In this document: positions 1 to 40,000 of the stretch, piece after piece | Layout: every line of letters starts with the position of its first letter | How positions within the stretch are numbered: position 1 is the stretch's first letter | Assembly (NCBI RefSeq): GCF_004339595.1 | Contig: NZ_SMFU01000007.1 | Location: 578,658-618,657 of the forward strand | Reading direction: 5' to 3' | From: Marinobacterium mangrovicola | GTDB lineage: Bacteria; Pseudomonadota; Gammaproteobacteria; Pseudomonadales; Balneatricaceae | DNA length: 40,000 nucleotides | The notes under the pieces: model-generated | What the model saw: the letters and a program-made list of their open reading frames with translations, nothing else | What the model was told of the DNA's origin: nothing | Database searches by the model: none | Translations under genes and position numbers: made by a program

Positions 1-2
1 AT

Positions 3-716
3 GTGCTGAACAAGCCCTGGATGGATTGCGATCCGCAGAGCTCTCCGCGTGAGCGCTTCACCAATACGCTGCTGCTTGGCTTTAACAAACTGATCGACCT
101 GCAGCTGCGCATCATCAGCTACCTGGGGTTGGCCCTGCCCAACTTCCTGCTCGCACTCTCGATCATCCTGCTTTACGTCTTTGCCGGCGAACCCACACCC
201 ACGGGGTTGTTCTCCGATGAGTGGCGCAACGTGCCCTGGTTTTCCGACAGCGGTTTCCAGTTTGGCAAGCTGAGCGACTTTCTGGGTCATATCTGGCTGC
301 CGATCTTCGTTATCGGCTGGGCCGCCACTGCGCTGCAGCTACAGACTGTACGCGCGCTGGTGGTGGATGAGTCCAACAAACTCTATGTGGAAGCGGCTCG
401 GGCGCGCGGCGTCGAGGGTTTCTCGCTCTGGGCGCGTTACCCGGTGCGCCACTCCATCAGCCCGCTGTTCAACTCCGTCGGTTTCGACTTTCAGCGCGTG
501 TTCAATGACCTGCCGATCGTGGCCGTGGTGATCGGTCTGACCGATGCCGCGGGTCTGCTGATCGAGGCGCTGGCGATGACCAACGATCAGGAGCTGGCTG
601 CAGCCATCCTGTTCCTGGTGGCGCTGGTGGTGATCGGCATGAACCTGCTCACCGATGTGGTTCTGGCCGCCGTGGACCCCCGCGTGCGCCGCAGTGTGAT
701 TTCAGGAGGCCAGTGA
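3..716 (+). CDS. ABC transporter permease, peptide/nickel (DppB/YejB-like) type; 5' end lies outside the window
   Basis: ORF is open to the window edge. Sequence is multi-helix and hydrophobic, ending ...NLLTDVVLAAVDPRVR as in DppB/OppB-type permeases. It is followed by a second permease and a fused ATPase. Confidence 0.8.
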   Translation: MLNKPWMDCDPQSSPRERFTNTLLLGFNKLIDLQLRIISYLGLALPNFLLALSIILLYVFAGEPTPTGLFSDEWRNVPWFSDSGFQFGKLSDFLGHIWLPIFVIGWAATALQLQTVRALVVDESNKLYVEAARARGVEGFSLWARYPVRHSISPLFNSVGFDFQRVFNDLPIVAVVIGLTDAAGLLIEALAMTNDQELAAAILFLVALVVIGMNLLTDVVLAAVDPRVRRSVISGGQ

Positions 717-1954
717 TGTTTGCCATACCCGCCAAGTGGCGCCGCAAGGGAGCCGCCTCCGAGGAGGAGGCCTATTACACCGCCGGACAGTTCGCGCTGA
801 TCCGCGCCCGTTTCATGAAAAAAACCAGCGGCCTGATCGCCGGGACTATTCTGCTGGCGCTGGTGTTGATGGGACTGTTTGCGCCGTTCTTCTCGCCGGT
901 GGACCCGACCATCCGCGGTGCCGATGCCGAGTATCGTCGCGGCGCGCCCCAGGCGCTGAACTTCTGCGATGAGAACGGCTGTTCACTGCGCCCATTCAGT
1001 TACACCTATTCGAAAGAGAAACCGAAGTTCGATCTCAGCGCGCTGGCCGGTGGCGACCTCAATGCGCTGGACCAGCTCACCTCCAGCGGTGCGTTGAGTG
1101 CGTCTTCACAGAACAAATTTATCGAAGACAGGGAGCAGCGCCGCTACCTGCAGTTCTTTGTGCGCGGCTGGGAATACAGCCTGCTGGAGATCGGCTGGCT
1201 GGGCATCGATATCCGATCTGACTTGCATCTGTTTGGCGTGGAGCAGGGCAAGCTGCACCTGATGGGCACCGATGAAGATGGCAAGGATGTGTTCAGCCGC
1301 ACCCTGCACGCGGTCTGGGTCACCATCAGTATCGCCATCGTCGCGCTGATAGTGAAGCTGTTCACCTCGCTGCTGGTGGGCGGTGTCAGCGGCTACTTTG
1401 GTGGCCGGGTGGACGCGGTGCTGATGAGCTTTACCGAGGCGGTGCGGGTGATTCCGCCGATCCCGATCTACCTGGCCTGCGCCGTGGCGCTGTCGCAGAT
1501 CGATCTGACCCCGGTGCAGCGTTATTTTGCCATTGCCCTGGTAATCGGCGCGCTGGACTTCGCCACCCTGGGTCGGCGCCTGCGCACCCATATCCTGGTA
1601 GAGCGTAACCAGGACTACGTACTGGCGGCGCAGCTCTCTGGCGCCTCCACCGGGCGTATTATCTGGCGCCACCTGGTGCCGAGTTTTTCCAGCTACATCA
1701 TTGTCGATACGCTGATCAACTTCCCCTACGTGATCCTGGCCGAGACCAGCCTGAGCTTCCTTGGATTAGGTCTCACCGAGCCGGTGAACAGCCTGGGTGT
1801 GCTGCTGCAGAAAGCCCAGGACCCGGATATCCAGCAGAACATGGTGTGGCAGTTCTTCCCGGTGGTGGTGTTCGTTGCCCTGATCATGGCGTTTGTTTTC
1901 GTGGGTGATGCCCTGCGAGATGCCGCCGATCCATATTCGGAGCGCAACCAATGA
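716..1954 (+). CDS. ABC transporter permease (DppC/YejE-like) with a long periplasmic insertion
   Basis: AGGAGG at 704-709 precedes the start. TGATG overlaps the upstream stop (a GTG at 713 is an alternative start). The loop AAQLSGASTGRIIWRHLVPS is typical of OppC/DppC permeases, and there are multiple TM segments. Confidence 0.8.
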   Translation: MFAIPAKWRRKGAASEEEAYYTAGQFALIRARFMKKTSGLIAGTILLALVLMGLFAPFFSPVDPTIRGADAEYRRGAPQALNFCDENGCSLRPFSYTYSKEKPKFDLSALAGGDLNALDQLTSSGALSASSQNKFIEDREQRRYLQFFVRGWEYSLLEIGWLGIDIRSDLHLFGVEQGKLHLMGTDEDGKDVFSRTLHAVWVTISIAIVALIVKLFTSLLVGGVSGYFGGRVDAVLMSFTEAVRVIPPIPIYLACAVALSQIDLTPVQRYFAIALVIGALDFATLGRRLRTHILVERNQDYVLAAQLSGASTGRIIWRHLVPSFSSYIIVDTLINFPYVILAETSLSFLGLGLTEPVNSLGVLLQKAQDPDIQQNMVWQFFPVVVFVALIMAFVFVGDALRDAADPYSERNQ

Positions 1955-3615
1955 GACTGGAGCAGAAGCCCCGTATGCCATTACTCGAAATCAACGATCT
2001 GACCGTGGACTTCAACACACCGGAAGGCCAGATACGCGCCGTCGATCATCTCAACCTGCATATCGAACCGGGCGAGGTGATGGGGCTGGTGGGCGAGAGC
2101 GGTTCCGGCAAGTCGATCACCGCGAAAACGATCATGCGGCTAAATCCCGGCAATGCCATGATCCAGCGCCAGAGCCGTATCCAGCTGCATCGCGATCCCA
2201 GCGTGGATGTACTGAAGCTGCGCGGAAAGGATCTACGTGTCGTTCGCGGTGGCGAGGTATCGATGATCTTCCAGGAGCCGATGGCCAGTTTCGCCCCGGC
2301 GATCCGCATCGGTGACCAGATCGTGGAAACCATCCGTCTGCATCTGGGCCACGACAAGCAGACCGCCCGTAAGATTGGCATCGAACTCTTCGAGCGAGTC
2401 GGTATCCGCGAGCCGGAGAAGCGCTTCGATCAGTATGTTTTCGAACTCTCCGGCGGTATGCGCCAGCGCGCCATGATCGCCATGGCGCTGGCCACCAAAC
2501 CGAAACTGCTGATCGCCGATGAACCCACCACCGCGCTGGATGTGACCATACAGGCCCAGGTGCTGGATCTGATGATGGAGCTGCGCGAACAGCTCGGCAT
2601 GGCGATCCTGTTTATCACCCATGACCTGGGCGTGATCTCCAAGGTGGCTGATCGGCTCACGGTGATGAAGCGCGGCCGCATGGTGGAGGAGGGCCACGCC
2701 CAGGCGGTGCTGCACGCGCCGATGCATGACTACACCCGCAAGCTGCTGGATGCGCTGCCGCACCTGAATAACCTGCCGCAGCCGCCGGCACATAAACCCG
2801 AACCTTTGCTGTCGGTGCGTAATCTTTCGATCAGCTACCCGCAATCCGGGCGGCGCAAGGCGGAAGCATTTAACGCGGTGCCGGATGTGAGCCTTGATCT
2901 GCCCAAGGGTCAGATTATCGGCCTGGTGGGCGAGAGTGGTTCCGGCAAAACCTCCTTGGGCAAGGCGCTGCTCGGTGCCGCGCCGATCAGCGCTGGCGAG
3001 GTGGTTTACCATGTAGATTCGCCGATCCGTCTGGATGGCAAGAGCCGCATCAACCGGCGCAAGTTTGCCCGGGTGGCGCAACTGGTATTCCAGGATCCCT
3101 ACAGCTCGCTGAACCCGCGTATGACCGTGCGCGATATCATCGCCGAGCCGCTGGAGGCGATGAAGATCTGCTCCTCCCGCGAAGAGGTGGATCAACGTGT
3201 AATAGAAGTGGCCAAACGCTGCCATCTGGAGGTCAGTCATCTGCGTCGCTTCCCCCATGCGTTCTCCGGCGGTCAGCGTCAGCGCATCAGTATCGCCCGT
3301 GCCCTGGTGTCTGATCCCCAGTTTCTGGTGGCGGATGAGGCGGTGGCCGCACTGGATGTATCGATTCAGGCAGAGATTCTGACCCTGCTGCGTGAATTAC
3401 GGGATGAGCTGGGCCTGACGATTCTGTTCATCTCCCACGATCTCAGTGTGGTGGCGAACCTCTGCGACCATATCTGTGTTATGCAGCACGGCAAGCTGGT
3501 GGAACAGGGCAGTGTGCGACAGATCTTCCTGGACGCGCAGGAGGAGTACACGCGACGGCTGATCTCGGCGATTCCGGTGATTGAAGCGCCCAGGCGTGAG
3601 CCGGTTATCGCCTGA
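1951..3615 (+). CDS. Fused double ABC ATPase (YejF/GsiA-like peptide importer ATP-binding protein)
   Basis: Two Walker A motifs (GESGSGKS twice), two signature motifs ([16 protein letters not shown]) and two Walker B motifs ([16 protein letters not shown]). ATGA overlaps the upstream stop. Confidence 0.9.
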
Positions 3616-4535
3616 TGCTGAAGAAAGAGTCGGTATCGGACCTGACCCTGACCGAGATTCGCGCCTTTAACGCCACCATTCAGCAGGGCAACTTTACCCG
3701 CGCCGCTGATCTGCTCGGCGTCAGTCAGCCGGCGGTCACGGCGCAGATCCGCAAGATCGAGGGCCGCTTCGATGTGCCGCTGCTGGAGCGTACCAGCAAG
3801 GGCGTCCGTGCCACCGACCTGGGCCAGCGCCTGTACAAGATTACCCGACAGTATGTGGACCTGGATGCCTCGGTGCAGTCGCTGATCAACCCTGCCGGTG
3901 ACGAGCGCTCGCTGGAGATCCATATCGCCACCGCGTCGCCGCTGGTCTTTATGCCGCTGATGGCCGCGTTTCGCCAGCAATACCCTGAGGCGACGCTGAA
4001 GATTACCTCGGGCACTACCGACGAGTGTCGAGAGCATGTGCTGGCGCGGGATGTGGATATAGGTCTGTTCCCGCTGCCCAAGCCCGGTGCGGGACTGTCC
4101 CATCTGACCTTTCACGCCCATCAGCTGGTGGCGATTCTGCATCCTGAACATCCTCTCGCGGCTGATGAGAATGTCAGCGTTCATGATCTGATCCATGAGT
4201 CACTGATCTTCTCGCGCAGAGCATCCTTCACTCAGCAGATGGTGGATGCGGCATTTGCAGGCGAGGGGCTGGCGCCCAGCTCGAATATCCTGATGAACGT
4301 GCGCTCCGATATCTGCGAAGCGGTGGCTCAGGGGTTGGGCGTGGGGTTTGCGCTAAGCCACGATATCCGCCTTGACCCGAGCTATAGCGCGGTGCCGATC
4401 AAAGAGGCGGGGCAGGAGGTACTGGAACATCTGGTATGGCTGAAGTCTCGCACCCATCTGCCGGAGATCCAGCTGTTTGTGTCGATGGCGCTGGAGATGC
4501 GCTCGCGACAGTTTGGTCAATCCTCTGAAAGATGA
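3615..4535 (+). CDS. LysR-family transcriptional regulator
   Basis: N-terminal wHTH (LTEIRAFNATIQQGNFTRAADLLGVSQPAVTAQIRKIE) followed by a LysR substrate-binding-like C-terminal region. The start overlaps the ATPase stop (TGATG). Confidence 0.85.
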   Translation: MLKKESVSDLTLTEIRAFNATIQQGNFTRAADLLGVSQPAVTAQIRKIEGRFDVPLLERTSKGVRATDLGQRLYKITRQYVDLDASVQSLINPAGDERSLEIHIATASPLVFMPLMAAFRQQYPEATLKITSGTTDECREHVLARDVDIGLFPLPKPGAGLSHLTFHAHQLVAILHPEHPLAADENVSVHDLIHESLIFSRRASFTQQMVDAAFAGEGLAPSSNILMNVRSDICEAVAQGLGVGFALSHDIRLDPSYSAVPIKEAGQEVLEHLVWLKSRTHLPEIQLFVSMALEMRSRQFGQSSER

Positions 4536-6232
4536 ACCTCGGCCTGGTCAGCCTGATCCGACCAGGTCACATAGCAGACGCTAACATCCATACCCCGCGC
4601 CAGACAGAAATCGAGCCAGCGACGCTGGTGATCCTGCAGGCGGTCGCCGGGGCCTTTTACCTCGATCAGGCGATAGCGGCGCTGTGCCGGGAAAAACTGC
4701 ACCAGATCCGGAAGGCCAGAGCGGTGGGCGGGAATATCCTCCAGCAGTCGGCGGAAGCAGGCTTCGAGATCCGTTGCGGGAATGCACGCCAGGGCAAGTT
4801 CAACAACGTCTGCTGTCAGCAGCCCCCAGTGCACAAAGCGGTTGGTGATACCCCATTTGTCGGCCAGGTTCTGGCGGATCACGGCCTTGTATTCTTCGCT
4901 GTCCAGGCTTGCCAGCCGCTCTTCAAACAGCGCCCGGCGGCGTTCGACAAAGTCGGGTCGGTTAAGGTCGGCGGGAGCCGCATGGAAGGGGTGAAAGAAA
5001 GCGCCGGGCAGCGGTGCGTAGAGCGCATCCCAGCAGAGCAGGGCGAACAGGCCGTTGATCAGGCTGTTCTCCACATGCAGACAGGGGGCTGATTCACCGC
5101 CGAGATGTTCGGCCACGGCGCCTTCGACGTAGCCGGATGCGGGCAGGCTGAGATCCATACGGGGCAGGTTATCGGTCTTTCGAGCGGCGGCTTTTTTCTC
5201 ACCGAGCTTGCGGGCGAGGCGGTGTTCTATTCGCCCCAGCGCTTCCTGAACTTCGGGGCGCAGTTGGCCTGTCATCTGTTCGCGCAGGTCTGCCAGCGTC
5301 TTCTCGGTCGGAGTCAGTTTTTCCAGCACGCGAAAGCGCCGGATCAAAGCCTCACGATGCTGGCTTTGCGCATAGAGCTCTGCGGCGAATTCGGTATCAC
5401 CTGCACGTTCGGCTTCACGGGCGATCTGAAATAACAGGCGGCTGTAACGACTTTTCAGCCAGCTGTTTTCGGGTCGTGCCGGCAGAGCATGGTAGATATC
5501 CGCGGGGTTTTCGGCGCACTCCAACAGGTCTCTCAACGCGTGCATCTGCAGGTAATGATCCACCTCGTCGCGACTGGCGAAGGCACGGGATTCCGGTGAG
5601 AAAGCCACGTTTTCGTAACGATGATGGCCCAGCTCGGTCAGCACAAAGGTGCTCCAGTCCTGGCTCAGGTTGCCAAAGAACATCAGCCGCAGACGGCTGA
5701 GCAGATCATTGTCAGTGAGTCCCGCCAGCAAATCCTGGCTGTCGGGCCACCACTGGCTGAACGGTTTGAGTTCGTCACCGTAAAGATCAGCCAACAGGGC
5801 GATCTGATTTGCCTTTTTTGTCGAAGCGGGAAGGGAAGCCAGTTCATCTTTAAAGGCTTCGGCTAGCTCCGGCCGGGTTACCAGGGCGCAGAACTGAACA
5901 ACATCCAGTTCCGGGTCCAGCTGCACCCAGCCCTGCTGCTCCAGTAACTGAAGGGGCGCAGTGATATCACCGATCTCCGCGTAGTTCAGCTTGCTCTGCC
6001 GAAACAGCTCACCGGAGCGCATCACCATCCGCACCAGCAGACAGCGCGCTTCTTCCGGTAGCTCGCGCAGCGCCGCTAACCGCTCCCGCTCACTATCCAG
6101 CAGCAGGTCGCCGTGATAAGTCTCCACCCAGTCGATCAGGGTATGGAAATTGCGCAGGTAATAGCGGGGATCTTCGAGGTCAGCGCCTTTGGGCCTGTCT
6201 AACTGGAAAGTTTCGGTGTTGCTTGCGGGCAT
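4517..6232 (-). CDS. FAN1-like VRR-NUC domain nuclease
   Basis: 571 aa. The C-terminus (YRLIEVKGPGDRLQDHQRRWLDF) matches the VRR-NUC nuclease motif (E-V-K ... Q..W). Size and architecture resemble bacterial FAN1 homologues. The 3' end overlaps the LysR gene convergently by 19 bp. Confidence 0.65.
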   Translation of the reverse strand: MPASNTETFQLDRPKGADLEDPRYYLRNFHTLIDWVETYHGDLLLDSERERLAALRELPEEARCLLVRMVMRSGELFRQSKLNYAEIGDITAPLQLLEQQGWVQLDPELDVVQFCALVTRPELAEAFKDELASLPASTKKANQIALLADLYGDELKPFSQWWPDSQDLLAGLTDNDLLSRLRLMFFGNLSQDWSTFVLTELGHHRYENVAFSPESRAFASRDEVDHYLQMHALRDLLECAENPADIYHALPARPENSWLKSRYSRLLFQIAREAERAGDTEFAAELYAQSQHREALIRRFRVLEKLTPTEKTLADLREQMTGQLRPEVQEALGRIEHRLARKLGEKKAAARKTDNLPRMDLSLPASGYVEGAVAEHLGGESAPCLHVENSLINGLFALLCWDALYAPLPGAFFHPFHAAPADLNRPDFVERRRALFEERLASLDSEEYKAVIRQNLADKWGITNRFVHWGLLTADVVELALACIPATDLEACFRRLLEDIPAHRSGLPDLVQFFPAQRRYRLIEVKGPGDRLQDHQRRWLDFCLARGMDVSVCYVTWSDQADQAEVHLSED

Positions 6233-6277
6233 CGGGTCTCAGGCTTTTGCTATGCGAGTGGGCCGGAAAACCCGTGA

Positions 6278-6691
6278 TTATAACCCCGTGGTGCCGAAGC
6301 TGCCCGCCAGAAACAGACTGAGCGCTGCCAATCCCGTAAGCCATTCCCGCAGGCGCATAAATTCGCGTGAGTAGGTATCGCCGAGGAAAATACGCTCATA
6401 CAGCCAGAGCAGTACAAAGGTGATCGATCCGGGCAGATACCAGCTGAACTGCGGCAGTAGCAGCCAGACCCAGGCCCAGATCATCACGCCTACCGAAACA
6501 AACAGCACATGGGTGGGCACCTGTCTGTTCAGGCTGCCCGCCCAGAGCAGCCCGCCGAGAAAGCTGAGGATTAACGCGGAATAGCTGAGCAGCCAGTAGG
6601 ACGCGCCCGGGAAGGACTGGAGTACCAGCGCAGTTAATCCGATAAAAGGGATCAGGCCGGCGTAGCCGAGCCGGGAATGCCAGGGCGTCAT
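6278..6691 (-). CDS. Small integral membrane protein (DUF3429-like)
   Basis: 137 aa with four hydrophobic helices. The N-terminus (LGYAGLIPFIGL) resembles the DUF3429 family. Its start overlaps the upstream gene's stop by 4 bp. Confidence 0.6.
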   Translation of the reverse strand: MTPWHSRLGYAGLIPFIGLTALVLQSFPGASYWLLSYSALILSFLGGLLWAGSLNRQVPTHVLFVSVGVMIWAWVWLLLPQFSWYLPGSITFVLLWLYERIFLGDTYSREFMRLREWLTGLAALSLFLAGSFGTTGL

Positions 6692-8142
6692 TGTGGTATC
6701 TCCTTATTGCCAAGCGGATGAATAGTCAGCCTGTTGGCACTCATCAGCGCCTCATCCATGAGAAACCGCAACAGTATGCGGTAGCTGTCCAGATCGAAGG
6801 CTGGCCGTTTATCGGCTATCAGCCTTTCGAGGGCCATATCCTGACCGCGGACCTTGCCGTAGTAAACCCACTGATCGACCAGATGAAGATCCTTTGCGTT
6901 ATCGCAGGCCTCCTCGATCAGTACGGGGCCGTGCCAGGACCAGGTCTGGTTGCGCAGCTTCTCCATTGCGGCCAGCAGCCTTGCGTTGAACTCCTCCGGG
7001 CTTTCCTTGCCGCAACAGGCACCCTGACAGCGATGTAGCTGAAAGCCGAAGCAGGGCGTGCCTTTGCTGCCTTTTTCCAACCCTGCGGTTTTGCGGCAAA
7101 TCCCCTGTTCATCAATGAGGCGGGTGATCCGCTGCTGCGCCTGGGTACGGTTACGGAACAGGCCATAACGCTGGATAATCAGATCCGGCTGATCCAACCC
7201 CGCGGAAACAAAACTGACCTCAAGGTAGCCGCGTTCGTTAGGCTTGAGAGTCACCTGCCAGAGTGTCTGCATGCGTCTCAGACGCCGGTTGTAGGCGGGG
7301 CTCAGGGTTTTGATCTGTTCACTTTCCAACAACTGGGCGCTGAAATCGGAGAGGCAAAGCTCGTGTTCGATGCGCCTGACCGTCTCTGCCAGTCGCATTT
7401 CGCGGTGATCGCTGTGGTCCTGATTAAAGTGGCTGAGAATTCGGCTGCGCAGGGTCACCGATTTTCCGACGTAAAGCAGGCGGTCGTTGTCGCCGTAAAA
7501 ACGGTACACACCGGGTTGATCGGGTATGGCATCAAGGTCCTGCTTGCTGATCGCGGCGGGGAGTGCCCGGTGGCGCTGCTGAGAAGCGTAGGCGGCAGCC
7601 AGCTGCTCTTTGGGGATTTCGCGCTCGATAGCGATGAGCAACTCGGCCAGCCTGTCACGATTATGGGTCGCGCTGCTATTTTGCAAAACAGCAATGCCGA
7701 ACGCTGAGCAGAGCCGATTCAGGCTATAGTCCTGCTGGTTCGGCAACAGCTGCCGCATCAGTTTAAGCGTGCAGATCGGGCGCGCGTTAAAGCTGATACC
7801 AGCGCGGCGAAACTCCTGCTTAAGAAAGGCGTATTGAAGCCGTGCGTGATGCGCGAGCAAAACCCGGCCTGTCAGCATGGTCTCCAGTAACGGGGCGATA
7901 CTGGCAAAATCGGGAGCGGCGTCGAGATCGCCGTTCGCAATCCCCAGCGGTGCGATGGTCCGGTCAGCTACCCGCTGTTGCGGATTGATCAACGTATGCC
8001 ACTGGTTTCGCACCTGGCCGTCTTCGATGAGCGTCAGCGCCAGATCGATTATCCGATCTCGGGATGGACGTGCGCCCGTGCTTTGAATATCCAGTACCAG
8101 GTACTGGTCGGGGATTGCTCTGGTGGTGAGTGTTCTGGTCAT
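6688..8142 (-). CDS. Cho-like GIY-YIG nuclease fused to an N-terminal DnaQ-like (apparently degenerate) exonuclease domain
   Basis: The N-terminal region has the DEDD-exonuclease layout, but it reads VLDIQSTG and AHHARLQYAFL where DxE and HNAxFD are expected. The central GIY-YIG motifs are PGVYRFYG...LLYVGKSVTLRSRILSHF. Confidence 0.7.
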   Translation of the reverse strand: MTRTLTTRAIPDQYLVLDIQSTGARPSRDRIIDLALTLIEDGQVRNQWHTLINPQQRVADRTIAPLGIANGDLDAAPDFASIAPLLETMLTGRVLLAHHARLQYAFLKQEFRRAGISFNARPICTLKLMRQLLPNQQDYSLNRLCSAFGIAVLQNSSATHNRDRLAELLIAIEREIPKEQLAAAYASQQRHRALPAAISKQDLDAIPDQPGVYRFYGDNDRLLYVGKSVTLRSRILSHFNQDHSDHREMRLAETVRRIEHELCLSDFSAQLLESEQIKTLSPAYNRRLRRMQTLWQVTLKPNERGYLEVSFVSAGLDQPDLIIQRYGLFRNRTQAQQRITRLIDEQGICRKTAGLEKGSKGTPCFGFQLHRCQGACCGKESPEEFNARLLAAMEKLRNQTWSWHGPVLIEEACDNAKDLHLVDQWVYYGKVRGQDMALERLIADKRPAFDLDSYRILLRFLMDEALMSANRLTIHPLGNKEIPQ

Positions 8143-8248
8143 GCTGCTGTTTACGCGGCAGGAAGGAAACTGGATTAAGCGGGCATCCGCGCTCGGTTTT
8201 TTTGCGTACTTACGTCAGCAAAGTAGTAATGATTATCAGGGAGTAGAG

Positions 8249-9580
8249 ATGTCCAACGACAAGCCGCAACGCCGCTCAGCCGCAGTACCCCAGGGGCGGT
8301 TTTCGCGTATGGCCCGGTTGGGAGGGCTGGCCGGCCGTATTGCCGGCAACGTGCTGGCCGACGGCAGCCGCCACCTGGCACAGGGCAAACGCCCGGCGAT
8401 GAACGATCTGCTGCTGACGCCGCGAAATCTTACCCAGGTGGCCGACAAACTGGCGACCATGCGCGGCGCGGCGATGAAAGTGGGGCAGTTGATCTCTATG
8501 GATGCAGGCACGGTGTTACCGCGGGAGCTCGCGTCCATCCTCGATCGACTACGACAGGATGCGGTGATTATGCCCTCTGCACAGTTGGTGTCGGTGCTTG
8601 AAAGCAACTGGGGCGAAGAGTGGGATCGCAAGCTGGCGCGGTTTTCGTTCGAGCCGGTAGCCGCCGCTTCCATTGGCCAGGTGCACGAAGCGCTCAGTCA
8701 CGAGGGTGAGCGGCTGGCGATCAAGATCCAGTATCCCGGTGTGCGTGAGAGTATCGACAGCGATATCGCCAACGTCTGCTCTCTGCTGCGTATGGCCGGT
8801 CTGTTGCCGCGCAGTCAGGATATCGAACCGCTGATCGATGAAGCCCGTCAGCAGCTCAAGCAGGAGGCCGATTACCTGCACGAGGGAGCTCAGCTCCAGC
8901 ATTACCGCAGTCTACTGACCGACTTTGAGCGCCGGGATGAACTGGCGATCCCGGGCTTTCACCAGGCACTCTCTACCGACCGTATTCTGGCCATGGATTA
9001 TCTGGAAGGAGAGCCGCTCGAGCAGCTGCTTACGGCTCGCCCAGACCTGGTCAACCGCGTGTTGGCACTGTTGATGGAGCTGTTCTTCGCAGAGCTGTTC
9101 CATTTCAATGCAGTACAGACCGATCCCAACCCTGCCAACTATCTCTACAACACTGCCGAAGACCGGCTGGTGTTACTGGACTTCGGCGCCGTGCGTCACT
9201 TTTCTGCCGATTTCGTCGGCCGCTACGGTGCTGCGCTCAAGGCTGCGGCTGACGCTGATCGTCAGCAACTGGACCATGCGCTGGAGGTGCTGGGCTTTTT
9301 CAGTGGTGGTGCGGATGTGGCCAACCGTGATGTGGTGCTGGATATCTTCCTGATGGCGGCAGAGCCGCTGCGTCAGAGCGGACCCTATGATTTTGGCGCT
9401 TCGGATCTGGCTCGCAGGATCCATAGCCGTGGTATGTCGGTGAGTAAGGATCCAGAGGCCTGGCATACACCGCCGCCGGATGTGCTATTCCTGCATCGCA
9501 AGATGGCCGGACTCTATCTGATGGCCGCGCGCTTTGGCGCTAATATCGATGTCGCGACGGCTTTTCGGGCGTCACTTTAA
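8249..9580 (+). CDS. ABC1/UbiB (AarF) atypical kinase family protein
   Basis: MKVGQLISM, AAASIGQVHEA, LAIKIQYPGV and the later QTDPNPANYL / LLDFG motifs are typical of ABC1-family kinases. The ATG at 8249 is preceded by CAGGGAG. The longer track ORF from 8123 overlaps the divergent gene. Confidence 0.8.
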   Translation: MSNDKPQRRSAAVPQGRFSRMARLGGLAGRIAGNVLADGSRHLAQGKRPAMNDLLLTPRNLTQVADKLATMRGAAMKVGQLISMDAGTVLPRELASILDRLRQDAVIMPSAQLVSVLESNWGEEWDRKLARFSFEPVAAASIGQVHEALSHEGERLAIKIQYPGVRESIDSDIANVCSLLRMAGLLPRSQDIEPLIDEARQQLKQEADYLHEGAQLQHYRSLLTDFERRDELAIPGFHQALSTDRILAMDYLEGEPLEQLLTARPDLVNRVLALLMELFFAELFHFNAVQTDPNPANYLYNTAEDRLVLLDFGAVRHFSADFVGRYGAALKAAADADRQQLDHALEVLGFFSGGADVANRDVVLDIFLMAAEPLRQSGPYDFGASDLARRIHSRGMSVSKDPEAWHTPPPDVLFLHRKMAGLYLMAARFGANIDVATAFRASL

Positions 9581-9728
9581 GCGAGCCAACCGAAAAATGG
9601 CTTAAAGATGATTCTTTTGACTTAGATAGTAGACGAAATGCTGTGATCCCAGTAATGCTGGGGCTACACTCTAAGTGCAGGCCTCTCCATAAGGCCCGTC
9701 CTCTCAGGCTTTCTATTCAGGAAAAGAG

Positions 9729-11645
9729 ATGCGGCGTTTCGCTTATCTGCTGGTGCCTGTCGTATTCGCCGTAATGACCTATGGGCATTTACGTGAAGTC
9801 AGAGATACGACGGTCAGGCAGTACCTTGCTCAGACCACAGAACTGAGCGAACTGGCATTAACCTATAGCCGTGGGCGTTTCGACACGGCGATGTCGGTAT
9901 TCCTTAATGAAGCCGCCAACAACGCCAATATCAAATATCTCCTGGATGCCGGTATTAACTCCCAGGGCGCCAAGCGGGATCTGTTGCGCGCCCAGCTGCA
10001 TGCGGACCTGACCCCCAGTTACGAGCGCCTGCAGGCGGAGGGGTTCACCGACCTGCAGTTTCATACTCCCGATGGTTACAGCTTCCTGCGTTTTCATGCG
10101 CCCGACCAGTACGGCGATTTTCTGCTGCCTTACCGCGCGTCTCTCAGGCAGCTCGCTGACGGCCAGCAGCCGATGGACGTGTTTGAGGTGGGGCGCCTGT
10201 TTATCGGTTTTCGTCATATCCAGCCGCTGGTGATAGAAGACCGGATGATCGGTTCGGTGGAGATGGCGGTCTCGTTTCAAAAGGTGCGCGAACAGCTCAC
10301 CGAGATCAACCCAAAGAGCTCCTACCAGTTTCTGCTCAGGTCCAATCCCGTTGAAACGGTGACGCTTAACCGGTATCGGGATAATCACCCGCTGCTTCAG
10401 TCCAATCTGTTACCTGGCTATCTGGTCATCGATCAGACCGCCAGCGATGCCAGCAACGGCGGCTCGGTGCCTCGCGCCAGACTGGAAGCGCTGTTTGCCG
10501 AGGCTGAAGGGCTGACAGCAGGAGTAGAGAGTGGCAAGGCGTTCAGTCTGTCAGCCGGTTTGGATGGTCAGGTTTACAGGGCCGCTTTTGTGCCGGTGCT
10601 GGATGTGGATCGGCAGGTGGCCGCTTACCTGGTGTCCTATGCCGAAGCGCCACTGCTTGAAGGGGTGGAAAATAACTACCGTCACGACCTGACCATAGGC
10701 CTGCTGGTGATCTCCGTAATCAGCATTCTGTTGACGGTGCTGGCGGTGCAACACAGTCGTTTGCGCCGCAACAACCGCAGCATGGATGCGATCAGCGCGG
10801 CGGTGGGTGAGGGGATCTTCGTGATCGGACGCAGGGGCGAGTCTATCTATGTCAATCGCAGCGCCTGCCAGCTCACCGGTTATCGCGCTGAAGAACTGCT
10901 CAGCAGCAATATCCATTCATTGATCCACCGTCATGACACCCAGGAAAAGGGTGCCAGCTGTCCGATACTGAAAACCCTGGAAACCGGTGTGCCCTATGAG
11001 GGCGATGAATGGTTTACACGCAGCGACGGTAGCTGCTTTCCCGTTGTCGTCACCAGCCGGCCGATGCTGGAAAATAGCCGTATTGCCGGGGTAGTGACCG
11101 TATTCCGTGATATCACCGAACGCAAAAAAATGGAAAAACGCCTCTCTCATCTGGCCACCGTGGATGAATTGACCGGCTTGCTGAACCGACGTGCGCTGCT
11201 GTCCGCGATCTCCGCCGAGATTGCACGTCAGCACCGTAGCGGGGTGCAGAGCGCGGTGATGATGATCGACTTCGATCACTTCAAACAGATCAACGATAGC
11301 TACGGGCATGATGCCGGTGACCGCGTGCTGCAGCATGTCTCGGATATCGCCCGCCAGAGTCTGCGTGAGACCGACCTGCTGGGCCGGATCGGCGGTGAAG
11401 AGTTTGCTGTGCTGCTGCCGGATACCGATCTGGAGGGTGCGCGCATCCTCGCCGAACGTCTGCGTGAACGCGTGGAAAGATCGGCAACCCGCTCAGAAGC
11501 TGGCGACGAAATTACCCTGACCCTGTCGGTGGGCGTCTGTGAACTCAAGCAGAACGAGCGCGATGCCAGTGACGTACTGCGTCGCGCCGATGGAGCGCTC
11601 TACAAAGCCAAACAGGGCGGGCGTAACCGGGTCGAATGTGCGTAA
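9729..11645 (+). CDS. Sensor diguanylate cyclase (periplasmic sensor - TM - PAS - GGDEF)
   Basis: N-terminal TM, a roughly 290-aa extracytoplasmic-type region, a second TM (IGLLVISVISILLTVLAV), a PAS-like segment, and a GGDEF domain. The GGDEF domain has RIGGEEF and an RETD (RxxD) I-site 5 residues upstream. Confidence 0.85.
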   Translation: MRRFAYLLVPVVFAVMTYGHLREVRDTTVRQYLAQTTELSELALTYSRGRFDTAMSVFLNEAANNANIKYLLDAGINSQGAKRDLLRAQLHADLTPSYERLQAEGFTDLQFHTPDGYSFLRFHAPDQYGDFLLPYRASLRQLADGQQPMDVFEVGRLFIGFRHIQPLVIEDRMIGSVEMAVSFQKVREQLTEINPKSSYQFLLRSNPVETVTLNRYRDNHPLLQSNLLPGYLVIDQTASDASNGGSVPRARLEALFAEAEGLTAGVESGKAFSLSAGLDGQVYRAAFVPVLDVDRQVAAYLVSYAEAPLLEGVENNYRHDLTIGLLVISVISILLTVLAVQHSRLRRNNRSMDAISAAVGEGIFVIGRRGESIYVNRSACQLTGYRAEELLSSNIHSLIHRHDTQEKGASCPILKTLETGVPYEGDEWFTRSDGSCFPVVVTSRPMLENSRIAGVVTVFRDITERKKMEKRLSHLATVDELTGLLNRRALLSAISAEIARQHRSGVQSAVMMIDFDHFKQINDSYGHDAGDRVLQHVSDIARQSLRETDLLGRIGGEEFAVLLPDTDLEGARILAERLRERVERSATRSEAGDEITLTLSVGVCELKQNERDASDVLRRADGALYKAKQGGRNRVECA

Positions 11646-11679
11646 ATAGAGTCCCCCGTGACTATCAGGAGACTCTGCC

Positions 11680-12840
11680 ATGCCTGTCAGAAAGCTAGCC
11701 ATAAAGCCCACCAAGCGTCCGGGAAGCCCGCATCAGCTGCTGTTGGTGGGTGCCGGTTACGCTCAGCTTTATGCGCTTGCTGCCCTGATCGAGAGTGATA
11801 AAGAGTGTCCGGATGCGGCCTGGGTGTCGCCCTCGCGCTGGCTCTATCCGCCGGGGCTGATCGCCGGAGTAATTTCTGGGCAATACAGCAAGGAGCAGTG
11901 CCGCATCGACCTGCGCACGTTGGCGCAGCGCGCCGGCATCCGTTTTATCGAACAGACGCCGGTGCTGCTGGACGCTGAAAAGCAGTCTCTGGTACTCGAT
12001 GACGATACTGAAGTCGGTTACGAGTGCCTCTCCCTGGATCTCGGCGAAGATCTAACCGATATCGATCTGGACGATGGTGACAACCTGTTGCGCTATGAGA
12101 CCGGCGAACAGTTTCTGCGCGGCTGGAAAAACCTGAGCGAATCGCTCGCTCAAAAGCAAGACGCGGAATTGGCACTGATCGGTGCCGGCCCAAGAGCGGT
12201 TGAGCTGGCGCTGGCGATCCGCGAGGCTCAAAACCGTTCTGCTTTGAATATCAGCCTGTACACGGGCCAGTCCCCCCTGCTGGAGCAAGTCCCATCCGGT
12301 ATCCGCAAGCGTGCAGTGCGTGAACTGGAAAAGGCCGGCGTCAAACTGCAGCAGGGTTCTGTGCAGCGGGAAAACAATCAGCTGCGCGTGGGTGGTGGTC
12401 AAACACTCAGTCCTGACGGGCTGATTATCGTAGATAACCAGGCGTTACCGCCCTGGCTGGAAAGTTCGGGCCTTGCGTTGAATGCGTCGGGTGTCATCAA
12501 CGTGGATGCCAGCCAGCGCAGCCGCTCTCACCCTAACGTGATAGCGCTGGGGGCGATCTCATCCCGACCAGGTACTTCATCCATGCATCCTGACAAGGCC
12601 CTGGCCGCCAACGGAAAAATCCTGGCGAATAATCTGCTGGCGGCTATCGCCGGAAGGGGGCTGAAGTCGATGCGTGAGTGCTCCGCCAAGGCGGTGCCGA
12701 TCGCCAGCAGCGGTGGCAGGGCGGTCGGTCGTTTTGGTCCGTTCACTACGTGCAGCCAAGGTAATCGGCGTAAACAAGAGCTGATCGAACGTCGGTTTAT
12801 CGAAGGTTTGATACAGGTTTCACAGCCGCTGACCGACTAG
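11680..12840 (+). CDS. FAD/NAD(P)-dependent pyridine nucleotide-disulfide oxidoreductase family protein
   Basis: Two Rossmann-type glycine motifs: LLLVGAGYAQL near the N-terminus and LALIGAGPRAVELA mid-protein. Confidence 0.6.
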   Translation: MPVRKLAIKPTKRPGSPHQLLLVGAGYAQLYALAALIESDKECPDAAWVSPSRWLYPPGLIAGVISGQYSKEQCRIDLRTLAQRAGIRFIEQTPVLLDAEKQSLVLDDDTEVGYECLSLDLGEDLTDIDLDDGDNLLRYETGEQFLRGWKNLSESLAQKQDAELALIGAGPRAVELALAIREAQNRSALNISLYTGQSPLLEQVPSGIRKRAVRELEKAGVKLQQGSVQRENNQLRVGGGQTLSPDGLIIVDNQALPPWLESSGLALNASGVINVDASQRSRSHPNVIALGAISSRPGTSSMHPDKALAANGKILANNLLAAIAGRGLKSMRECSAKAVPIASSGGRAVGRFGPFTTCSQGNRRKQELIERRFIEGLIQVSQPLTD

Positions 12841-13011
12841 GTTTACCGATTCCAGCAGCGATGTAACATCAATCCCTGCCTGAATCGGCTAAGCTAAAGG
12901 GCCGGTAACGGAAAAAAATGGTTAAAAACGCCATTTTTACCGCCCGGGGAATAGCCCCCGCAGGGTCGCTTAACTACAATGCACGCTTTTTAAAATTCAG
13001 CCCGGATCGAG

Positions 13012-14109
13012 ATGCTTAAGACACCTTACTACCTGATCGACAAGGCCAGCCTCAAAGCCAACATGGAGAAGATCGCCTACGTGCGAGAGCGCTCCGGAGC
13101 CAAGGCCCTGCTGGCGCTCAAATGCTTTGCGACCTGGTCAGTGTTCGACCTGATGCAGGAGTACATGGACGGCACCACTTCGTCTTCCCTGTTCGAGGTA
13201 AAGCTGGGCCGCGAGAAGTTCGCCGGCGAGACCCACGCCTACAGCGTGGCGTACTCCGATGAAGAGATTGAAGAGGTGGTCGCCAACTGCGACAAGATCA
13301 TCTTCAACTCCATCGGTCAGCTGGAGCGCTTCAGCGAGCAATCAGAAAACGTGATCCGTGGTCTGCGCGTTAACCCGAAGGTGAGCACCTCCGACTTTAT
13401 CATCGCTGATCCGGCGCGTCCGTTCAGCCGCCTGGGCGAATGGGACCCGGAGAAGATCGAAGCAGTGATCGATAAGGTCTCCGGCTTTATGTTCCACAAC
13501 AACTGTGAGAACGACAGCTTTGAGCGTTTTGACGAGATGCTCTGCCAGATCGAAGAGCGCTTCGGTCATCTGATCCACAAAGTGGACTGGGTCAGCCTCG
13601 GTGGTGGCATCCACTTTACCGGCGAAGGCTACCCGGTTGATCAGTTCTGCGACCGTCTGCGTAGCTTCTCTGAAACCTACGGCGTGCAGGTTTACCTGGA
13701 ACCGGGCGAGGCGGCTATCACCAAGACCACCTCCCTGGAAGTCACTGTGCTGGACACCCTGTTCAACGGCAAGAACCTGGCGGTGGTCGATGCATCGATC
13801 GAAGCGCATATGCTGGATCTGCTGATCTACCGCGAAACCGCCAAGATGGAACCGAACGAAGGTCAGCATACCTATGAGGTTTGCGGCAAGTCCTGCCTGG
13901 CAGGCGATATTTTCGGCGAATTTAACTTCCCGAATGAACTCAAGATCGGGGACAGGCTCTCTTTTAAAGATGCCGCCGGTTACACGATGGTAAAGAAAAA
14001 CTGGTTTAACGGAGTCAAGATGCCGGCCATCGCCGTGCGTGAGCTCGATGGCAGCGAACGCCTGGTGCGGGATTTTGACTATCAGGATTTTGTAAAAAAC
14101 CTCTCTTGA
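13012..14109 (+). CDS. nspC: Carboxynorspermidine/carboxyspermidine decarboxylase
   Basis: 365 aa. The N-terminus (MLKTPYYLIDK...) and overall sequence resemble NspC-type PLP decarboxylases. Its usual partner dehydrogenase follows immediately. Confidence 0.85.
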   Translation: MLKTPYYLIDKASLKANMEKIAYVRERSGAKALLALKCFATWSVFDLMQEYMDGTTSSSLFEVKLGREKFAGETHAYSVAYSDEEIEEVVANCDKIIFNSIGQLERFSEQSENVIRGLRVNPKVSTSDFIIADPARPFSRLGEWDPEKIEAVIDKVSGFMFHNNCENDSFERFDEMLCQIEERFGHLIHKVDWVSLGGGIHFTGEGYPVDQFCDRLRSFSETYGVQVYLEPGEAAITKTTSLEVTVLDTLFNGKNLAVVDASIEAHMLDLLIYRETAKMEPNEGQHTYEVCGKSCLAGDIFGEFNFPNELKIGDRLSFKDAAGYTMVKKNWFNGVKMPAIAVRELDGSERLVRDFDYQDFVKNLS

Positions 14110-14145
14110 GGATTCACCCAGCGATAAAAGAAGTTGAGGAACGCG

Positions 14146-15381
14146 ATGAGCAAAAACGTGTTGATTATCGGGGCAGGGGGCGTCGCACAGGTTGTGGCGC
14201 ACAAGTGTGCCCAGAACAACGACGTACTGGGTAATATCGCAATCGCATCGCGCACACTTTCCAAGTGCGAAGAGATTGTGGCCAGTGTCAAAGAAAAGGG
14301 CGCCATGAAAGTGGATGGTCAGCTGACCGCTCACGAACTGAATGCCCTGGATGTGAACGCCACGGTCGAGTTGATCCGCGAAACCGGTTCCGAGATTGTT
14401 ATCAACGTGGGAACCGCGTTCCTTAACATGTCCGTGATGAGCGCCTGTCTCGAAGCGGAAGTGACCTACCTGGATACCGCGATCCACGAAGAGCCGGACA
14501 AGATCTGCGAGCAGCCGCCCTGGTACGCCAACTACGAGTGGAAGCGTCGCGACGAATTCAAGGCCAAGGGCCTGACCGCCATTCTCGGCGTCGGTTTCGA
14601 CCCGGGTGTGGTGAACGCCTATGCGCGCCTCGGCTGCGATATGCTGGATACCGTTGAGTCCGTCGATATCGTCGATGTGAACGCCGGTAGCCATGGCAAG
14701 TACTTCGCCACCAACTTCGACCCGGAGATCAACTTCCGCGAGTTCACCGGCACTGTGTACTCCTGGCAGAACAACGCCTGGCAGTCCAACAAGATGTTCG
14801 AAGTGAGCCGTACCGATGACCTGCCGGTGGTGGGTTCGCAGACCACCTACATGAGCGGTCACGATGAAGTGCACTCCCTGTCCCAGAACCTGGGTGTGGC
14901 CAACGTGCGCTTCTGGATGGGCTTCGGCGAGCACTACATCAACGTCTTCACCGTTCTGCAGAGTCTGGGCCTGCTCTCCGAGCAGCCGGTCATGACCGCA
15001 GAAGGTCAGGAAGTGGTACCGCTGAAAGTGGTCAAGGCCGTACTGCCGGATCCGTCTTCACTGGCGCCGAACTACACCGGCAAAACCTGCATCGGTGACT
15101 TCGTGAAAGGCACCAAAGACGGCAAGGAGAAAGAGGTCTTCATCTACAACGTTGCAGACCATAAGGAAGCCTACAATGAAGTGGGTAGCCAGGGTATCTC
15201 CTACACCGCAGGCGTACCGCCGGTCGCAGCCGCCATGCTCGTCGCCACCGGCGAGTGGGATGCCAAGACCATGGTCAACGTTGAAGAACTGGACCCGCGT
15301 CCGTTCATCAACATCCTGAACAAAATCGGCCTGCCGACCCGCATCAAGGACGAAGAGGGCGACCGTCCGGTCTCTTTTTAA
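14146..15381 (+). CDS. Carboxynorspermidine synthase/dehydrogenase (saccharopine dehydrogenase family)
   Basis: The N-terminal Rossmann motif is VLIIGAGGVAQVVAHK. At about 411 aa it is the expected size for CANSDH, and it is paired with nspC. The ATG at 14146 follows GAGGA. Confidence 0.85.
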   Translation: MSKNVLIIGAGGVAQVVAHKCAQNNDVLGNIAIASRTLSKCEEIVASVKEKGAMKVDGQLTAHELNALDVNATVELIRETGSEIVINVGTAFLNMSVMSACLEAEVTYLDTAIHEEPDKICEQPPWYANYEWKRRDEFKAKGLTAILGVGFDPGVVNAYARLGCDMLDTVESVDIVDVNAGSHGKYFATNFDPEINFREFTGTVYSWQNNAWQSNKMFEVSRTDDLPVVGSQTTYMSGHDEVHSLSQNLGVANVRFWMGFGEHYINVFTVLQSLGLLSEQPVMTAEGQEVVPLKVVKAVLPDPSSLAPNYTGKTCIGDFVKGTKDGKEKEVFIYNVADHKEAYNEVGSQGISYTAGVPPVAAAMLVATGEWDAKTMVNVEELDPRPFINILNKIGLPTRIKDEEGDRPVSF

Positions 15382-15411
15382 GCCCTTTCTAGTCAGTCTT
15401 AGCTGATGCTG

Positions 15412-15443
15412 AACGCCGCGCCACGATAGTGGGGCGGCGTTTT
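15412..15443 (+). terminator. Rho-independent terminator after the polyamine genes
   Basis: AACGCCGCGCCAC-GATA-GTGGGGCGGCGTT forms a 13-bp stem with one mismatch. It runs into TTTT. Confidence 0.7.
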
Positions 15444-15460
15444 ACTATCTCCACCCGTAT

Positions 15461-16429
15461 TCACTTCAGTCCACTCAGTGGACTCCGCACACCCTGAGCG
15501 CCTTGCTTTAATACATGGGTGTATATTTCTGTAGTCTTTACATCCGCATGCCCTAGCTGCTGTTGGACCGTTCGGATATCTACTCCCGACTGCAGCAGGT
15601 GAGTCGCAAACGAATGTCTTAGGGTATGACAGGAGACATTCTTCCTGATGCCGGATTCTCTGGCCGCTTTCTTCACAATTTTATTAAGGTTATGCTCGTC
15701 AAAGTGATGTCGCCGTAAACAGCCGCTTTCAGGATCGATACTCAAGCGAGAGGCAGGGAAGAGATAGTGCCAACCAAGCTCAAAAGGTGCGCTTGGATAT
15801 TTCCGGGCCAGTGCATCTGGCAACCATACGCCGGAATACCCATCGACAGCTTTATCAATCCCCAGGAAGGCTTCAACTTTCTTTACCTGGCTATTGAGAG
15901 GTTCAAGGAGTTCATCAGCCAAGGTTACAAGTCGGCGCTTGCCGCCTTTGCCGTAGTTCACTCGAATCTGCCGATAGTCAAAATCGATATCTTTCACTCT
16001 AAGGCGAATAAGTTCGATACGCCGCAACCCAGAGCCGTACAGCAAAGCGGCCATAAGGTAGTGGTGTCCGCTAAGCGTCGAGAGCAAGCCACTCACTTCG
16101 CTATGTGTCAAAACGACTGGCAGTTTAGGTTGCCGCTGAGACCTGCTGAAGCCAGAGATGTCGCCTACCGCTTGTTTCAGAAATTTGGTTTTCAGGAATA
16201 CGATCGCATTCAACGCCAATGCTTGGGTGCCCGCCGAGACGTTTCGCTCCGTCGCGAGAAAGGTAAGAAAACCCTCAATCTCAGTATCACCAAGCTCGGA
16301 CGGATGCCGTTTGTTACAGAACAGAATGAAAAACTTGATCCAGTACAGGTAGGAGTCAATGGTCCGCCGGCTGTAACGGTGTACACGCATAAAATTTTCG
16401 ACGGATTGAAGAAAAGGAGATCTTGCCAT
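15461..16429 (-). CDS. intI: Integron integrase IntI (tyrosine recombinase)
   Basis: Collinear with IntI1/VchIntIA as I recall them: RTIDSYLYWIKFF, RRIELIRLRVKDID, the IntI-specific insertion GVWLPDALARKYPSAPFELGWHYLFPA...RRHH, HTLRHSFATHLL, LGHADVKTTEIYTHVLKQGAQGVRSPLSGL. The R-H-R-Y catalytic residues are present. The start is uncertain (ATG at 16429 or 16447); the track ORF extends to 16555. Confidence 0.9.
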   Translation of the reverse strand: MARSPFLQSVENFMRVHRYSRRTIDSYLYWIKFFILFCNKRHPSELGDTEIEGFLTFLATERNVSAGTQALALNAIVFLKTKFLKQAVGDISGFSRSQRQPKLPVVLTHSEVSGLLSTLSGHHYLMAALLYGSGLRRIELIRLRVKDIDFDYRQIRVNYGKGGKRRLVTLADELLEPLNSQVKKVEAFLGIDKAVDGYSGVWLPDALARKYPSAPFELGWHYLFPASRLSIDPESGCLRRHHFDEHNLNKIVKKAARESGIRKNVSCHTLRHSFATHLLQSGVDIRTVQQQLGHADVKTTEIYTHVLKQGAQGVRSPLSGLK

Positions 16430-16555
16430 GTGTAACACCTCATCCATGAAATGTTTGAAAACGTTATACCCCCTGGAGCAGGCATCCGTCGAGCATGATG
16501 CCCCTTTAATAAGGAAGCATTCTTCAGAATGAGGGAAAAATCCTTTTTTGATCAA

Positions 16556-16653
16556 CGGGTTGCTTTGGGAAGGTTCAACTTCTTTGAGACTTATAAGGCA
16601 TACCCTCTAATAATTATTATGGGGCCAACGGCCCCATTAACAGGCTGTTACAC
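16556..16653 (+). other. Putative attI region with GTTACAC core (16647-16653)
   Basis: The first GTTRRRY motif between the intI 5' end and the first cassette ORF. It is followed by AAGGAGA (16658-16664) and the first cassette start. A GGGGCC-AAC-GGCCCC hairpin lies at 16621-16635. Confidence 0.5.
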
Positions 16654-16668
16654 GCACAAGGAGACATC

Positions 16669-16905
16669 GTGATTAAAACAGACCATATATCAATTCAATG
16701 CCCTCAGTGTGGACATACTGAATTCGAGCAGCCAGAAAATGTGAAGGATGACGATTTTGTAAAATGCAATAGTTGCCACTTTGAAATCATGTTAGCTGAT
16801 TTGAAAGAGGTAGGGATTGAGCAAGCTAGAGAGGTTGTTATTCCCGAAGCAAAAGCAGAAATTGAGAAAATGCTAAAGAAAGCATTCAAAGGCCGCCTCA
16901 AGTGA
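16669..16905 (+). CDS. Cassette 1, gene a: small zinc-ribbon protein
   Basis: 78 aa with a GTG start after a strong SD. It has CPQCG...CNSCH (four Cys, zinc-ribbon spacing) and then a Lys/Glu-rich helix. Confidence 0.65.
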   Translation: MIKTDHISIQCPQCGHTEFEQPENVKDDDFVKCNSCHFEIMLADLKEVGIEQAREVVIPEAKAEIEKMLKKAFKGRLK

Positions 16906-17375
16906 GTAAGTTTGAGATTCTGAGCCTAATTATTTCTACTTTAGCTGCTGTGATTTCATGTGTTTCGTTGGTGCGTACAAGAAAGCTAGCTAAAGAACAG
17001 CTCGAGCTTGAAAGAGTAACCGCTGAGTTATCTAGACTTCAAATTGAAAGCATCGCTGAAGAAAAGTCTGATAAAACCAAGCCAAAGTTTAATGTAAATC
17101 TCACGAAGTTTGGTAAGTCCTACAATTTTTATATATCAAATACTGGCCAAGGCAGCGCTTACAATGTTGATTTTGAGCTAATTGATTGTAATGACAGTCC
17201 GCTATCAACTCATGAGTTACAGGATATGTTTCCTCATCAAGAGATGAAACCAAACTCAAGAATAAAACTTATGGCCGCAATTCATATGGGTAGTCCCAGG
17301 AAATATCAGGTTAAGTTAACTTGGGAGAATGCAGACGGGGAAAAATATGATGAGACATTTTGGCCTACGCTGTAG
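16902..17375 (+). CDS. Cassette 1, gene b: membrane-anchored coiled-coil protein with a beta-rich C-terminal domain
   Basis: 157 aa. The GTGA start/stop overlap with gene a indicates translational coupling. It has an N-terminal TM (ILSLIISTLAAVISCVSLV), a heptad-like segment (KEQLELERVTAELSRLQIESI), then a C-terminal domain I do not recognise. Confidence 0.65.
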   Translation: MSKFEILSLIISTLAAVISCVSLVRTRKLAKEQLELERVTAELSRLQIESIAEEKSDKTKPKFNVNLTKFGKSYNFYISNTGQGSAYNVDFELIDCNDSPLSTHELQDMFPHQEMKPNSRIKLMAAIHMGSPRKYQVKLTWENADGEKYDETFWPTL

Positions 17376-17378
17376 CAC

Positions 17379-17450
17379 GTGTAACAAGGCGCTGTTGTCG
17401 GACTGTTTTTCCGCTGCGCTCCAAAACAGCCGCAAAGCGTGGCGTTAGCA
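17379..17450 (+). repeat. attC 1
   Basis: GTGTAAC...GTTAGCA. The arms are partly complementary (GACTGTTTTT / AAAACAGCC). Confidence 0.75.
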
Positions 17451-17457
17451 CAAAAGA

Positions 17458-17980
17458 ATGAATCAGATCGAAGCAACTAAGATTGTGGTTGAGAAAGTCA
17501 TGGCTCATAAGCCAGGATTCTCTCTAATGCTTGATTCCACGGAGGAATTTGGAAAGTGTTTTGCTTTCTACTGCCAGAATGACTCTTATGTCGACATCCG
17601 GAGATGTTTCTGATATGAGCGTAGGTCAAGGTCCTATAATTGTGTGTAAAACCACAGGTGAATGTTTTGAAACTGGTTCCACATTTTCAACTCATGAATA
17701 CGTCCATGCGTTTGAGGCATGTGGTGATCCGTATGGGAGGCCCACCGCCAGAGTTCGCATTATGGGCTGGATCGAGGGAGCGAATGCGGTCAAAGCAGTT
17801 CAATGCGTAAAAGCAGCATCTAATCTAAATCTTGCACAGGCAAAATCACATATAGATACTGTATTGAGTGGTGGGAATACAGTTGTTTGTCTAGATTCCA
17901 TAGATGAAGTTGCAGGGGTAATTCAAACTTTAAGTAAGAATGGATTTGAATCAAGACAACTTTGGAGCAACCAGTGCTAA
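17458..17980 (+). pseudogene. Cassette 2: YrhB/Imm35-like protein with an L7/L12-C-like tail, interrupted by a frameshift
   Basis: The ATG at 17458 opens MNQIEATKIVVEKV...FGKCFAFYCQNDSYV and then hits TGA at 17611. The homology continues in the next frame (track ORF 17531-17980) as SGDVSDMSVGQGPIIVCKTTGECFETGS..EYV. The pieces are collinear with E. coli YrhB as I recall it. The frame switch is at about 17588-17597. Confidence 0.6.
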
Positions 17981-18089
17981 CAAAGGGGTGCATGGGAAGC
18001 CATTATGTTGCGCAATTTTTTGCATTTGCTTCGCAAATTATCGCAAAAAATGGCTCCACTCCATGTCTCCCATGACCCAGGCGTTAAAT
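17975..18089 (+). repeat. attC 2
   Basis: TGCTAAC...GTTAAAT. Complementary arms are GGGGTGCATGGGA / TCCCATGACCC. The gene's stop codon lies inside the R'' core. Confidence 0.75.
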
Positions 18090-18108
18090 TTCAAGGAAGC
18101 ATCGAGCA

Positions 18109-18342
18109 TTGAAAAGAAAAGACTCAGATGAGGAGCAAGAAAAAGGGCGGTTAGCCTTTTGGCGCGATCCTACGGATATTGAGTTTCTTGCAAGCGAATG
18201 GAGAAAAATTCCAGAAGATGTCCCCGAACAGGTAAAAGAAACATGGGCGCGCATTGCTTTTCGAGCATCATCAGCTTTGCATAAGGCAGGAATAAAGATA
18301 GAACCCAAGTTCCCCGAAGATCATGAGAAATACAAAATTTAA
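18109..18342 (+). CDS. Cassette 3: hypothetical acidic 77-aa protein
   Basis: The only sizeable + strand ORF in this cassette. It needs a TTG start (there is no in-frame ATG). The stop codon lies in the attC R'' core. Confidence 0.4.
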   Translation: MKRKDSDEEQEKGRLAFWRDPTDIEFLASEWRKIPEDVPEQVKETWARIAFRASSALHKAGIKIEPKFPEDHEKYKI

Positions 18343-18417
18343 CAAAGCCAAGCACGATCGCACCAGCAAGCTGGTGCTGGACCTCGCTACGCTCGGCCCG
18401 TGTTGGCGGCGTTACAT
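18337..18417 (+). repeat. attC 3
   Basis: ATTTAAC...GTTACAT. The ends are nearly identical to attC 6 (AACAAAGCCAAGCAC ... CTGGACCTCGCTACGCTCGGCCYGTGTTGGCGGCGTTA). Confidence 0.8.
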
Positions 18418-18432
18418 GCCTTAGGAGATATT

Positions 18433-18765
18433 GTGCCAAGCCAAAAGGAAGTATGTAAAAAAATCGACGCAATACCGTTTCCCTCCAAAGAGAGTGAAAA
18501 ACTAGGTATAGCTGTCGAAACTATTGGCAAATTGCCAATTAATGGCTTGCGGCTCAATCCCGAGGACGGAACATGTGGCTGGTATATTTGGTGCGGCGAA
18601 GAAATGTCCGAAGACGCAGATTTTTTCAAGCCATTGCATGTCAGCCATATCTCGGAGTACCTACCTGAAGTAGAGCAATATTTATCATTGCCACCAGGTT
18701 ATAGATTTTTAGTAGCTGGCGAGTACGAGGATGTGTGGCATGATCCACAGCTCACCAGCATGTAA
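18433..18765 (+). CDS. Cassette 4: hypothetical protein, possibly Imm33/DUF2185-like
   Basis: GTG start 4 nt after AGGAGA. The motif DGTCGWYIWCGEEMSEDADFFKPLHVSHI...LPPGYRFLVA resembles the GW..W.GEE proteins I associate with Imm33/DUF2185. The family call comes from memory only. Confidence 0.55.
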   Translation: MPSQKEVCKKIDAIPFPSKESEKLGIAVETIGKLPINGLRLNPEDGTCGWYIWCGEEMSEDADFFKPLHVSHISEYLPEVEQYLSLPPGYRFLVAGEYEDVWHDPQLTSM

Positions 18766-18819
18766 CAAGTTTAGGCAATCGGACGCAGCACAGCTGCGCC
18801 GTTGCTAAAGGCGTTAAGT
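18760..18819 (+). repeat. attC 4
   Basis: ATGTAAC...GTTAAGT. Complementary arms are GTTTAGGCAATCGGACGCAGC / GCTGCGCCGTTGCTAAAGGC. Confidence 0.8.
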
Positions 18820-18829
18820 GAATGTTCGG

Positions 18830-19234
18830 ATGTCGCGAAATTTGAAGATTGAGAAAAGAGTTGCGGCCTTCCTTGGTATTGCACTCGGTTTTTTGCTGCC
18901 AGTCACCCCAGAGCTGGGCTTAGTTATCTTGGCGGCCTTTACGGACCCGTTATCCATATTCAATTGGAGCCCATGGTTCTACCCTCTAGGTTTAGTGAGC
19001 GTGGCTGGTATGCTCTCGCTTGCGATCATGAGCCCCAAGTTTAATGAAGCAACAGCATTTTTTATTTGGGCTGGCCAAGCTGTCTTCTGCGGGGGTTGGA
19101 TAGTTGGAAAGGTCTTTGTCCTTGGTCAATCATGGCTCTTTTCTGCGTGGTATTTATTATGTAGCGCAGCTTCAATATATGTAGCTTTCAAGATTCAGTA
19201 CGGCCGCAGAGAAAGTCGTGAGGCAACCACTTAA
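18830..19234 (+). CDS. Cassette 5: hypothetical four-helix membrane protein
   Basis: About 134 aa and strongly hydrophobic (AAFLGIALGFLLPV, LGLVSVAGMLSLAIM, FFIWAGQAVFCGGWIVG, SAWYLLCSAASIYVAF). The start could be ATG at 18830 or GTG at 18818. Confidence 0.6.
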   Translation: MSRNLKIEKRVAAFLGIALGFLLPVTPELGLVILAAFTDPLSIFNWSPWFYPLGLVSVAGMLSLAIMSPKFNEATAFFIWAGQAVFCGGWIVGKVFVLGQSWLFSAWYLLCSAASIYVAFKIQYGRRESREATT

Positions 19235-19313
19235 CAAGTTGTTGTAGTTTGTTCCGGCCTAAGGCCTCCACTGGACGCCCCTCTCGGGGCGCCGCTAAAC
19301 AAAAGCGTTATGA
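19229..19313 (+). repeat. attC 5
   Basis: ACTTAAC...GTTATGA. Internal hairpins are GGCC-TAA-GGCC and GCGCCCC-TCTC-GGGGCGC. The same subfamily as attC 9 and attC 10. Confidence 0.75.
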
Positions 19314-19669
19314 ATCCCTCAGATTCGAGAGAGAAAATGTATCCGGATGATGTGAATGGCGATGTGTTCAGAAGATTGGAGGAAGATAATTTCGATTTCT
19401 CTATCGAGCATCCAGTCGATTTCTATGCTATCTATGCCACCGAAGAAGAAGCTGACCTCGTTGCAAGGCAATACGCAACCGATTGGAAGAACGGACAAAA
19501 ATTTAAAAATATAGAAACAAGGCCGAGTGATGATGGTGGTATGGAGTTAGAGTTAGTCCCAATTATGATGGTTACATTTGACAATGTCGTCGCCTTTGAA
19601 AATAAACTGGCCGAGCGTACATCAAAGGTGAACGGATATTTGGATGGCTGGGGCGTTTTAAATGGCTAA
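19310..19669 (+). CDS. Cassette 6: RraB-family protein (regulator of ribonuclease activity B-like)
   Basis: 119 aa. It matches the RraB pattern: ...NGDVFRRLEEDNFDFSIEHPVDFYAIYATEEEADLVA... and a C-terminal YLDGWG (compare RraB YDGWG). The ATG lies inside the attC 5 R' core. Confidence 0.7.
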   Translation: MNPSDSREKMYPDDVNGDVFRRLEEDNFDFSIEHPVDFYAIYATEEEADLVARQYATDWKNGQKFKNIETRPSDDGGMELELVPIMMVTFDNVVAFENKLAERTSKVNGYLDGWGVLNG

Positions 19670-19671
19670 AT

Positions 19672-19759
19672 TCATAACAAAGCCAAGCACATTCTTGCAA
19701 TGCAAAAAGCGCATTGCACTGGACCTCGCTACGCTCGGCCTGTGTTGGCGGCGTTATGT
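19672..19759 (+). repeat. attC 6
   Basis: TCATAAC...GTTATGT. The ends are nearly identical to attC 3, with a different central loop. Confidence 0.8.
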
Positions 19760-19826
19760 TACCGAGTTACCCACGAAGAGTAGACACCTTCTATAGTTAG
19801 GTTTACGCCTGACGGGGAGGTGTAAG

Positions 19827-20135
19827 ATGGCCAGGAAAAAGTATCAGCACTATACCGAGGAGTTCCGACGCGAAGCGGTAAAGCGCGCGGGTCAACCTGG
19901 GAATACAGCAGCCTCGGTTGCGAAAGAATTGGGGATTCATCCGGGTCAGATCTATAACTGGAAGCGCCAGTTCAACCGCTTGTCGGAGAAGCAATTCAAC
20001 AGCCTGAATGGTGTCGACTACTCCAAGTCTGAAAGCGAAGAAGTTCGCCAGTTAAAGCGTGAGCGGGATGCGCTGAAGAAGGAGCTCGAGTTTCTAAAAA
20101 AAGCTGCTGCGTACTTTGCGAGCCAGCACGAGTAA
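19827..20135 (+). CDS. IS3-family transposase OrfA (HTH)
   Basis: MARKKYQHYTEEFRREAVKRAGQPGNTAASVAKELGIHPGQIYNWKRQF followed by a leucine-zipper-like tail, as is typical of IS3 OrfA. Confidence 0.9.
   Translation: MARKKYQHYTEEFRREAVKRAGQPGNTAASVAKELGIHPGQIYNWKRQFNRLSEKQFNSLNGVDYSKSESEEVRQLKRERDALKKELEFLKKAAAYFASQHE
20096..20103 (+). promoter_or_regulatory. Programmed -1 ribosomal frameshift site (A AAA AAA G)
   Basis: Seven A residues then G, in the orfA frame as cta-aaa-aaa-gct. The -1 frame is open from here into orfB (..KKSCCVLCEPARVKYALIQEYRGQFSIRLMCRVLKVSASGYYRW). Confidence 0.75.
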
Positions 20136-20182
20136 AGTACGCTCTGATACAGGAGTATCGAGGACAGTTTTCGATACGTCTG

Positions 20183-20989
20183 ATGTGTCGAGTGTTAAAG
20201 GTATCGGCATCAGGATATTACCGCTGGTTCAACCGGGATATCAGTTCTCGTGAGCTCAAGCGGCAGATCATGGAAGAGCAGGTCATGGATACCTTCGCCA
20301 CTTACAAAGCCCGCTATGGGGCACCGAGAATCGCCAAGGAGCTCAATGCTCTAGGCATCCCTTGTTCGGTCAATTACGTGGCTGAGATCCTCCAACGTCA
20401 CGGTGCCAGGGCTCGTAACGGCAAGGCCTTCAAGTATTCGCCGAACACCGAAGCGATGACCGGCGTGGCCGACAACCTTCTCAAACGTCATTTCAACGCG
20501 GATGGTCCAAACCAAAAGTGGACCACCGATATCACCTATATCTGGGTCAAGGATCGCTGGTTGTACCTGGCCACGGTGATGGATCTGTATTCGCGCAGCA
20601 TCGTCGGTTGGGCGCTTGATACCAGCATGACCGAACAGTTGATCACTGATGCGCTGCAAATGGCATTTAAACGTCGTGATATCGAGCCTGGTTTAATAAT
20701 CCATTCGGATCGTGGCGTCCAGTATCGTTCGAACCGCTATCAGGCCTTGATGGAGCGTCACGGCTGCCAACCCAGCATGAGTCGAAAAGGGAACTGTTGG
20801 GACAATGCAGTGATGGAGTCGTTTTTCAGTCGGCTGAAAGTGGAGCTGATCTATGCTGAACAATATCGAACAGTAGACGAAGCTAAATCAGGGATATTCG
20901 AGTACATCGAAGTATTTTATAACCGCATACGTAGACACTCAGCTTTGGACTATGTCAGCCCAGCAGAGTATGAGCGCAAATGCGCATAA
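20183..20989 (+). CDS. IS3-family transposase OrfB (DDE integrase domain; expressed as an OrfAB fusion)
   Basis: It has an rve-type DDE domain (WTTDITYI, IIHSDRGVQYRS, NCWDNAVMESFFSRLK) in the -1 frame relative to orfA. Confidence 0.9.
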   Translation: MCRVLKVSASGYYRWFNRDISSRELKRQIMEEQVMDTFATYKARYGAPRIAKELNALGIPCSVNYVAEILQRHGARARNGKAFKYSPNTEAMTGVADNLLKRHFNADGPNQKWTTDITYIWVKDRWLYLATVMDLYSRSIVGWALDTSMTEQLITDALQMAFKRRDIEPGLIIHSDRGVQYRSNRYQALMERHGCQPSMSRKGNCWDNAVMESFFSRLKVELIYAEQYRTVDEAKSGIFEYIEVFYNRIRRHSALDYVSPAEYERKCA

Positions 20990-21038
20990 TCTAGTGTCTA
21001 CTTTTTGTGGGTAGGACCAGGAGAAGTGAGGCTAGTCA

Positions 21039-21791
21039 ATGGATAGTAAATCAATAGATTCCCTTTTTAGAATTGTAAAACAAATAAATGATAGAGAGCG
21101 AGCGAATAGAAAAAACAAATCTAAGACTCCAAATAATAGACAGGTAAACAGACTTTTTATTGAGCTCGTAATTTTCCCCTTTTGCTTGGCAATCACAATT
21201 GCGCTAGCTAGGAAACTCTTTGAACTAGGTGACTGGCTTATTAATCCAGCATTAGCAATGCTTGCGCTCTCTTATATCGGGATTGTCCTACATCCGATCA
21301 TTTCTATAATTATCAACCGTAAAGCTTTTGTTCCGGGGATATTGAACCCGTTTTATTTACTTGTTGATAACGCCAAGTCATGTTCTGAAGTGGATGCAAA
21401 GCTTGTTCGCTATTTAGAGTCAAAACCTATAGAACACCTCAAGTTTTTATTGTTGGAAATCAATTCAGAAAAATCTGCATTTCAAAAGCGAATATCATTA
21501 ACCATAGGCGCAATTGAGAAAATAGGACTTCTTCCTGGATTTCTTGCAATGGCTGTAACATTATCAAAGCTAGGTAGTGGGCAACCTGAATGGGTGTATG
21601 CACTAGCTTATGCAACCCCAGCGCTTCACGTATTTGGTGTAGCTATGCACTATCTGAGATCTAGGCTTGAGAGAATGTCAAGCTTGCTAGAGTATGTAAT
21701 TGAGACTAAAGAAAGCTCCCTAACAAATCAATCAACCACCCGCCTAGCGGCGCCGGACAGCCTACGCGTTGCTTCGGTTGCCGGTTATTGA
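21039..21791 (+). CDS. Cassette 7: hypothetical membrane protein (250 aa)
   Basis: Basic N-terminus and several TM helices (LFIELVIFPFCLAITIALA, ALAMLALSYIGIVLHPIISIII, IGLLPGFLAMAVTL, ALAYATPALHVFGVAM). The last roughly 24 codons are encoded by the attC itself. Confidence 0.6.
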   Translation: MDSKSIDSLFRIVKQINDRERANRKNKSKTPNNRQVNRLFIELVIFPFCLAITIALARKLFELGDWLINPALAMLALSYIGIVLHPIISIIINRKAFVPGILNPFYLLVDNAKSCSEVDAKLVRYLESKPIEHLKFLLLEINSEKSAFQKRISLTIGAIEKIGLLPGFLAMAVTLSKLGSGQPEWVYALAYATPALHVFGVAMHYLRSRLERMSSLLEYVIETKESSLTNQSTTRLAAPDSLRVASVAGY

Positions 21792-21802
21792 AGCGTTAAG
21801 TT
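21719..21802 (+). repeat. attC 7
   Basis: CCCTAAC...GTTAAGT. The arms are partly complementary (AAATCAATCAACC / GGTTATTGAAGC). Confidence 0.65.
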
Positions 21803-21815
21803 AAAGGATGACCTT

Positions 21816-22088
21816 ATGAGCAAGGAAGATAAACCAATTCAGGTTGTAATTCTTGGGACGATATCATCTCTCGCTCTTATCTGTGTAGCTACATATATTG
21901 CAATTGCAGGCTTTAATATAGCCTCAACTGTAATTTTAGTTTCAGCTCTTAGTGGACTAGCTGTTCCAGCTGTCGTTTATGCAGATGGTGCTATTGAGTG
22001 TGTAACCGGCGTATTCGAAATGTTTATAGAAGGTCTGGTTGCAATATTTGAAGGAATTGTAGAGATAGTAGGTTCAATATTTGGATGA
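21816..22088 (+). CDS. Cassette 8: small hydrophobic protein (90 aa)
   Basis: The ATG follows AAGGATG. It has two TM-like helices and a hydrophobic/acidic tail (FEMFIEGLVAIFEGIVEIVGSIFG). Confidence 0.55.
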   Translation: MSKEDKPIQVVILGTISSLALICVATYIAIAGFNIASTVILVSALSGLAVPAVVYADGAIECVTGVFEMFIEGLVAIFEGIVEIVGSIFG

Positions 22089-22113
22089 TTTAATAATTAT
22101 ATGTATGAAACAA

Positions 22114-22198
22114 TTCATAAAAAGTTGCTAAAGTTTACTCCGGGACTTGGTCCTCCGTAGGACCGATGCCGCTTAGGCCCTTGAGCAAAATATTATGC
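22114..22198 (+). repeat. attC 8 (degenerate cores)
   Basis: TTCATAA...ATTATGC. The arms AAGTTGCTAAAG / CTTGAGCAAAAT are complementary. The same subfamily as attC 15 (TTGCTMAAGTTTACTCC). R' starts with A instead of G. Confidence 0.6.
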
Positions 22199-22211
22199 TA
22201 TTAGGTGAACT

Positions 22212-22691
22212 ATGTCAGCGCATTATAATCTATTGTTATCGCTTCCGTTGAATATATCTTCAGCTGTTGAACATTCCTCTGTCCTGGAGTTCGTCCTCAA
22301 TAAAAATAGTTCTCAGCCAGCGAATTTTCCTAATCATCCGTTCTTTGAAAAATTTAACCCAATATATCGTTTTCATAATTCTTATAAGGGGATCGTTTCA
22401 GGCGCATGGAAATCAGAGGCTTGGCTGGAAAAGGCGCCAAACGGTAATGTTTGTAACGCTGGCGTCAATCTTTGCTTACCCGGAAATAAGCTAGAGGGAG
22501 TTTGGCAAGATACCCTTCCTCTTATTCATTGGTTGGCTTCAATGTCATCGGCGCAAGGAGCTGTCGGTATTGTCGTTGCGGAAGATCTTAGCGAGGATGA
22601 ACCAATGGTTTTATTTGTTCGCCGCTCAAAGCTCTTTATTTCTACATCGAAGCATGAAGAACTTTATAATTTTGACGATGCTCTATCTTAA
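22212..22691 (+). CDS. Cassette 9: hypothetical protein (159 aa)
   Basis: The ATG follows AGGTGA. It is the single long + strand ORF filling the cassette. I do not recognise the family. Confidence 0.6.
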   Translation: MSAHYNLLLSLPLNISSAVEHSSVLEFVLNKNSSQPANFPNHPFFEKFNPIYRFHNSYKGIVSGAWKSEAWLEKAPNGNVCNAGVNLCLPGNKLEGVWQDTLPLIHWLASMSSAQGAVGIVVAEDLSEDEPMVLFVRRSKLFISTSKHEELYNFDDALS

Positions 22692-22701
22692 CCATGATAA
22701 G

Positions 22702-22773
22702 GCCTAACAAATACACAAAGTTCGCCCACTTCGTGGACTGGGGCCTCCAGGCCCCTTGCGTGGTGCGCTAGGA
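22702..22773 (+). repeat. attC 9 (degenerate R')
   Basis: GCCTAAC...GCTAGGA, with a central perfect hairpin GGGGCC-TCCA-GGCCCC. The R' core is GCT instead of GTT. Confidence 0.6.
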
Positions 22774-22781
22774 AGTCTCGA

Positions 22782-23207
22782 ATGAAGCCCACATTCCGGC
22801 ATGCGAAAGATAAGAATTTTGTTGAGCAACTGACTCTTCGAAACATGAAGCCGTACTACAAAGAACTCGGAATTCGCTGGGACCATGAGTTATTCGAGGC
22901 GAACTGGAAGGAATTCGAGAACTACGAGATAGCTATCGATAAGTGTGCGATAGGAGCCTTGCGATTGAGTCATGATAGTTGCGCTTATTAACTTCGCGAC
23001 CTTCAAATCGACCCGGATTGGCAAGATAAGGGAGTGGGGTCGCAGGCAATCAATTTTGCTATTGCTGTCGCCCAGAAAGAAGGCTTTCAATTGCTTCGAC
23101 TTCGTGTTTTTTGTGCAAACCCCGCAGTCGCTCTCTATAGGCGCTTAGGGTTCCGGATTTGCAAAACTGAAGTCGGGGTTCACTCTATGGAGCGGGAGCT
23201 GTCTTAA
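22782..23207 (+). pseudogene. Cassette 10: small GNAT-family N-acetyltransferase interrupted by an in-frame TAA (22989-22991)
   Basis: The track ORF ends ...IGALRLSHDSCAY*. The same frame continues without a start codon as LRDLQIDPDWQDKGVGSQAINFAIAVAQKEGFQLLRLRVFCANPAVALYRRLGFRICK. This is the GNAT acetyl-CoA-binding core (Q/RxxGxG/A ... A..LY...GF). Confidence 0.75.
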
Positions 23208-23289
23208 CAAGTGTATCAAATACGTTCCGGCCCAAAGGGCCTCCCACCGGACGGCCCTTAAGGGTCGCCGTTTATCCAATGCATTAGGG
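23202..23289 (+). repeat. attC 10 (degenerate R')
   Basis: TCTTAAC...ATTAGGG, with an internal hairpin GGCCC-AAA-GGGCC. It is closely related to attC 5. R' starts with A instead of G. Confidence 0.6.
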
Positions 23290-23302
23290 GAAGGAAGGTT
23301 CC

Positions 23303-23770
23303 GTGCAGAATGACTACGAAATAGCTCCAGGAAAAATACTCAAGGTGTTTTCAGCGGAAGAGACATCAGAGATTGAAAAGTCTTGGATGAACATATTCTG
23401 CAAAAATAAACAGGGATCTAATACAAAGGCATACAAGTGGCATATTTTCAGTGGTGGTGGGTATCCATCTGTTGATGGAGAAGCCGCAAAAGAAGAATAT
23501 AAAATCCAATCGGCGGCAAAGTTCGTGGTGTTACCGAACGATGGTGAAAACGCCGTTTTGACGGATTGTTTGCCCCGAGCCTGTTGTTTGAGTGATTACT
23601 ATGTATTTCCTCTCAATATGGCGTGGGTAATGGCATTTACACACGAAGATGGGTGGCTTGGTCCATATTTTGCGAAACATCAAAACTATAATGCCTTAAA
23701 TAAAGATAATTTTATGCAAATAAAAAAAGATCAACAAAAGTCTGAGGCAAAGAAGAAAGGGTGGCTTTAA
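23303..23770 (+). CDS. Cassette 11: hypothetical protein (155 aa), possibly DUF4275-like
   Basis: GTG start after GGAAGGAAGG. The motifs KWHIFSGGGYPS and YYVFPLNMAWVMAFTHEDGWLGPYF recall DUF4275-type proteins. The family call is from memory and is weak. Confidence 0.55.
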   Translation: MQNDYEIAPGKILKVFSAEETSEIEKSWMNIFCKNKQGSNTKAYKWHIFSGGGYPSVDGEAAKEEYKIQSAAKFVVLPNDGENAVLTDCLPRACCLSDYYVFPLNMAWVMAFTHEDGWLGPYFAKHQNYNALNKDNFMQIKKDQQKSEAKKKGWL

Positions 23771-23773
23771 TAT

Positions 23774-23904
23774 TGTTTAATTCAGAGCCAAGCAAGGTGC
23801 TGCAGGAGAATCGTAGTACGCTACGAAAATTTTATGGTATCGCTACGCTCTTTTTGCCATAGAACTTACTCCACTACATTGCTCTACTGACCACGACGTT
23901 AAAA
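23774..23904 (+). repeat. attC 11 (long, partly decayed)
   Basis: TGTTTAA(T)...GTTAAAA. It shares AGCCAAGCA and TCGCTACGCTC blocks with attC 3 and attC 6, but arm complementarity is weak. Confidence 0.45.
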
Positions 23905-23921
23905 GTCTTAGGTACTGAGAA

Positions 23922-24338
23922 ATGATCGGAATTGAATTTGAAGAACCAAAGCAAGAAGTTTGTGAATGTTGTGGAAATACCACAACACGGTTGACTAGGT
24001 TTGTGTATCGAGATGGGGATGCATTTGCCGTCTACTATGTGCTGTTTACAAACGGCCATGAAGATAAGTTTGCATACTCACTGATAGGTCTGGGTGATTG
24101 GGGGGAAGGGGCTGAGCCAGAAATGCGCACAGCTTTCGCAGTTAACATCTGGGATGACAATGATAATTGGGCAGTGACCGTCACGGATAAAGCAGAATCG
24201 CCCTGGAGTCACGTTGAGTTCATGGGCAAGATCCTAGATCGTGAAGCAGCCTTAGATCACCCTTGGATCAAATATGTATATCAGATCACCGATCACATAG
24301 TTGCGGAGGACAAGCCAGTAATGGAGTTCTTCGCGTGA
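23922..24338 (+). CDS. Cassette 12: hypothetical protein (138 aa) with an N-terminal CECCG motif
   Basis: The single long + strand ORF of the cassette. I do not recognise the family. Confidence 0.6.
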   Translation: MIGIEFEEPKQEVCECCGNTTTRLTRFVYRDGDAFAVYYVLFTNGHEDKFAYSLIGLGDWGEGAEPEMRTAFAVNIWDDNDNWAVTVTDKAESPWSHVEFMGKILDREAALDHPWIKYVYQITDHIVAEDKPVMEFFA

Positions 24339-24344
24339 TCCAAC

Positions 24345-24408
24345 TTGTAACAAGTCAAAGCAGCAAGGGCCTGCGGTTGGGACAGACTAAAGCACCGAGG
24401 CATTACAC
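24345..24408 (+). repeat. attC 12-like junction (degenerate)
   Basis: TTGTAAC...ATTACAC. It has a TAAC-AAG start like the other attCs, but the arms are poorly complementary and R' starts with A. Confidence 0.35.
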
Positions 24409-24423
24409 ATTGCAGGAGCAGTT

Positions 24424-24810
24424 GTGATAGTTATCTATGGAATCAAAGAACACCTTAATCCGATCAAGGCTCAGCTCTCTGAGGTCATTCACGGATGTAT
24501 GCAGTCTGTACTTGGTATGCCTGAAGACAAGCGGGCTCACCGTTTTATCCCTATGGAATCTGAGGATTTTTATTACCCCGTTGGCAGGACGCCCGCCTAC
24601 ACTGTCATCGAGATCAATATGATGCAGGGTAGAGCTCCCGAGACCCAAAAAGCTCTGATCAAGGAGCTATTCAACAAGATTGAGTCCGAGGTTGGCATCT
24701 CACCCGTGGATGTTGAAGTCACGATCAAGGAACAACCACCTCACTGTTGGGGCTTTCGAGGCATTACCGGAGATGAGGCGCGTGACCTCAAGTATTCGGT
24801 CAATGTGTAA
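24424..24810 (+). CDS. Cassette 13: tautomerase-superfamily protein (128-aa long form)
   Basis: GTG start 5 nt after AGGAG. Sequence MIVIYGIKEHLNPIKAQLSEVIHGCMQSVLGMPEDKRAHRFIPMESEDFYYP...YTVIEINMMQGRAPETQKALIKELF...ISPVDVEVTIKEQPPHCWGFRG matches the tandem beta-alpha-beta tautomerase family pattern. Confidence 0.7.
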   Translation: MIVIYGIKEHLNPIKAQLSEVIHGCMQSVLGMPEDKRAHRFIPMESEDFYYPVGRTPAYTVIEINMMQGRAPETQKALIKELFNKIESEVGISPVDVEVTIKEQPPHCWGFRGITGDEARDLKYSVNV

Positions 24811-24879
24811 CAATGTGGTCAACGGGCTGGAAACTGTGCTGAGCTCTGTGGGTGGCACCCATTACTGCTGGCGTTATAC
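24805..24879 (+). repeat. attC 13
   Basis: GTGTAAC (containing the stop codon)...GTTATAC. Arm pairing is less obvious than in the other sites. Confidence 0.5.
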
Positions 24880-24902
24880 CGTTAATGGAAAGGAAGCTTT
24901 AG

Positions 24903-25520
24903 ATGATTTCTATAGAGTTTTTACTCACCTCGCTAGTGGTGGTTCTAATTCCGGGAACAGGGGTTATATATACCGTCGCAACAGGGATCTTCGTAGGTAA
25001 ACGTGCGAGCATATTTGCTGCATTCGGATGCACCCTCGGTATAGTCCCTGCACTTTTAGCCAGTGCTTTTGGTCTTGCCGCTATCTTTCATGCCAGTGCG
25101 CTCGCATTTCAGGTGGTAAAATATACTGGTGCTTTATACTTGATTTATCTTGCATGGCAAATGTGGCGGTTTTCTTCTCCACTCTGTTTGAAAGATAATA
25201 AAGCAGGAGGGAGATACACTGACATTGTTGTCAAAGGATGTTTGATCAATATCCTAAACCCTAAACTTTCTATATTCTTTTTGGCTTTCCTGCCACAGTT
25301 TATATCTAGCAAAACCGATAGCGCTCTAGTTGGTATGATGGTCCTTGGGCTTGTTTTTATGGTTATGACCTTTGCTGTGTTTATTGTGTACGGTGTTCTT
25401 TCAGGAATTTTTAGCCATTTTATTGTTAAGTCAAAAATAGCCAGCAGTGTCATGCATAGAATTTTCGCTACAAGTTTTGCTGCGCTCGGACTTAAGTTGG
25501 CTTTTAGTGATCGGGTATAA
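24903..25520 (+). CDS. Cassette 14: LysE/RhtB-family amino-acid exporter
   Basis: 205 aa with six TM helices. It has the N-terminal LIPGTGVIYTV motif and the LNPKLSIFFLAFLPQF motif typical of LysE/RhtB translocators. Confidence 0.85.
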   Translation: MISIEFLLTSLVVVLIPGTGVIYTVATGIFVGKRASIFAAFGCTLGIVPALLASAFGLAAIFHASALAFQVVKYTGALYLIYLAWQMWRFSSPLCLKDNKAGGRYTDIVVKGCLINILNPKLSIFFLAFLPQFISSKTDSALVGMMVLGLVFMVMTFAVFIVYGVLSGIFSHFIVKSKIASSVMHRIFATSFAALGLKLAFSDRV

Positions 25521-25598
25521 CAGGATCAGGCGTAGCGACAGCTTTTTCGTTGCGGCCACGCCTCCACTACAACGCTACGCCTGTTGGCAGCGTTATAA
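25515..25598 (+). repeat. attC 14
   Basis: GTATAAC...GTTATAA. The arms are strongly complementary (CAGGCGTAGCG / CGCTACGCCTG). Confidence 0.8.
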
Positions 25599-25609
25599 GG
25601 CTTAGGTGT

Positions 25610-25876
25610 ATGGAAACTAAAAAGGCAAATATGATACTAGGGGTTGTAGTCTCTGTTCCGATAGCAGTATTTATATTGATTTATATCGTCAATCTAAGTG
25701 ATTCTCGATATACATGGGATGACATGGATCTAAACGGTGATGGTATGGTTACTTTTACTGAAGCAGAGTATGTAGGATCATCTGGTGTTAGAGAAATCGT
25801 TGTAGATGGAAAGAAGTGCTTCGAATATTTCGCATACAAAGATGGTTTGCCAATTAAAACAGTATGCGAAGAATGA
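25610..25876 (+). CDS. Cassette 15: small membrane-anchored EF-hand protein
   Basis: 88 aa with an N-terminal TM (ILGVVVSVPIAVFILIYIV) and a canonical 12-residue EF-hand loop (DLNGDGMVTFTE). Confidence 0.65.
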   Translation: METKKANMILGVVVSVPIAVFILIYIVNLSDSRYTWDDMDLNGDGMVTFTEAEYVGSSGVREIVVDGKKCFEYFAYKDGLPIKTVCEE

Positions 25877-25880
25877 TCCT

Positions 25881-25971
25881 TATAATAAATTGCTCAAGTT
25901 TACTCCAGGCCTTTGGCCCTCCTTGAGACCTACGCAGCTTCGCTGCTCAGGCCCCTTAGCAAAGCGTTATA
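25881..25971 (+). repeat. attC 15
   Basis: TATAATA...GTTATAT. Complementary arms are AAATTGCTCAAG / CTTAGCAAAGC. The same subfamily as attC 8. Confidence 0.65.
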
Positions 25972-25975
25972 TACT

Positions 25976-26449
25976 ATGAGATATTTACTGATACTTCTCG
26001 CGTTGATTTCATCCCAAGCTAATGCAGGTGTTGATCTAGTACGGGTCGATAAGTCCGAGAGGAAAATGTATCTGTTGTCTGGCGGGGAAATAGTAAAGGA
26101 GTACCATGTTGCACTTGGCGCTAATCCTAAGGGGCCCAAGCAACAAGAGGGTGATGAGCGGACGCCGGAGGGTGACTACACCTTAGATTACAAGAAGGAA
26201 GATTCATCATTCTATAGAGCAATGCATATAAGCTACCCAAATCAAGAAGATATGGCGAATGCTGAGGAATTAGATGTTCCTCCAGGTGGGTTTATCATGG
26301 TCCATGGTCAGCGTAACTGGCTAGGATGGCTTTCTCCAGTTTCGCAGCGCTTCAATTGGACAAATGGGTGTATTGCACTGACGAACGATGAAATGGATGA
26401 GTTCATGGATCTGGTTAATGTCGGTACAAAAATTGAAATTAAGTGGTAA
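25976..26449 (+). CDS. Cassette 16, gene a: exported L,D-transpeptidase (YkuD domain, YafK-like)
   Basis: Signal peptide MRYLLILLALISSQANA. YkuD catalytic region MVHG...WTNGCIALTNDEMDEF (His ... Cys). The RTPEGDY motif is also present. Confidence 0.85.
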   Translation: MRYLLILLALISSQANAGVDLVRVDKSERKMYLLSGGEIVKEYHVALGANPKGPKQQEGDERTPEGDYTLDYKKEDSSFYRAMHISYPNQEDMANAEELDVPPGGFIMVHGQRNWLGWLSPVSQRFNWTNGCIALTNDEMDEFMDLVNVGTKIEIKW

Positions 26450-26505
26450 TCCATATAAAAATCGATGAAAATTATTCAGCTACTCTGACAGGGACGTCAA
26501 AAGCT

Positions 26506-26901
26506 ATGCAAGAAAAGTTTGTTTACGTATTCTCGGGGGAGTTTGAAGATATTGACGCAGCCTGCCTCTACTCTCAGCCTCAATGGGAGCCAGAGCCAGA
26601 TGAATCAGTTTCTGATGAAGAGTACGCAGCTTGGGAAGATCGGAATCCATCCCATCAACTACGAAAGAATATCGACTCATATTTGGATGAAGATTTCATT
26701 GAAACTGTCGATTTAGATTTTCAATACCTTTCCAGCATAGGAGTTGCGGCCTCCGATATAGCTCATATCAAAGAGAATATTGTTGGGGCGAACGTACTTG
26801 TGTTGGTTTATGAGCAGGCTTTAGGTGGCTTTTCTTTAAAAGAAAAACCCGTTTCCAATTCGTCGTTAACTTATTGTGGCCAGTTCAACTTCAAACTTTA
26901 A
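26506..26901 (+). CDS. Cassette 16, gene b: acidic cytoplasmic protein, Imm22-like
   Basis: No attC separates it from gene a. VYVFSGEFEDID...SYLDEDFIETVD...ANVLVLVYE resembles the Imm22 immunity-family pattern as I recall it. The start is uncertain (ATG at 26506, or GTG at 26443 overlapping the upstream stop). Confidence 0.5.
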   Translation: MQEKFVYVFSGEFEDIDAACLYSQPQWEPEPDESVSDEEYAAWEDRNPSHQLRKNIDSYLDEDFIETVDLDFQYLSSIGVAASDIAHIKENIVGANVLVLVYEQALGGFSLKEKPVSNSSLTYCGQFNFKL

Positions 26902-26986
26902 CGCATAATAATCAATTGTAGTCACCCGCAAGCAGGCTGGGACCTCTACTGCTATGTAGCTCCAACCCCTTAATTGAGCGTTAATT
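26896..26986 (+). repeat. attC 16 (last recognisable attC)
   Basis: CTTTAAC...GTTAATT. Complementary arms are GCATAATAATCAATTG / CTTAATTGAGC. Confidence 0.7.
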
Positions 26987-27509
26987 TCAAACGAGTATCG
27001 ATCAATATATGAGCGATTTGGGCGATCTTAGTTTTAGAAACTCGGATCAGAGTCCTATTTCCTCTACTCCATTACGATGGATCCTTGGACTTAGCTGCTG
27101 AACTAATGGGTTCTAAAGCTGCGCGGGCGTATCAACCTGATGGGGTCGCTAAGAAGATCGCCACTGAATCTGACTGGCTTACTAAGCCAGTGCAACTCCG
27201 CCGTAAAACTGAGCCAGTCGCGGCTCGCTGCGGCCAGCGAGCTCATTCCCATCACTCTGTCATCTGTTGCCCCCTGGCGATCTATAATCTGGGAGCGTGA
27301 TGGAAATCTTGCTCCCGAGAACAGGCGATCTATACGGGCGCCGTTACACGGCTACCTTGCTAGCCTCCGCTGAGCTCGATTGAGCTATAGAACCCTCAAC
27401 GCAAGGTTATAAGGACAGGATTATCGAAACTCAGCTGATGCCAAACTGCGGTGAATTGCATTCGGGCTAGCGGATAACCACAAGGAAAGTGTCTGAGTAG
27501 GGGCCTGGG

Positions 27510-29045
27510 GTGAATAGCAAAGCAAACCCAATATTTGACAAGGTCTGCGTGATTTTCGTCAGCGTGCTTGTGGGCCTGGCAACCTATTACACCAGCTACA
27601 CCCTGTTAAAAGGGGACTTCCAGTTGCTGCTTCAACACCAGGCTAGCGCGAGTCTGAATCAGATAGAAGTGGTCGCCGACGATGTATTGTCGACACTCGA
27701 TACGCTCAATGCGCGCAAAGCCGACAGCAACCAGGATTGCGATGCCGATACCCTGCTTGAGATGCGACAGGCGATGTTTGTGTCTGCCAATATCAAGGGC
27801 GTCAGTTTTGTAAAAGATGGCTATTTGATCTGCAGCGCCGCTTTAGGACGGCTGGAGCAAGCCGTACAGATTGAAGAGCCGGATTTTACTACCGAAAGTG
27901 GCGCTGCTGTCTGGATCGATGTGCCGATCCGGCTGACTGATCAAGAGCTTCAGGCGATGGTTATCCAGTCCGGTAGTTTCAGCGGGGTTATCCATCGTGA
28001 TTTTCTGGAGCACCTGGTTGGTCTTAATACAGCCTGGCGCCTTGATGTAGCGGAGGGGTTCACCAGTCGTCTGGAAGACGGCCTCGTTGCCGCAGGGCCT
28101 GCGCGCACACCGAGTAAAGCATTCAAAGTACACGACTGCATAGAGACCCTGCCGTTCTGTATCACAATCTCCGCGACTAACCTGTTTTTCCACCAGCAGT
28201 ATTACCAGGCCCTGGTTGGCTGGGTCGCCGTTTCTTTTTTATTGGCACTGTTCAGTGCGTTGGGCGTTTCCAGCTTTATCCGTCGTTACCGTTCCATAGA
28301 GGCGCGGGTAATACGCGGGCTTTCGGCTGGTGCCTTTCGTTGCCTTTATCAACCTATCGTTGAGCTTGCAAGCGGCAAGATTATCGGCTGTGAAGCTCTC
28401 GCGCGTTTTGGAGACGCGAGGGGAGATATTGCCCCCGACCTGTTCATTCCGGTGATTCATTCCAGAAAAAAAACCTGGCCTTTTACGCAGTTGATCATCA
28501 ACCAGATGCGGGATGACCTGGAGTCAATCTCTGCGCTGCCGAAACCGTTTAAGATCAACATCAACTTCTTTGCCCAGGATATCGAGAATGCCCACGTACT
28601 GGAGCTGCTATCCAGCGGTGAGCTGCAACGGGAGGGCATTCAGTATGTGCTTGAGGTGACTGAGAATGAGCGCCTTTCCACGCTGGAGAGCTCAGAGGTA
28701 CTGGTAACCATGGCTGATCATGGTTACCAGATCGCTGTCGATGACTTCGGTACAGGGTATTCCAACCTGAGTCAGATCAGGGATTTTCAATGTAATACCC
28801 TGAAGATTGATCGCAGCTTTATCAGCGCAATGGGTGGTGATTCGGTGCGTTCTACGTTAATCCCGCATATTGTCGATATCGCCGCGAAAATCGGTGCCGA
28901 AGTGGTAGCAGAGGGGATCGAAAACAGCAGGCAGCACCAGGCGCTGGTCGATGTGGGCGTGCATTATGGTCAGGGCTACCTGTTCGGGAAGCCAATGAGT
29001 TTTGAGGAGCTGGTATCGCTTATCGAGGCGCAGAACGAAAGTTGA
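27510..29045 (+). CDS. CSS-motif-domain / EAL-domain cyclic-di-GMP phosphodiesterase (PdeC-like architecture)
   Basis: TM1, a periplasmic-type domain with two Cys (NQDCD ... GYLICSAALG), TM2, then an EAL domain. The EAL domain has YQPIV, GCEALARF, EVTENE, AVDDFGTGYS, KIDRSF, VAEGIEN and GQGYLF. The start is GTG. Confidence 0.85.
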   Translation: MNSKANPIFDKVCVIFVSVLVGLATYYTSYTLLKGDFQLLLQHQASASLNQIEVVADDVLSTLDTLNARKADSNQDCDADTLLEMRQAMFVSANIKGVSFVKDGYLICSAALGRLEQAVQIEEPDFTTESGAAVWIDVPIRLTDQELQAMVIQSGSFSGVIHRDFLEHLVGLNTAWRLDVAEGFTSRLEDGLVAAGPARTPSKAFKVHDCIETLPFCITISATNLFFHQQYYQALVGWVAVSFLLALFSALGVSSFIRRYRSIEARVIRGLSAGAFRCLYQPIVELASGKIIGCEALARFGDARGDIAPDLFIPVIHSRKKTWPFTQLIINQMRDDLESISALPKPFKININFFAQDIENAHVLELLSSGELQREGIQYVLEVTENERLSTLESSEVLVTMADHGYQIAVDDFGTGYSNLSQIRDFQCNTLKIDRSFISAMGGDSVRSTLIPHIVDIAAKIGAEVVAEGIENSRQHQALVDVGVHYGQGYLFGKPMSFEELVSLIEAQNES

Positions 29046-29085
29046 GGTGCCGATAGGGGCCCGCTCTCGCTGTAGGGCCTTTTAT

Positions 29086-29175
29086 GAGAATCGGGCTCCA
29101 CACTCGCTGAGCTGCTTGCTTCAATAGATGGGTGTCAATCACCGTTGTATGCATATCGCCAAGGCTCATCTGCCG
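29086..29175 (-). pseudogene. Relic of an integron-integrase C-terminus
   Basis: The minus-strand translation QMSLGDMHTTVIDTHLLKQAAQRVWSPIL aligns with the intact IntI tail [31 protein letters not shown], with a 2-aa gap and the catalytic Tyr position reading Asp. The nucleotides are also alignable. It is bounded upstream by stop codons. Confidence 0.6.
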
Positions 29176-29181
29176 TCAGGA

Positions 29182-30120
29182 CTACAGGGAGATGGAGCAA
29201 GCAGATAGCGTGGCTTCTACCGTCGTGAGGCGCTGTTGCAGAGGCTCGGTCGCGCTGTTCAAAAAGCTCCGCACTCTGGGTGAAACCAGCCGGTTGTGCG
29301 GCATCACGAATTGAACCGGCAATGGCGCCGGGCCTAAGTCGGGGAACAGGGGGACCAGGGTGCCCCGTTCAAAATCCCGTTGCGCTTGATACGACAATAC
29401 CCGGATTATTCCAAGACCATCGCGGCAGGCCTGCAACAGTGTATCGATCTGATTACAGGTGAATACCGGATTAACTGGCACACTGAGATCGCGGCCATGT
29501 TCGTTAAATTGCCACTGGTTACCAGCGGCCGCAAAGCCAAGCGTTGGTAGCTGGCTTAACTGATCGGGCTGTTCAATCGGCCCATATTTCAGCTGCAGGG
29601 ATTCAAGCAGCGTGGGGCTCGCGCACAGAACCCACTTCACGGCCCCGACAGGCTTGGCAACCAGTGATGAGTCGGCCAACCGTCCTATGCGCAAAGCCAG
29701 ATCAAAGCCTTCCTCAATCAGATCGACGGTACGATCGAGCAAGGTCAGCTCGGCACTCATGGAAGGGTGTTGTTGCAGCCATTGGGTCAGCACCGGGGCA
29801 ATATGCAAGCGACCGAACATGATCGGTGCGGTGATCGCTAACTTGCCTGCCGGGTTGGCCCGCCGGCTGTCGAGCTGGAATTCGGCCGCGTCGATGTCTG
29901 CCAGAATCTGCCTGCAGTGTTGCAGGTAGTCACGTCCCTCATCGGTCAGCGCCAGCCTGCGGGTACTGCGATTTAGCAAGCGCACACCGAGCTGCTTTTC
30001 CAGTTCGGCCAGGCTTCGCACCACCGCAGCGGGGGAGCGAGATAGCTGCTCTGCTGCTGCACTCATGCTGCCGTGATCCACAATCGCCACAAAGGTTGTC
30101 ATGGCCTTGAGCTTATCCAT
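29182..30120 (-). CDS. LysR-family transcriptional regulator
   Basis: N-terminal wHTH (MTTFVAIVDHGSMSAAAEQLSRSPAAVVRSLAELEKQLGVRLLNR). It is divergent from the VOC and GST genes. Confidence 0.85.
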   Translation of the reverse strand: MDKLKAMTTFVAIVDHGSMSAAAEQLSRSPAAVVRSLAELEKQLGVRLLNRSTRRLALTDEGRDYLQHCRQILADIDAAEFQLDSRRANPAGKLAITAPIMFGRLHIAPVLTQWLQQHPSMSAELTLLDRTVDLIEEGFDLALRIGRLADSSLVAKPVGAVKWVLCASPTLLESLQLKYGPIEQPDQLSQLPTLGFAAAGNQWQFNEHGRDLSVPVNPVFTCNQIDTLLQACRDGLGIIRVLSYQAQRDFERGTLVPLFPDLGPAPLPVQFVMPHNRLVSPRVRSFLNSATEPLQQRLTTVEATLSACSISL

Positions 30121-30246
30121 CGCCGTCTGCCCACCGTAAAAATGTATTTGTGCAAAAAACTCAATAAACGTTACAGCTCCGCGACATTTATTGCATTGTC
30201 CGAAAGGCGTTTACTGGGGGCGTCTTCTCGTACTTTGGAGCCCGTT

Positions 30247-30663
30247 GTGAACCCACAAGCTATTCGTGCCTTCGACCATGTCGGAATTCGTGTCAGCGAC
30301 CGTCAGACTGCGGTGGCGTTTTACCAGCAGTTGGGCTTTGAAGAGGTGCGCTGCTTTGGCGCCTATGAAGCCAATGAAATGGAATCGCCGGACGGCGTGC
30401 GCATTAATCTTATTTTCAATGCGAGCAAGGCGCGGTGCGGGCGTAATGCGTTGCTCGACGAGCCGGTCAAATTGCCCGGCGTTACTCACGCCGCGTTTGT
30501 AGTGGATGACCTCCACGCCATGAAAGATTGGCTTGATCAGCAGGGCATCGCCATTACCGAAGGCATTCATCCAATTGGCCCGCGACGCATCACTCTGTTT
30601 ATCCGCGACCCTGACCGTAACGTGCTGGAATTCAATCAGCTGTTGGCTGTGCCTGAGTCGTGA
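30247..30663 (+). CDS. VOC (glyoxalase/bleomycin-resistance/dioxygenase) family protein
   Basis: FDHVGIRVSDRQTAVAFYQQLGF ... GVTHAAFVVDDL ... FIRDPDRNVLEF are paired beta-alpha-beta-beta-beta modules. The start is chosen at GTG 6 nt after GGAG; the track ORF from 30073 overlaps the LysR start. Confidence 0.75.
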   Translation: MNPQAIRAFDHVGIRVSDRQTAVAFYQQLGFEEVRCFGAYEANEMESPDGVRINLIFNASKARCGRNALLDEPVKLPGVTHAAFVVDDLHAMKDWLDQQGIAITEGIHPIGPRRITLFIRDPDRNVLEFNQLLAVPES

Positions 30664-30731
30664 CTGTTAATTTCCCGAGCCGGTGCGATTTAACCACCGT
30701 TAGATAACAATAAAACCCCAAAGGTATTGAA

Positions 30732-31325
30732 ATGAAACTCTACGATCTTGAACTCTCCGGTAACTGCTACAAGGTGCGCCTGCTGGCGGCGCTGATTGGT
30801 GTGGAGCTCGACATCAAGCCGGTCGACTTCCTTGACGGTGCTCACAAACGCTCACCGGTGATCGACCTCAACCCGTTTGGCGAATTGCCGGTGCTAGTGG
30901 ATGGTGAGGTGGTATTGCGCGATTCGCAAGCCATTCTGGTGTACCTGGCGCGCCAATACGGTGGACACCAGTGGTGGCCGGACGGCGCTGCCCAGCAAGG
31001 CGAGGTGATGCAGTGGTTATCGACCGCCGCCAACGAAATATTCAACGGCCCCAATGCCGCGCGACTGGTCGACAAATTCGGCTCTGCCCTGGACAAGGAG
31101 CGCGCTCTGGCCGTCAGTGCTCACATTTTGCCGTTGCTTGAGCAGCATCTGCAGCGCAATGAATGGTTGGCTCTGGATCGTCCGACGATTGCCGATCTGG
31201 CGGTATTCCCTTATGTGGCGCTGGGTTGGGAAGGCGGCTTAACGCTGGAGAACTATCCGGCCATTCAGGACTGGATTGGGCGTATCAAGCAGCTGCCGGG
31301 CTACATTGATATGCCGGGAATTTAG
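30732..31325 (+). CDS. Glutathione S-transferase family protein
   Basis: MKLYDLELSGNCYKVRLLAALIGVELD...NPFGELPVLVDGEVVLRDSQAILVYLA is the thioredoxin-like GST N-terminal domain. A helical C-terminal domain follows. Confidence 0.85.
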   Translation: MKLYDLELSGNCYKVRLLAALIGVELDIKPVDFLDGAHKRSPVIDLNPFGELPVLVDGEVVLRDSQAILVYLARQYGGHQWWPDGAAQQGEVMQWLSTAANEIFNGPNAARLVDKFGSALDKERALAVSAHILPLLEQHLQRNEWLALDRPTIADLAVFPYVALGWEGGLTLENYPAIQDWIGRIKQLPGYIDMPGI

Positions 31326-31679
31326 TAAAGGCTGGCCTGTTGCTATATCGGCTGTGCAATGCAGCCGGTATAGCCAATAACAACTCTGGTTATTTCAATC
31401 GCTTACTGCTTTTTCGTCCCACGCTCGCTACGATGGTTTTACAAATAGATAGGGTAAAGCCCTCAAATGAACCAAGGATGACCCCTGGTTAACCCTGAAC
31501 CTGGCGCAGCACCTAGCCCATCAAAACTCGGTATAAGGCCGGCTTCGCACCCATCAGGGCATTGCCAATCTAGCTCTGTAGATCGAGGTTGCCATCAGCT
31601 TTCCCGCTGGCACGACAGATTGGGTGGTTATTGGCGTAGAAGTGACAGGCAATCAGGGTGTTAGCAGGAAAAGGAACCC

Positions 31680-32216
31680 ATGAATCAAAGCCTCGCAGAT
31701 GAACTCATCAGGATGATGAGCAAAGACCAGCAGGTGTTACAGCAGCTTTTCGACTCCGGCGAGTTGCCCTCCGATGCTTATCATCCCCGGATAAAAGCCC
31801 TGCACCAGGCCAATACCTCCCGACTAAAAGAGATGATCAGCGCGCACGGCTGGCCCGGTATTTCGTTAGTGGGCGAAGAGGGCGCCAAAGCGGCATGGCT
31901 GGTGGTTCAGCATTCTGTTTCAGACCCTGAATTTATGGCGGAGTGTATCGGCCTGCTGGAAGCGGCTGTTGGGCGGTCCGATGTCGCGGGCTGGCAACTG
32001 GCGTTCCTCCAGGACCGGGTATGTACGCTAGCTGGCAAGCCGCAGTATTACGGCACCCAGTTTGATATTGATGAGAACGGGTGGCCGACGCCGTTTCCTA
32101 TCGATGATGCCGCCGGCGTTAATGAGCGCCGTGCACGGCTTGGGCTGAACTCACTTGAGGAGCGCCTGGAAGAGATGACAGAACGGGAGCGGCAACGCCG
32201 GGCCAATGCTGGATAA
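31680..32216 (+). CDS. Hypothetical protein (DUF6624-like)
   Basis: 178 aa. The motifs HGWPGISLVGEEGAKAAWLVVQH and QDRV...GKPQYYGTQF recall DUF6624 proteins. The call is from memory. Confidence 0.5.
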   Translation: MNQSLADELIRMMSKDQQVLQQLFDSGELPSDAYHPRIKALHQANTSRLKEMISAHGWPGISLVGEEGAKAAWLVVQHSVSDPEFMAECIGLLEAAVGRSDVAGWQLAFLQDRVCTLAGKPQYYGTQFDIDENGWPTPFPIDDAAGVNERRARLGLNSLEERLEEMTERERQRRANAG

Positions 32217-32308
32217 GCCAGTTAGCTAAGCTCTTGAGACATTCTTATATCCGTATCGCTGTAACCAGGTGGCCAGCACCCTACGTCTTTGAAATATTGA
32301 GAAACCGT

Positions 32309-32590
32309 ATGTCCAAAGTGATCCTCGAGGGCTATATCGTCGTTCCAGATGATGACCTCGAAGCCGTATCCGCCGAGCTCCAAACCCATATAGCGTTAAC
32401 CCAGGAAGAAGAAGGCTGCCTTCTGTTTCAGGTGACACAGAAGCCCGGCGCCCCGAACGTTTTCAACGTTTATGAGGAGTTTGTCGACCAGTCTGCATTT
32501 GAATTGCATCAGCAGCGTGTAAGGCAATCGGCCTGGGGAGAGATCACCACCAACGTAGAGCGGAATTACACGGTCAGAGAGCAGGATTAG
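32309..32590 (+). CDS. Antibiotic-biosynthesis-monooxygenase (ABM) domain protein
   Basis: About 93 aa with a ferredoxin-like pattern: VILEGYIVVP...EEGCLLFQV.....VFNVYEEFVDQSAFELHQ. This is typical of YgiN-type ABM proteins. Confidence 0.65.
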   Translation: MSKVILEGYIVVPDDDLEAVSAELQTHIALTQEEEGCLLFQVTQKPGAPNVFNVYEEFVDQSAFELHQQRVRQSAWGEITTNVERNYTVREQD

Positions 32591-32596
32591 CTCGGA

Positions 32597-33058
32597 TCAG
32601 GTCGAAGCCTCTGCCCCCGCATTGCTCTCATACGCATCAAGACGCCTCTGCAGGCGGTCAAATGCACCGGCCATTGCCTCCAGCTCTTCATCGCTCAGGT
32701 CGATTAGCAGGGTTTCCTCAAAGCGGCTGAGCTCGGTGCGGATGCAGTCAACGCGGCTTTGCCCGGCCGGTGTCAGAAAGATCTGTTTGGCGCGACCATC
32801 GGCGGCATCGCGTTTGCGCTCTATCAGTCCATCACGCTCCAGTGAGTCGATGATACGAACCAGGCTGGAACCGCCCACCCCCACCCGTAACGCCAGCGCT
32901 TTCAGCGTGATGCCATCTTCGCATTCGCTTAGGTGTACCAGAGGAACCCAGGTGGTATCGGTCAGGCCGATGGACGCCAGGTGTGTTTGCATCACGCGGC
33001 GCCATTGGCGGGCGATCAGCGAGAATTGAAGGCCAAAACGGGCACGGGGAGTCGTCAT
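32597..33058 (-). CDS. MarR-family transcriptional regulator
   Basis: Winged-helix core LTDTTWVPLVHLSECEDGITLKALALRVGVGGSSLVRIIDSLERDGLIERKRDAADGRAKQIFLTPAG. It is the last gene of the FUSC-MATE-MarR operon. The start is taken at the internal ATG (the track ORF runs into the MATE gene). Confidence 0.85.
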   Translation of the reverse strand: MTTPRARFGLQFSLIARQWRRVMQTHLASIGLTDTTWVPLVHLSECEDGITLKALALRVGVGGSSLVRIIDSLERDGLIERKRDAADGRAKQIFLTPAGQSRVDCIRTELSRFEETLLIDLSDEELEAMAGAFDRLQRRLDAYESNAGAEAST

Positions 33059-33074
33059 AGTGGTGATCGCGTAG

Positions 33075-34616
33075 TCATTCTGTTGTTGCCGTAAGGGACA
33101 GGTTGTCGTTCGCTTTTTCATCTGATGAGTTCTTTGAGGCGGAACAAAGCACGCATTGGGTCGGGTCGGCACTGGCGGGCGCTTCGATCACTCGCAGGCC
33201 TTCGTCGATCAGATGCTGACTATCTGCGGGCCGATGCTGCGCAGCGCCGATAACCAGGTGGGTCTGACGCCAGTTACCCCAGAGGTAATAGGCCATGGCC
33301 ATCAGCATGGTGGCGATAAACGCGGCCGGAAAACTCCACCAGATCGCATCGCTGCCCAGCGTGGGTTGCAGCAGGTGAATCGCACCGAGCCGGACCGGAT
33401 AGAGTGCAACGGCCAGAATCACCATGGGCCAGATCACCTGGCCGGCTGCGCGTACGGTGCCAAACAGCACATGGCTGATGCCAAAGGCGATAAAGCCCCA
33501 GGTGGCCACCTGAAATATATGGATGGCGATCTCCATGGCGTCGCCGGAATCGGTCAGGAAGATGCCCAGTGCCCAGCGGTCGAGCCAGGACAGCAGCAGT
33601 ATCAGGCCGCCAGTGAGGAGAAAGTTATAGCCGATGCCAACGCGGGTAATCCGTTTAACCCGGTCCAGCCGCCCGGCGCCGATATTCTGCGCGGCCATGG
33701 CAGATACCGCACCGGCCAGTGCCATGGCGGGCATCTGTACGTAAGTCCAGAGCTGTTGGGTGGCGCCGAAGGCGGCGATGGTATTCACGCCTTCGCCGTT
33801 GATGATCCGCAGCACCGTCAGGGCAGCCGTGGTGACGATAATCATCTGCAGGCCGATCGGCACACCCTTGGTCACCATCACTTTCAGCAGTTGTGGATCC
33901 GGGCGTAGCCAGCGCAGTTCTTCACCGCGCAGCCTCAGCGGCAGATCCTTGCGATAGATGTAGACCACCATGGCCGCCAGGCTGATGTAGTTTGACGCCG
34001 CCAATGCGAGGGCCGATCCACCGATACCGAAAGCCGGTAGCGGGCCGAGGCCGAGAATGAACACCGGGTTGAGCAGGGTGGCCAGAATCACCGCCAGCAA
34101 CATGAATCTCAGCGGCGTGTTGGCATCGCCGGAGCCACGCAGCGCCATCATCAGGATTGTCTGCAGCAGAACGGCGGGCAGGCCGACAAAGGTGAGCTTG
34201 AGGTAATCGCGCGCCAGTTCGATGATCTCTGGCGCGGTGCCAAGCAGCTGCAACAGGTAGGGCGCGGTGAAGTAACCGACGACAGCCAGTGCCAGCACAG
34301 CCGGTACAAAGCTGCCGGCGGTGGTGCCCACTACGCGACGTGCCTGGGCGAGATTACCCGCACCAATCGACTGGCCAATGAGGATGGTCGCCGCCATGCC
34401 AAAGCCGAAAACAAAGCTGGTCATGATAAACATCACCAGATTGCCGTTGGTGGTGGCCGCCAGTGAAGCTTCGCCCAGCAGATTACCGACCCAGGCGCTG
34501 TCGATGGAGCCGCCTGCCGACTGCAGCATGGAGCTGGCCAGTGTCGGGATGGCAAAGAGGATCAGCTGGCGCGGAATCGATCCGGCGGTGAGGCGGTTGG
34601 TGTTAGTCTCAGGCAT
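33075..34616 (-). CDS. MATE-family multidrug efflux transporter
   Basis: About 513 aa with 12 TM helices. The N-terminus (IPRQLILFAIPTLASSMLQS) is typical of NorM/MATE proteins. Confidence 0.85.
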   Translation of the reverse strand: MPETNTNRLTAGSIPRQLILFAIPTLASSMLQSAGGSIDSAWVGNLLGEASLAATTNGNLVMFIMTSFVFGFGMAATILIGQSIGAGNLAQARRVVGTTAGSFVPAVLALAVVGYFTAPYLLQLLGTAPEIIELARDYLKLTFVGLPAVLLQTILMMALRGSGDANTPLRFMLLAVILATLLNPVFILGLGPLPAFGIGGSALALAASNYISLAAMVVYIYRKDLPLRLRGEELRWLRPDPQLLKVMVTKGVPIGLQMIIVTTAALTVLRIINGEGVNTIAAFGATQQLWTYVQMPAMALAGAVSAMAAQNIGAGRLDRVKRITRVGIGYNFLLTGGLILLLSWLDRWALGIFLTDSGDAMEIAIHIFQVATWGFIAFGISHVLFGTVRAAGQVIWPMVILAVALYPVRLGAIHLLQPTLGSDAIWWSFPAAFIATMLMAMAYYLWGNWRQTHLVIGAAQHRPADSQHLIDEGLRVIEAPASADPTQCVLCSASKNSSDEKANDNLSLTATTE

Positions 34617-34626
34617 AGTTGCTCCG

Positions 34627-35778
34627 TTACGCCTGTTTCTCTGCGGCGGACTGGCGCAGTTTGTCGAGATAACGCCGGTCATCCATGGTGGAGAGAACCA
34701 CTGCCACTAGCATGCCGATACCGGCGCCGATCACCGTATCCAGCACCCGTTCCGGCACCAGGGTTTCGCTCGGGATCCAGGGCGCAGCTAAGTGGGTCAC
34801 CAGCAGCGCGGTAGGTGCTACGAACATCTGTCCAAGCGCGTAATTTTTGCCGATCACCATCTCGGTAACCGTTTGGAACACGCCGATAACGGCGATCAGT
34901 CCCCAGATATTGGGTTCAAACTGCAACACTCCCCAGGCCATCATGGCGCCGATAGTGGTGCCGGCCATACGCTGCATGGCGCGGTTCATGCTGACGTGCA
35001 GATAGGCTCCCTGAGTGACCGCCAGTGCGCCCATTCCTGCCCAGGCAGGGTAGTGGGCATCGAAGCCGTAGCGAACAATAAACATGGCGACCGCGGTGCT
35101 GATAAAGGTGCGTGTCGATGCGATCAGTCGATGGCTCACCGGTGGGGCTGGCGGTACCTTGGGAAAATTCCGCTCGGCGCTGGGCGGATGGCGCAGAAAG
35201 GCTGTGGAGATGCAGATAAACCAGCCCAGCAGAGCAGCGCCACCTGTGACCAGGGTGCGTTCGAGAATGACCTGCTGAGTCACGTCACCACCAATGCAGG
35301 AGCCGGCGGCGAACACAAAAATCAGTGGGCCCGGCGCGCCGTAACGGCCGGTGACACAGATAAACAGGTAGATGCCGCACAGCAAAGCCAGAAGTAGCAG
35401 CAGGCCAGCTTCGGGAAGTCCGGCGAACTTGGCAGAGGAGACGAGCAGTACGGAAAAAGTCTGGATCGCCGCAGCTTGCAGCAGCATACGGTTACGGCCA
35501 GAGCGTGACTCGAAGCGGCCAAACAGCGCGATCAGAGAGCCGATACCGGCAAAACCCACCATATCCGACCAGGGCGACAGGTACACAGCGATCAACGCAA
35601 GCACCGCGGTCAGACCGGTTTGAGCCCCAGCCAGACACTCATTGCGGAAAGAGGGCAGCTTGCCAACATGCACACAGCTTTTGACCTGCTGGCCATGCAG
35701 CAGATGCATGACAGTGCGCAGGAGTCCTATCTCTGCAGTATCGGGTGTTGTGGTCTGTTTTTGGTTGGGCTGGCTCAT
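34627..35778 (-). CDS. FUSC-family (fusaric-acid-resistance / aromatic-acid-exporter-like) membrane protein
   Basis: About 383 aa, polytopic, with Gly/Ala-rich helices resembling the FUSC/YccS N-terminal domain. The start is ATG at 35778 (alternative 35865). Confidence 0.6.
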   Translation of the reverse strand: MSQPNQKQTTTPDTAEIGLLRTVMHLLHGQQVKSCVHVGKLPSFRNECLAGAQTGLTAVLALIAVYLSPWSDMVGFAGIGSLIALFGRFESRSGRNRMLLQAAAIQTFSVLLVSSAKFAGLPEAGLLLLLALLCGIYLFICVTGRYGAPGPLIFVFAAGSCIGGDVTQQVILERTLVTGGAALLGWFICISTAFLRHPPSAERNFPKVPPAPPVSHRLIASTRTFISTAVAMFIVRYGFDAHYPAWAGMGALAVTQGAYLHVSMNRAMQRMAGTTIGAMMAWGVLQFEPNIWGLIAVIGVFQTVTEMVIGKNYALGQMFVAPTALLVTHLAAPWIPSETLVPERVLDTVIGAGIGMLVAVVLSTMDDRRYLDKLRQSAAEKQA

Positions 35779-35905
35779 TGGTTCTGGCTTGTCTCGACGA
35801 AATCTTTGCCCGCATGAGTGCGGTAGGTGACAGGTGTGGCGATCTTTCTCGTCCGGGAGTGGCAAAGCTCTTGTGGAGTGCTTATCCGGATGAGTTAATT
35901 ATCGA

Positions 35906-35931
35906 TCAAATAGTTTGAGTTTCAAATCAAA
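35906..35931. promoter_or_regulatory. Candidate MarR operator: inverted TCAAA/TTTGA pentamers
   Basis: TCAAA-tag-TTTGA-gtt-TCAAA-TCAAA lies in an AT-rich island upstream of the FUSC-MATE-MarR operon. Confidence 0.35.
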
Positions 35932-36240
35932 TTATTGTTCCGTTACTGGAACCTTGTATTTCATAGTTCGGCAGTCAGGTATTTGTAGAACAAAGGTGCT
36001 GGCAGTCGGGGGAACGCTAAGTTTTTGTATTAGCGAGTAATTTTGGATGTTGTGCGGTGTTTGGATAACGTCGGCGAGCGTGCGGGGCGTTGCAGAGAGT
36101 GGCGTCGGGGTGAATGTATAGATTCAACCAGGTCGAGCAGAAAGGCTTTTCAGGCAGGTCTGGCCTGGCTGCAGGCAGACAGATTAATCGGCTGAGCAGG
36201 GGATGCGTTACCACAGCTCAGTGCTGAGCTGCGGTTAGAT

Positions 36241-36272
36241 AAAGCCAAGGCCCGGGTTTACCAGGCCTTGGC
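36241..36272 (-). terminator. Putative terminator hairpin downstream of the COG0523 gene
   Basis: GCCAAGGCC-N10-GGCCTTGGC is a 9-bp perfect stem. On the minus strand it is followed by CTTTATC, a weak U-tract. Confidence 0.5.
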
Positions 36273-36283
36273 GTTCAGAGCGA

Positions 36284-37324
36284 TCACTCTTTGATTTGGC
36301 AGGCGAGCATATCCCGTTCGATCTGTTCCCAGTCCAACTCCCGTGGGCTGATGATCTCGATACGGCTGTCGCGGCGGTAGGCGACTTTATCGAAATCGTG
36401 TTCGTCCTGAACCCGGTTGTAGAACACCCAGGCGGTGCCGATGCGGATTACGCCCTTGATGCGGTTAACGCCTTCCAACCCGTTCAGAATCTCTTCAAGC
36501 GCCCAGTAATCGAAGCAGTCATCGCGGTGGAAGATCCAGCCGCAGCTGAAACGCCCACTGCCGTTACCAATCTTGCGGATCGGCTGGCCAGGCTCGGGCA
36601 GGGCTTCCGGTACATGCGGTGAGTCAGCCTCATGCGCGTGATCATGATCGTGGTTGTGTCCATGGTCGTGCTCGTGCTGATGCGCATTGGGGAACTGTGC
36701 CTTGAACTGGCCATTACGCACCAGGTCCAGCAGGGCGGGTTCGATCACGCCGCGGGTAATCCGACCGATATGCTGCTTGGGCGGGAACATATTGCCCAGA
36801 CTCGTTTCAGCGGTCTCGACCTGGGCAGCTGCTGCCAGGTCGCATTTGTTGATCAACACCACGTCCGCCAGGTTCAGCTGGTCATGGAAGGTTTCATCGT
36901 TGATCACCTCTTCCTGCTCCAGCAGGCGCGGGTCCAGCAAGCAGATGGTCGCGCGCAGGTCGAGCTTATCGGCGAACGCTCGGCTCATCAGAGTATCGAT
37001 AATGCCCTCGGGATGACCGATGCCGGTGGGTTCGATAATCAGGCGGTCGGGATTGGCTTGCTCAATCAGATTCTTCACCGTCATATGCAGCGAAGGGCCC
37101 AGGGCGCAGCAGATGCAGCCGCCGGCCAGTTCCTGAACGTGCAGCCCTTCCTGGTCGGGCATCATCTCCTGGTCGATACCGACCTGACCGAATTCATTTA
37201 CCAGTACCGCCCAGGATTCGCCCTCCGGCTTGTTGGCCAGCAGCGAATTGATCGATGTGGTTTTGCCGACACCAAGGAAGCCGGTAATGATGTTGGTCGG
37301 GATGGCTCTGGGTTGTTCGTTCAT
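36284..37324 (-). CDS. COG0523-family (CobW/YeiR/ZigA-like) zinc-metallochaperone GTPase
   Basis: P-loop GFLGVGKTT, metal-binding GCICC motif, NKCD, and a His-rich stretch HQHEHDHGHNHDHDHAHE. Confidence 0.9.
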   Translation of the reverse strand: MNEQPRAIPTNIITGFLGVGKTTSINSLLANKPEGESWAVLVNEFGQVGIDQEMMPDQEGLHVQELAGGCICCALGPSLHMTVKNLIEQANPDRLIIEPTGIGHPEGIIDTLMSRAFADKLDLRATICLLDPRLLEQEEVINDETFHDQLNLADVVLINKCDLAAAAQVETAETSLGNMFPPKQHIGRITRGVIEPALLDLVRNGQFKAQFPNAHQHEHDHGHNHDHDHAHEADSPHVPEALPEPGQPIRKIGNGSGRFSCGWIFHRDDCFDYWALEEILNGLEGVNRIKGVIRIGTAWVFYNRVQDEHDFDKVAYRRDSRIEIISPRELDWEQIERDMLACQIKE

Positions 37325-37415
37325 AGTGACTCTTCGGTTCTGGAAACAGCTGTGGTGAAACTGTTCGATAAAGCTGGTGCGTAACAGTTGAGAGGTTACG
37401 CGCTCGATTCGGCCG

Positions 37416-37438
37416 GGATGTTACTTTATAACTATTTT
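37416..37438. promoter_or_regulatory. Zur-box-like palindrome upstream of the COG0523 gene
   Basis: GGATGTTACTTTATAACTATTTT contains TGTTA-N5-ATAAC halves. By hand it matches 15 of 23 positions of the GAAATGTTATAATATAACATTTC consensus as I recall it. It lies about 95 bp upstream of the start. Confidence 0.5.
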
Positions 37439-37744
37439 CGTTGCGAGCACTGCGAGGATTGATGTGCGAACTCTGGAGAGGTTCGCACCCTTCACGCGGA
37501 ATAGAATAAAACACTTCGGATCACTGGGCCTGTGCCTCTGCGTCTCGTTCAGAGTTGGCAGCGGCCTGTGGGTCCCGTATTCGCGAAATCGCTAATGTGG
37601 CGAGCTTTTTCGCCCTGAAGTCGCTATCTTTGGATCAGGCTTAGACTAAACGGTTGTTTCAGATACTTGTTTGCCCGCGATCGGTTATCGGGTGTGGGTT
37701 TAACAGGTAACGGCTAGATGGATTGTCTCAAGGAGGGTGGAAAC

Positions 37745-38179
37745 ATGATTCAGGCTAGAAGTTGGTTGCTGGGTGTTTGTGCTGTGTTTCTGGCAGCGTG
37801 CAGCAGTATGGAGGGATCGATGACGGAACAAACTCAGAAAGCTGACAACTCGCTGATGCGGGTGATCACCGGTGAGGTCTGGTATCGCGAGCGCATCGCC
37901 TTACCGCCGGGCGCCGAAGTTCACGTAACGCTCGAAGATCAGTCTCGTATGGACGCGCCTGCCAAGGTCATCACTGACTATACCCATATCGTTGATGGTG
38001 CAGGGCCTTTGACGTTCAGGCTGGTGTATGACCCTTCAGCCATCGATGAGCGTATGCGCTACGGGCTGAGAGCAAAAATCGAATACAACGGTAAGCTGCT
38101 GTTCACCAGCACCGAGCATATCGATCCGTTTGCCGGCGAGCCTGGCGAGCCGGTACGTATTATGGTGGTGAAGCAGTAA
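37745..38179 (+). CDS. YbaY-like lipoprotein
   Basis: Lipobox FLAAC after a signal peptide. The body (ITGEVWYRERIALPPGAEVHVTLEDQSRMDAPAKVI...) resembles the YbaY/YscW-type lipoprotein family. Confidence 0.65.
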   Translation: MIQARSWLLGVCAVFLAACSSMEGSMTEQTQKADNSLMRVITGEVWYRERIALPPGAEVHVTLEDQSRMDAPAKVITDYTHIVDGAGPLTFRLVYDPSAIDERMRYGLRAKIEYNGKLLFTSTEHIDPFAGEPGEPVRIMVVKQ

Positions 38180-38218
38180 TCCGCTACAAAGCTCCAGAGG
38201 CGATGATGCCGAGCTTGG

Positions 38219-38256
38219 ACGCCGTCCCAACTTCTTAGGGGCGGCGTTTTTGTTTT
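38219..38256 (+). terminator. Rho-independent terminator
   Basis: ACGCCGTCCC-AACTTCTTA-GGGGCGGCGT followed by TTTTTGTTTT. Confidence 0.75.
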
Positions 38257-38359
38257 CATCCAACTTTTACCCCATACCTGTAGTATCTTTCACCTGCCCA
38301 GCCGGGCGGGAGCCAGTATCCCGTCCGGTAATTCAAGGATGTCAGACAAGGTAGCCAGA

Positions 38360-38857
38360 ATGAAAACCCTCACAAAGCTTATCCCCGTTGCTTTGCTTGC
38401 GCTCAGCAGTTCTATTCACGCTCAGGAACCGGTAGTGGGTGTTGCCAACCCTGAATCGCTGTTTGTCGATGAGGATCCGCTGCTGCACAAGAACAAGCAG
38501 GCAACGCTGCATATCATGCGCGAGCTGCTGCAGTGCAATCAGTGGGATCGGGCGCGGGAATGGATGACCGAACAGTATATCCAGCACAACCCTAATGCTG
38601 CCTCAGGTGTGGAAGGGGTGGTTTATTACTTCACCCAGGTGTTAAAACGCGAGCCCACGGAAAACTGCGGCGAGCTGAAGACTCCGGTTGTAGCAGTGAT
38701 GGCGGAGGACGATCTGGTCACTGTGATGATGCCGCGTACTTACCCGCACCCGAACAAGGAAGGTGAGACCTACACCACCACCTGGTATGACACCTTCCGC
38801 TTTGTGGATGGCAAGGCCGACGAGCACTGGGATCCGGCGACGATTCCTGCGCCCTGA
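38360..38857 (+). CDS. Secreted SnoaL-like / NTF2-fold protein
   Basis: Signal peptide MKTLTKLIPVALLALSSSIHA. The YIQHNP motif and overall length are typical of SnoaL-like NTF2 proteins. Confidence 0.55.
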   Translation: MKTLTKLIPVALLALSSSIHAQEPVVGVANPESLFVDEDPLLHKNKQATLHIMRELLQCNQWDRAREWMTEQYIQHNPNAASGVEGVVYYFTQVLKREPTENCGELKTPVVAVMAEDDLVTVMMPRTYPHPNKEGETYTTTWYDTFRFVDGKADEHWDPATIPAP

Positions 38858-38968
38858 TTTTTGCTCTCACATCCATTCGGTGAAAGCCTGATCCAGTCAT
38901 CGGGGCAACCTTGAGTAGAGCAGTCTTTGCAAATGTTCTGCTCTGCCAAGGTCGCCTGCATTCTTACT

Positions 38969-39649
38969 TTAGCGGAACAGGTAAAATAGAGTCGCTGAGA
39001 TAATCAGCGCTACAACTACACCCGTACTCAACAGCGCTATACCCGACACCAGGGGTCTTGCAGGCTCAGTGGGGGCGTCACTTTTTTCCGTCGTCTCGTC
39101 GGCAGGCAAAGATTCCGTGAGGCCAATGGCGCGTACATAGGCTTTGATGAACGCATCCATCTCATGCTTTACCTGCTGATCGAATAGCTCGATGTTCTCC
39201 AGCGTGAATGCGCCCAATTCCATCTTCCGTCGCGGATAGCCTTCGTATCGGATATCGAGACCAAAAGTGCCTTTGTAGAGGTAGAGTCCCAGTTTGCAAT
39301 CGGGCAGATTGATCCAGACCCACTCAAGCGCGACGGAGTCGTGATCGGTGATATCACCGTACAGCTTTTTGAATTTATCGCCGATGCCGTAGAGGCGCTC
39401 GATGAATCGTACCAGCCCAGGGCCTTTTGAAATGGTCTTATGGGCGTTGGAGAGCGAGAGTGTGTAGCCATCATCACTGATCGAAAACTTAAAAAAACCA
39501 TCGTCCAGCGAGCAACATATCTCAACATAGTCACTACCGATTTTGACCTGGCCCTTCGTTCGCAACGCGAAGCCTGTCTCGAGACGCTGACCGCTGTGGC
39601 TGGAATGACGATAGTGTTTTTTAAATAGATCCAGATGATTGATATCCAT
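38969..39649 (-). CDS. Hypothetical tail-anchored membrane protein
   Basis: The ORF has a C-terminal TM (VSGIALLSTGVVVALIISATLFYLF). The start is taken at MDINHLD. I do not recognise the family. Confidence 0.45.
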   Translation of the reverse strand: MDINHLDLFKKHYRHSSHSGQRLETGFALRTKGQVKIGSDYVEICCSLDDGFFKFSISDDGYTLSLSNAHKTISKGPGLVRFIERLYGIGDKFKKLYGDITDHDSVALEWVWINLPDCKLGLYLYKGTFGLDIRYEGYPRRKMELGAFTLENIELFDQQVKHEMDAFIKAYVRAIGLTESLPADETTEKSDAPTEPARPLVSGIALLSTGVVVALIISATLFYLFR

Positions 39650-39907
39650 GCCGCTATTCGATGCTTTTTCCTGTAATGGGTAATCAGTTTTTGACAGGCC
39701 CAATGATCTGCTTCTTCTGGAGGATCTGCAATCTAAGCTTCCAGTGAATTCGGTTCAGGACCGGCTCAGAGTGATCCCGCAGAGGTGATTAGCTTTTATC
39801 TTTGAGCCTTGAGCTTCTGCTTGCAACAGAGAGGCAGAGAACCTGTGTCGATGCTGATACGAGGACGACCGCCTCTTGTTGATCATTGTGCTGCGGCTAC
39901 CTCTGCT

Positions 39908-39944
39908 ATTTTTAAGGCTCAACCGGATTTTAAGGCTCAACCGG
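39908..39944. repeat. Tandem direct repeat (2 copies, 18-19 bp)
   Basis: ATTTTTAAGGCTCAACCGG followed by ATTTTAAGGCTCAACCGG. Confidence 0.7.
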
Positions 39945-40000
39945 AGAGTAGGCTGGTTTCTGAATATGATCTACGGGGTTGATTAAGCGTAGAAGTGGAT

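Follow-up and report, generated by a model that had tools for sequence, protein, structure and literature searches.

A chromosomal integron with 16 proposed cassettes behind the norspermidine genes of Marinobacterium mangrovicola

Integrase gene, attI and flanks

The window, i.e. the whole 40,000-nucleotide stretch of M. mangrovicola DNA analysed here, contains the core-genome genes nspC and CANSDH, followed by an integrase gene (intI) transcribed leftwards and, beyond an attI site, by 16 proposed cassettes whose ORFs all lie on the + strand (Table 1). The nspC product scores 412 bits with TIGR01047 (cut-off 409), and the carboxynorspermidine synthase/CANSDH product reaches 451 bits with NF043000, under the cut-off of 800, and carries saccharopine dehydrogenase Pfam domains. 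The gap from the CANSDH stop (15381) to the intI stop (15461) contains a GC-rich hairpin with a T run behind it. The GC content of the array is 0.434, as opposed to 57% for the genome; the left and right flanks have 0.587 and 0.556, respectively. The sequence-only reading was thus right that a block AT-richer than both flanks adjoins the norspermidine genes, that it begins abruptly past the terminator of the polyamine operon, and that intI faces away from a strictly one-directional array.

The same reading had taken intI to be intact, with the catalytic R-H-R-Y residues and the IntI-specific insertion, and profile searches and alignment bear this out. The ORF (15461-16555) likely starts at the ATG at 16429, giving a full-length, stop-free gene whose product reaches 437.9 bits with the integron integrase model TIGR02249 (cut-off 265), the sole match over that cut-off in the genome. 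It aligns with VchIntIA (PDB 2a3v) over residues 4-320 with zero gaps (375 bits, ~55-60% identity by eye); it keeps R, K, HxxR, H and Y, and relative to the XerC/D of the same genome it carries the insertion of 29 aa plus 7 aa. With NF011946, the PRK15417 integron-integrase equivalog model, it scores 288 bits (cut-off 435). The residue matching VchIntIA W157, which contacts the extrahelical G (PMC2095811), is Asn.

In the intI-attI region, an 8-bp hairpin is conserved across species with two compensatory changes. By blastn, the attI GTTA (16647-16650) is the exact end of homology with three related species, including M. lacunae and Marinobacterium sp. YM272: a conserved block, ...CATTAACAGrCTGTTA, is followed by divergence, and its CTGTTA end is common to Marinobacterium/Nitrincola integrons. 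Searches of this region detected neither a LexA box nor a consensus sigma-70 promoter, whether Pc or Pint.

Recombination sites and cassettes

Along the array lie 16 imperfect palindromes of the TAAC...GTTA type. They were searched for with two covariance models (R1 and R2), self-built proxies for the IntegronFinder model that were trained only on attC of other genomes and whose E-values are rough. R1 found nine sites (E<=0.007), and R2 found 11 at E<0.01 and 13 at E<0.1 in the 40-kb window; all matches fell inside the array, on the - strand and with the expected polarity, and nothing rose above noise in the rest of the 40 kb. The attC models give strong matches in the array that the sequence-only reading had proposed. 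On 74 related loci (1.15 Mb), 92/92 R1 matches lay upstream of intI and on its strand, which shows that this model is specific. Furthermore, the + strand of the array has seven occurrences of a strict motif (AAC, spacer, 4 bp, 1-nt bulge, 3 bp ... GTT) for which whole-genome frequencies predict 0.46, and its - strand has none. For the 13 sites of the window, paired cells made up 86.7% (61.8% in shuffles), 10/11 L-stem pairs had changed on both sides, and the covariation score was 0.584, against <=0.097 for slid controls.

The seven attI-proximal sites are canonical and high-scoring, and attC1-4, 6 and 7 fold canonically as single-stranded DNA, their bulges lying on the '' arm. This geometry is shared with the VCR, which has up to three single-base bulges 3 bp apart on that arm (G16/T20/T24; PMC5027507). 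In V. cholerae the first extrahelical bottom-strand base is G, whereas attC1-6 have C instead of this usual base. The sites span 62-116 nt, apart from the putative long attC11 (23764-23905). Their pairwise identity, ~52%, is at the level of the shuffled null, in contrast to sedentary chromosomal integrons (SCIs) of the classical Vibrio type.

The sequence-only reading had proposed at least 16 cassettes, whose palindromes begin TAAC and end GTTRRRY. This count is a little too high, as the independent model recovers 13 of these sites; #8, #11 and #12 fail it. By sequence likeness, attC8 appears to be a decayed copy of attC15 (66% identity, over a shuffled maximum of 62%), its one line of support, whereas attC11 and attC12 are doubtful as true sites. 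The proposed ending was too strict: the R' box is GTTA-N3, and its triplet is ATT in attC8, attC10 and attC12 and GCT in attC9. More generally, the attI-distal half shows decay: the crossover triplets of four sites are mutated, two attC are undetectable, the GNAT gene has a nonsense mutation and an IS has inserted. From this decay, cassettes 8-12 have probably fused into immobile blocks.

Cassettes measure 328-1014 bp, the IS not counted. As anticipated, most of the cargo has no recognisable function, and neither toxin-antitoxin nor resistance cassettes were recognised in the array. The tail behind the last attC may be a cassette remnant. Its ORFs have no Pfam match, and by blastn right-hand homology restarts at 27185 (M. 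lutimaris, L007) or 27242 (YM272).

Table 1. Features in and around the integron, in window coordinates
Feature	Position	Strand	Content	attC site	Evidence
nspC and CANSDH	13012..15381	+	nspC 13012-14109, CANSDH 14134-15381; core-genome context outside integron		TIGR01047, NF043000
intI	15461..16429	-	intact integron integrase, 322 aa		TIGR02249, 2a3v alignment, insertion vs Xer
intI-attI region	16430..16650	+	8-bp hairpin 16619-16637; attI crossover GTT 16647-16649		cross-species alignment
Cassette 1	16648..17444	+	overlapping ORFs 16669-16905 (CxxC zinc-binding) and 16902-17375 (function unrecognised)	attC1 17379-17451; canonical fold of bottom strand	NF047912 40.3 bits vs 37; attC 67.6 bits (R1), 59.6 bits (R2)
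Cassette 2	17445..18083	+	frame split 17458-17613 / 17531-17980, probably frameshifted	attC2 17975-18090; fold z-score -3.7	ORF list, no Pfam match; attC R2 E=3.8e-8
Cassette 3	18084..18411	+	ORF 18109-18342, 77 aa, function unrecognised	attC3 18337-18418; 76% identity with attC6	attC R2 E=9.8e-9
Cassette 4	18412..18813	+	Imm33-like protein, ORF within 18400-18765	attC4 18759-18820; three single-base bulges on '' arm; fold z-score -3.7	PF24719 E=3.6e-41; attC R2 E=4.9e-10
Cassette 5	18814..19307	+	ORF 18818-19234, 138 aa, hydrophobic, function unrecognised	attC5 19228-19314	attC R2 E=3.1e-8
Cassette 6	19308..19753	+	RraB-family protein 19310-19669	attC6 19671-19760	PF06877 E=3.8e-18; attC R2 E=1.4e-8
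Cassette 7 (holds IS)	19754..21795	+	ORF 21039-21791, 250 aa, membrane-like, function unrecognised, extends into attC7	attC7 21716-21802; canonical fold, extrahelical G on bottom strand	attC R2 E=1.2e-8
IS3-family IS	19763..21019	+	orfA 19827-20135, orfB 20183-20989; in leader of cassette 7		HTH_Tnp_1, rve Pfam
Cassette 8	21796..22192	+	ORF 21816-22088, 90 aa, function unrecognised	attC8 22113-22199, decayed; R'' AAA, R' ATT	no R1/R2 match
Cassette 9	22193..22767	+	ORF 22212-22691, 159 aa, function unrecognised	attC9 22701-22775, GCT triplet; homologue among attC of contig-8 array	attC R2 E=0.0092
Cassette 10	22768..23283	+	GNAT acetyltransferase pseudogene; one stop in frame 22782-23207 (TAA at 22989-22991)	attC10 23200-23290, ATT triplet; 69% identity with attC5	Acetyltransf_1 on distal part, E=3.3e-9; attC R2 E=0.0016
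Cassette 11	23284..23898	+	DUF4275 protein 23303-23770	putative long attC11 23764-23905; fold z-score +0.3	PF14101 E=1.6e-8; attC model match 23787-23904 at noise level (E 5.7-9)
Cassette 12	23899..24402	+	ORF 23922-24338, 138 aa, function unrecognised	putative attC12 24343-24409, ATT triplet	no R1/R2 match, no canonical fold
Cassette 13	24403..24873	+	tautomerase-family protein 24424-24810	attC13 24803-24880	PF14552 E=2.2e-22; attC R2 E=0.0071
Cassette 14	24874..25592	+	LysE-type translocator 24903-25520	attC14 25513-25600	PF01810 E=6.4e-30; attC R1 E=0.0073, R2 E=0.038
Cassette 15	25593..25966	+	ORF 25610-25876, 88 aa, weak EF-hand-like motif	attC15 25878-25974, R'' AAT	EF-hand_1 E=0.013, under its cut-off; attC R2 E=1.4e-7
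Cassette 16	25967..26980	+	YkuD L,D-transpeptidase domain 25976-26449; acidic ORF within 26443-26901, function unrecognised	attC16 26894-26988; homologues among attC of contig-8 array and of L014	PF03734 E=5e-21; acidic protein DUF4284/Imm22 E=0.041 only; attC R2 E=0.096
Tail	26989..27185	.	between last attC and resumed M. lutimaris homology		blastn
Fossil intI C-terminus	29086..29175	-	end of second intI, between EAL stop (29045) and LysR stop (29182)

History and nature of the integron

An intI directly behind CANSDH is also found in M. lutimaris, M. lacunae and M. ramblicola. IntI identity at these loci (81-92%) is similar to or below that of the flanking CANSDH, which is 87-99.5% identical in seven same-genus genomes; across other Marinobacterium/Nitrincola genomes IntI identity is 74-92%. 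Among the three relatives, only M. lutimaris, the closest one, has a comparable array, a 1.3-kb one with two cassettes behind an intI pseudogene with three in-frame stops, suggesting that selection on the platform may be weak in this lineage. In YM272, an intact intI lies across the EAL gene from this position, with ~23 kb between it and the downstream flank common with the window. It ends exactly where, behind EAL, the window and M. lutimaris both keep the fossil C-terminus of a second intI (in translation, 16/26 residues identical to the IntI C-terminus, with Asp replacing the catalytic Tyr).

The sequence-only reading called the integron sedentary, for which the synteny with three relatives speaks; this needs qualification given the heterogeneous attC, the differently placed YM272 platform and three same-genus genomes (G001, G005 and G008) in which no intI lies behind CANSDH. 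The last two of these points, together with attC as heterogeneous as in mobile integrons, the ~44 kb from CANSDH to the next genes shared with G008, and the 2-3 intI copies of several congeners, could also suggest that the integron is mobile or belongs to an island gained by horizontal transfer. However, no transposition, conjugation or plasmid genes adjoin intI, the contig is 1.67 Mb long, and in four species (M. mangrovicola and those of loci L007, L008 and L011) intI sits right against the CANSDH terminator, with IntI 81-92% identical against 88-99.5% for CANSDH; we therefore find a mobile origin very improbable. Still further from credible is a XerC/D-like recombinase lying by chance beside REP-like intergenic palindromes, which we give practically no weight: there are weak secondary matches to XerC, XerD and XerA, and simple searches for inverted repeats without gaps missed the sites, but the Xer scores are far under their cut-offs whereas that of TIGR02249 is exceeded by 173 bits. 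Instead of grouping with XerC/D without the insertion, intI matches an IntI-specific model and carries it, and models of foreign attC recognise the palindromes, which also show polarity and covariation. TIGR02249, the 2a3v alignment, the insertion and the attC models together refute this candidate.

A real integron might nevertheless no longer recombine, its array being a frozen and decaying remnant. Consistent with this are the mutated triplets of attC8, 9, 10 and 12, the undetectable attC8 and attC12, the GNAT nonsense codon, the split frame in cassette 2, the IS, the M. lutimaris pseudogene at the same locus and the SOS box that was not found. We nonetheless judge it unlikely, as intI is full-length with complete catalytic residues and no stops, and the seven attI-proximal attC are sound. 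Moreover, despite flanks with 84-93% identity, the array is wholly unlike that of the sister species M. lutimaris, so that cassettes must have been gained or lost recently on an evolutionary scale.

With high confidence, we thus regard the region as a complete integron on the chromosome of a Marinobacterium species, with an intact intI, an attI and 16 co-oriented cassettes. It is genuine but ordinary, a new example of a well-known system. Following the mechanism established for VchIntIA and IntI1 (PMC5027507, PMC2095811), its IntI would bind the folded bottom strand (here -) of attC. The features recognised there would be the TAAC/GTTA stem of the R box, the central spacer, which is unpaired, and the stem of the L box, whose '' arm carries 1-3 extrahelical bases; the cut would fall between A and C of the bottom-strand AAC. 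Cassettes would leave by attC x attC and enter by attI x attC, with the attI crossover at G16647|TT, and a promoter in the intI-attI region would drive expression of the attI-proximal ones. Within a subclade of the genus, the platform is inherited vertically at the nspC/CANSDH locus, with complete turnover of cassettes between species. Cassette content indeed differs throughout the Marinobacterium/Nitrincola integrons (M. lutimaris, M. lacunae, M. ramblicola, YM272, M. maritimum and others), and related arrays hold none of the cassette proteins of the window save one distant homologue. attC types, by contrast, are shared with these integrons, for instance a site of M. maritimum (L024) 85% identical to attC1.

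The SCI of V. cholerae has the same layout of divergent intI, attI and co-oriented cassettes mostly without recognised function, but it comprises ~179 cassettes instead of 16, and its VCRs are near-identical whereas the attC here are heterogeneous; the lack of recognised toxin-antitoxin cassettes and of a detected LexA box also sets our array apart. Mobile class 1-3 integrons share the platform logic and likewise have heterogeneous, short attC. Unlike them, the integron described here occupies a conserved chromosomal site, has no Tn402/Tn21 context, contains no recognised resistance cassette and has an integrase that stays under the NF011946 cut-off.

An insertion sequence beside attC6

The IS that splits the array, present as a single copy in the genome, lies 9-10 nt 3' of the attC6 G|TT crossover, outside the attC stem and in the orientation of the cassettes; its ends were set by comparison with copies in loci L014, L023 and L019. 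It is the most unusual feature of this integron and appears to home to cassette recombination sites. The IS1111-attC group (IS110 family) is likewise found at a fixed position relative to attC and in one orientation, but uses a DEDD transposase instead of the DDE enzyme of the IS3 family. IS1397 and ISKpn1 are IS3-family elements targeting REP, and IS1397 is, like the IS here, a DDE element of this family tied to a structured palindrome. The V. cholerae array also holds an IS3-family element of ~1.26 kb without target duplication (PMC11023631), traits that it shares with the IS described here. A literature search returned no description of an IS3-family group with a fixed attC offset. In ten other loci, relatives of the IS lie at a fixed offset from attC cores and in one orientation.

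The integron and its integrase

The region is a real and complete chromosomal integron, and to judge from its sequence it is probably still functional; the platform is complete and there are seven canonical proximal attC sites. It has an integrase matching the IntI profile together with its extra domain and catalytic residues, attC sites recognized by proxy covariance models, attC-type folds and a putative attI site, and the identification as an integron that the sequence-only reading had proposed is borne out by integrase profile, attC models, attI and synteny. Under the established integron model, IntI would recombine the folded bottom strand of an attC site with attI or with another attC site, and proximal cassettes would be expressed from a promoter. 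The integron itself is a further example of a well-known system, and the chief new lead is an apparently attC-homing lineage of IS3-family elements, of which it contains a member. Our literature search found no dedicated integron study for the genus Marinobacterium, a marine genus to which a well-delimited integron is now added, with an exact attI crossover and coordinates for cassettes and attC sites.

The integrase scored 437.9 bits on the integron integrase model TIGR02249 (cut-off 265), being the sole match above this cut-off in the genome, and its scores on the XerC, XerD and XerA models were far under the respective cut-offs. Residues 3-319 of VchIntIA (PDB 2a3v) aligned with it free of gaps at 375 bits, and in this alignment the catalytic Arg, Lys, His-x-x-Arg, His and Tyr (R-K-H-R-H-Y) are all kept. 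The reading frame is open, with 0 internal stops, and in comparison with the two Xer recombinases (XerC/D) of its own genome the protein has two insertions, 29 aa and 7 aa long, at the site of the IntI-specific domain. An intact-looking intI with its catalytic residues and the IntI-specific insertion had been described before on inspection, correctly on each point; an XerC/D-type recombinase without this insertion, named at the time as the finding that would speak against an integron, was tested for and is not what the gene encodes. The nearest IntI proteins are those of M. lutimaris (92% identity), M. lacunae (84%), Marinobacterium sp. YM272 (83%) and M. ramblicola (81%), followed by those of other Marinobacterium species and Nitrincola with 74-76%. 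In the same-genus sample, 6 of 9 genomes contain an intI above the cut-off, some of them in 2-3 copies.

The window (G000:C1:578658-618657) belongs to contig 1 (1.67 Mb) of a 4.98-Mb genome in 15 contigs, and the integron is chromosomal, flanked by polyamine biosynthesis, EAL and LysR genes, with no transposon or plasmid alongside. As had been claimed, norspermidine genes adjoin it, with nspC and a carboxynorspermidine synthase-type gene (CANSDH) on the left. Between 16 and 27 kb the GC content drops from 0.56-0.62 to 0.40-0.50, and the array is indeed AT-richer than both flanks, the cassette DNA without the insertion sequence having a GC content of 0.434 against 0.587 in the left and 0.556 in the right flank. 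From 16.67 to 26.9 kb every plausible ORF lies on the + strand, and intI lies on the - strand, which agrees with the first observation of a one-directional array from which intI faces away.

A large array of a sedentary chromosomal integron (SCI) is operationally defined by at least 11 attC sites (PMC11023631), a bound that the present array reaches at the borderline, with 11 (E<0.01) to 13 (E<0.1) sites recognized by our covariance model R2. In Vibrio-type SCIs, the attC sites of one array are highly alike, whereas those of the window are about as unlike one another as shuffled sequences: their pairwise identity is mostly 45-60%, compared with a shuffled mean of 50% and maximum of 62%, and few pairs exceed this maximum (e.g. 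3/6, 5/10 and 8/15, sites being numbered from attI). The term "sedentary" used in the sequence-only reading thus holds with respect to chromosomal location, a locus shared with relatives and array size, but not with respect to attC likeness within the array.

Features of the integron, its flanks and other attC sites of the genome (window positions unless a contig is named)
Feature	Position	Strand or direction	Basis or remark
nspC	left flank		TIGR01047, above cut-off
CANSDH-type gene	left flank		
intI, 322 aa	15461-16429	-	TIGR02249 match, VchIntIA alignment
Hairpin, 8 bp, 3-nt loop	16619-16637		10 nt upstream of attI crossover
First ORF of array			small CxxC family (NCBIfam)
Cassette 4			Imm33-like (Pfam)
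Cassette 6			RraB (Pfam)
IS3-family element	19763-21019	cassette direction	splits array
Cassette 10			GNAT (Pfam), one in-frame TAA at 22989-22991
Cassette 11			DUF4275 (Pfam)
Cassette 13			Tautomerase_2 (Pfam)
Cassette 14			LysE (Pfam)
Cassette 16			YkuD (Pfam)
CSS-motif EAL phosphodiesterase, then LysR regulator	right flank		
intI C-terminus fossil	29086-29175	-	between EAL and LysR stops
Array without integrase, ~7-10 attC hits	G000:C8:52400-56500 (L094:2472-6450)	one strand	short co-oriented ORFs
attC pair	G000:C2:332968-333746 (L095:1968-2747)		
Single attC-like hits	contig 1: 867.5, 976.3, 1243.5 kb		

The attC sites and the attI crossover

Sixteen elements of the TAAC...GTTA type each follow ORFs of the array. 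In single-stranded DNA folding, the bottom (-) strands of #1-4, 6 and 7 adopt the form of a textbook attC, in which a stem formed by TAAC and GTTA is separated by a short unpaired spacer from an L stem carrying 1-3 single-base bulges on the 3' ('') arm, the same geometry as is known for VCR and attCaadA7 (PMC5027507). A strict version of this bulge pattern has 425 matches genome-wide on both strands (0.043 per kb per strand), and the 10.8-kb array contains 7 on the + strand against 0.46 expected, and 0 on the - strand.

Two covariance models of our own served as stand-ins for the attC model of IntegronFinder, and their E-values are rough. Both were trained on foreign sites, because the window's own would have made the search circular; modelling from the latter was also dropped on account of a MAFFT alignment too poor at the 3' ends. 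R1, derived from 15 attC sites of other species' integrons, recognized 9 sites in the window (E<=0.007), every one inside the array and on the - strand. When 74 related loci with a total of 1.15 Mb were scanned on both strands, it yielded 92 hits at E<=1e-4; all 92 are located upstream of intI and share its strand, which speaks for the specificity of the model. R2, built from these 92 foreign sites, recognized #1-7, 9, 10, 13, 14, 15 and 16 at E<0.1, and nothing above noise in the rest of the 40-kb window. The hits are clustered and co-oriented, the first lying 950 bp from intI and hence within the 4 kb expected of an integron. A lack of attC covariance-model hits, which had been named as the other finding to set against an integron, is thus not what either proxy model gave. 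Furthermore, standard pairs make up 86.7% of the pair cells over the 13 sites compared with 61.8% in shuffles, 10 of the 11 L-stem pairs have changed on both sides, and the covariation score is 0.584, whereas controls with slid partners reach 0.097 at most.

The remaining elements differ in standing. Neither model recognized #8, yet it is 66% identical to #15 and is, judged by this likeness, a decayed copy of it; #11 and #12 found support in neither R1 nor R2. Of the "at least 16" sites first counted, 13 are therefore supported, but one is decayed and two are doubtful. Sites #9 and #16 are homologous to attC sites in a second array of the same genome, and beyond the integron R1 also had hits on contigs 8, 2 and 1. 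The crossover triplet reads ATT in #8, #10 and #12 and GCT in #9, and R'' is AAA or AAT in #8, #11 and #15. With such mutated cores or missing sites, individual excision of cassettes 8-12 is improbable, and these would probably not be mobilized singly.

Simpler searches were less discriminating: the attC sites were singled out neither by a gapless inverted-repeat search nor by a first scan that required 6-7 bp of R-box complementarity. Pairing beyond TAAC/GTTA is not expected, since the outer bases of R' are part of the cassette that follows. Rfam gave 0 matches in the window, which we do not count against the attC sites. A 160-nt AAC...GTT element at 27190-27349 was rejected as a terminal attC, as it is mostly conserved EAL upstream region in M. 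lutimaris and partly so in YM272, keeps neither terminal core in M. lutimaris and was hit by no model.

The first extrahelical base of the bottom strand, usually G (PMC5027507), is C throughout attC1-6 and, among the relatives, at the majority of sites. In VchIntIA this base is contacted by W157 (PMC2095811), the position of which is occupied by N158 in the present IntI and by Ile, Met, Val or Phe in its clade. By a crude pattern scan of loci that are close kin, C occurs at ~58% of scored bulges for non-Trp integrases compared with ~23% for those with Trp; because of this kinship and crudeness we do not claim co-evolution of residue 158 with the extrahelical base, and regard their association as only a trend among kin. 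Sites with C for G, as well as those with mutated triplets, are natural substrates for probing the rules of attC recognition.

The blastn homology with M. lacunae and YM272 runs through intI and the adjoining spacer and ends exactly at 16650. In the multiple alignment, a conserved block ends in ...CATTAACAGrCTGTTA, past which the sequences diverge fully, and in three comparisons the end of interspecies homology coincides with GTTA 16647-16650. We therefore place the attI crossover between G16647 and TT, and infer that attI adjoins intI. The hairpin next to it is kept in four species, its pairing being preserved via two compensatory base-pair changes, and it may serve to bind IntI or as a terminator directed towards intI. 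A LexA-box search gave 13 near-matches compared with 12.8 expected and found none in the intI-attI spacer, and a sigma-70 scan of 15300-16800 found no consensus promoter; a weak Pc candidate, TTGAGA-N18-TAATAA at ~16585-16614, was spotted by eye. Some ~130 bp of the spacer that the window shares with M. lacunae and YM272 are missing in M. lutimaris (window 16510-16640 compared with L007:9905-9925). In YM272, the attI-proximal 41 bp are duplicated ~1.5 kb into the array (L009:8256-8296).

The locus in related genomes

An intI directly behind CANSDH is shared by M. lutimaris, M. lacunae and M. ramblicola. The synteny comparison suggested by the sequence-only reading thus supports a common locus in three species, but intI is missing behind CANSDH in three further genomes of the genus (G001, G005 and G008), and its position is shifted in YM272. 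In G008, CANSDH lies within ~240 bp of genes that are found 44 kb further on in M. mangrovicola (G000:C1:594036-638478 compared with G008:C12, L088), which places the integron at the margin of a more extensive variable region.

The flanks of the window, which align with M. lutimaris as far as 15443 and then once more from 27185 on, are 84-93% identical to those of this species; for intI the identity is 93.6%. The 10.7-kb array of the window corresponds to only 1.3 kb in M. lutimaris, with two unrelated cassettes and degenerate attC sites, and the intI of this species, the nearest relative available for comparison (L007:10001-10981), has three in-frame stops and a small insertion.

YM272 has the order nspC, CANSDH, EAL, intI, attI and array, resembling the window minus 15444-27241 with an intact integron behind EAL, and ~23 kb separate its intI from genes homologous to the window at 31.7 kb and beyond. 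The very position behind EAL at which this intact intI ends is occupied in the window by an intI fossil, in which 16 of 26 residues are identical and Asp replaces the catalytic Tyr, and which M. lutimaris has in common (L007:~6640-6730). A fossil here and an intact gene in YM272 at the same place argue that the platform was duplicated or re-seated around EAL. CANSDH of YM272 is 98% identical to that of the window, IntI only 83%. The simplest reading of these comparisons would be that two old platforms flanked EAL and were lost alternately. The locus hence offers a natural series, from an intact integron with 16 cassettes in the window, through a dead one with 2 in M. lutimaris and a platform across EAL in YM272, its fossil counterpart left in the window, to no platform in others; such a series can show gain, re-seating and loss of chromosomal integrons.

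Cassette cargo and the IS3-family element

Apart from the products with family matches listed in the table, the cassette ORFs had no significant family match, in keeping with the earlier remark that most cargo lacks a recognisable function. PADLOC returned nothing credible for the cargo, zinc-ribbon noise alone, and the cassette proteins are absent from the arrays of relatives, save for one 36%-identical homologue. The gene of cassette 2 is divided between two frames (17458-17980) and appears frameshifted. No resistance or defence function is recognised among the cassettes, which hence have no immediate applied significance.

The IS3-family element is present in one copy in the genome. Relatives with 65-91% identity occur at ten further loci, which belong to other Marinobacterium species and to other genera and families of the same order: L014 (6925-8196), L023 (844-2140) and L019 (4094-4284), where they lie in arrays, and, outside the genus, L098, L102, L103, L105, L109, L111 and L112. 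At 11 of 11 loci the GTTA of an attC R' core is followed by five variable bases and C, and then by the conserved terminus of the element, CGAGT-, CGTGT- or CAAGT-TACCCAC, so that its left end lies 9-10 nt 3' of the crossover between G and TT; the transposase is read in cassette direction at every one. The attC sites upstream of the 11 copies are mutually unrelated, and the attC beside the element was confirmed by R2 in L098, L105, L109, L111 and L112 and by R1 in L019 and L023.

Such a constant position might be explained by a conserved cassette that bears the element, but the right flanks of the copies are unrelated, which argues against this. No account of IS3-family (DDE) elements that target attC came up in our literature search, and we put forward tentatively, as a possibility with somewhat less than even prospects, that the window's element belongs to an IS3-family lineage that homes to integron attC sites. 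Duplications of 4 bp were seen at the element only in L103 and L105 and none for the window copy; the V. cholerae SCI holds a 1261-bp IS3-family element likewise without target duplications (PMC11023631). If the target specificity is true, this would be a second attC-homing family besides IS1111-attC, and a mechanistically different one. Such elements could then block, bridge or delete cassettes, and outward transcription from them could reach the distal cassettes.

Follow-up and report, generated by a model that had tools for sequence, protein, structure and literature searches.

A mobile integron cassette of Marinobacterium mangrovicola encodes a zinc-ribbon protein and a membrane-anchored partner, a candidate phage-defence module

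The window analysed here is a stretch of 40,000 nucleotides from Marinobacterium mangrovicola (contig NZ_SMFU01000007.1, positions 578,658 to 618,657). It contains an integron integrase gene, intI, the true start of which is probably an internal methionine codon near residue 43, and, immediately after the attI site of this true integron integrase, one attC-bounded cassette that holds two open reading frames, ORF1 and ORF2 (Table 1). Both frames and their GTGA overlap had already been recognized in an earlier, sequence-only reading of the window and are borne out here, with four bases shared at 16902-16905.

Table 1. Features of the first cassette and the adjoining integrase gene (positions within the window)
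Feature	Position	Strand	Basis
intI, integron integrase	15461..16555	-	TIGR02249 437.9 bits vs cut-off 265; Pfam Phage_integrase 3.6e-38, Phage_int_SAM_4 2.5e-25
attI core GTTACAC	16647..16653	+	Sequence; 92 nt from intI start; cassette starts past G, at 16648
Shine-Dalgarno AAGGAGA for ORF1	16658..16664	+	Sequence; motif kept in orthologous cassettes
ORF1, 78 aa, GTG start	16669..16905	+	NF047912 (ECs_2282 family) 40.3 bits vs cut-off 37
ORF2, 157 aa, GTG start	16902..17375	+	phrog_6723 1.3e-19, full length
ORF2 residues 5-24, single TM helix	16914..16973	+	20-residue hydrophobic stretch, RTRK after; AF2 helix 3-58
ORF2 residues 25-58, juxtamembrane helical stalk	16974..17075	+	Best conserved part of ORF2
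ORF2 residues 61-155, Ig-like beta-sandwich, N-x-G-x-G-x-A motif	17082..17366	+	AF2 strands 63-153
attC of cassette	17379..17450	+	R'' GTGTAAC 17379-17385, R' GTTAGCA 17444-17450; recombination point after G17444

The element has the defining features of an integron gene cassette, i.e., a GTTRRRY 5' boundary, an attC of its own, an adjoining integrase gene and occurrence in other arrays with different neighbours. More than 10 other integrons also have the ...GCGTTACACGTACAAGGAG junction 5' of the pair, in these cases behind the attC of the preceding cassette. The attC itself is an imperfect hairpin, the bottom strand of which exhibits a paired R box, a paired L box and bulges, and its folding energy taken by itself is unexceptional (z = -1.0). 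Across orthologous cassettes its R'' end, ACGTGTAACAA, is kept and its centre varies; the cassette limits given here rest on ends conserved across genomes, heuristic attC detection being noisy. A leader of only 21 nt separates the GTG codon of ORF1 from the cassette boundary and therefore leaves no space for an internal promoter. A scan of 16200-17600 for sigma-70 consensus promoters found none, and in the window the pair would rely on transcription from the attI side. The array of the window comprises furthermore Imm33-like, RraB, LysE, YkuD and IS3 cassettes, which are not defence genes.

According to sequence and AF2 model, ORF1 is a soluble zinc ribbon followed by two predicted amphipathic helices. 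The knuckles are CPQC (residues 11-14) and CNSC (residues 33-36), a total of 53 homologues was found, and C11, C14, C33 and C36 are invariant in the ORF1 alignment. The zinc-ribbon core (residues 8-45) is modelled with confidence (pLDDT 80-90), and the C-terminal helices (residues 42-57 and 60-74), which are conserved and run to the end ...MLKKAFKG, have low confidence when ORF1 is modelled alone (pLDDT 54-63). The 78-aa four-Cys zinc ribbon with a helix that had been proposed from the letters was thereby confirmed on the basis of the four cysteines, the AF2 core and a score above the NF047912 cut-off; a six-frame search gave 36.7 bits against the same model and 39.2 bits with neighbours (cut-off 37). 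The ECs_2282 family resembles ORF1 in the four cysteines, the small size and the helical tail. Its namesake, ECs_2282 of prophage Sp12 in E. coli O157:H7 Sakai, differs in a length of 66-68 aa, in the missing ...KKAFKG tail and in its solitary position with no ORF2-like gene downstream. Weak profile matches were obtained for TIGR03655 (Lar; 0.0021) and NF038384 (YnfU; 0.0032), small prophage zinc ribbons that are similar to ORF1 in size and likewise phage-linked but have no membrane partner, and both matches of ORF1 fall well short of the curated cut-offs and stem from the CxxC knuckles. Among 17 ORF1 relatives, 12 matched the PADLOC candidate model PDC-S64 and nine PDC-M14A, both of which are candidate models matched in part through the zinc knuckles; no validated system was hit.

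ORF2 is single-copy in the genome and aligns with residues 10-153 to positions 6-155 of the 159 positions of phrog_6723 (71.6 bits), a phage protein family to which no function has been assigned. There are 107 close homologues, and the family as a whole comprises 821 clusters (50% identity, E<=1e-3). The AF2 model (mean pLDDT 85.9) consists of one unbroken helix (residues 3-58) and a beta-sandwich of 7-8 strands (residues 63-153), in agreement with the earlier description of a 157-aa protein with an N-terminal TM helix, a helical segment and a beta-rich C-terminal domain. The TM helix (EILSLIISTLAAVISCVSLV) is followed by RTRK, and because of these residues the positive-inside rule, an established basis for inferring membrane topology, predicts an N-out, C-in orientation. 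Both this topology and a TIR fusion described below place the beta-sandwich, as a prediction, in the cytoplasm, and ORF2 would accordingly be a single-pass inner-membrane protein with a few N-terminal residues outside and with stalk and sandwich in the cytoplasm. A spanin or holin was considered and rejected, since RTRK behind the TM helix and the TIR fusion point to a cytoplasmic C-terminal domain, the opposite of an i-spanin. Conservation is highest in the stalk, with a mean majority fraction of 0.77 vs. 0.68-0.69 in the other parts of the protein and with R25, R27, E32, Q33, L36, E37, T40, A41, L43, S44 and Q47 as invariant columns. When the model was compared by Foldseek with the PDB, generic Ig-like sandwiches were the only matches (best E 2e-3, TM<0.5), so that the housekeeping fold which had been named as a possible counter-indication was not assigned; in BFVD, matches were uncharacterised phage proteins, the best of which share the architecture of helix plus sandwich.

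The proposal that the two genes form a translationally coupled unit received clear support from a survey of co-occurrence. At 15 of 16 genome loci an ORF1-family gene is located directly upstream of the ORF2 relative, the sixteenth locus being truncated by a contig end, and the same arrangement was encountered at further loci (L018, L047, L048 and L050-L058) as well as on replicons from Moellerella, Acinetobacter, Serratia and Pantoea and on R997, down to about 25% identity. Altogether, an ORF1-family gene stands immediately 5' of ORF2 relatives at about 30 loci, at identities down to 25-30%, and the possibility that the genes would be found separately was thus decided in favour of the pair. 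The 4-nt overlap, ATGA or GTGA, is retained in 27 of 28 pairs. Distant partners of ORF2 relatives (R997, L048) score 65-68 bits against the ECs_2282 family, and ORF1 identity tracks ORF2 identity in pairwise comparisons (r=0.92, 23 pairs). Between orthologous cassettes, omega is 0.03-0.10 for ORF1 and ORF2 alike, indicating strong purifying selection (ORF1, pN 0.03-0.05 vs. pS ~0.8; ORF2, pN 0.07-0.10 vs. pS 0.7-0.8). Judged by their sequences, ORF1 and ORF2 are real genes under purifying selection that are translationally coupled and co-inherited. ORF2 relatives without an ORF1-family partner occur on plasmids of Marinobacter and Legionella. A third gene of the module was searched for and rejected, the downstream genes in Pseudomonas and Vibrio being mutually unrelated, and recurrent TIR neighbours were likewise dismissed as a part of the module because they constitute separate and mutually unrelated cassettes or genes.

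The cassette is genuinely mobile. Copies with identical ends are found in integrons of Motiliproteus, Pseudoalteromonas, Thalassolituus, Bermanella, Aeromonas, Shewanella, Alishewanella and Pseudomonas and of a Sphingopyxis MAG, and the integron copies (loci L001-3, 5, 6, 10-12, 14, 15, 47, 55, 57) stem from at least eight named genera in addition to MAGs. At the same time it is a rare accessory gene, present in 3 of 400 other genomes of the class. Outside of integrons, the pair occupies the moron site between gpV and gpS in a P2-like prophage, adjoins a prophage integrase gene in Pseudomonas viridiflava and P. alliivorans, and is carried by a 5.7-kb plasmid as well as by large plasmids. Some copies are located beside transfer genes, i.e., mobH/traD in R997, traI/J/K/M in Legionella and trh genes in Klebsiella, and in Psychrobacter the pair is flanked by fumC and a gene for an outer-membrane protein and has no defence genes as neighbours. 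Copies of the ORF2 family were mostly seen in integrons, islands and plasmids, and no close relative of either protein was found by tblastn in 50,697 deposited phage genomes. The pair rides almost every class of mobile element, from integron cassettes and SXT/R391 ICEs to prophages and conjugative and small plasmids, and is therefore a good marker of the movement of defence genes between vehicles.

The surroundings of several of these copies are rich in defence genes. Hotspot 5 of the SXT/R391 element R997 carries, in this order, a type I R-M system, McrBC, a restriction endonuclease, the pair and mobH/traI, and hotspot 5 of SXT ICEs is known as a dedicated anti-phage locus (10.1101/2020.12.16.423150; PMC5561048). 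On the Moellerella plasmid, a type I R-M system is followed by the pair, an Abi protein and three tyrosine recombinases. Islands of Vibrio cyclitrophicus contain GAPS4, a 1269-aa SIR2_2 protein and AAA_15/21 genes, and the vicinity of the pair in Pseudomonas jessenii includes two TIR_2 genes, PIN-TPR-GreABC and HetE-N. Settings of this kind were encountered in no fewer than seven unrelated elements, a qualitative tally and not a statistical enrichment, and in this qualitative sense the pair is recurrently sited by known defence genes as is expected of defence-island genes. The prophage ends and the P2-like moron site mentioned above were counted here too, as was the contig with Dsr1 and DUF4238 genes described below. 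The mixed cargo of integrons and plasmids weakens guilt by association there. The Vibrio and Moellerella copies were also considered as cargo of a Gamma-Mobile-Trio, which was rejected as the recombinases of the trio did not match NF040693, and the pair is absent among the tested GAPS1-13 constructs.

A further hint is provided by protein P0188, in which a TIR_2 domain (3.9e-21) is joined to an ORF2-type beta-sandwich and replaces the TM helix and the stalk; its gene is flanked by a split Dsr1 and a DUF4238 gene. P0188 is a singleton on one 9.5-kb metagenome contig labelled 2x, for which an assembly chimera is possible, and a family of TIR-plus-sandwich proteins was rejected because the other TIR loci (L019-L044) have different C-terminal domains. 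Interchange of TM and TIR domains is characteristic of the effectors of abortive infection. CBASS, Thoeris and Pycsar-type modules are comparable in that one accessory domain is found behind either TM (ORF2 family) or TIR (P0188), but the pair has no cyclase, nucleotide-sensing domain or signalling component, and the swap is known from one metagenomic protein.

In the profiles of Pfam, NCBIfam, PHROGs and PADLOC, matches were limited to two orphan families, ECs_2282 and phrog_6723, and a profile search of solved structures yielded no relative of either protein. ORF2 had no match in PADLOC-DB 2.0 at E<=0.01, scattered single matches were seen among 96 relatives, and the two components did not match any one system in that database. 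In literature searches on ECs_2282 and on two-gene defence systems of zinc-ribbon/TM type, no mention of the pair was found. By these comparisons, the pair corresponds to no named defence system and neither family has a known function. Small defence systems are well known from integron cassettes, among them Sucellos, a two-gene system of sensor and membrane pore (10.1101/2024.07.02.601686; 10.1101/2024.07.02.601719). In Sucellos (SclAB) both genes are required for defence and the membrane protein has been proposed to act as a suicide effector (10.1101/2024.07.02.601686). Sucellos and lambda RexAB are similar to the pair as two-gene units of a soluble partner and a membrane protein, and a single integron cassette is a shared setting. 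On the other hand, no similarity of sequence or fold to ORF1 or ORF2 was found, ORF2 has one predicted TM helix and a cytoplasmic sandwich vs. a multi-pass pore protein, and the 78-aa zinc ribbon ORF1 is far smaller than RexA or SclA; the combination of a multi-pass pore with a RexA-like partner is not present in the pair.

Of the defence-module interpretation that had been put forward from the sequence, those parts stood that concern a conserved, mobile unit, found repeatedly in phage-defence hotspots outside integrons, while no validated PADLOC system was matched. The pair is probably a new phage-defence module. More specifically, with a probability of roughly 0.45, we infer that the two proteins of the cassette form a phage-exclusion module of the abortive-infection type, the genes of which are moved as a unit by many kinds of mobile element. 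The C-terminal helices of ORF1 would dock on the conserved stalk of ORF2, residues 25-58 of which are the putative docking site, and docked ORF1 would hold the complex, still inactive, at the membrane. The zinc ribbon, the beta-sandwich or both may then recognize a phage product, upon which stalks and TM helices would re-associate, membrane integrity or potential would be lost and the infected cell would cease to support phage growth. The TM/stalk segment of ORF2 would serve as effector and the beta-sandwich as sensing or regulatory module, although the single TM helix could be a mere anchor instead of a pore-forming effector. A broader proposal, which we put forward more tentatively, is that ORF1 and ORF2 represent an unrecognised, widely mobile two-gene anti-phage family that combines an Ig-like cytoplasmic sensor with interchangeable effectors (a membrane-disrupting TM/stalk segment or, in at least one case, a TIR NADase) and control by a zinc ribbon of the ECs_2282 type.

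Other explanations have to be weighed against abortive infection. The proteins might have an accessory membrane function unrelated to phages, such as envelope or stress adaptation, or act in competition between elements, e.g., in conjugation entry exclusion, and merely hitch-hike. The Psychrobacter pair among core genes with no defence genes near, the transfer genes adjoining several plasmid and ICE copies, the generic Ig-like fold and the functionally mixed array of the window would all fit; nevertheless we regard this as unlikely given the independent defence-rich settings in at least seven unrelated elements, the TIR fusion, which argues for a role in conflict, and the rare and patchy distribution of the gene, conflict genes being usually rare and patchy. 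Superinfection exclusion, in which a complex at the inner face of the membrane keeps the phage genome out or stops an early step at the membrane, the cell is not killed and the TM helix is only an anchor, appears quite unlikely. It would agree with the pair being a moron in a P2-like prophage and adjoining prophage integrases, with the phage-linked families (phrog_6723, phrog_4852, ECs_2282 in a lambdoid prophage), with the predicted single TM helix and cytoplasmic domain of ORF2 and with reports of membrane-located cassette proteins that interfere with injection, e.g., Deva (10.1101/2024.07.02.601719). However, the TIR fusion suggests that the sandwich can drive a suicide-type effector, which is a better fit to abortive infection, the pair is present also without a prophage, and there is no homology to known Sie proteins in Pfam, NCBIfam, PHROGs or PADLOC profiles.

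The organization of the pair also calls to mind an addiction module, in which ORF2 would be a membrane toxin and ORF1 its labile zinc-ribbon antidote, stabilizing the carrier array, plasmid or island. Toxin-antitoxin pairs are the commonest two-gene cassettes of chromosomal integrons, and type II systems among integron cassettes share with the pair a single-cassette layout of two short genes that overlap and point the same way (here with the smaller gene first) and a wide horizontal spread; the presence on 5.7-kb and large plasmids as well as the strict co-occurrence and co-evolution of ORF1 and ORF2 are in line with this. We nevertheless consider it very unlikely, as neither protein resembles toxin or antitoxin families in Pfam, NCBIfam or PADLOC, a recognisable DNA-binding autoregulatory domain was not found in ORF1 with the same resources, and partnerless ORF2 relatives exist. 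Moreover, an addiction module needs its own expression wherever it inserts, whereas the leader of the cassette measures 21 nt and no promoter consensus was found. RelE/ParE systems are already present on two of the plasmids that carry the pair, the small one of Acinetobacter and that of Pantoea. The toxin-antitoxin and abortive-infection readings are not mutually exclusive.

If the pair is a defence system, a function would be gained for two orphan families, NCBIfam ECs_2282 and phrog_6723, of which the ORF2 family alone comprises ~800 clusters, and the function-less ECs_2282 prophage proteins would receive a first role. With 235 aa in total, it would rank among the smallest two-component systems, and its modular layout of anchor/effector, stalk, sensor fold and zinc-ribbon partner should be easily dissected. 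The cassettes combine a common coding region with host-specific attC centres, which makes them well suited to studies of how a cassette is adapted to a new integron.

The cassette that directly follows attI in the window carries two genes, ORF1 for a zinc-ribbon protein and ORF2 for a membrane-anchored protein (together, the pair). The sequence-only reading had described two ORFs overlapping by GTGA in the cassette closest to attI, and this is confirmed by the ORF listing and the raw sequence, in which GTGA is shared by the end of ORF1 and the start of ORF2. The adjacent integrase clearly exceeds the TIGR02249 cut-off of 265 bits. As a core site lies 5' and an attC palindrome, whose predicted fold fits the expectation for an attC bottom strand, lies 3' of ORF2, the pair constitutes a single attC-bounded cassette of 797 bp. 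The leader of ORF1 comprises 21 nt and is devoid of a promoter. Between the intI start and attI resides a perfect palindrome with an 8-bp stem (16619-16637, ATGGGGCC-AAC-GGCCCCAT), followed by a T-rich run on the minus strand and with a terminator-like score, which might protect intI against antisense transcription or serve as a protein-binding site. Later cassettes and array features are located at 18400-18765, 19310-19669, 19827-20989, 24903-25520 and 25913-26449; products of the later cassettes include an Imm33-like immunity protein, an RraB-family protein, a LysE translocator and a YkuD L,D-transpeptidase, and the array is interrupted by an IS3-family element (rve domains).

Features of the two-gene cassette, and the metagenomic fusion protein related to ORF2
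Feature	Location	Strand	Details and basis
intI, integron integrase (tyrosine recombinase), upstream of the pair	15461..16555	-	TIGR02249, 437.9 bits
attI core site GTTACAC	16647-16653		sequence
Shine-Dalgarno AAGGAGA	16658-16664		sequence
ORF1	16669..16905	+	GTG start, 78 aa; ORF listing and raw sequence
ORF2	16902..17375	+	GTG start, 157 aa; ORF listing and raw sequence
attC, 72-nt imperfect palindrome GTGTAAC to GTTAGCA, 3' of ORF2 stop	17379-17450		hairpin fold
TIR_2/ORF2-type sandwich fusion (P0188)	L045 1496-2266		ENA ERZ25069412 contig

The pair is genuinely a mobile integron cassette. It occurs in integrons of Motiliproteus, Pseudoalteromonas, Thalassolituus, Bermanella, Aeromonas, Shewanella, Alishewanella and Pseudomonas as well as in a Sphingopyxis MAG, flanked by ...GCGTTA(C/T)ACG... 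on the 5' and ...ACG(T/C)(G/A)TAACAA...GCGTTA on the 3' side, i.e., by the cassette ends of the window; in two of these loci IntI is encoded at most 2-3 kb away. The attC centre varies between hosts and often resembles a neighbouring attC of the same host. The same coding region and R''/R' ends combined with differing attC centres (17379-17450 compared with loci L001-L015, L047, L055 and L057), and a centre nearly identical to the attC of the preceding cassette in Pseudomonas-type arrays, suggest that attC bodies are adapted to the host array or homogenised with it around a constant cargo.

ORF1 and ORF2, each present in one copy in the source genome, are real genes. Compared with the orthologous cassettes in loci L001-L003, non-synonymous differences amount to 0.03-0.10 per site, synonymous sites are saturated (0.7-0.8), and omega among these three loci is 0.03-0.10 for both ORFs alike. 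Among 16 genome loci retrieved with the ORF2 profile, 15 have an ORF1 homologue directly upstream of the ORF2 relative, the remaining one being interrupted by a contig end, and the same holds true for every further context examined (L018, L047, L048, L050-L058). Pairing is kept at only 25-30% identity on plasmids and one integrative conjugative element (ICE) from Moellerella, R997 (an SXT/R391 ICE), Acinetobacter, Serratia and Pantoea; the ORF1-type partners in R997 and L048 reach 65-68 bits against NF047912. A 4-nt ATGA/GTGA overlap is present in 27 of 28 pairs, and pairwise identities of ORF1 and ORF2 correlate (r=0.92). Since Pseudomonas and Vibrio have mutually unrelated genes 3' of the pair, the pair is the whole unit. 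The suggested unit was thus recovered as a conserved pair and not as separate genes, with two plasmid exceptions, from Marinobacter and Legionella, and a lone ORF1 relative, ECs_2282. On these plasmids unrelated genes, neither of the ECs_2282 type, precede the ORF2 relative, for a 220-aa protein (L065 5254-5916) and a CGNR zinc-finger protein (L066 5254-5784), respectively, which might be alternative partners or simply neighbours without a connection to it. In a Pirellulaceae MAG (L016 351-1018 and 4144-4965) the pair occurs twice, about 3.8 kb apart and between near-identical flanks; small indels resembling homopolymer sequencing errors break the second copy. The pair is therefore also present outside the Proteobacteria.

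The predicted four-cysteine zinc ribbon with helical tail is borne out for ORF1, which has two CxxC knuckles (C11, C14, C33 and C36 invariant in 17 relatives), a confidently modelled ribbon core (AF2, pLDDT 80-90) and two C-terminal helices of low confidence (pLDDT 54-63) that are as conserved as the ribbon. A conserved segment modelled with low confidence is usual where a segment folds on a partner. With 40.3 bits against a cut-off of 37, ORF1 belongs to NCBIfam NF047912 (ECs_2282 family, putative zinc-binding proteins). The namesake, from prophage Sp12 of E. coli O157 Sakai, is not followed by an ORF2-like gene, and a literature search on it found nothing. This stand-alone gene is adjoined by ECs_2280 and ECs_2281 (L017 9052-9523), located downstream of cI, which look like a small antitoxin and ParE/RelE-type toxin pair.

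ORF2 likewise agrees with the proposed single N-terminal TM helix and beta-rich C-terminal domain: a 20-residue hydrophobic helix precedes RTRK, and the AF2 model (pLDDT 85.9) consists of a single helix (3-58) followed by an Ig-like sandwich of 7-8 beta-strands, placed in the cytoplasm by the positive-inside rule. The best conserved part is the stalk (residues 25-58). A full-length match (1.3e-19) links ORF2 to phrog_6723, which like NF047912 is a family without assigned function; ORF2 has no match in Pfam or PADLOC, and profile searches of solved structures yielded no relative of ORF1 or ORF2. Foldseek hits were confined to generic Ig-like sandwiches in PDB and to phage proteins in BFVD that are uncharacterised and share the helix-plus-sandwich layout, none of them a housekeeping fold. 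The family is large but patchy: at E<=1e-3 a profile search of 1.84 billion representatives yielded 821 clusters, with lengths of 150-165 aa in nearly all, and of 400 other genomes drawn from the class only 3 contain a member.

Outside integrons the pair is associated with defence genes, an association that is qualitative. In R997 it occupies the traI-proximal end of hotspot 5, after type I R-M, McrBC and restriction endonuclease genes; the R-M content of this hotspot has been described (PMC5561048), and anti-phage systems are reported to reside in hotspot 5 of all SXT ICEs with a recognisable one (LeGault et al., 10.1101/2020.12.16.423150). On a Moellerella conjugative plasmid it sits between type I R-M and an Abi gene, adjoined by three tyrosine recombinases. 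A similar recombinase trio characterizes three Vibrio cyclitrophicus islands, with GAPS4, a 1269-aa SIR2 protein and AAA_15/21 ATPases among the neighbours; none of GAPS1-13 matches the pair, and the islands with three recombinases do not belong to the GMT elements. A 250-aa metallophosphatase gene always located 5' of the pair there (L052-L054 8719-9471; 2.3e-13 to PADLOC candidate PDC-S10) is possibly a defence gene candidate in its own right. In Pseudomonas jessenii the pair follows an M78 peptidase gene, with two TIR proteins, PIN-TPR-GreABC and HetE-N nearby. A prophage integrase adjoins it in P. viridiflava and P. alliivorans, and an IMG/VR contig shows it as a moron in a P2-like prophage, where gpV and gpS flank it. 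The Psychrobacter copy is flanked by fumC and a gene for an outer-membrane protein and has no defence genes in its vicinity.

We tentatively propose, with a probability of roughly 45%, that the pair is a compact phage-exclusion module of the abortive-infection or exclusion type. The architecture of both proteins, conserved translational coupling, co-inheritance, mobility on many kinds of elements and the defence neighbourhoods are the established steps of this reading. The ORF1 helices would dock on the ORF2 stalk, a phage cue would be sensed, and the TM/stalk segment would damage the membrane. A membrane function unrelated to phages is improbable, and somewhat more so is superinfection exclusion, where the TM helix would be no more than an anchor, a variant that fits the prophage copies. 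Least probable among these is an addiction role like that of toxin-antitoxin (TA) systems, which would fit the gene layout but is opposed by the lack of homology to TA families, of a DNA-binding antitoxin domain and of a promoter in the 21-nt leader.

With regard to the phage-exclusion reading, replacement of a TM segment by TIR before a shared domain is a pattern among abortive-infection effectors. In the metagenomic protein P0188 (256 aa) a TIR_2 domain (3.9e-21, 76 bits) replaces TM helix and stalk, a replacement that fits a cytoplasmic location of the sandwich; the sandwich that follows shares about 65% identity with family members of 157 aa. A split Dsr1 sirtuin system and a DUF4238 gene lie on the same contig. 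The protein may represent a TM/TIR effector swap in the ORF2 family, with the serious caveat that it is known from a single metagenome contig of low coverage; C-terminal domains differ in other TIR loci, and P0188 is a singleton.

It is established that integron cassettes carry small defence systems (10.1101/2024.07.02.601686, 10.1101/2024.07.02.601719, 10.64898/2026.03.17.712381). A zinc ribbon plus single-TM/beta-sandwich architecture is absent from the systems described in these three studies. Sucellos, a two-gene sensor-plus-membrane-pore system (10.1101/2024.07.02.601686), is likewise a two-gene integron cassette.

Follow-up and report, generated by a model that had tools for sequence, protein, structure and literature searches.

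Orphan immunity-type cassettes within the heterogeneous cargo of a sedentary chromosomal integron from Marinobacterium mangrovicola

We analysed a 40,000-nt stretch of DNA from Marinobacterium mangrovicola (the window) and found that it contains a sedentary chromosomal integron. Three polymorphic-toxin immunity superfamilies, represented by an Imm33-like gene, a divergent Imm22 gene and a frameshifted Imm35 fusion, occur without toxins in this one array. We consider it probable, at roughly 0.6, that the integron carries a heterogeneous cargo which includes orphan immunity-type cassettes, and that the array is not specialised for immunity. An earlier note had described the array as a bank of orphan immunity genes; the observation behind this is mostly right, but the reading as a bank is overstated.

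Results

The integrase gene intI (15461-16432, minus strand) encodes a tyrosine recombinase, identified by the Pfam domains Phage_integrase (3.6e-38) and Phage_int_SAM_4 (2.5e-25). Its mechanical ORF extends to a TTG at 16555. Using a covariance model trained on the window's own attC sites, with attC8 outside the training set, we found 15 attC sites; all are on the plus strand within 17379-26987, and the rest of the 40 kb has none. A sixteenth site (~23770-23905) was seen by eye only and is missed by the model. Together they delimit 16 cassettes on the same strand, and the IntI domains and attC sites bear out the integron platform proposed earlier. We found 273 IntI relatives in genomes, and attC arrays lie on the expected side and strand at 44 of the 80 fetched loci. 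The same model detected 134 attC sites across the fetched loci: about 122 in IntI loci, all but one with the strand and side expected relative to intI, and the remaining 12 within two homologue loci.

A putative attI crossover (GTTACAC, 16647-16653, plus strand), read from the sequence, would mark the start of the first cassette. The anatomy shows that IntI has captured 16 promoterless cassettes at attI through recombination with their attC sites. A promoter scan of the region gave fewer sites than shuffled sequence, so that none could be assigned. A low-GC block spans 16-27 kb of the window. The locus is conserved with M. lutimaris, where the array measures ~1.3 kb compared with ~10.7 kb here, and the outer limit is given by the conserved chromosomal flank (27185-29045, plus strand), which is non-coding at first and then carries a CSS-EAL gene (27510-29045; EAL and CSS-motif domains). 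From 27185 on, this flank shares 93% nucleotide identity with M. lutimaris.

All cassettes are on the plus strand. Cassette 1 (16669-17451; attC1 17379-17451, E 1.4e-4) has two ORFs, encoding a Zn-ribbon protein of the ECs_2282 type (16669-16905; NCBIfam NF047912, 2.2e-10) and a 157-aa membrane-anchored protein (16902-17375) with a homologue in the Nitrincola array L045 (9e-32). The 77-aa ORF of cassette 3 (18109-18418; attC3 18337-18418, E 1.3e-7) has no Pfam or NCBIfam match. Cassette 5 (18818-19314; attC5 19229-19314) encodes a 138-aa membrane protein, and cassette 6 (19310-19760; attC6 19672-19760, E 1.8e-7) an acidic protein of the RraB family (19310-19669; PF06877, 3.8e-18; pI 4.3). An IS3-family insertion sequence with 20-nt inverted ends (19768-21013, plus strand; orfA 19827-20135, orfB 20183-20989; HTH_Tnp_1 and rve domains) sits at the start of cassette 7, and copies with 82% identity are present in the arrays L014 and L023. 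Membrane proteins of 250 and 90 aa are encoded by cassettes 7 and 8 (21039-22199; attC7 21718-21802; attC8 22115-22199, E 5.8e-4). A 159-aa protein of unknown function (cassette 9, 22212-22774; attC9 22702-22774, R' GCTAGGA) is followed by a GNAT acetyltransferase pseudogene in several frames (cassette 10, 22782-23290; attC10 23202-23290, R' ATTAGGG). Cassette 12 (23922-24409; attC12 24345-24409, R' ATTACAC) encodes a 138-aa acidic protein of unknown function (pI 4.4). Cassettes 13-15 (24424-25973; attCs 24805-24880, 25515-25599 and 25880-25973) encode a Tautomerase_2 protein (24424-24810), a LysE exporter (24903-25520) and a small membrane/EF-hand-like protein (25612-25876). The twelve cassettes that had not been flagged are heterogeneous, comprising tautomerase, LysE, YkuD (see below), RraB, the GNAT pseudogene, membrane proteins and unknowns.

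Two intact cassettes encode proteins which, judged from their sequences, are small, acidic, signal-peptide-less members of immunity superfamilies. The first is cassette 4 (18433-18820; attC4 18760-18820, E 1.2e-7), whose gene (18433-18765) had been compared to Imm33/DUF2185. With 139.7 bits (cut-off 27; E 3.6e-41) the product falls in the Imm33-like family PF24719, which in Pfam is sister to Imm33 and distinct from Imm33 proper, while classical Imm33/DUF2185 is absent among the matches listed at E<=1. The GTG start at 18433 is preceded by AGGAG, with the attC3 crossover just before it. The 110-aa protein (pI 4.6) is mostly beta in an AlphaFold2 model (pLDDT 91) and has invariant Trp residues, in agreement with the published description of Imm33 (PMC3482391). 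We found 690 homologues; in Aliikangiella the gene lies among small same-strand ORFs with weak attC sites.

The second intact gene (26506-26901) is the Imm22-like gene of cassette 16 (25978-26987; last attC 26903-26987), the last of the array, which lies ~10 kb away from attI with the insertion sequence upstream of it. A direct comparison with Imm22 stays under the Pfam cut-off (15.6 against 27 bits, E 0.03), but the proposed Imm22 resemblance is upheld by profile methods. The profile of its 35-member family, searched against 1.8 billion proteins, retrieves proteins that pass the Imm22 cut-off (E 4e-13 to 1e-9), and hhalign matches the family to those proteins at 99.7% (E 2e-25). Moreover, the motif LDxDF[IV]ET is common to this family and to bona fide Imm22 proteins. 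The protein is acidic (pI 4.1). It has been shown that the Imm22 protein RehhI blocks the T6SS DNase Rehh via an acidic interface (2026 preprint, 10.64898/2026.09.22.753552). Both proteins are small, acidic and cytoplasmic, share the LDxDF[IV]E segment and belong to the same superfamily (hhalign 99.7%). However, the protein of the window represents a divergent subfamily with an acidic insertion of ~15 residues (QWEPEPDESVSDEEY), scores under the Pfam cut-off and has no adjacent toxin.

The same cassette carries a YkuD L,D-transpeptidase gene (25978-26449, plus strand) whose product has a signal peptide. Since an R' remnant of an attC site (ATTATTC at 26471) lies in the 56-nt gap between the two genes, cassette 16 looks like two cassettes fused through attC loss. 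Lying only 56 nt apart in one cassette, YkuD and the Imm22-like protein might be taken for a self-contained pair of a Tlde1-like cell-wall effector and its immunity protein, and T6SS effectors of the L,D-transpeptidase-like type exist (10.1101/2020.02.18.954545). This is very improbable and largely refuted. Only YkuD carries a Sec-type signal peptide, which would place it in another compartment than the Imm22-like protein; the R' remnant separates them, the Imm22-like gene is elsewhere a separate cassette without YkuD, and the partners of Imm22 are nucleases (PMC3482391; 10.64898/2026.09.22.753552).

The third immunity-type gene, in cassette 2 (17458-18090; attC2 17975-18090, E 1.4e-7), had been called YrhB/Imm35-like. 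The family assignment holds through intact homologues, but the gene itself is broken. Its span (17458-17980) of 523 nt is indivisible by 3 and splits into two ORFs, 17458-17613 and 17531-17980, whose frames differ, with one surplus base within GTCGACATCCGG (17590-17601) causing a +1 frameshift that is found in the NCBI and Logan assemblies alike. Neither ORF nor the hand-merged 174-aa sequence matches Imm35 at E<=1. Intact 173-aa homologues (<=74% identity) match Imm35 (PF15567; 26-44.5 bits, cut-off 27.5), and also a Ribosomal_L12 C-terminal-like domain. By homology, the gene is a pseudogene for a fusion of Imm35 with a domain like the C-terminal one of ribosomal L7/L12.

Cassette 11 (23303-23905; degenerate attC seen by eye, R' GTTAAAA near 23898) encodes, as proposed, a DUF4275 protein (23303-23770; PF14101, 35.3 bits against 27), but no documented link ties this family to immunity, as the note had suggested it might; nor is such a link demonstrated for the cassettes outside the three immunity-type ones.

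In agreement with the earlier claim, a Pfam search of all 23 large flanking ORFs and every cassette ORF shows the window to be free of toxin, Rhs, CdiA, PAAR and secretion genes. Close homologues were examined in 13 look-ups, including the loci L091 and L092; one was the window's own genome, and none of the other 12 contexts holds a recognisable toxin domain beside the homologue. Several of these contexts are cassettes themselves, and the homologues are orphans, often bounded by attC. In Thiomicrorhabdus indica and Agarivorans an attC follows directly 3' of the Imm22-like gene, within a run of small same-strand ORFs that holds further attC sites. A distant Imm22-like relative has an LRR protein on one side and a SUKH protein on the other. 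The neighbour test, proposed in the earlier note as a refutation, weakens the immunity assignment without settling it: the parent Pfam immunity families were defined through toxin adjacency (PMC3482391), and the distant relative has its SUKH neighbour. We found no solved structure resembling the model of either the Imm33-like or the Imm22-like protein.

Discussion

Immunity-type genes account for three of the 16 cassettes (3/19 ORFs), one of them a pseudogene. Selection might nevertheless have shaped the integron into an acquired locus for interbacterial defence, analogous to rAID-1 or polyimmunity loci, in which case most cassettes, the unknowns included, would be immunity genes. Three such superfamilies in a 16-cassette array are in line with this, as are further unannotated cytoplasmic proteins that are small and acidic (RraB, pI 4.3; the 138-aa ORF, pI 4.4). 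Related arrays, with 225 cassette ORFs, contain none of the four flagged families, and with the window judged by deep homology 3/19 ORFs stand against 1/115 in related integrons (p=0.009), a comparison with unequal criteria. Under a common criterion, with a set of about 112 cassette ORFs (1/115 in the test), the proportions are 1/19 and 1/115 (p=0.26), and enrichment over related arrays is not significant. At least seven cassettes are clearly otherwise (tautomerase, LysE, YkuD, GNAT and three membrane proteins), and in the closest species just ~1.3 kb of array occupies this locus. Moreover, the pseudogenes (one immunity-type, one GNAT) and four mutated R' boxes suggest relaxed selection. We therefore regard a dedicated bank as unlikely; the array is a mixed gene collection.

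Toxin-less polyimmunity loci adjoin tyrosine recombinases (Zhang et al. 2012, PMC3482391, section 39), and these loci and the Bacteroidales rAID-1 clusters (Ross et al. 2019, 10.1101/471110) resemble the window in their toxin-less immunity-family genes in one orientation, adjoining tyrosine recombinase, repeated intergenic sequences and skewed GC. However, most or all of their genes are immunity homologues, whereas here at most 3-4 of 19 ORFs are, so that, taken together, the array is no counterpart of such a defence cluster. Their recombinase is XerD-like; the window instead has a genuine IntI and canonical attC sites. Structurally, we see no difference from marine gammaproteobacterial sedentary integrons (Vibrio, Shewanella, Pseudoalteromonas and Marinobacterium types), which share an intI divergent from a same-strand, attC-bounded array, mostly single-gene and unannotated cassettes, a genus-conserved chromosomal locus with strain- or species-specific content, and IS insertions and pseudogenes. 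The only notable point is the three immunity-type cassettes among 16.

The decay visible in the array, namely the Imm35-type and GNAT pseudogenes, the mutated R' boxes, degenerate or deleted attCs and the IS insertion, argues that much of it is passive cargo at present. The immunity-type cassettes themselves may be neutral cargo, drawn from the environmental cassette pool and silent or decaying, or serve a function other than toxin neutralisation here; as inhibitors or chaperones of endogenous proteins they could, for example, act through the L7/L12-CTD fusion on translation GTPases. This is possible but doubtful. Besides the decay, which includes the frameshifted Imm35 fusion, the L7/L12 CTD-like domain of that fusion and the lack of toxin neighbours in any examined context speak for it. 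Cognate immunity proteins typically diverge fast, in contrast to the Imm33-like proteins, whose conservation is unusually high (55-91% identity in many genera). On the other hand, the Imm33-like and Imm22-like genes are intact and have plausible ribosome-binding sites, the acidic Imm22 motif is kept, the Imm22-like relative co-clusters with a SUKH protein, and the families to which these proteins are homologous were defined by toxin adjacency (PMC3482391).

With mixed cargo that includes orphan immunity genes as our preferred reading, such genes may move as single-gene cassettes through the marine gammaproteobacterial cassette pool. A Tdi1 T6SS-immunity cassette in a related Methylophaga integron is in line with this. 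If expressed, each protein would bind the matching competitor-injected toxin and occlude its active site. By analogy to RehhI-Rehh, the Imm22-like target would be a nuclease, bound via an acidic DNA-mimicking surface, and Imm33-type proteins would be directed against HNH-type nucleases. Polymorphic-toxin immunity families are not discussed in the cassette-function surveys that we searched. Anti-phage defence cassettes described for chromosomal integrons (Darracq et al. preprint, 10.1101/2024.07.02.601686) share the concept of an integron that stores single-gene or streamlined cassettes for use in conflicts; there the conflict is with phages, whereas in the window it would be with interbacterial toxins.

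Results

Integron platform

The window holds a genuine integron with 16 cassettes and 19 ORFs, since an IntI gene is accompanied by an array of attC sites that all lie on one strand and are confined to 17379-26987. The tyrosine recombinase gene intI (15461-16432, minus strand; Phage_integrase and Phage_int_SAM_4 domains) is divergent from the adjoining array, and IntI relatives with 52-92% identity adjoin attC arrays in the loci that we fetched for comparison. The GC content is 0.55-0.62 in the flanks and 0.40-0.50 in the central block at about 16-27 kb, on whose left border intI is located. Reading of the sequence revealed GTTACAC at 16647 as a plausible attI crossover, 3' of which all sizeable ORFs are on the plus strand and lie between imperfect palindromes running from ...TAAC to GTTRRRY.

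The attC sites were searched with a covariance model made from 14 aligned sites with imposed R''/R' and L''/L' pairing; filters were off for the window search. In the 40 kb the model found 15 sites with E values from 7e-11 to 6e-4. All are on the plus strand and within 17379-26987, and nothing else reached E<=1. One of them, at 22115-22199, was recovered although it was absent from the training set. A 16th, degenerate site 3' of the DUF4275 gene was recognised by eye only. We also applied the model to 78 of the 80 loci that IntI had retrieved and to four loci with homologues of the cassette genes discussed below. These loci contained 134 attC sites, about 122 of them in the IntI loci (all but one on the expected strand and side) and the remaining 12 in two homologue loci, from Thiomicrorhabdus indica (L001) and Agarivorans (L002). 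A look-up of the window's own DUF4275 protein showed that the same array is present in an independent assembly. A simple promoter and terminator scan of the array stayed at or below the shuffle expectation.

The flanks are collinear in M. lutimaris, where window positions 6142-15443 and 27185-33079 are matched at 84-93% nucleotide identity and intI at 93.6%. The distance from intI to the far flank is only about 1.3 kb in M. lutimaris (L008), compared with about 10.7 kb in the window. Hence, the integron is sedentary and chromosomal, its content is specific to the species, and the core chromosome sets in again at 27185. The roughly 200 nt 3' of the last attC (from 26988) are not common to M. 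lutimaris; a conserved non-coding stretch of about 325 nt leads from 27185 up to the EAL gene (to 27509). In Marinobacterium sp. YM272 (L010) the CSS-EAL gene is found between the saccharopine-dehydrogenase gene and intI instead of on the far side of the array; the locus has thus undergone rearrangement in the genus.

Immunity-type cassettes

The earlier note had read four cassette genes as possible immunity genes of polymorphic toxin systems. The protein of cassette 4 (18433-18765) matches PF24719 (Imm33-like) over its full length, with 139.7 bits against a gathering threshold of 27 (E 3.6e-41). It had been likened to Imm33/DUF2185; we can place it in the sister family PF24719 only, because PF09951 (Imm33 = DUF2185) is not listed among its Pfam matches at E<=1. 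We found 690 homologues of about 110 aa with 55-91% identity in Shewanella, Microbulbifer, Pseudoalteromonas, Marinomonas and others. The AF2 model of the protein (pLDDT 91.4) is mostly beta, with seven strands and short helices, and an alignment of 35 homologues shows W50 and W53 to be invariant. Imm33 has been described as a mostly-beta fold with conserved Trp (PMC3482391), and the predicted fold and the invariant tryptophans fit this description. A PDB sequence search with the protein returned nothing. In Aliikangiella the gene is one of a series of small ORFs on the same strand, with weak attC matches, and in Shewanella it is flanked by core genes; neither in these two contexts nor in one metagenome contig did we find a toxin or a known immunity neighbour.

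The acidic protein encoded at 26506-26901 in cassette 16 had been called Imm22-like. Direct Pfam comparison gave 15.6 bits on Imm22 (PF14112/DUF4284), below the gathering threshold of 27 (E 0.029). An Imm22 match at E<=0.1 was obtained for only 4 of the 35 members of its family, and all 62 close homologues are without a precomputed Pfam domain. Deeper profile comparison, however, supported the assignment. A 35-member profile searched against 1.8 billion representatives retrieved the proteins P0162, P0178 and P0180 at E 4e-13 to 1e-9, and these pass the Imm22 threshold with 37, 31 and 30.5 bits on PF14112, respectively. An hhalign comparison of the window's subfamily with the Imm22 proteins gave a probability of 99.7% (E 2e-25). 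Both groups have the motif LDxDF[IV]ETI.G..R..YL in common, and the window's subfamily carries a 15-residue acidic insertion. By the profile search, the hhalign match and the common motif, the protein is a divergent member of the Imm22 superfamily. A PDB sequence search with the profile returned nothing.

In T. indica (87% identity) and Agarivorans (64%) the Imm22-like gene belongs to a series of small ORFs, all on one strand, that are interspersed with model-detected attCs; in both organisms one attC lies directly 3' of the gene. No toxin neighbour was found in four contexts of the divergent subfamily, nor in one context of a bona fide Imm22 gene. A distant relative (P0061) is encoded outside any integron, between an LRR protein and a SUKH/SMI1_KNR4 protein (L096:1153-4295). 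These surroundings resemble the heterogeneous polyimmunity loci that Zhang et al. defined (PMC3482391, section 39).

In the window the Imm22-like gene is preceded by a gene for a YkuD L,D-transpeptidase with a signal peptide. The two share one cassette (25978-26901), since the attC between them is reduced to a remnant of about 21 nt plus ATTATTC at 26471. A toxin-immunity pair of YkuD and the Imm22-like protein was considered and rejected, given their different compartments, their separate cassettes elsewhere and the attC remnant between them. The Imm22-like gene has no YkuD neighbour in T. indica, and in Agarivorans a 93-aa ORF separates it from the nearest upstream attC.

Cassette 2 (17458-17980) does not contain one ORF but two overlapping reading frames in 523 nt. 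The window copy has no Imm35 (PF15567) match of its own at E<=1 by direct Pfam search, neither as pieces nor as merged sequence. The proposed YrhB/Imm35 relationship was recovered only via the homologues. The merged translation has 22 of them, most being uninterrupted 173-aa proteins, and the intact homologues score 26.2-44.5 bits on PF15567 (cut-off 27.5). In an alignment with these proteins, one additional residue has to be accommodated in the window sequence where the two frames meet, near codon 45, which places a +1 insertion within GTCGACATCCGG (17590-17601). The gene is most likely a pseudogene, because the same shortened ORF of 121 aa occurs in both the NCBI and the Logan assemblies. 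The C-terminal module (17760-17980 in the window; homologues P0063-P0083) resembles the C-terminal domain of ribosomal L7/L12 (profile versus PDB, E 3.9e-4). This domain is the part of L7/L12 that contacts translation GTPases. The fusion may hint at a toxin or a target connected with EF-Tu or EF-G. In two metagenomic contexts the homologue is embedded among small ORFs unrelated to one another, and in a third context it lies close to a LodA operon. The intergenic regions around one homologue (L006:4395-4500 and 5025-5190) contain a common repeat, TTAAGTAAAG...ACGTGGYG..CTGATTTC, which went unrecognised by the attC model and may represent a different recombination-site or repeat family.

The fourth gene (23303-23770, cassette 11) had been proposed as a DUF4275-like addition to the set. 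Membership in DUF4275 (PF14101) was confirmed with 35.3 bits against a threshold of 27, but a link to immunity was not. No paper mentioning the family turned up in the literature searched, and the only two relatives found lie beside a dehydrogenase, a transposase and small membrane proteins. Plasmids contained no DUF4275 match, a PDB search yielded only chance antibody matches, and overall we found nothing that ties DUF4275 to toxins or immunity.

Toxins and content of the array

Pfam searches of every cassette ORF and of 23 large flanking ORFs revealed no Rhs, PAAR, VgrG, Hcp, CdiA, LXG or secretion-system component, which bears out the claim that the window has no cognate toxin or secretion gene. 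The 23 flanking ORFs encode transporters, regulators, polyamine-synthesis enzymes and a FAN1-like nuclease with normal HTH and SAP domains. The prediction that homologues would adjoin toxin genes elsewhere was not borne out, as none of the 12 contexts examined (10 contigs and two metagenome loci) contained a recognisable toxin domain.

The earlier note had further regarded the array as a bank of orphan immunity genes. Only three, at most four, of the 19 ORFs are of immunity type; the rest encode enzymes, transporters, membrane proteins and unknowns. The background consisted of 225 ORFs taken from 44 related integrons, whose attC-defined arrays together cover about 150 kb; no homologues of the four families were found among these ORFs. 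Pfam was run on about 112 of these ORFs from 24 arrays, scanned concatenated, with the middle third of the set left out. This yielded one immunity-named match, T6SS_Tdi1_C, and also one ankyrin protein. The T6SS_Tdi1_C cassette (E about 2e-20; L037:8307-8777, minus strand) belongs to an integron of a Methylophaga MAG that is related to the window's. When both sets are judged alike, by direct Pfam matches to immunity-named families at E<=1e-4, the ratio is 1/19 in the window and 1/115 in the background (Fisher p=0.26). A comparison of 3/19 with 1/115 gives p=0.009, where the window is judged by deep profile work and the background is not. Enrichment of immunity families is thus suggestive at best, and the view of the array as an immunity bank was not upheld.

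Discussion

The intact Imm33-like and Imm22-like proteins are both small and acidic, with a pI of 4.6 and 4.1, respectively, and lack a signal peptide. They would act as orphan immunity proteins that bind toxins delivered by competitors. The integron would serve to capture and store immunity genes and to express them according to position. For Imm22 a direct precedent is available, as conserved acidic residues of the Imm22 protein RehhI occlude the active site, positively charged, of the T6SS DNase Rehh (10.64898/2026.09.22.753552). Published partners of Imm33 are HNH-fold nucleases (PMC3482391). The toxins looked for beside homologues were of the HNH/DHNNK type for Imm33 and of the types REase-4, Ntox49, Ntox14 and Tox-REHH for Imm22.

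Toxin-less immunity arrays beside tyrosine recombinases are already known from the polyimmunity loci of 2012 (PMC3482391) and from rAID-1 in 2019, the latter described as 'reminiscent of integrons' (10.1101/471110). The suggested parallel to such clusters applies insofar as toxin-less genes of immunity families are found here on an integron platform. It does not extend to the locus as a whole, as rAID-1 and heterogeneous polyimmunity loci consist mostly of immunity-family genes, whereas in the window these amount to 3-4 of 19 ORFs. The window is the weaker case, a classical integron with a few immunity-type genes among unrelated cargo. It shows only that immunity-type genes occur as cassettes. 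In the literature searched we found no paper on polymorphic-toxin immunity families as integron cassettes, which makes the observation a lead of modest use for a systematic census.

A broader reading is that classical integrons of marine Gammaproteobacteria are a general vehicle by which orphan interbacterial-immunity genes are traded as single-gene attC cassettes, as a counterpart of the acquired interbacterial defence of Bacteroidales, with SOS-triggered shuffling bringing the relevant gene next to the promoter. We regard this as rather unlikely, at roughly one chance in four. Candidates for such a trade are the Imm33-like family, whose 110-aa proteins are highly conserved, the Imm22-like subfamily with its acidic proteins, the Imm35-L12CTD fusions and the Methylophaga Tdi1 cassette. 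If the immunity-type cassettes protect against injected toxins, defence against bacterial competitors would be a third conflict-related role of integrons, beside antibiotic resistance and anti-phage defence. Such protection would also link the integron field to the concept of orphan immunity and acquired interbacterial defence, so far documented mainly in gut Bacteroidales.

Other cassettes and decay of the array

Cassette 1 (16669-17375) contains two overlapping ORFs, for an ECs_2282-type Zn-ribbon protein and a 157-aa membrane-anchored protein, and could be a small two-gene module. The Zn-ribbon family gave the only match when ten cassette proteins were compared with NCBIfam. The 157-aa protein recurs in an integron of Nitrincola tapanii (L045:4160-4633, 9e-32). 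Further cassettes encode unknowns of 77, 138 and 159 aa, four membrane proteins (one with a weak, sub-threshold EF-hand match), RraB, a frameshifted GNAT acetyltransferase, a tautomerase, LysE and the signal-peptide YkuD protein. The RraB-family acidic protein (RNase E inhibitor-like) is a cassette both here (19310-19669) and in an M. maritimum integron (L025:6292-6606).

The GNAT cassette (22782-23207) is split into at least three reading-frame pieces and is therefore a pseudogene, so that the array contains two pseudogenes, this one and the Imm35 fusion, plus one IS insertion. Moreover, the R' box reads ATTRRRY instead of GTTRRRY in three attCs (at about 22190, 23283 and 24402) and in the remnant at 26471, and that of attC9, the site closing cassette 9, is GCTAGGA (about 22765). 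The altered crossover G may have immobilised these cassettes. Together with the fusion of the YkuD and Imm22-like cassettes, the pseudogenes, the IS insertion and the altered R' boxes are signs of decay. The inserted element is of the IS3 family (19768-21013), has inverted ends of 20 nt and lies immediately 3' of attC6. Copies with 82% identity were found inside the arrays of two other Marinobacterium integrons (L014:6928-8199 and L023:844-2140), which suggests that this element prefers cassette arrays.

Follow-up and report, generated by a model that had tools for sequence, protein, structure and literature searches.

The window analyzed here, a 40,000-nucleotide stretch of the Marinobacterium mangrovicola genome (G000:C1:578658-618657), carries an intact integron and, beyond the far end of its cassette array, what is very probably the decayed 3′ end of an additional integron integrase gene. 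The relic lies on the minus strand between a CSS-motif/EAL gene and a LysR gene. We think it likely that an ancestor carried two integron platforms in tandem at this locus, that one of them was lost, and that the relic is its fossil.

The features of the window are collected in Table 1. At the left, decarboxylase and saccharopine dehydrogenase (sacDH) genes on the plus strand are followed by a terminator and then by the resident intI on the minus strand, and the cassette array of the resident integron is low in GC content (40-48%). We refer to the sacDH-adjacent integrase as S-type and to the integrase that is always found tail to tail with the CSS-EAL gene as E-type. To the right of the DUF6624 gene, a genome-specific block of ABM, MarR, MATE, and FUSC genes (32234-35865) precedes core genes shared with Marinobacterium sp. 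YM272 (G006), which, like M. lutimaris DSM 22012 (G003), is a close relative.

Table 1. Features of the window around the resident integron and the integrase relic
Feature	Position	Strand	Description and basis
Resident intact integron integrase gene (S-type, adjoins sacDH)	15461..16429	minus	322 aa; TIGR02249, 438 bits; tree
attI (core ending in AACAGGCTG, then TTAC, near 16650) and resident cassette array	16600..26986	plus	Last recognizable attC at 26896-26986
Upstream region of the EAL gene	27171..27509	plus	Left edge of the EAL/E-type module; blastn, junction alignments
CSS-motif/EAL c-di-GMP phosphodiesterase gene	27510..29045	plus	Pfam PF12792 and PF00563; orthologues adjoin a full intI in YM272 (G006) and L041
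Remaining intI-EAL intergenic DNA	29046..29082		Putatively includes the degenerate end of the lost intI with its stop; alignments, terminator scan
intI 3′-end relic	29083..29182	minus	Last ~29-33 codons; catalytic Tyr codon replaced by Asp; nhmmer, BLASTP, alignment with the YM272 and L041 intI 3′ ends
LysR (minus), glyoxalase and GST (plus) genes	29182..31325		Regulator-plus-detoxification module, probably occupying the site from which attI, the array, and the 5′ part of intI were lost; Pfam
GTTAGCA core, then DUF6624 gene	31655..32216	plus	Putative conserved distal end of the lost array; DUF6624 closes the YM272 array too

The integrase-like segment between EAL and LysR

The minus strand is open from 29020 to 29175, and the first 29 codons of the open stretch are IntI-like. 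The initial annotation had read an IntI C-terminal relic from the letters at 29086-29175, and the translation was confirmed. Pairwise BLASTP aligned 29090-29175 with the final 29 codons of the resident IntI at 15/29 identities and 20/29 positives (E = 4e-7); the alignment was ungapped, and the two-residue gap drawn earlier was unneeded. A GAC (Asp) codon stands where IntI has the TAC codon of the catalytic Tyr, as had been noticed. The similarity takes in the C-terminal motif that follows the catalytic Tyr (THVL..G..GV.SPL), and the LKQ.AQ.V.SP residues, first described as typical of IntI, proved to be common to the IntI type of this genus and absent from the other IntI types that occur in it. 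Of 18,950 NCBIfam models, only TIGR02249 (integron integrase; E = 0.032, profile positions 289-312 of 315) matched the relic peptide, and the score was far under the 265-bit cut-off, as it should be for a fragment.

A search of the region by tblastn or blastn with IntI had been suggested at the outset. With a single IntI protein as the query, whole-genome tblastn gave a marginal value for the relic (E = 0.16), which was nevertheless the top match outside genuine recombinase genes. A DNA profile was also built, for which intI genes were taken from five other genomes and the resident intI and that of M. lutimaris were left out. In an nhmmer search of the whole 5-Mb genome, this profile matched minus-strand positions 29090-29175 with E = 2.4e-7 and 28.3 bits, the envelope spanning 29083-29182, and only the resident intI and xerC/xerD-like genes scored higher. 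The match covered profile positions 868-953 of 962. At the nucleotide level, the relic aligned without gaps over 87 nt to the 3′ ends of six Marinobacterium intI genes with 61-71% identity; the value for the resident intI was 67%, similar to those for the other tails. The initial annotation had noted that the nucleotide sequences align yet are clearly diverged. We conclude that homology to intI is demonstrated and significant and that, as far as sequence can tell, the segment is a derived fragment of a gene of the IntI (TIGR02249) family.

The relic is oriented like the resident intI and is in frame with LysR, and a stop codon lies directly upstream of it, TCC TGA separating it from the LysR stop, in agreement with the first description. 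Neither the complete R-H-R-Y catalytic set nor an open reading frame of ~320 codons is present in the relic, which retains only about the last 29 codons, and tblastn and nhmmer found no further intI-like piece in the window or nearby that could hold the IntI-specific additional domain upstream of patch III. The relic perhaps reaches ~29202, into the last six codons of LysR; in a weak alignment (16/27 nt), these codons (29182-29202, minus strand) match the intI codons that lie just upstream of the relic. Moreover, the LysR protein encoded here has 312 aa, compared with 292-298 aa in syntenic modules elsewhere, and is thus 14-20 aa longer. From the alignment and the length, the LysR tail may now be read from relic DNA.

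The M. lutimaris genome has the same layout, relic included, and its relic is 17/29 identical to IntI. The two relics are 87% identical in nucleotide sequence, a level equal to that of the adjacent EAL genes (86.5%), and 8 of the 11 nucleotide differences change an amino acid. The presence of the relic in both species indicates that it is older than their split, and its EAL-like identity together with the excess of nonsynonymous changes indicates that it has evolved without coding selection.

Folding of the relic region gave no attC-like or other structure (z = +1.1, no better than shuffles), and no RYYYAAC/GTTRRRY attC pair (R''-L''...L'-R') was found in 29046-29181. There was likewise no Rfam match in 26900-29400, no attC or other fold in 31366-31672, and no attI or foldable attC within 29.0-31.7 kb, where the DNA upstream of the relic is occupied by LysR, glyoxalase, and GST genes. 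A terminator scan indicated a weak terminator-like hairpin for the EAL gene at 29063-29078 on the plus strand, adjoining the relic.

These results bear on whether the likeness to intI could be due to chance or whether the segment could be a functional small open reading frame, RNA, or attC unrelated to intI. Such a reading could draw on the marginal single-protein tblastn value and on the ATG-started frame of 49 codons that is present at the relic, but the start codon is not conserved, the substitutions are mostly nonsynonymous, structure, Rfam family, and attC fold are all absent, the profile match is significant, and the positional homologue described below is a full intI. The reading is scarcely credible and effectively refuted. 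We conclude that the relic, so far as its pattern of change reveals, is neutrally decaying, inert DNA without detectable function.

The EAL/intI junction in relatives

In YM272 (NZ_CP194171, about 3.055-3.079 Mb), the order of features is sacDH, terminator, EAL upstream region, EAL gene, ~105-140 bp, and a full intI on the opposite strand. The EAL gene is 82% identical in nucleotide sequence to that of the window, and its upstream region is homologous to 27242-27314. The intI gene is full length (325 aa, no stops) and is followed by attI, a 23-kb array, and DUF6624, so that the positional homologue of the relic belongs to a complete integron, and beyond DUF6624 lie the same core genes as at 36281-39733 of the window. 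A contig from Logan, L041, carries sacDH, the EAL gene, a gene for a 226-aa secreted protein, a duplicate of the EAL 3′ end, a full intI, and attI and ends just past intI. In both cases, a full intI convergent with the orthologous EAL gene stands at the position of the relic. Moreover, the intI 3′ end and EAL-proximal intergenic DNA of YM272 and L041 align with the relic and with the DNA from it as far as the EAL stop, although ~100 nt of the YM272 intI-EAL intergenic DNA is missing from M. mangrovicola. The relic is therefore equivalent in position to the 3′ end of intI. The comparison with relatives that had been proposed for this locus thus yielded a full-length integrase in both sequences and, in YM272, a cassette array.

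The resemblance between the window and the YM272 integron extends to the flanks (sacDH at one end, DUF6624 and core genes at the other end), to the EAL neighbor, and to the intI 3′ end. The two differ in that the integrase of YM272 is complete, with attI and its 23-kb array, and in that YM272 has no sacDH-adjacent platform and no LysR-glyoxalase-GST genes. Both ends of the YM272 integron are nonetheless collinear with the window, the EAL gene and the intI 3′ end on the left and a GTTRRRY core and DUF6624 on the right. On the DUF6624 side, homology among M. mangrovicola, the close strain L039, and YM272 begins right after the core (GTTAGCA, GTTAACC, and GTTAACC, respectively), and the DNA upstream of the core is mutually unrelated among the three. 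A homology start at a GTTRRRY core is the signature of a cassette boundary. The DUF6624 gene behaves as a conserved terminal cassette or array boundary, and no foldable attC precedes it here.

Between the collinear ends, ~24 kb of YM272 DNA (intI 5′ part, attI, and array) corresponds to 2.5 kb with the LysR-glyoxalase-GST genes in the window. The trio was not found in YM272, M. lacunae, Marinobacterium sp. D7, or G005, which are congeners with a genus-type intI, nor was it found in L039. The same synteny is present in two genomes of other families, which indicates an ordinary chromosomal module rather than a cassette. The resident and YM272 arrays had no cassettes in common, only an IS fragment, and are uninformative on common descent.

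On the left side, the region between the last attC and the EAL gene is composite. The stretch at 26987-27170 was found in L039 only and is unexplained. Conservation of the EAL upstream region began at 27171 in M. lutimaris and at 27218-27263 in YM272, L040, and L041, and in YM272 and L041 the region directly follows the sacDH terminator. An apparent homology to M. lutimaris left of 27171 in a global alignment was lost in sensitive blastn. The initial annotation had asked whether the EAL gene and the spacer at 27 kb belong to the history of the integron. The comparison answers that the EAL gene is the constant 3′ neighbor of the lost integrase and that 27171-27509 is its upstream region. On this view, what follows the array, the EAL gene with its structured upstream spacer, would be the flank of a lost integron rather than cassettes, and in annotation the array boundary should be set at 26986 (plus the short stretch at 26987-27170) and not at LysR.

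One alternative is that the EAL gene was imported from a YM272-like donor together with the last ~100 bp of the donor intI, such that a complete second integron never existed here. Consistent with import, the EAL module adjoins sacDH on its left in YM272 and L041 and other genes in L040, and in the window it follows a cassette array; moreover, the EAL gene diverges faster than housekeeping genes (86.5% versus 96-97% identity between M. mangrovicola and M. lutimaris), which fits recombination. The locus, however, is that of the YM272 integron with both of its ends collinear, and an imported fragment would need to have landed by chance between the same landmarks. We consider import of this kind unlikely and favor the loss of a platform that once stood at this position.

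Several further features of the junction were observed. In L041, the 143-bp duplicate of the EAL 3′ end (L041:5388-5534; 81% nucleotide identity) lies between the 226-aa gene and intI, which suggests another fossil at the EAL/intI junction and replacement of the EAL allele. In YM272, a second, near-identical attI-like copy (a hairpin plus a core ending in AACAGACTGTTA) is present ~1.5 kb into the array (L011, about 10601-10641 and 12137-12200).

L039 (Logan SRR28393042) has 97% identity to the window in EAL and the same cassettes, and the relic is absent from it. Instead, 146 bp ending in the attC-like GCGTTAACC (L039:7995-8140) replace the last 10 nt of EAL, the relic, and the LysR-glyoxalase-GST genes, with DUF6624 directly next. 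The replacement had no significant match elsewhere beyond a 15-nt word. The absence of both relic and trio from L039 indicates that remodeling of the junction continues.

In M. lutimaris, the resident-type intI (L012; G003:C18:1496000-1515900; about 16640-18400) has become a pseudogene, its frame interrupted by three stops and lengthened by an insertion of 12 nt. The DNA that separates the sacDH terminator from the intI 3′ end holds an inserted toxin-antitoxin pair (HigB/HigA-like), and ~170 bp are deleted between the intI start and the attI core. With its intI a pseudogene and the relic also present, both platforms appear to be dead in M. lutimaris.

In M. lacunae and Marinobacterium sp. D7, sacDH directly adjoins intI and there is no EAL orthologue, which indicates that the sacDH-adjacent position is old in the genus. 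Two candidates for comparison were set aside: a second intI of M. lacunae (a pseudogene on contig C57), considered as a tandem case, sits at another chromosomal locus, and an EAL-like gene in G001 is a 46% paralogue found elsewhere and is uninformative.

Integrase lineages and proposed history

The resident and EAL-adjacent integrase genes were compared with the flanking decarboxylase and sacDH housekeeping genes (nucleotide identities throughout). Between M. mangrovicola and M. lutimaris, decarboxylase/sacDH identity was 96-97% and intI identity 94.8%, and between YM272 and L041 the values were 93-94% and 85.4%. The decarboxylase/sacDH genes of M. mangrovicola were similarly close to those of YM272 and L041 (92-94% for each), and the corresponding intI identities were 75.7% and 73.9%. 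For M. lacunae, the values were 82% and 73.2%, so the YM272 intI is as distant from the resident intI as is the intI of a much more distant species. By this measure, the resident and EAL-adjacent integrases appear to have diverged beyond what is expected of orthologues.

In a tree of 31 IntI proteins, the resident and M. lutimaris proteins grouped with that of M. lacunae (support 89/83). The YM272 and L041 proteins and two Logan proteins formed a separate clade (97/91), sister to a Shewanella-containing clade and across a 97/96 branch, with the IntIs of other genera on the resident side. The resident and EAL-adjacent integrases thus belong to different clades. An approximately unbiased (AU) test in which S-type and E-type were constrained to a single clade gave p = 0.057, and the support that the tree lends to distinct S and E lineages, whether by paralogy or xenology, is suggestive, not decisive. 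The relic itself could not be assigned to a lineage: phylogenetic placement relative to the resident intI, which had been proposed, fails on 87 nt that are equidistant from all lineages, with the informative sites mixed among the six genus-type tails. It is the position of the relic next to EAL from which we infer that it is E-type.

A single integron could also account for the relic if the order sacDH-EAL-intI-array were ancestral and were followed either by tandem duplication and deletions or by a move of EAL with the intI tail, such that the relic would be a paralogue of the resident intI. Every orientation is kept between the two layouts, the relic resembles the resident intI to the same degree as any other intI, and the AU test stops short of rejecting one clade, all of which such a history would accommodate. 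It would, however, predict ~85% identity between the resident and YM272 intI genes where 75.7% is found, it would have to bridge separate supported clades with the IntIs of other genera between them, and it would require at least three separate events. Moreover, the outgroup species already have sacDH directly beside intI. We regard a purely internal origin as very unlikely.

The finding of a full intI at the relic position in YM272 and L041 and of the resident intI in a different clade instead supports the proposal of the initial annotation, according to which the site once held an older integron, or a paralogue of intI, that was then destroyed. Under the tandem history that we favor, the ancestor of M. 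mangrovicola and M. lutimaris would have carried two platforms between sacDH and DUF6624, first the S-type intI-attI-array and then, distally, EAL and the E-type intI-attI-array as still intact in YM272. A deletion or replacement would then have taken away the attI and array of the E-type platform together with the first ~290 codons of its intI, and the same event would have placed the LysR-glyoxalase-GST module there. The survivors would be the last ~30 intI codons beside EAL and the terminal DUF6624 unit, and the YM272 and L041 lineages would carry the E-type platform only. Both the order of events and the former presence of a complete E-type integron in this lineage are what we infer from these comparisons. 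A genome with both platforms intact was not found among the nine species representatives and the Logan contigs examined, and, given the M. lacunae and D7 layout, with sacDH directly beside intI and no EAL orthologue, either platform may be the older one at the locus.

Relation to known integrons

Sedentary chromosomal integrons of marine Gammaproteobacteria (Vibrio, Shewanella, Xanthomonas type) occupy a fixed locus within a genus, have a one-directional array, and show frequent decay of intI in some species. The usual description has a single platform, inherited vertically, at each locus. The Marinobacterium integron resembles them in its fixed locus, its one-directional array, and its intI decay, as in the M. 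lutimaris intI with three stops. It differs in that two IntI lineages are tied to one locus in sister species and that one genome keeps a fossil. A literature search found no paper on Marinobacterium integrons.

One reading of the two lineages is that the sacDH-DUF6624 locus is a hotspot at which whole integron platforms are exchanged, with two distinct intI lineages, one related to that of M. lacunae and one next to the Shewanella type, of which sister species kept different ones. We hold this to be quite possible and advance it tentatively. If it is true, vertical inheritance is not the only route for sedentary chromosomal integrons, and lateral replacement can exchange a platform along with its array. 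The relic would serve as a dated marker that the integron locus of the genus carried two integrase lineages, and under the tandem history it would indicate that an entire platform and its array can be erased and overwritten by ordinary chromosomal genes as the neighboring platform remains active. For the study of integron evolution, the locus is a modest case in which the turnover of sedentary chromosomal platforms can be tested.

Remnants of integrase genes have been described before. In a survey of integrons (Cury et al. 2016, Nucleic Acids Res 44:4539, PMC4889954), intI pseudogenes were found near 15 of 279 CALINs, and loss of intI was discussed as one way in which CALINs arise. The relic is like those pseudogenes in being a recognizable IntI-specific C-terminal remnant after integrase loss. 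It differs in length, at ~29 codons, compared with the >50% profile coverage required in that study, a criterion that the relic probably fails. It also differs in setting, as its own array is gone and it sits at the far end of a different integron, itself intact, and not beside an orphan array. We conclude that the relic is a new, very short example of a documented kind of intI pseudogene and ordinary in kind, and that its place at the far end of an intact integron, with two IntI lineages at one chromosomal locus, is somewhat unusual.

Three sequences outside the window were also noted. A truncated tyrosine recombinase C terminus with an internal stop (G000:C3:314768-314935, minus strand) is of the phage integrase and not the IntI type. 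Two others, G000:C8:52858-52937 and G000:C1:974686-974755, are 81-83% identical to the last attC of the resident array and may be attC sites without an integrase, resembling CALINs.
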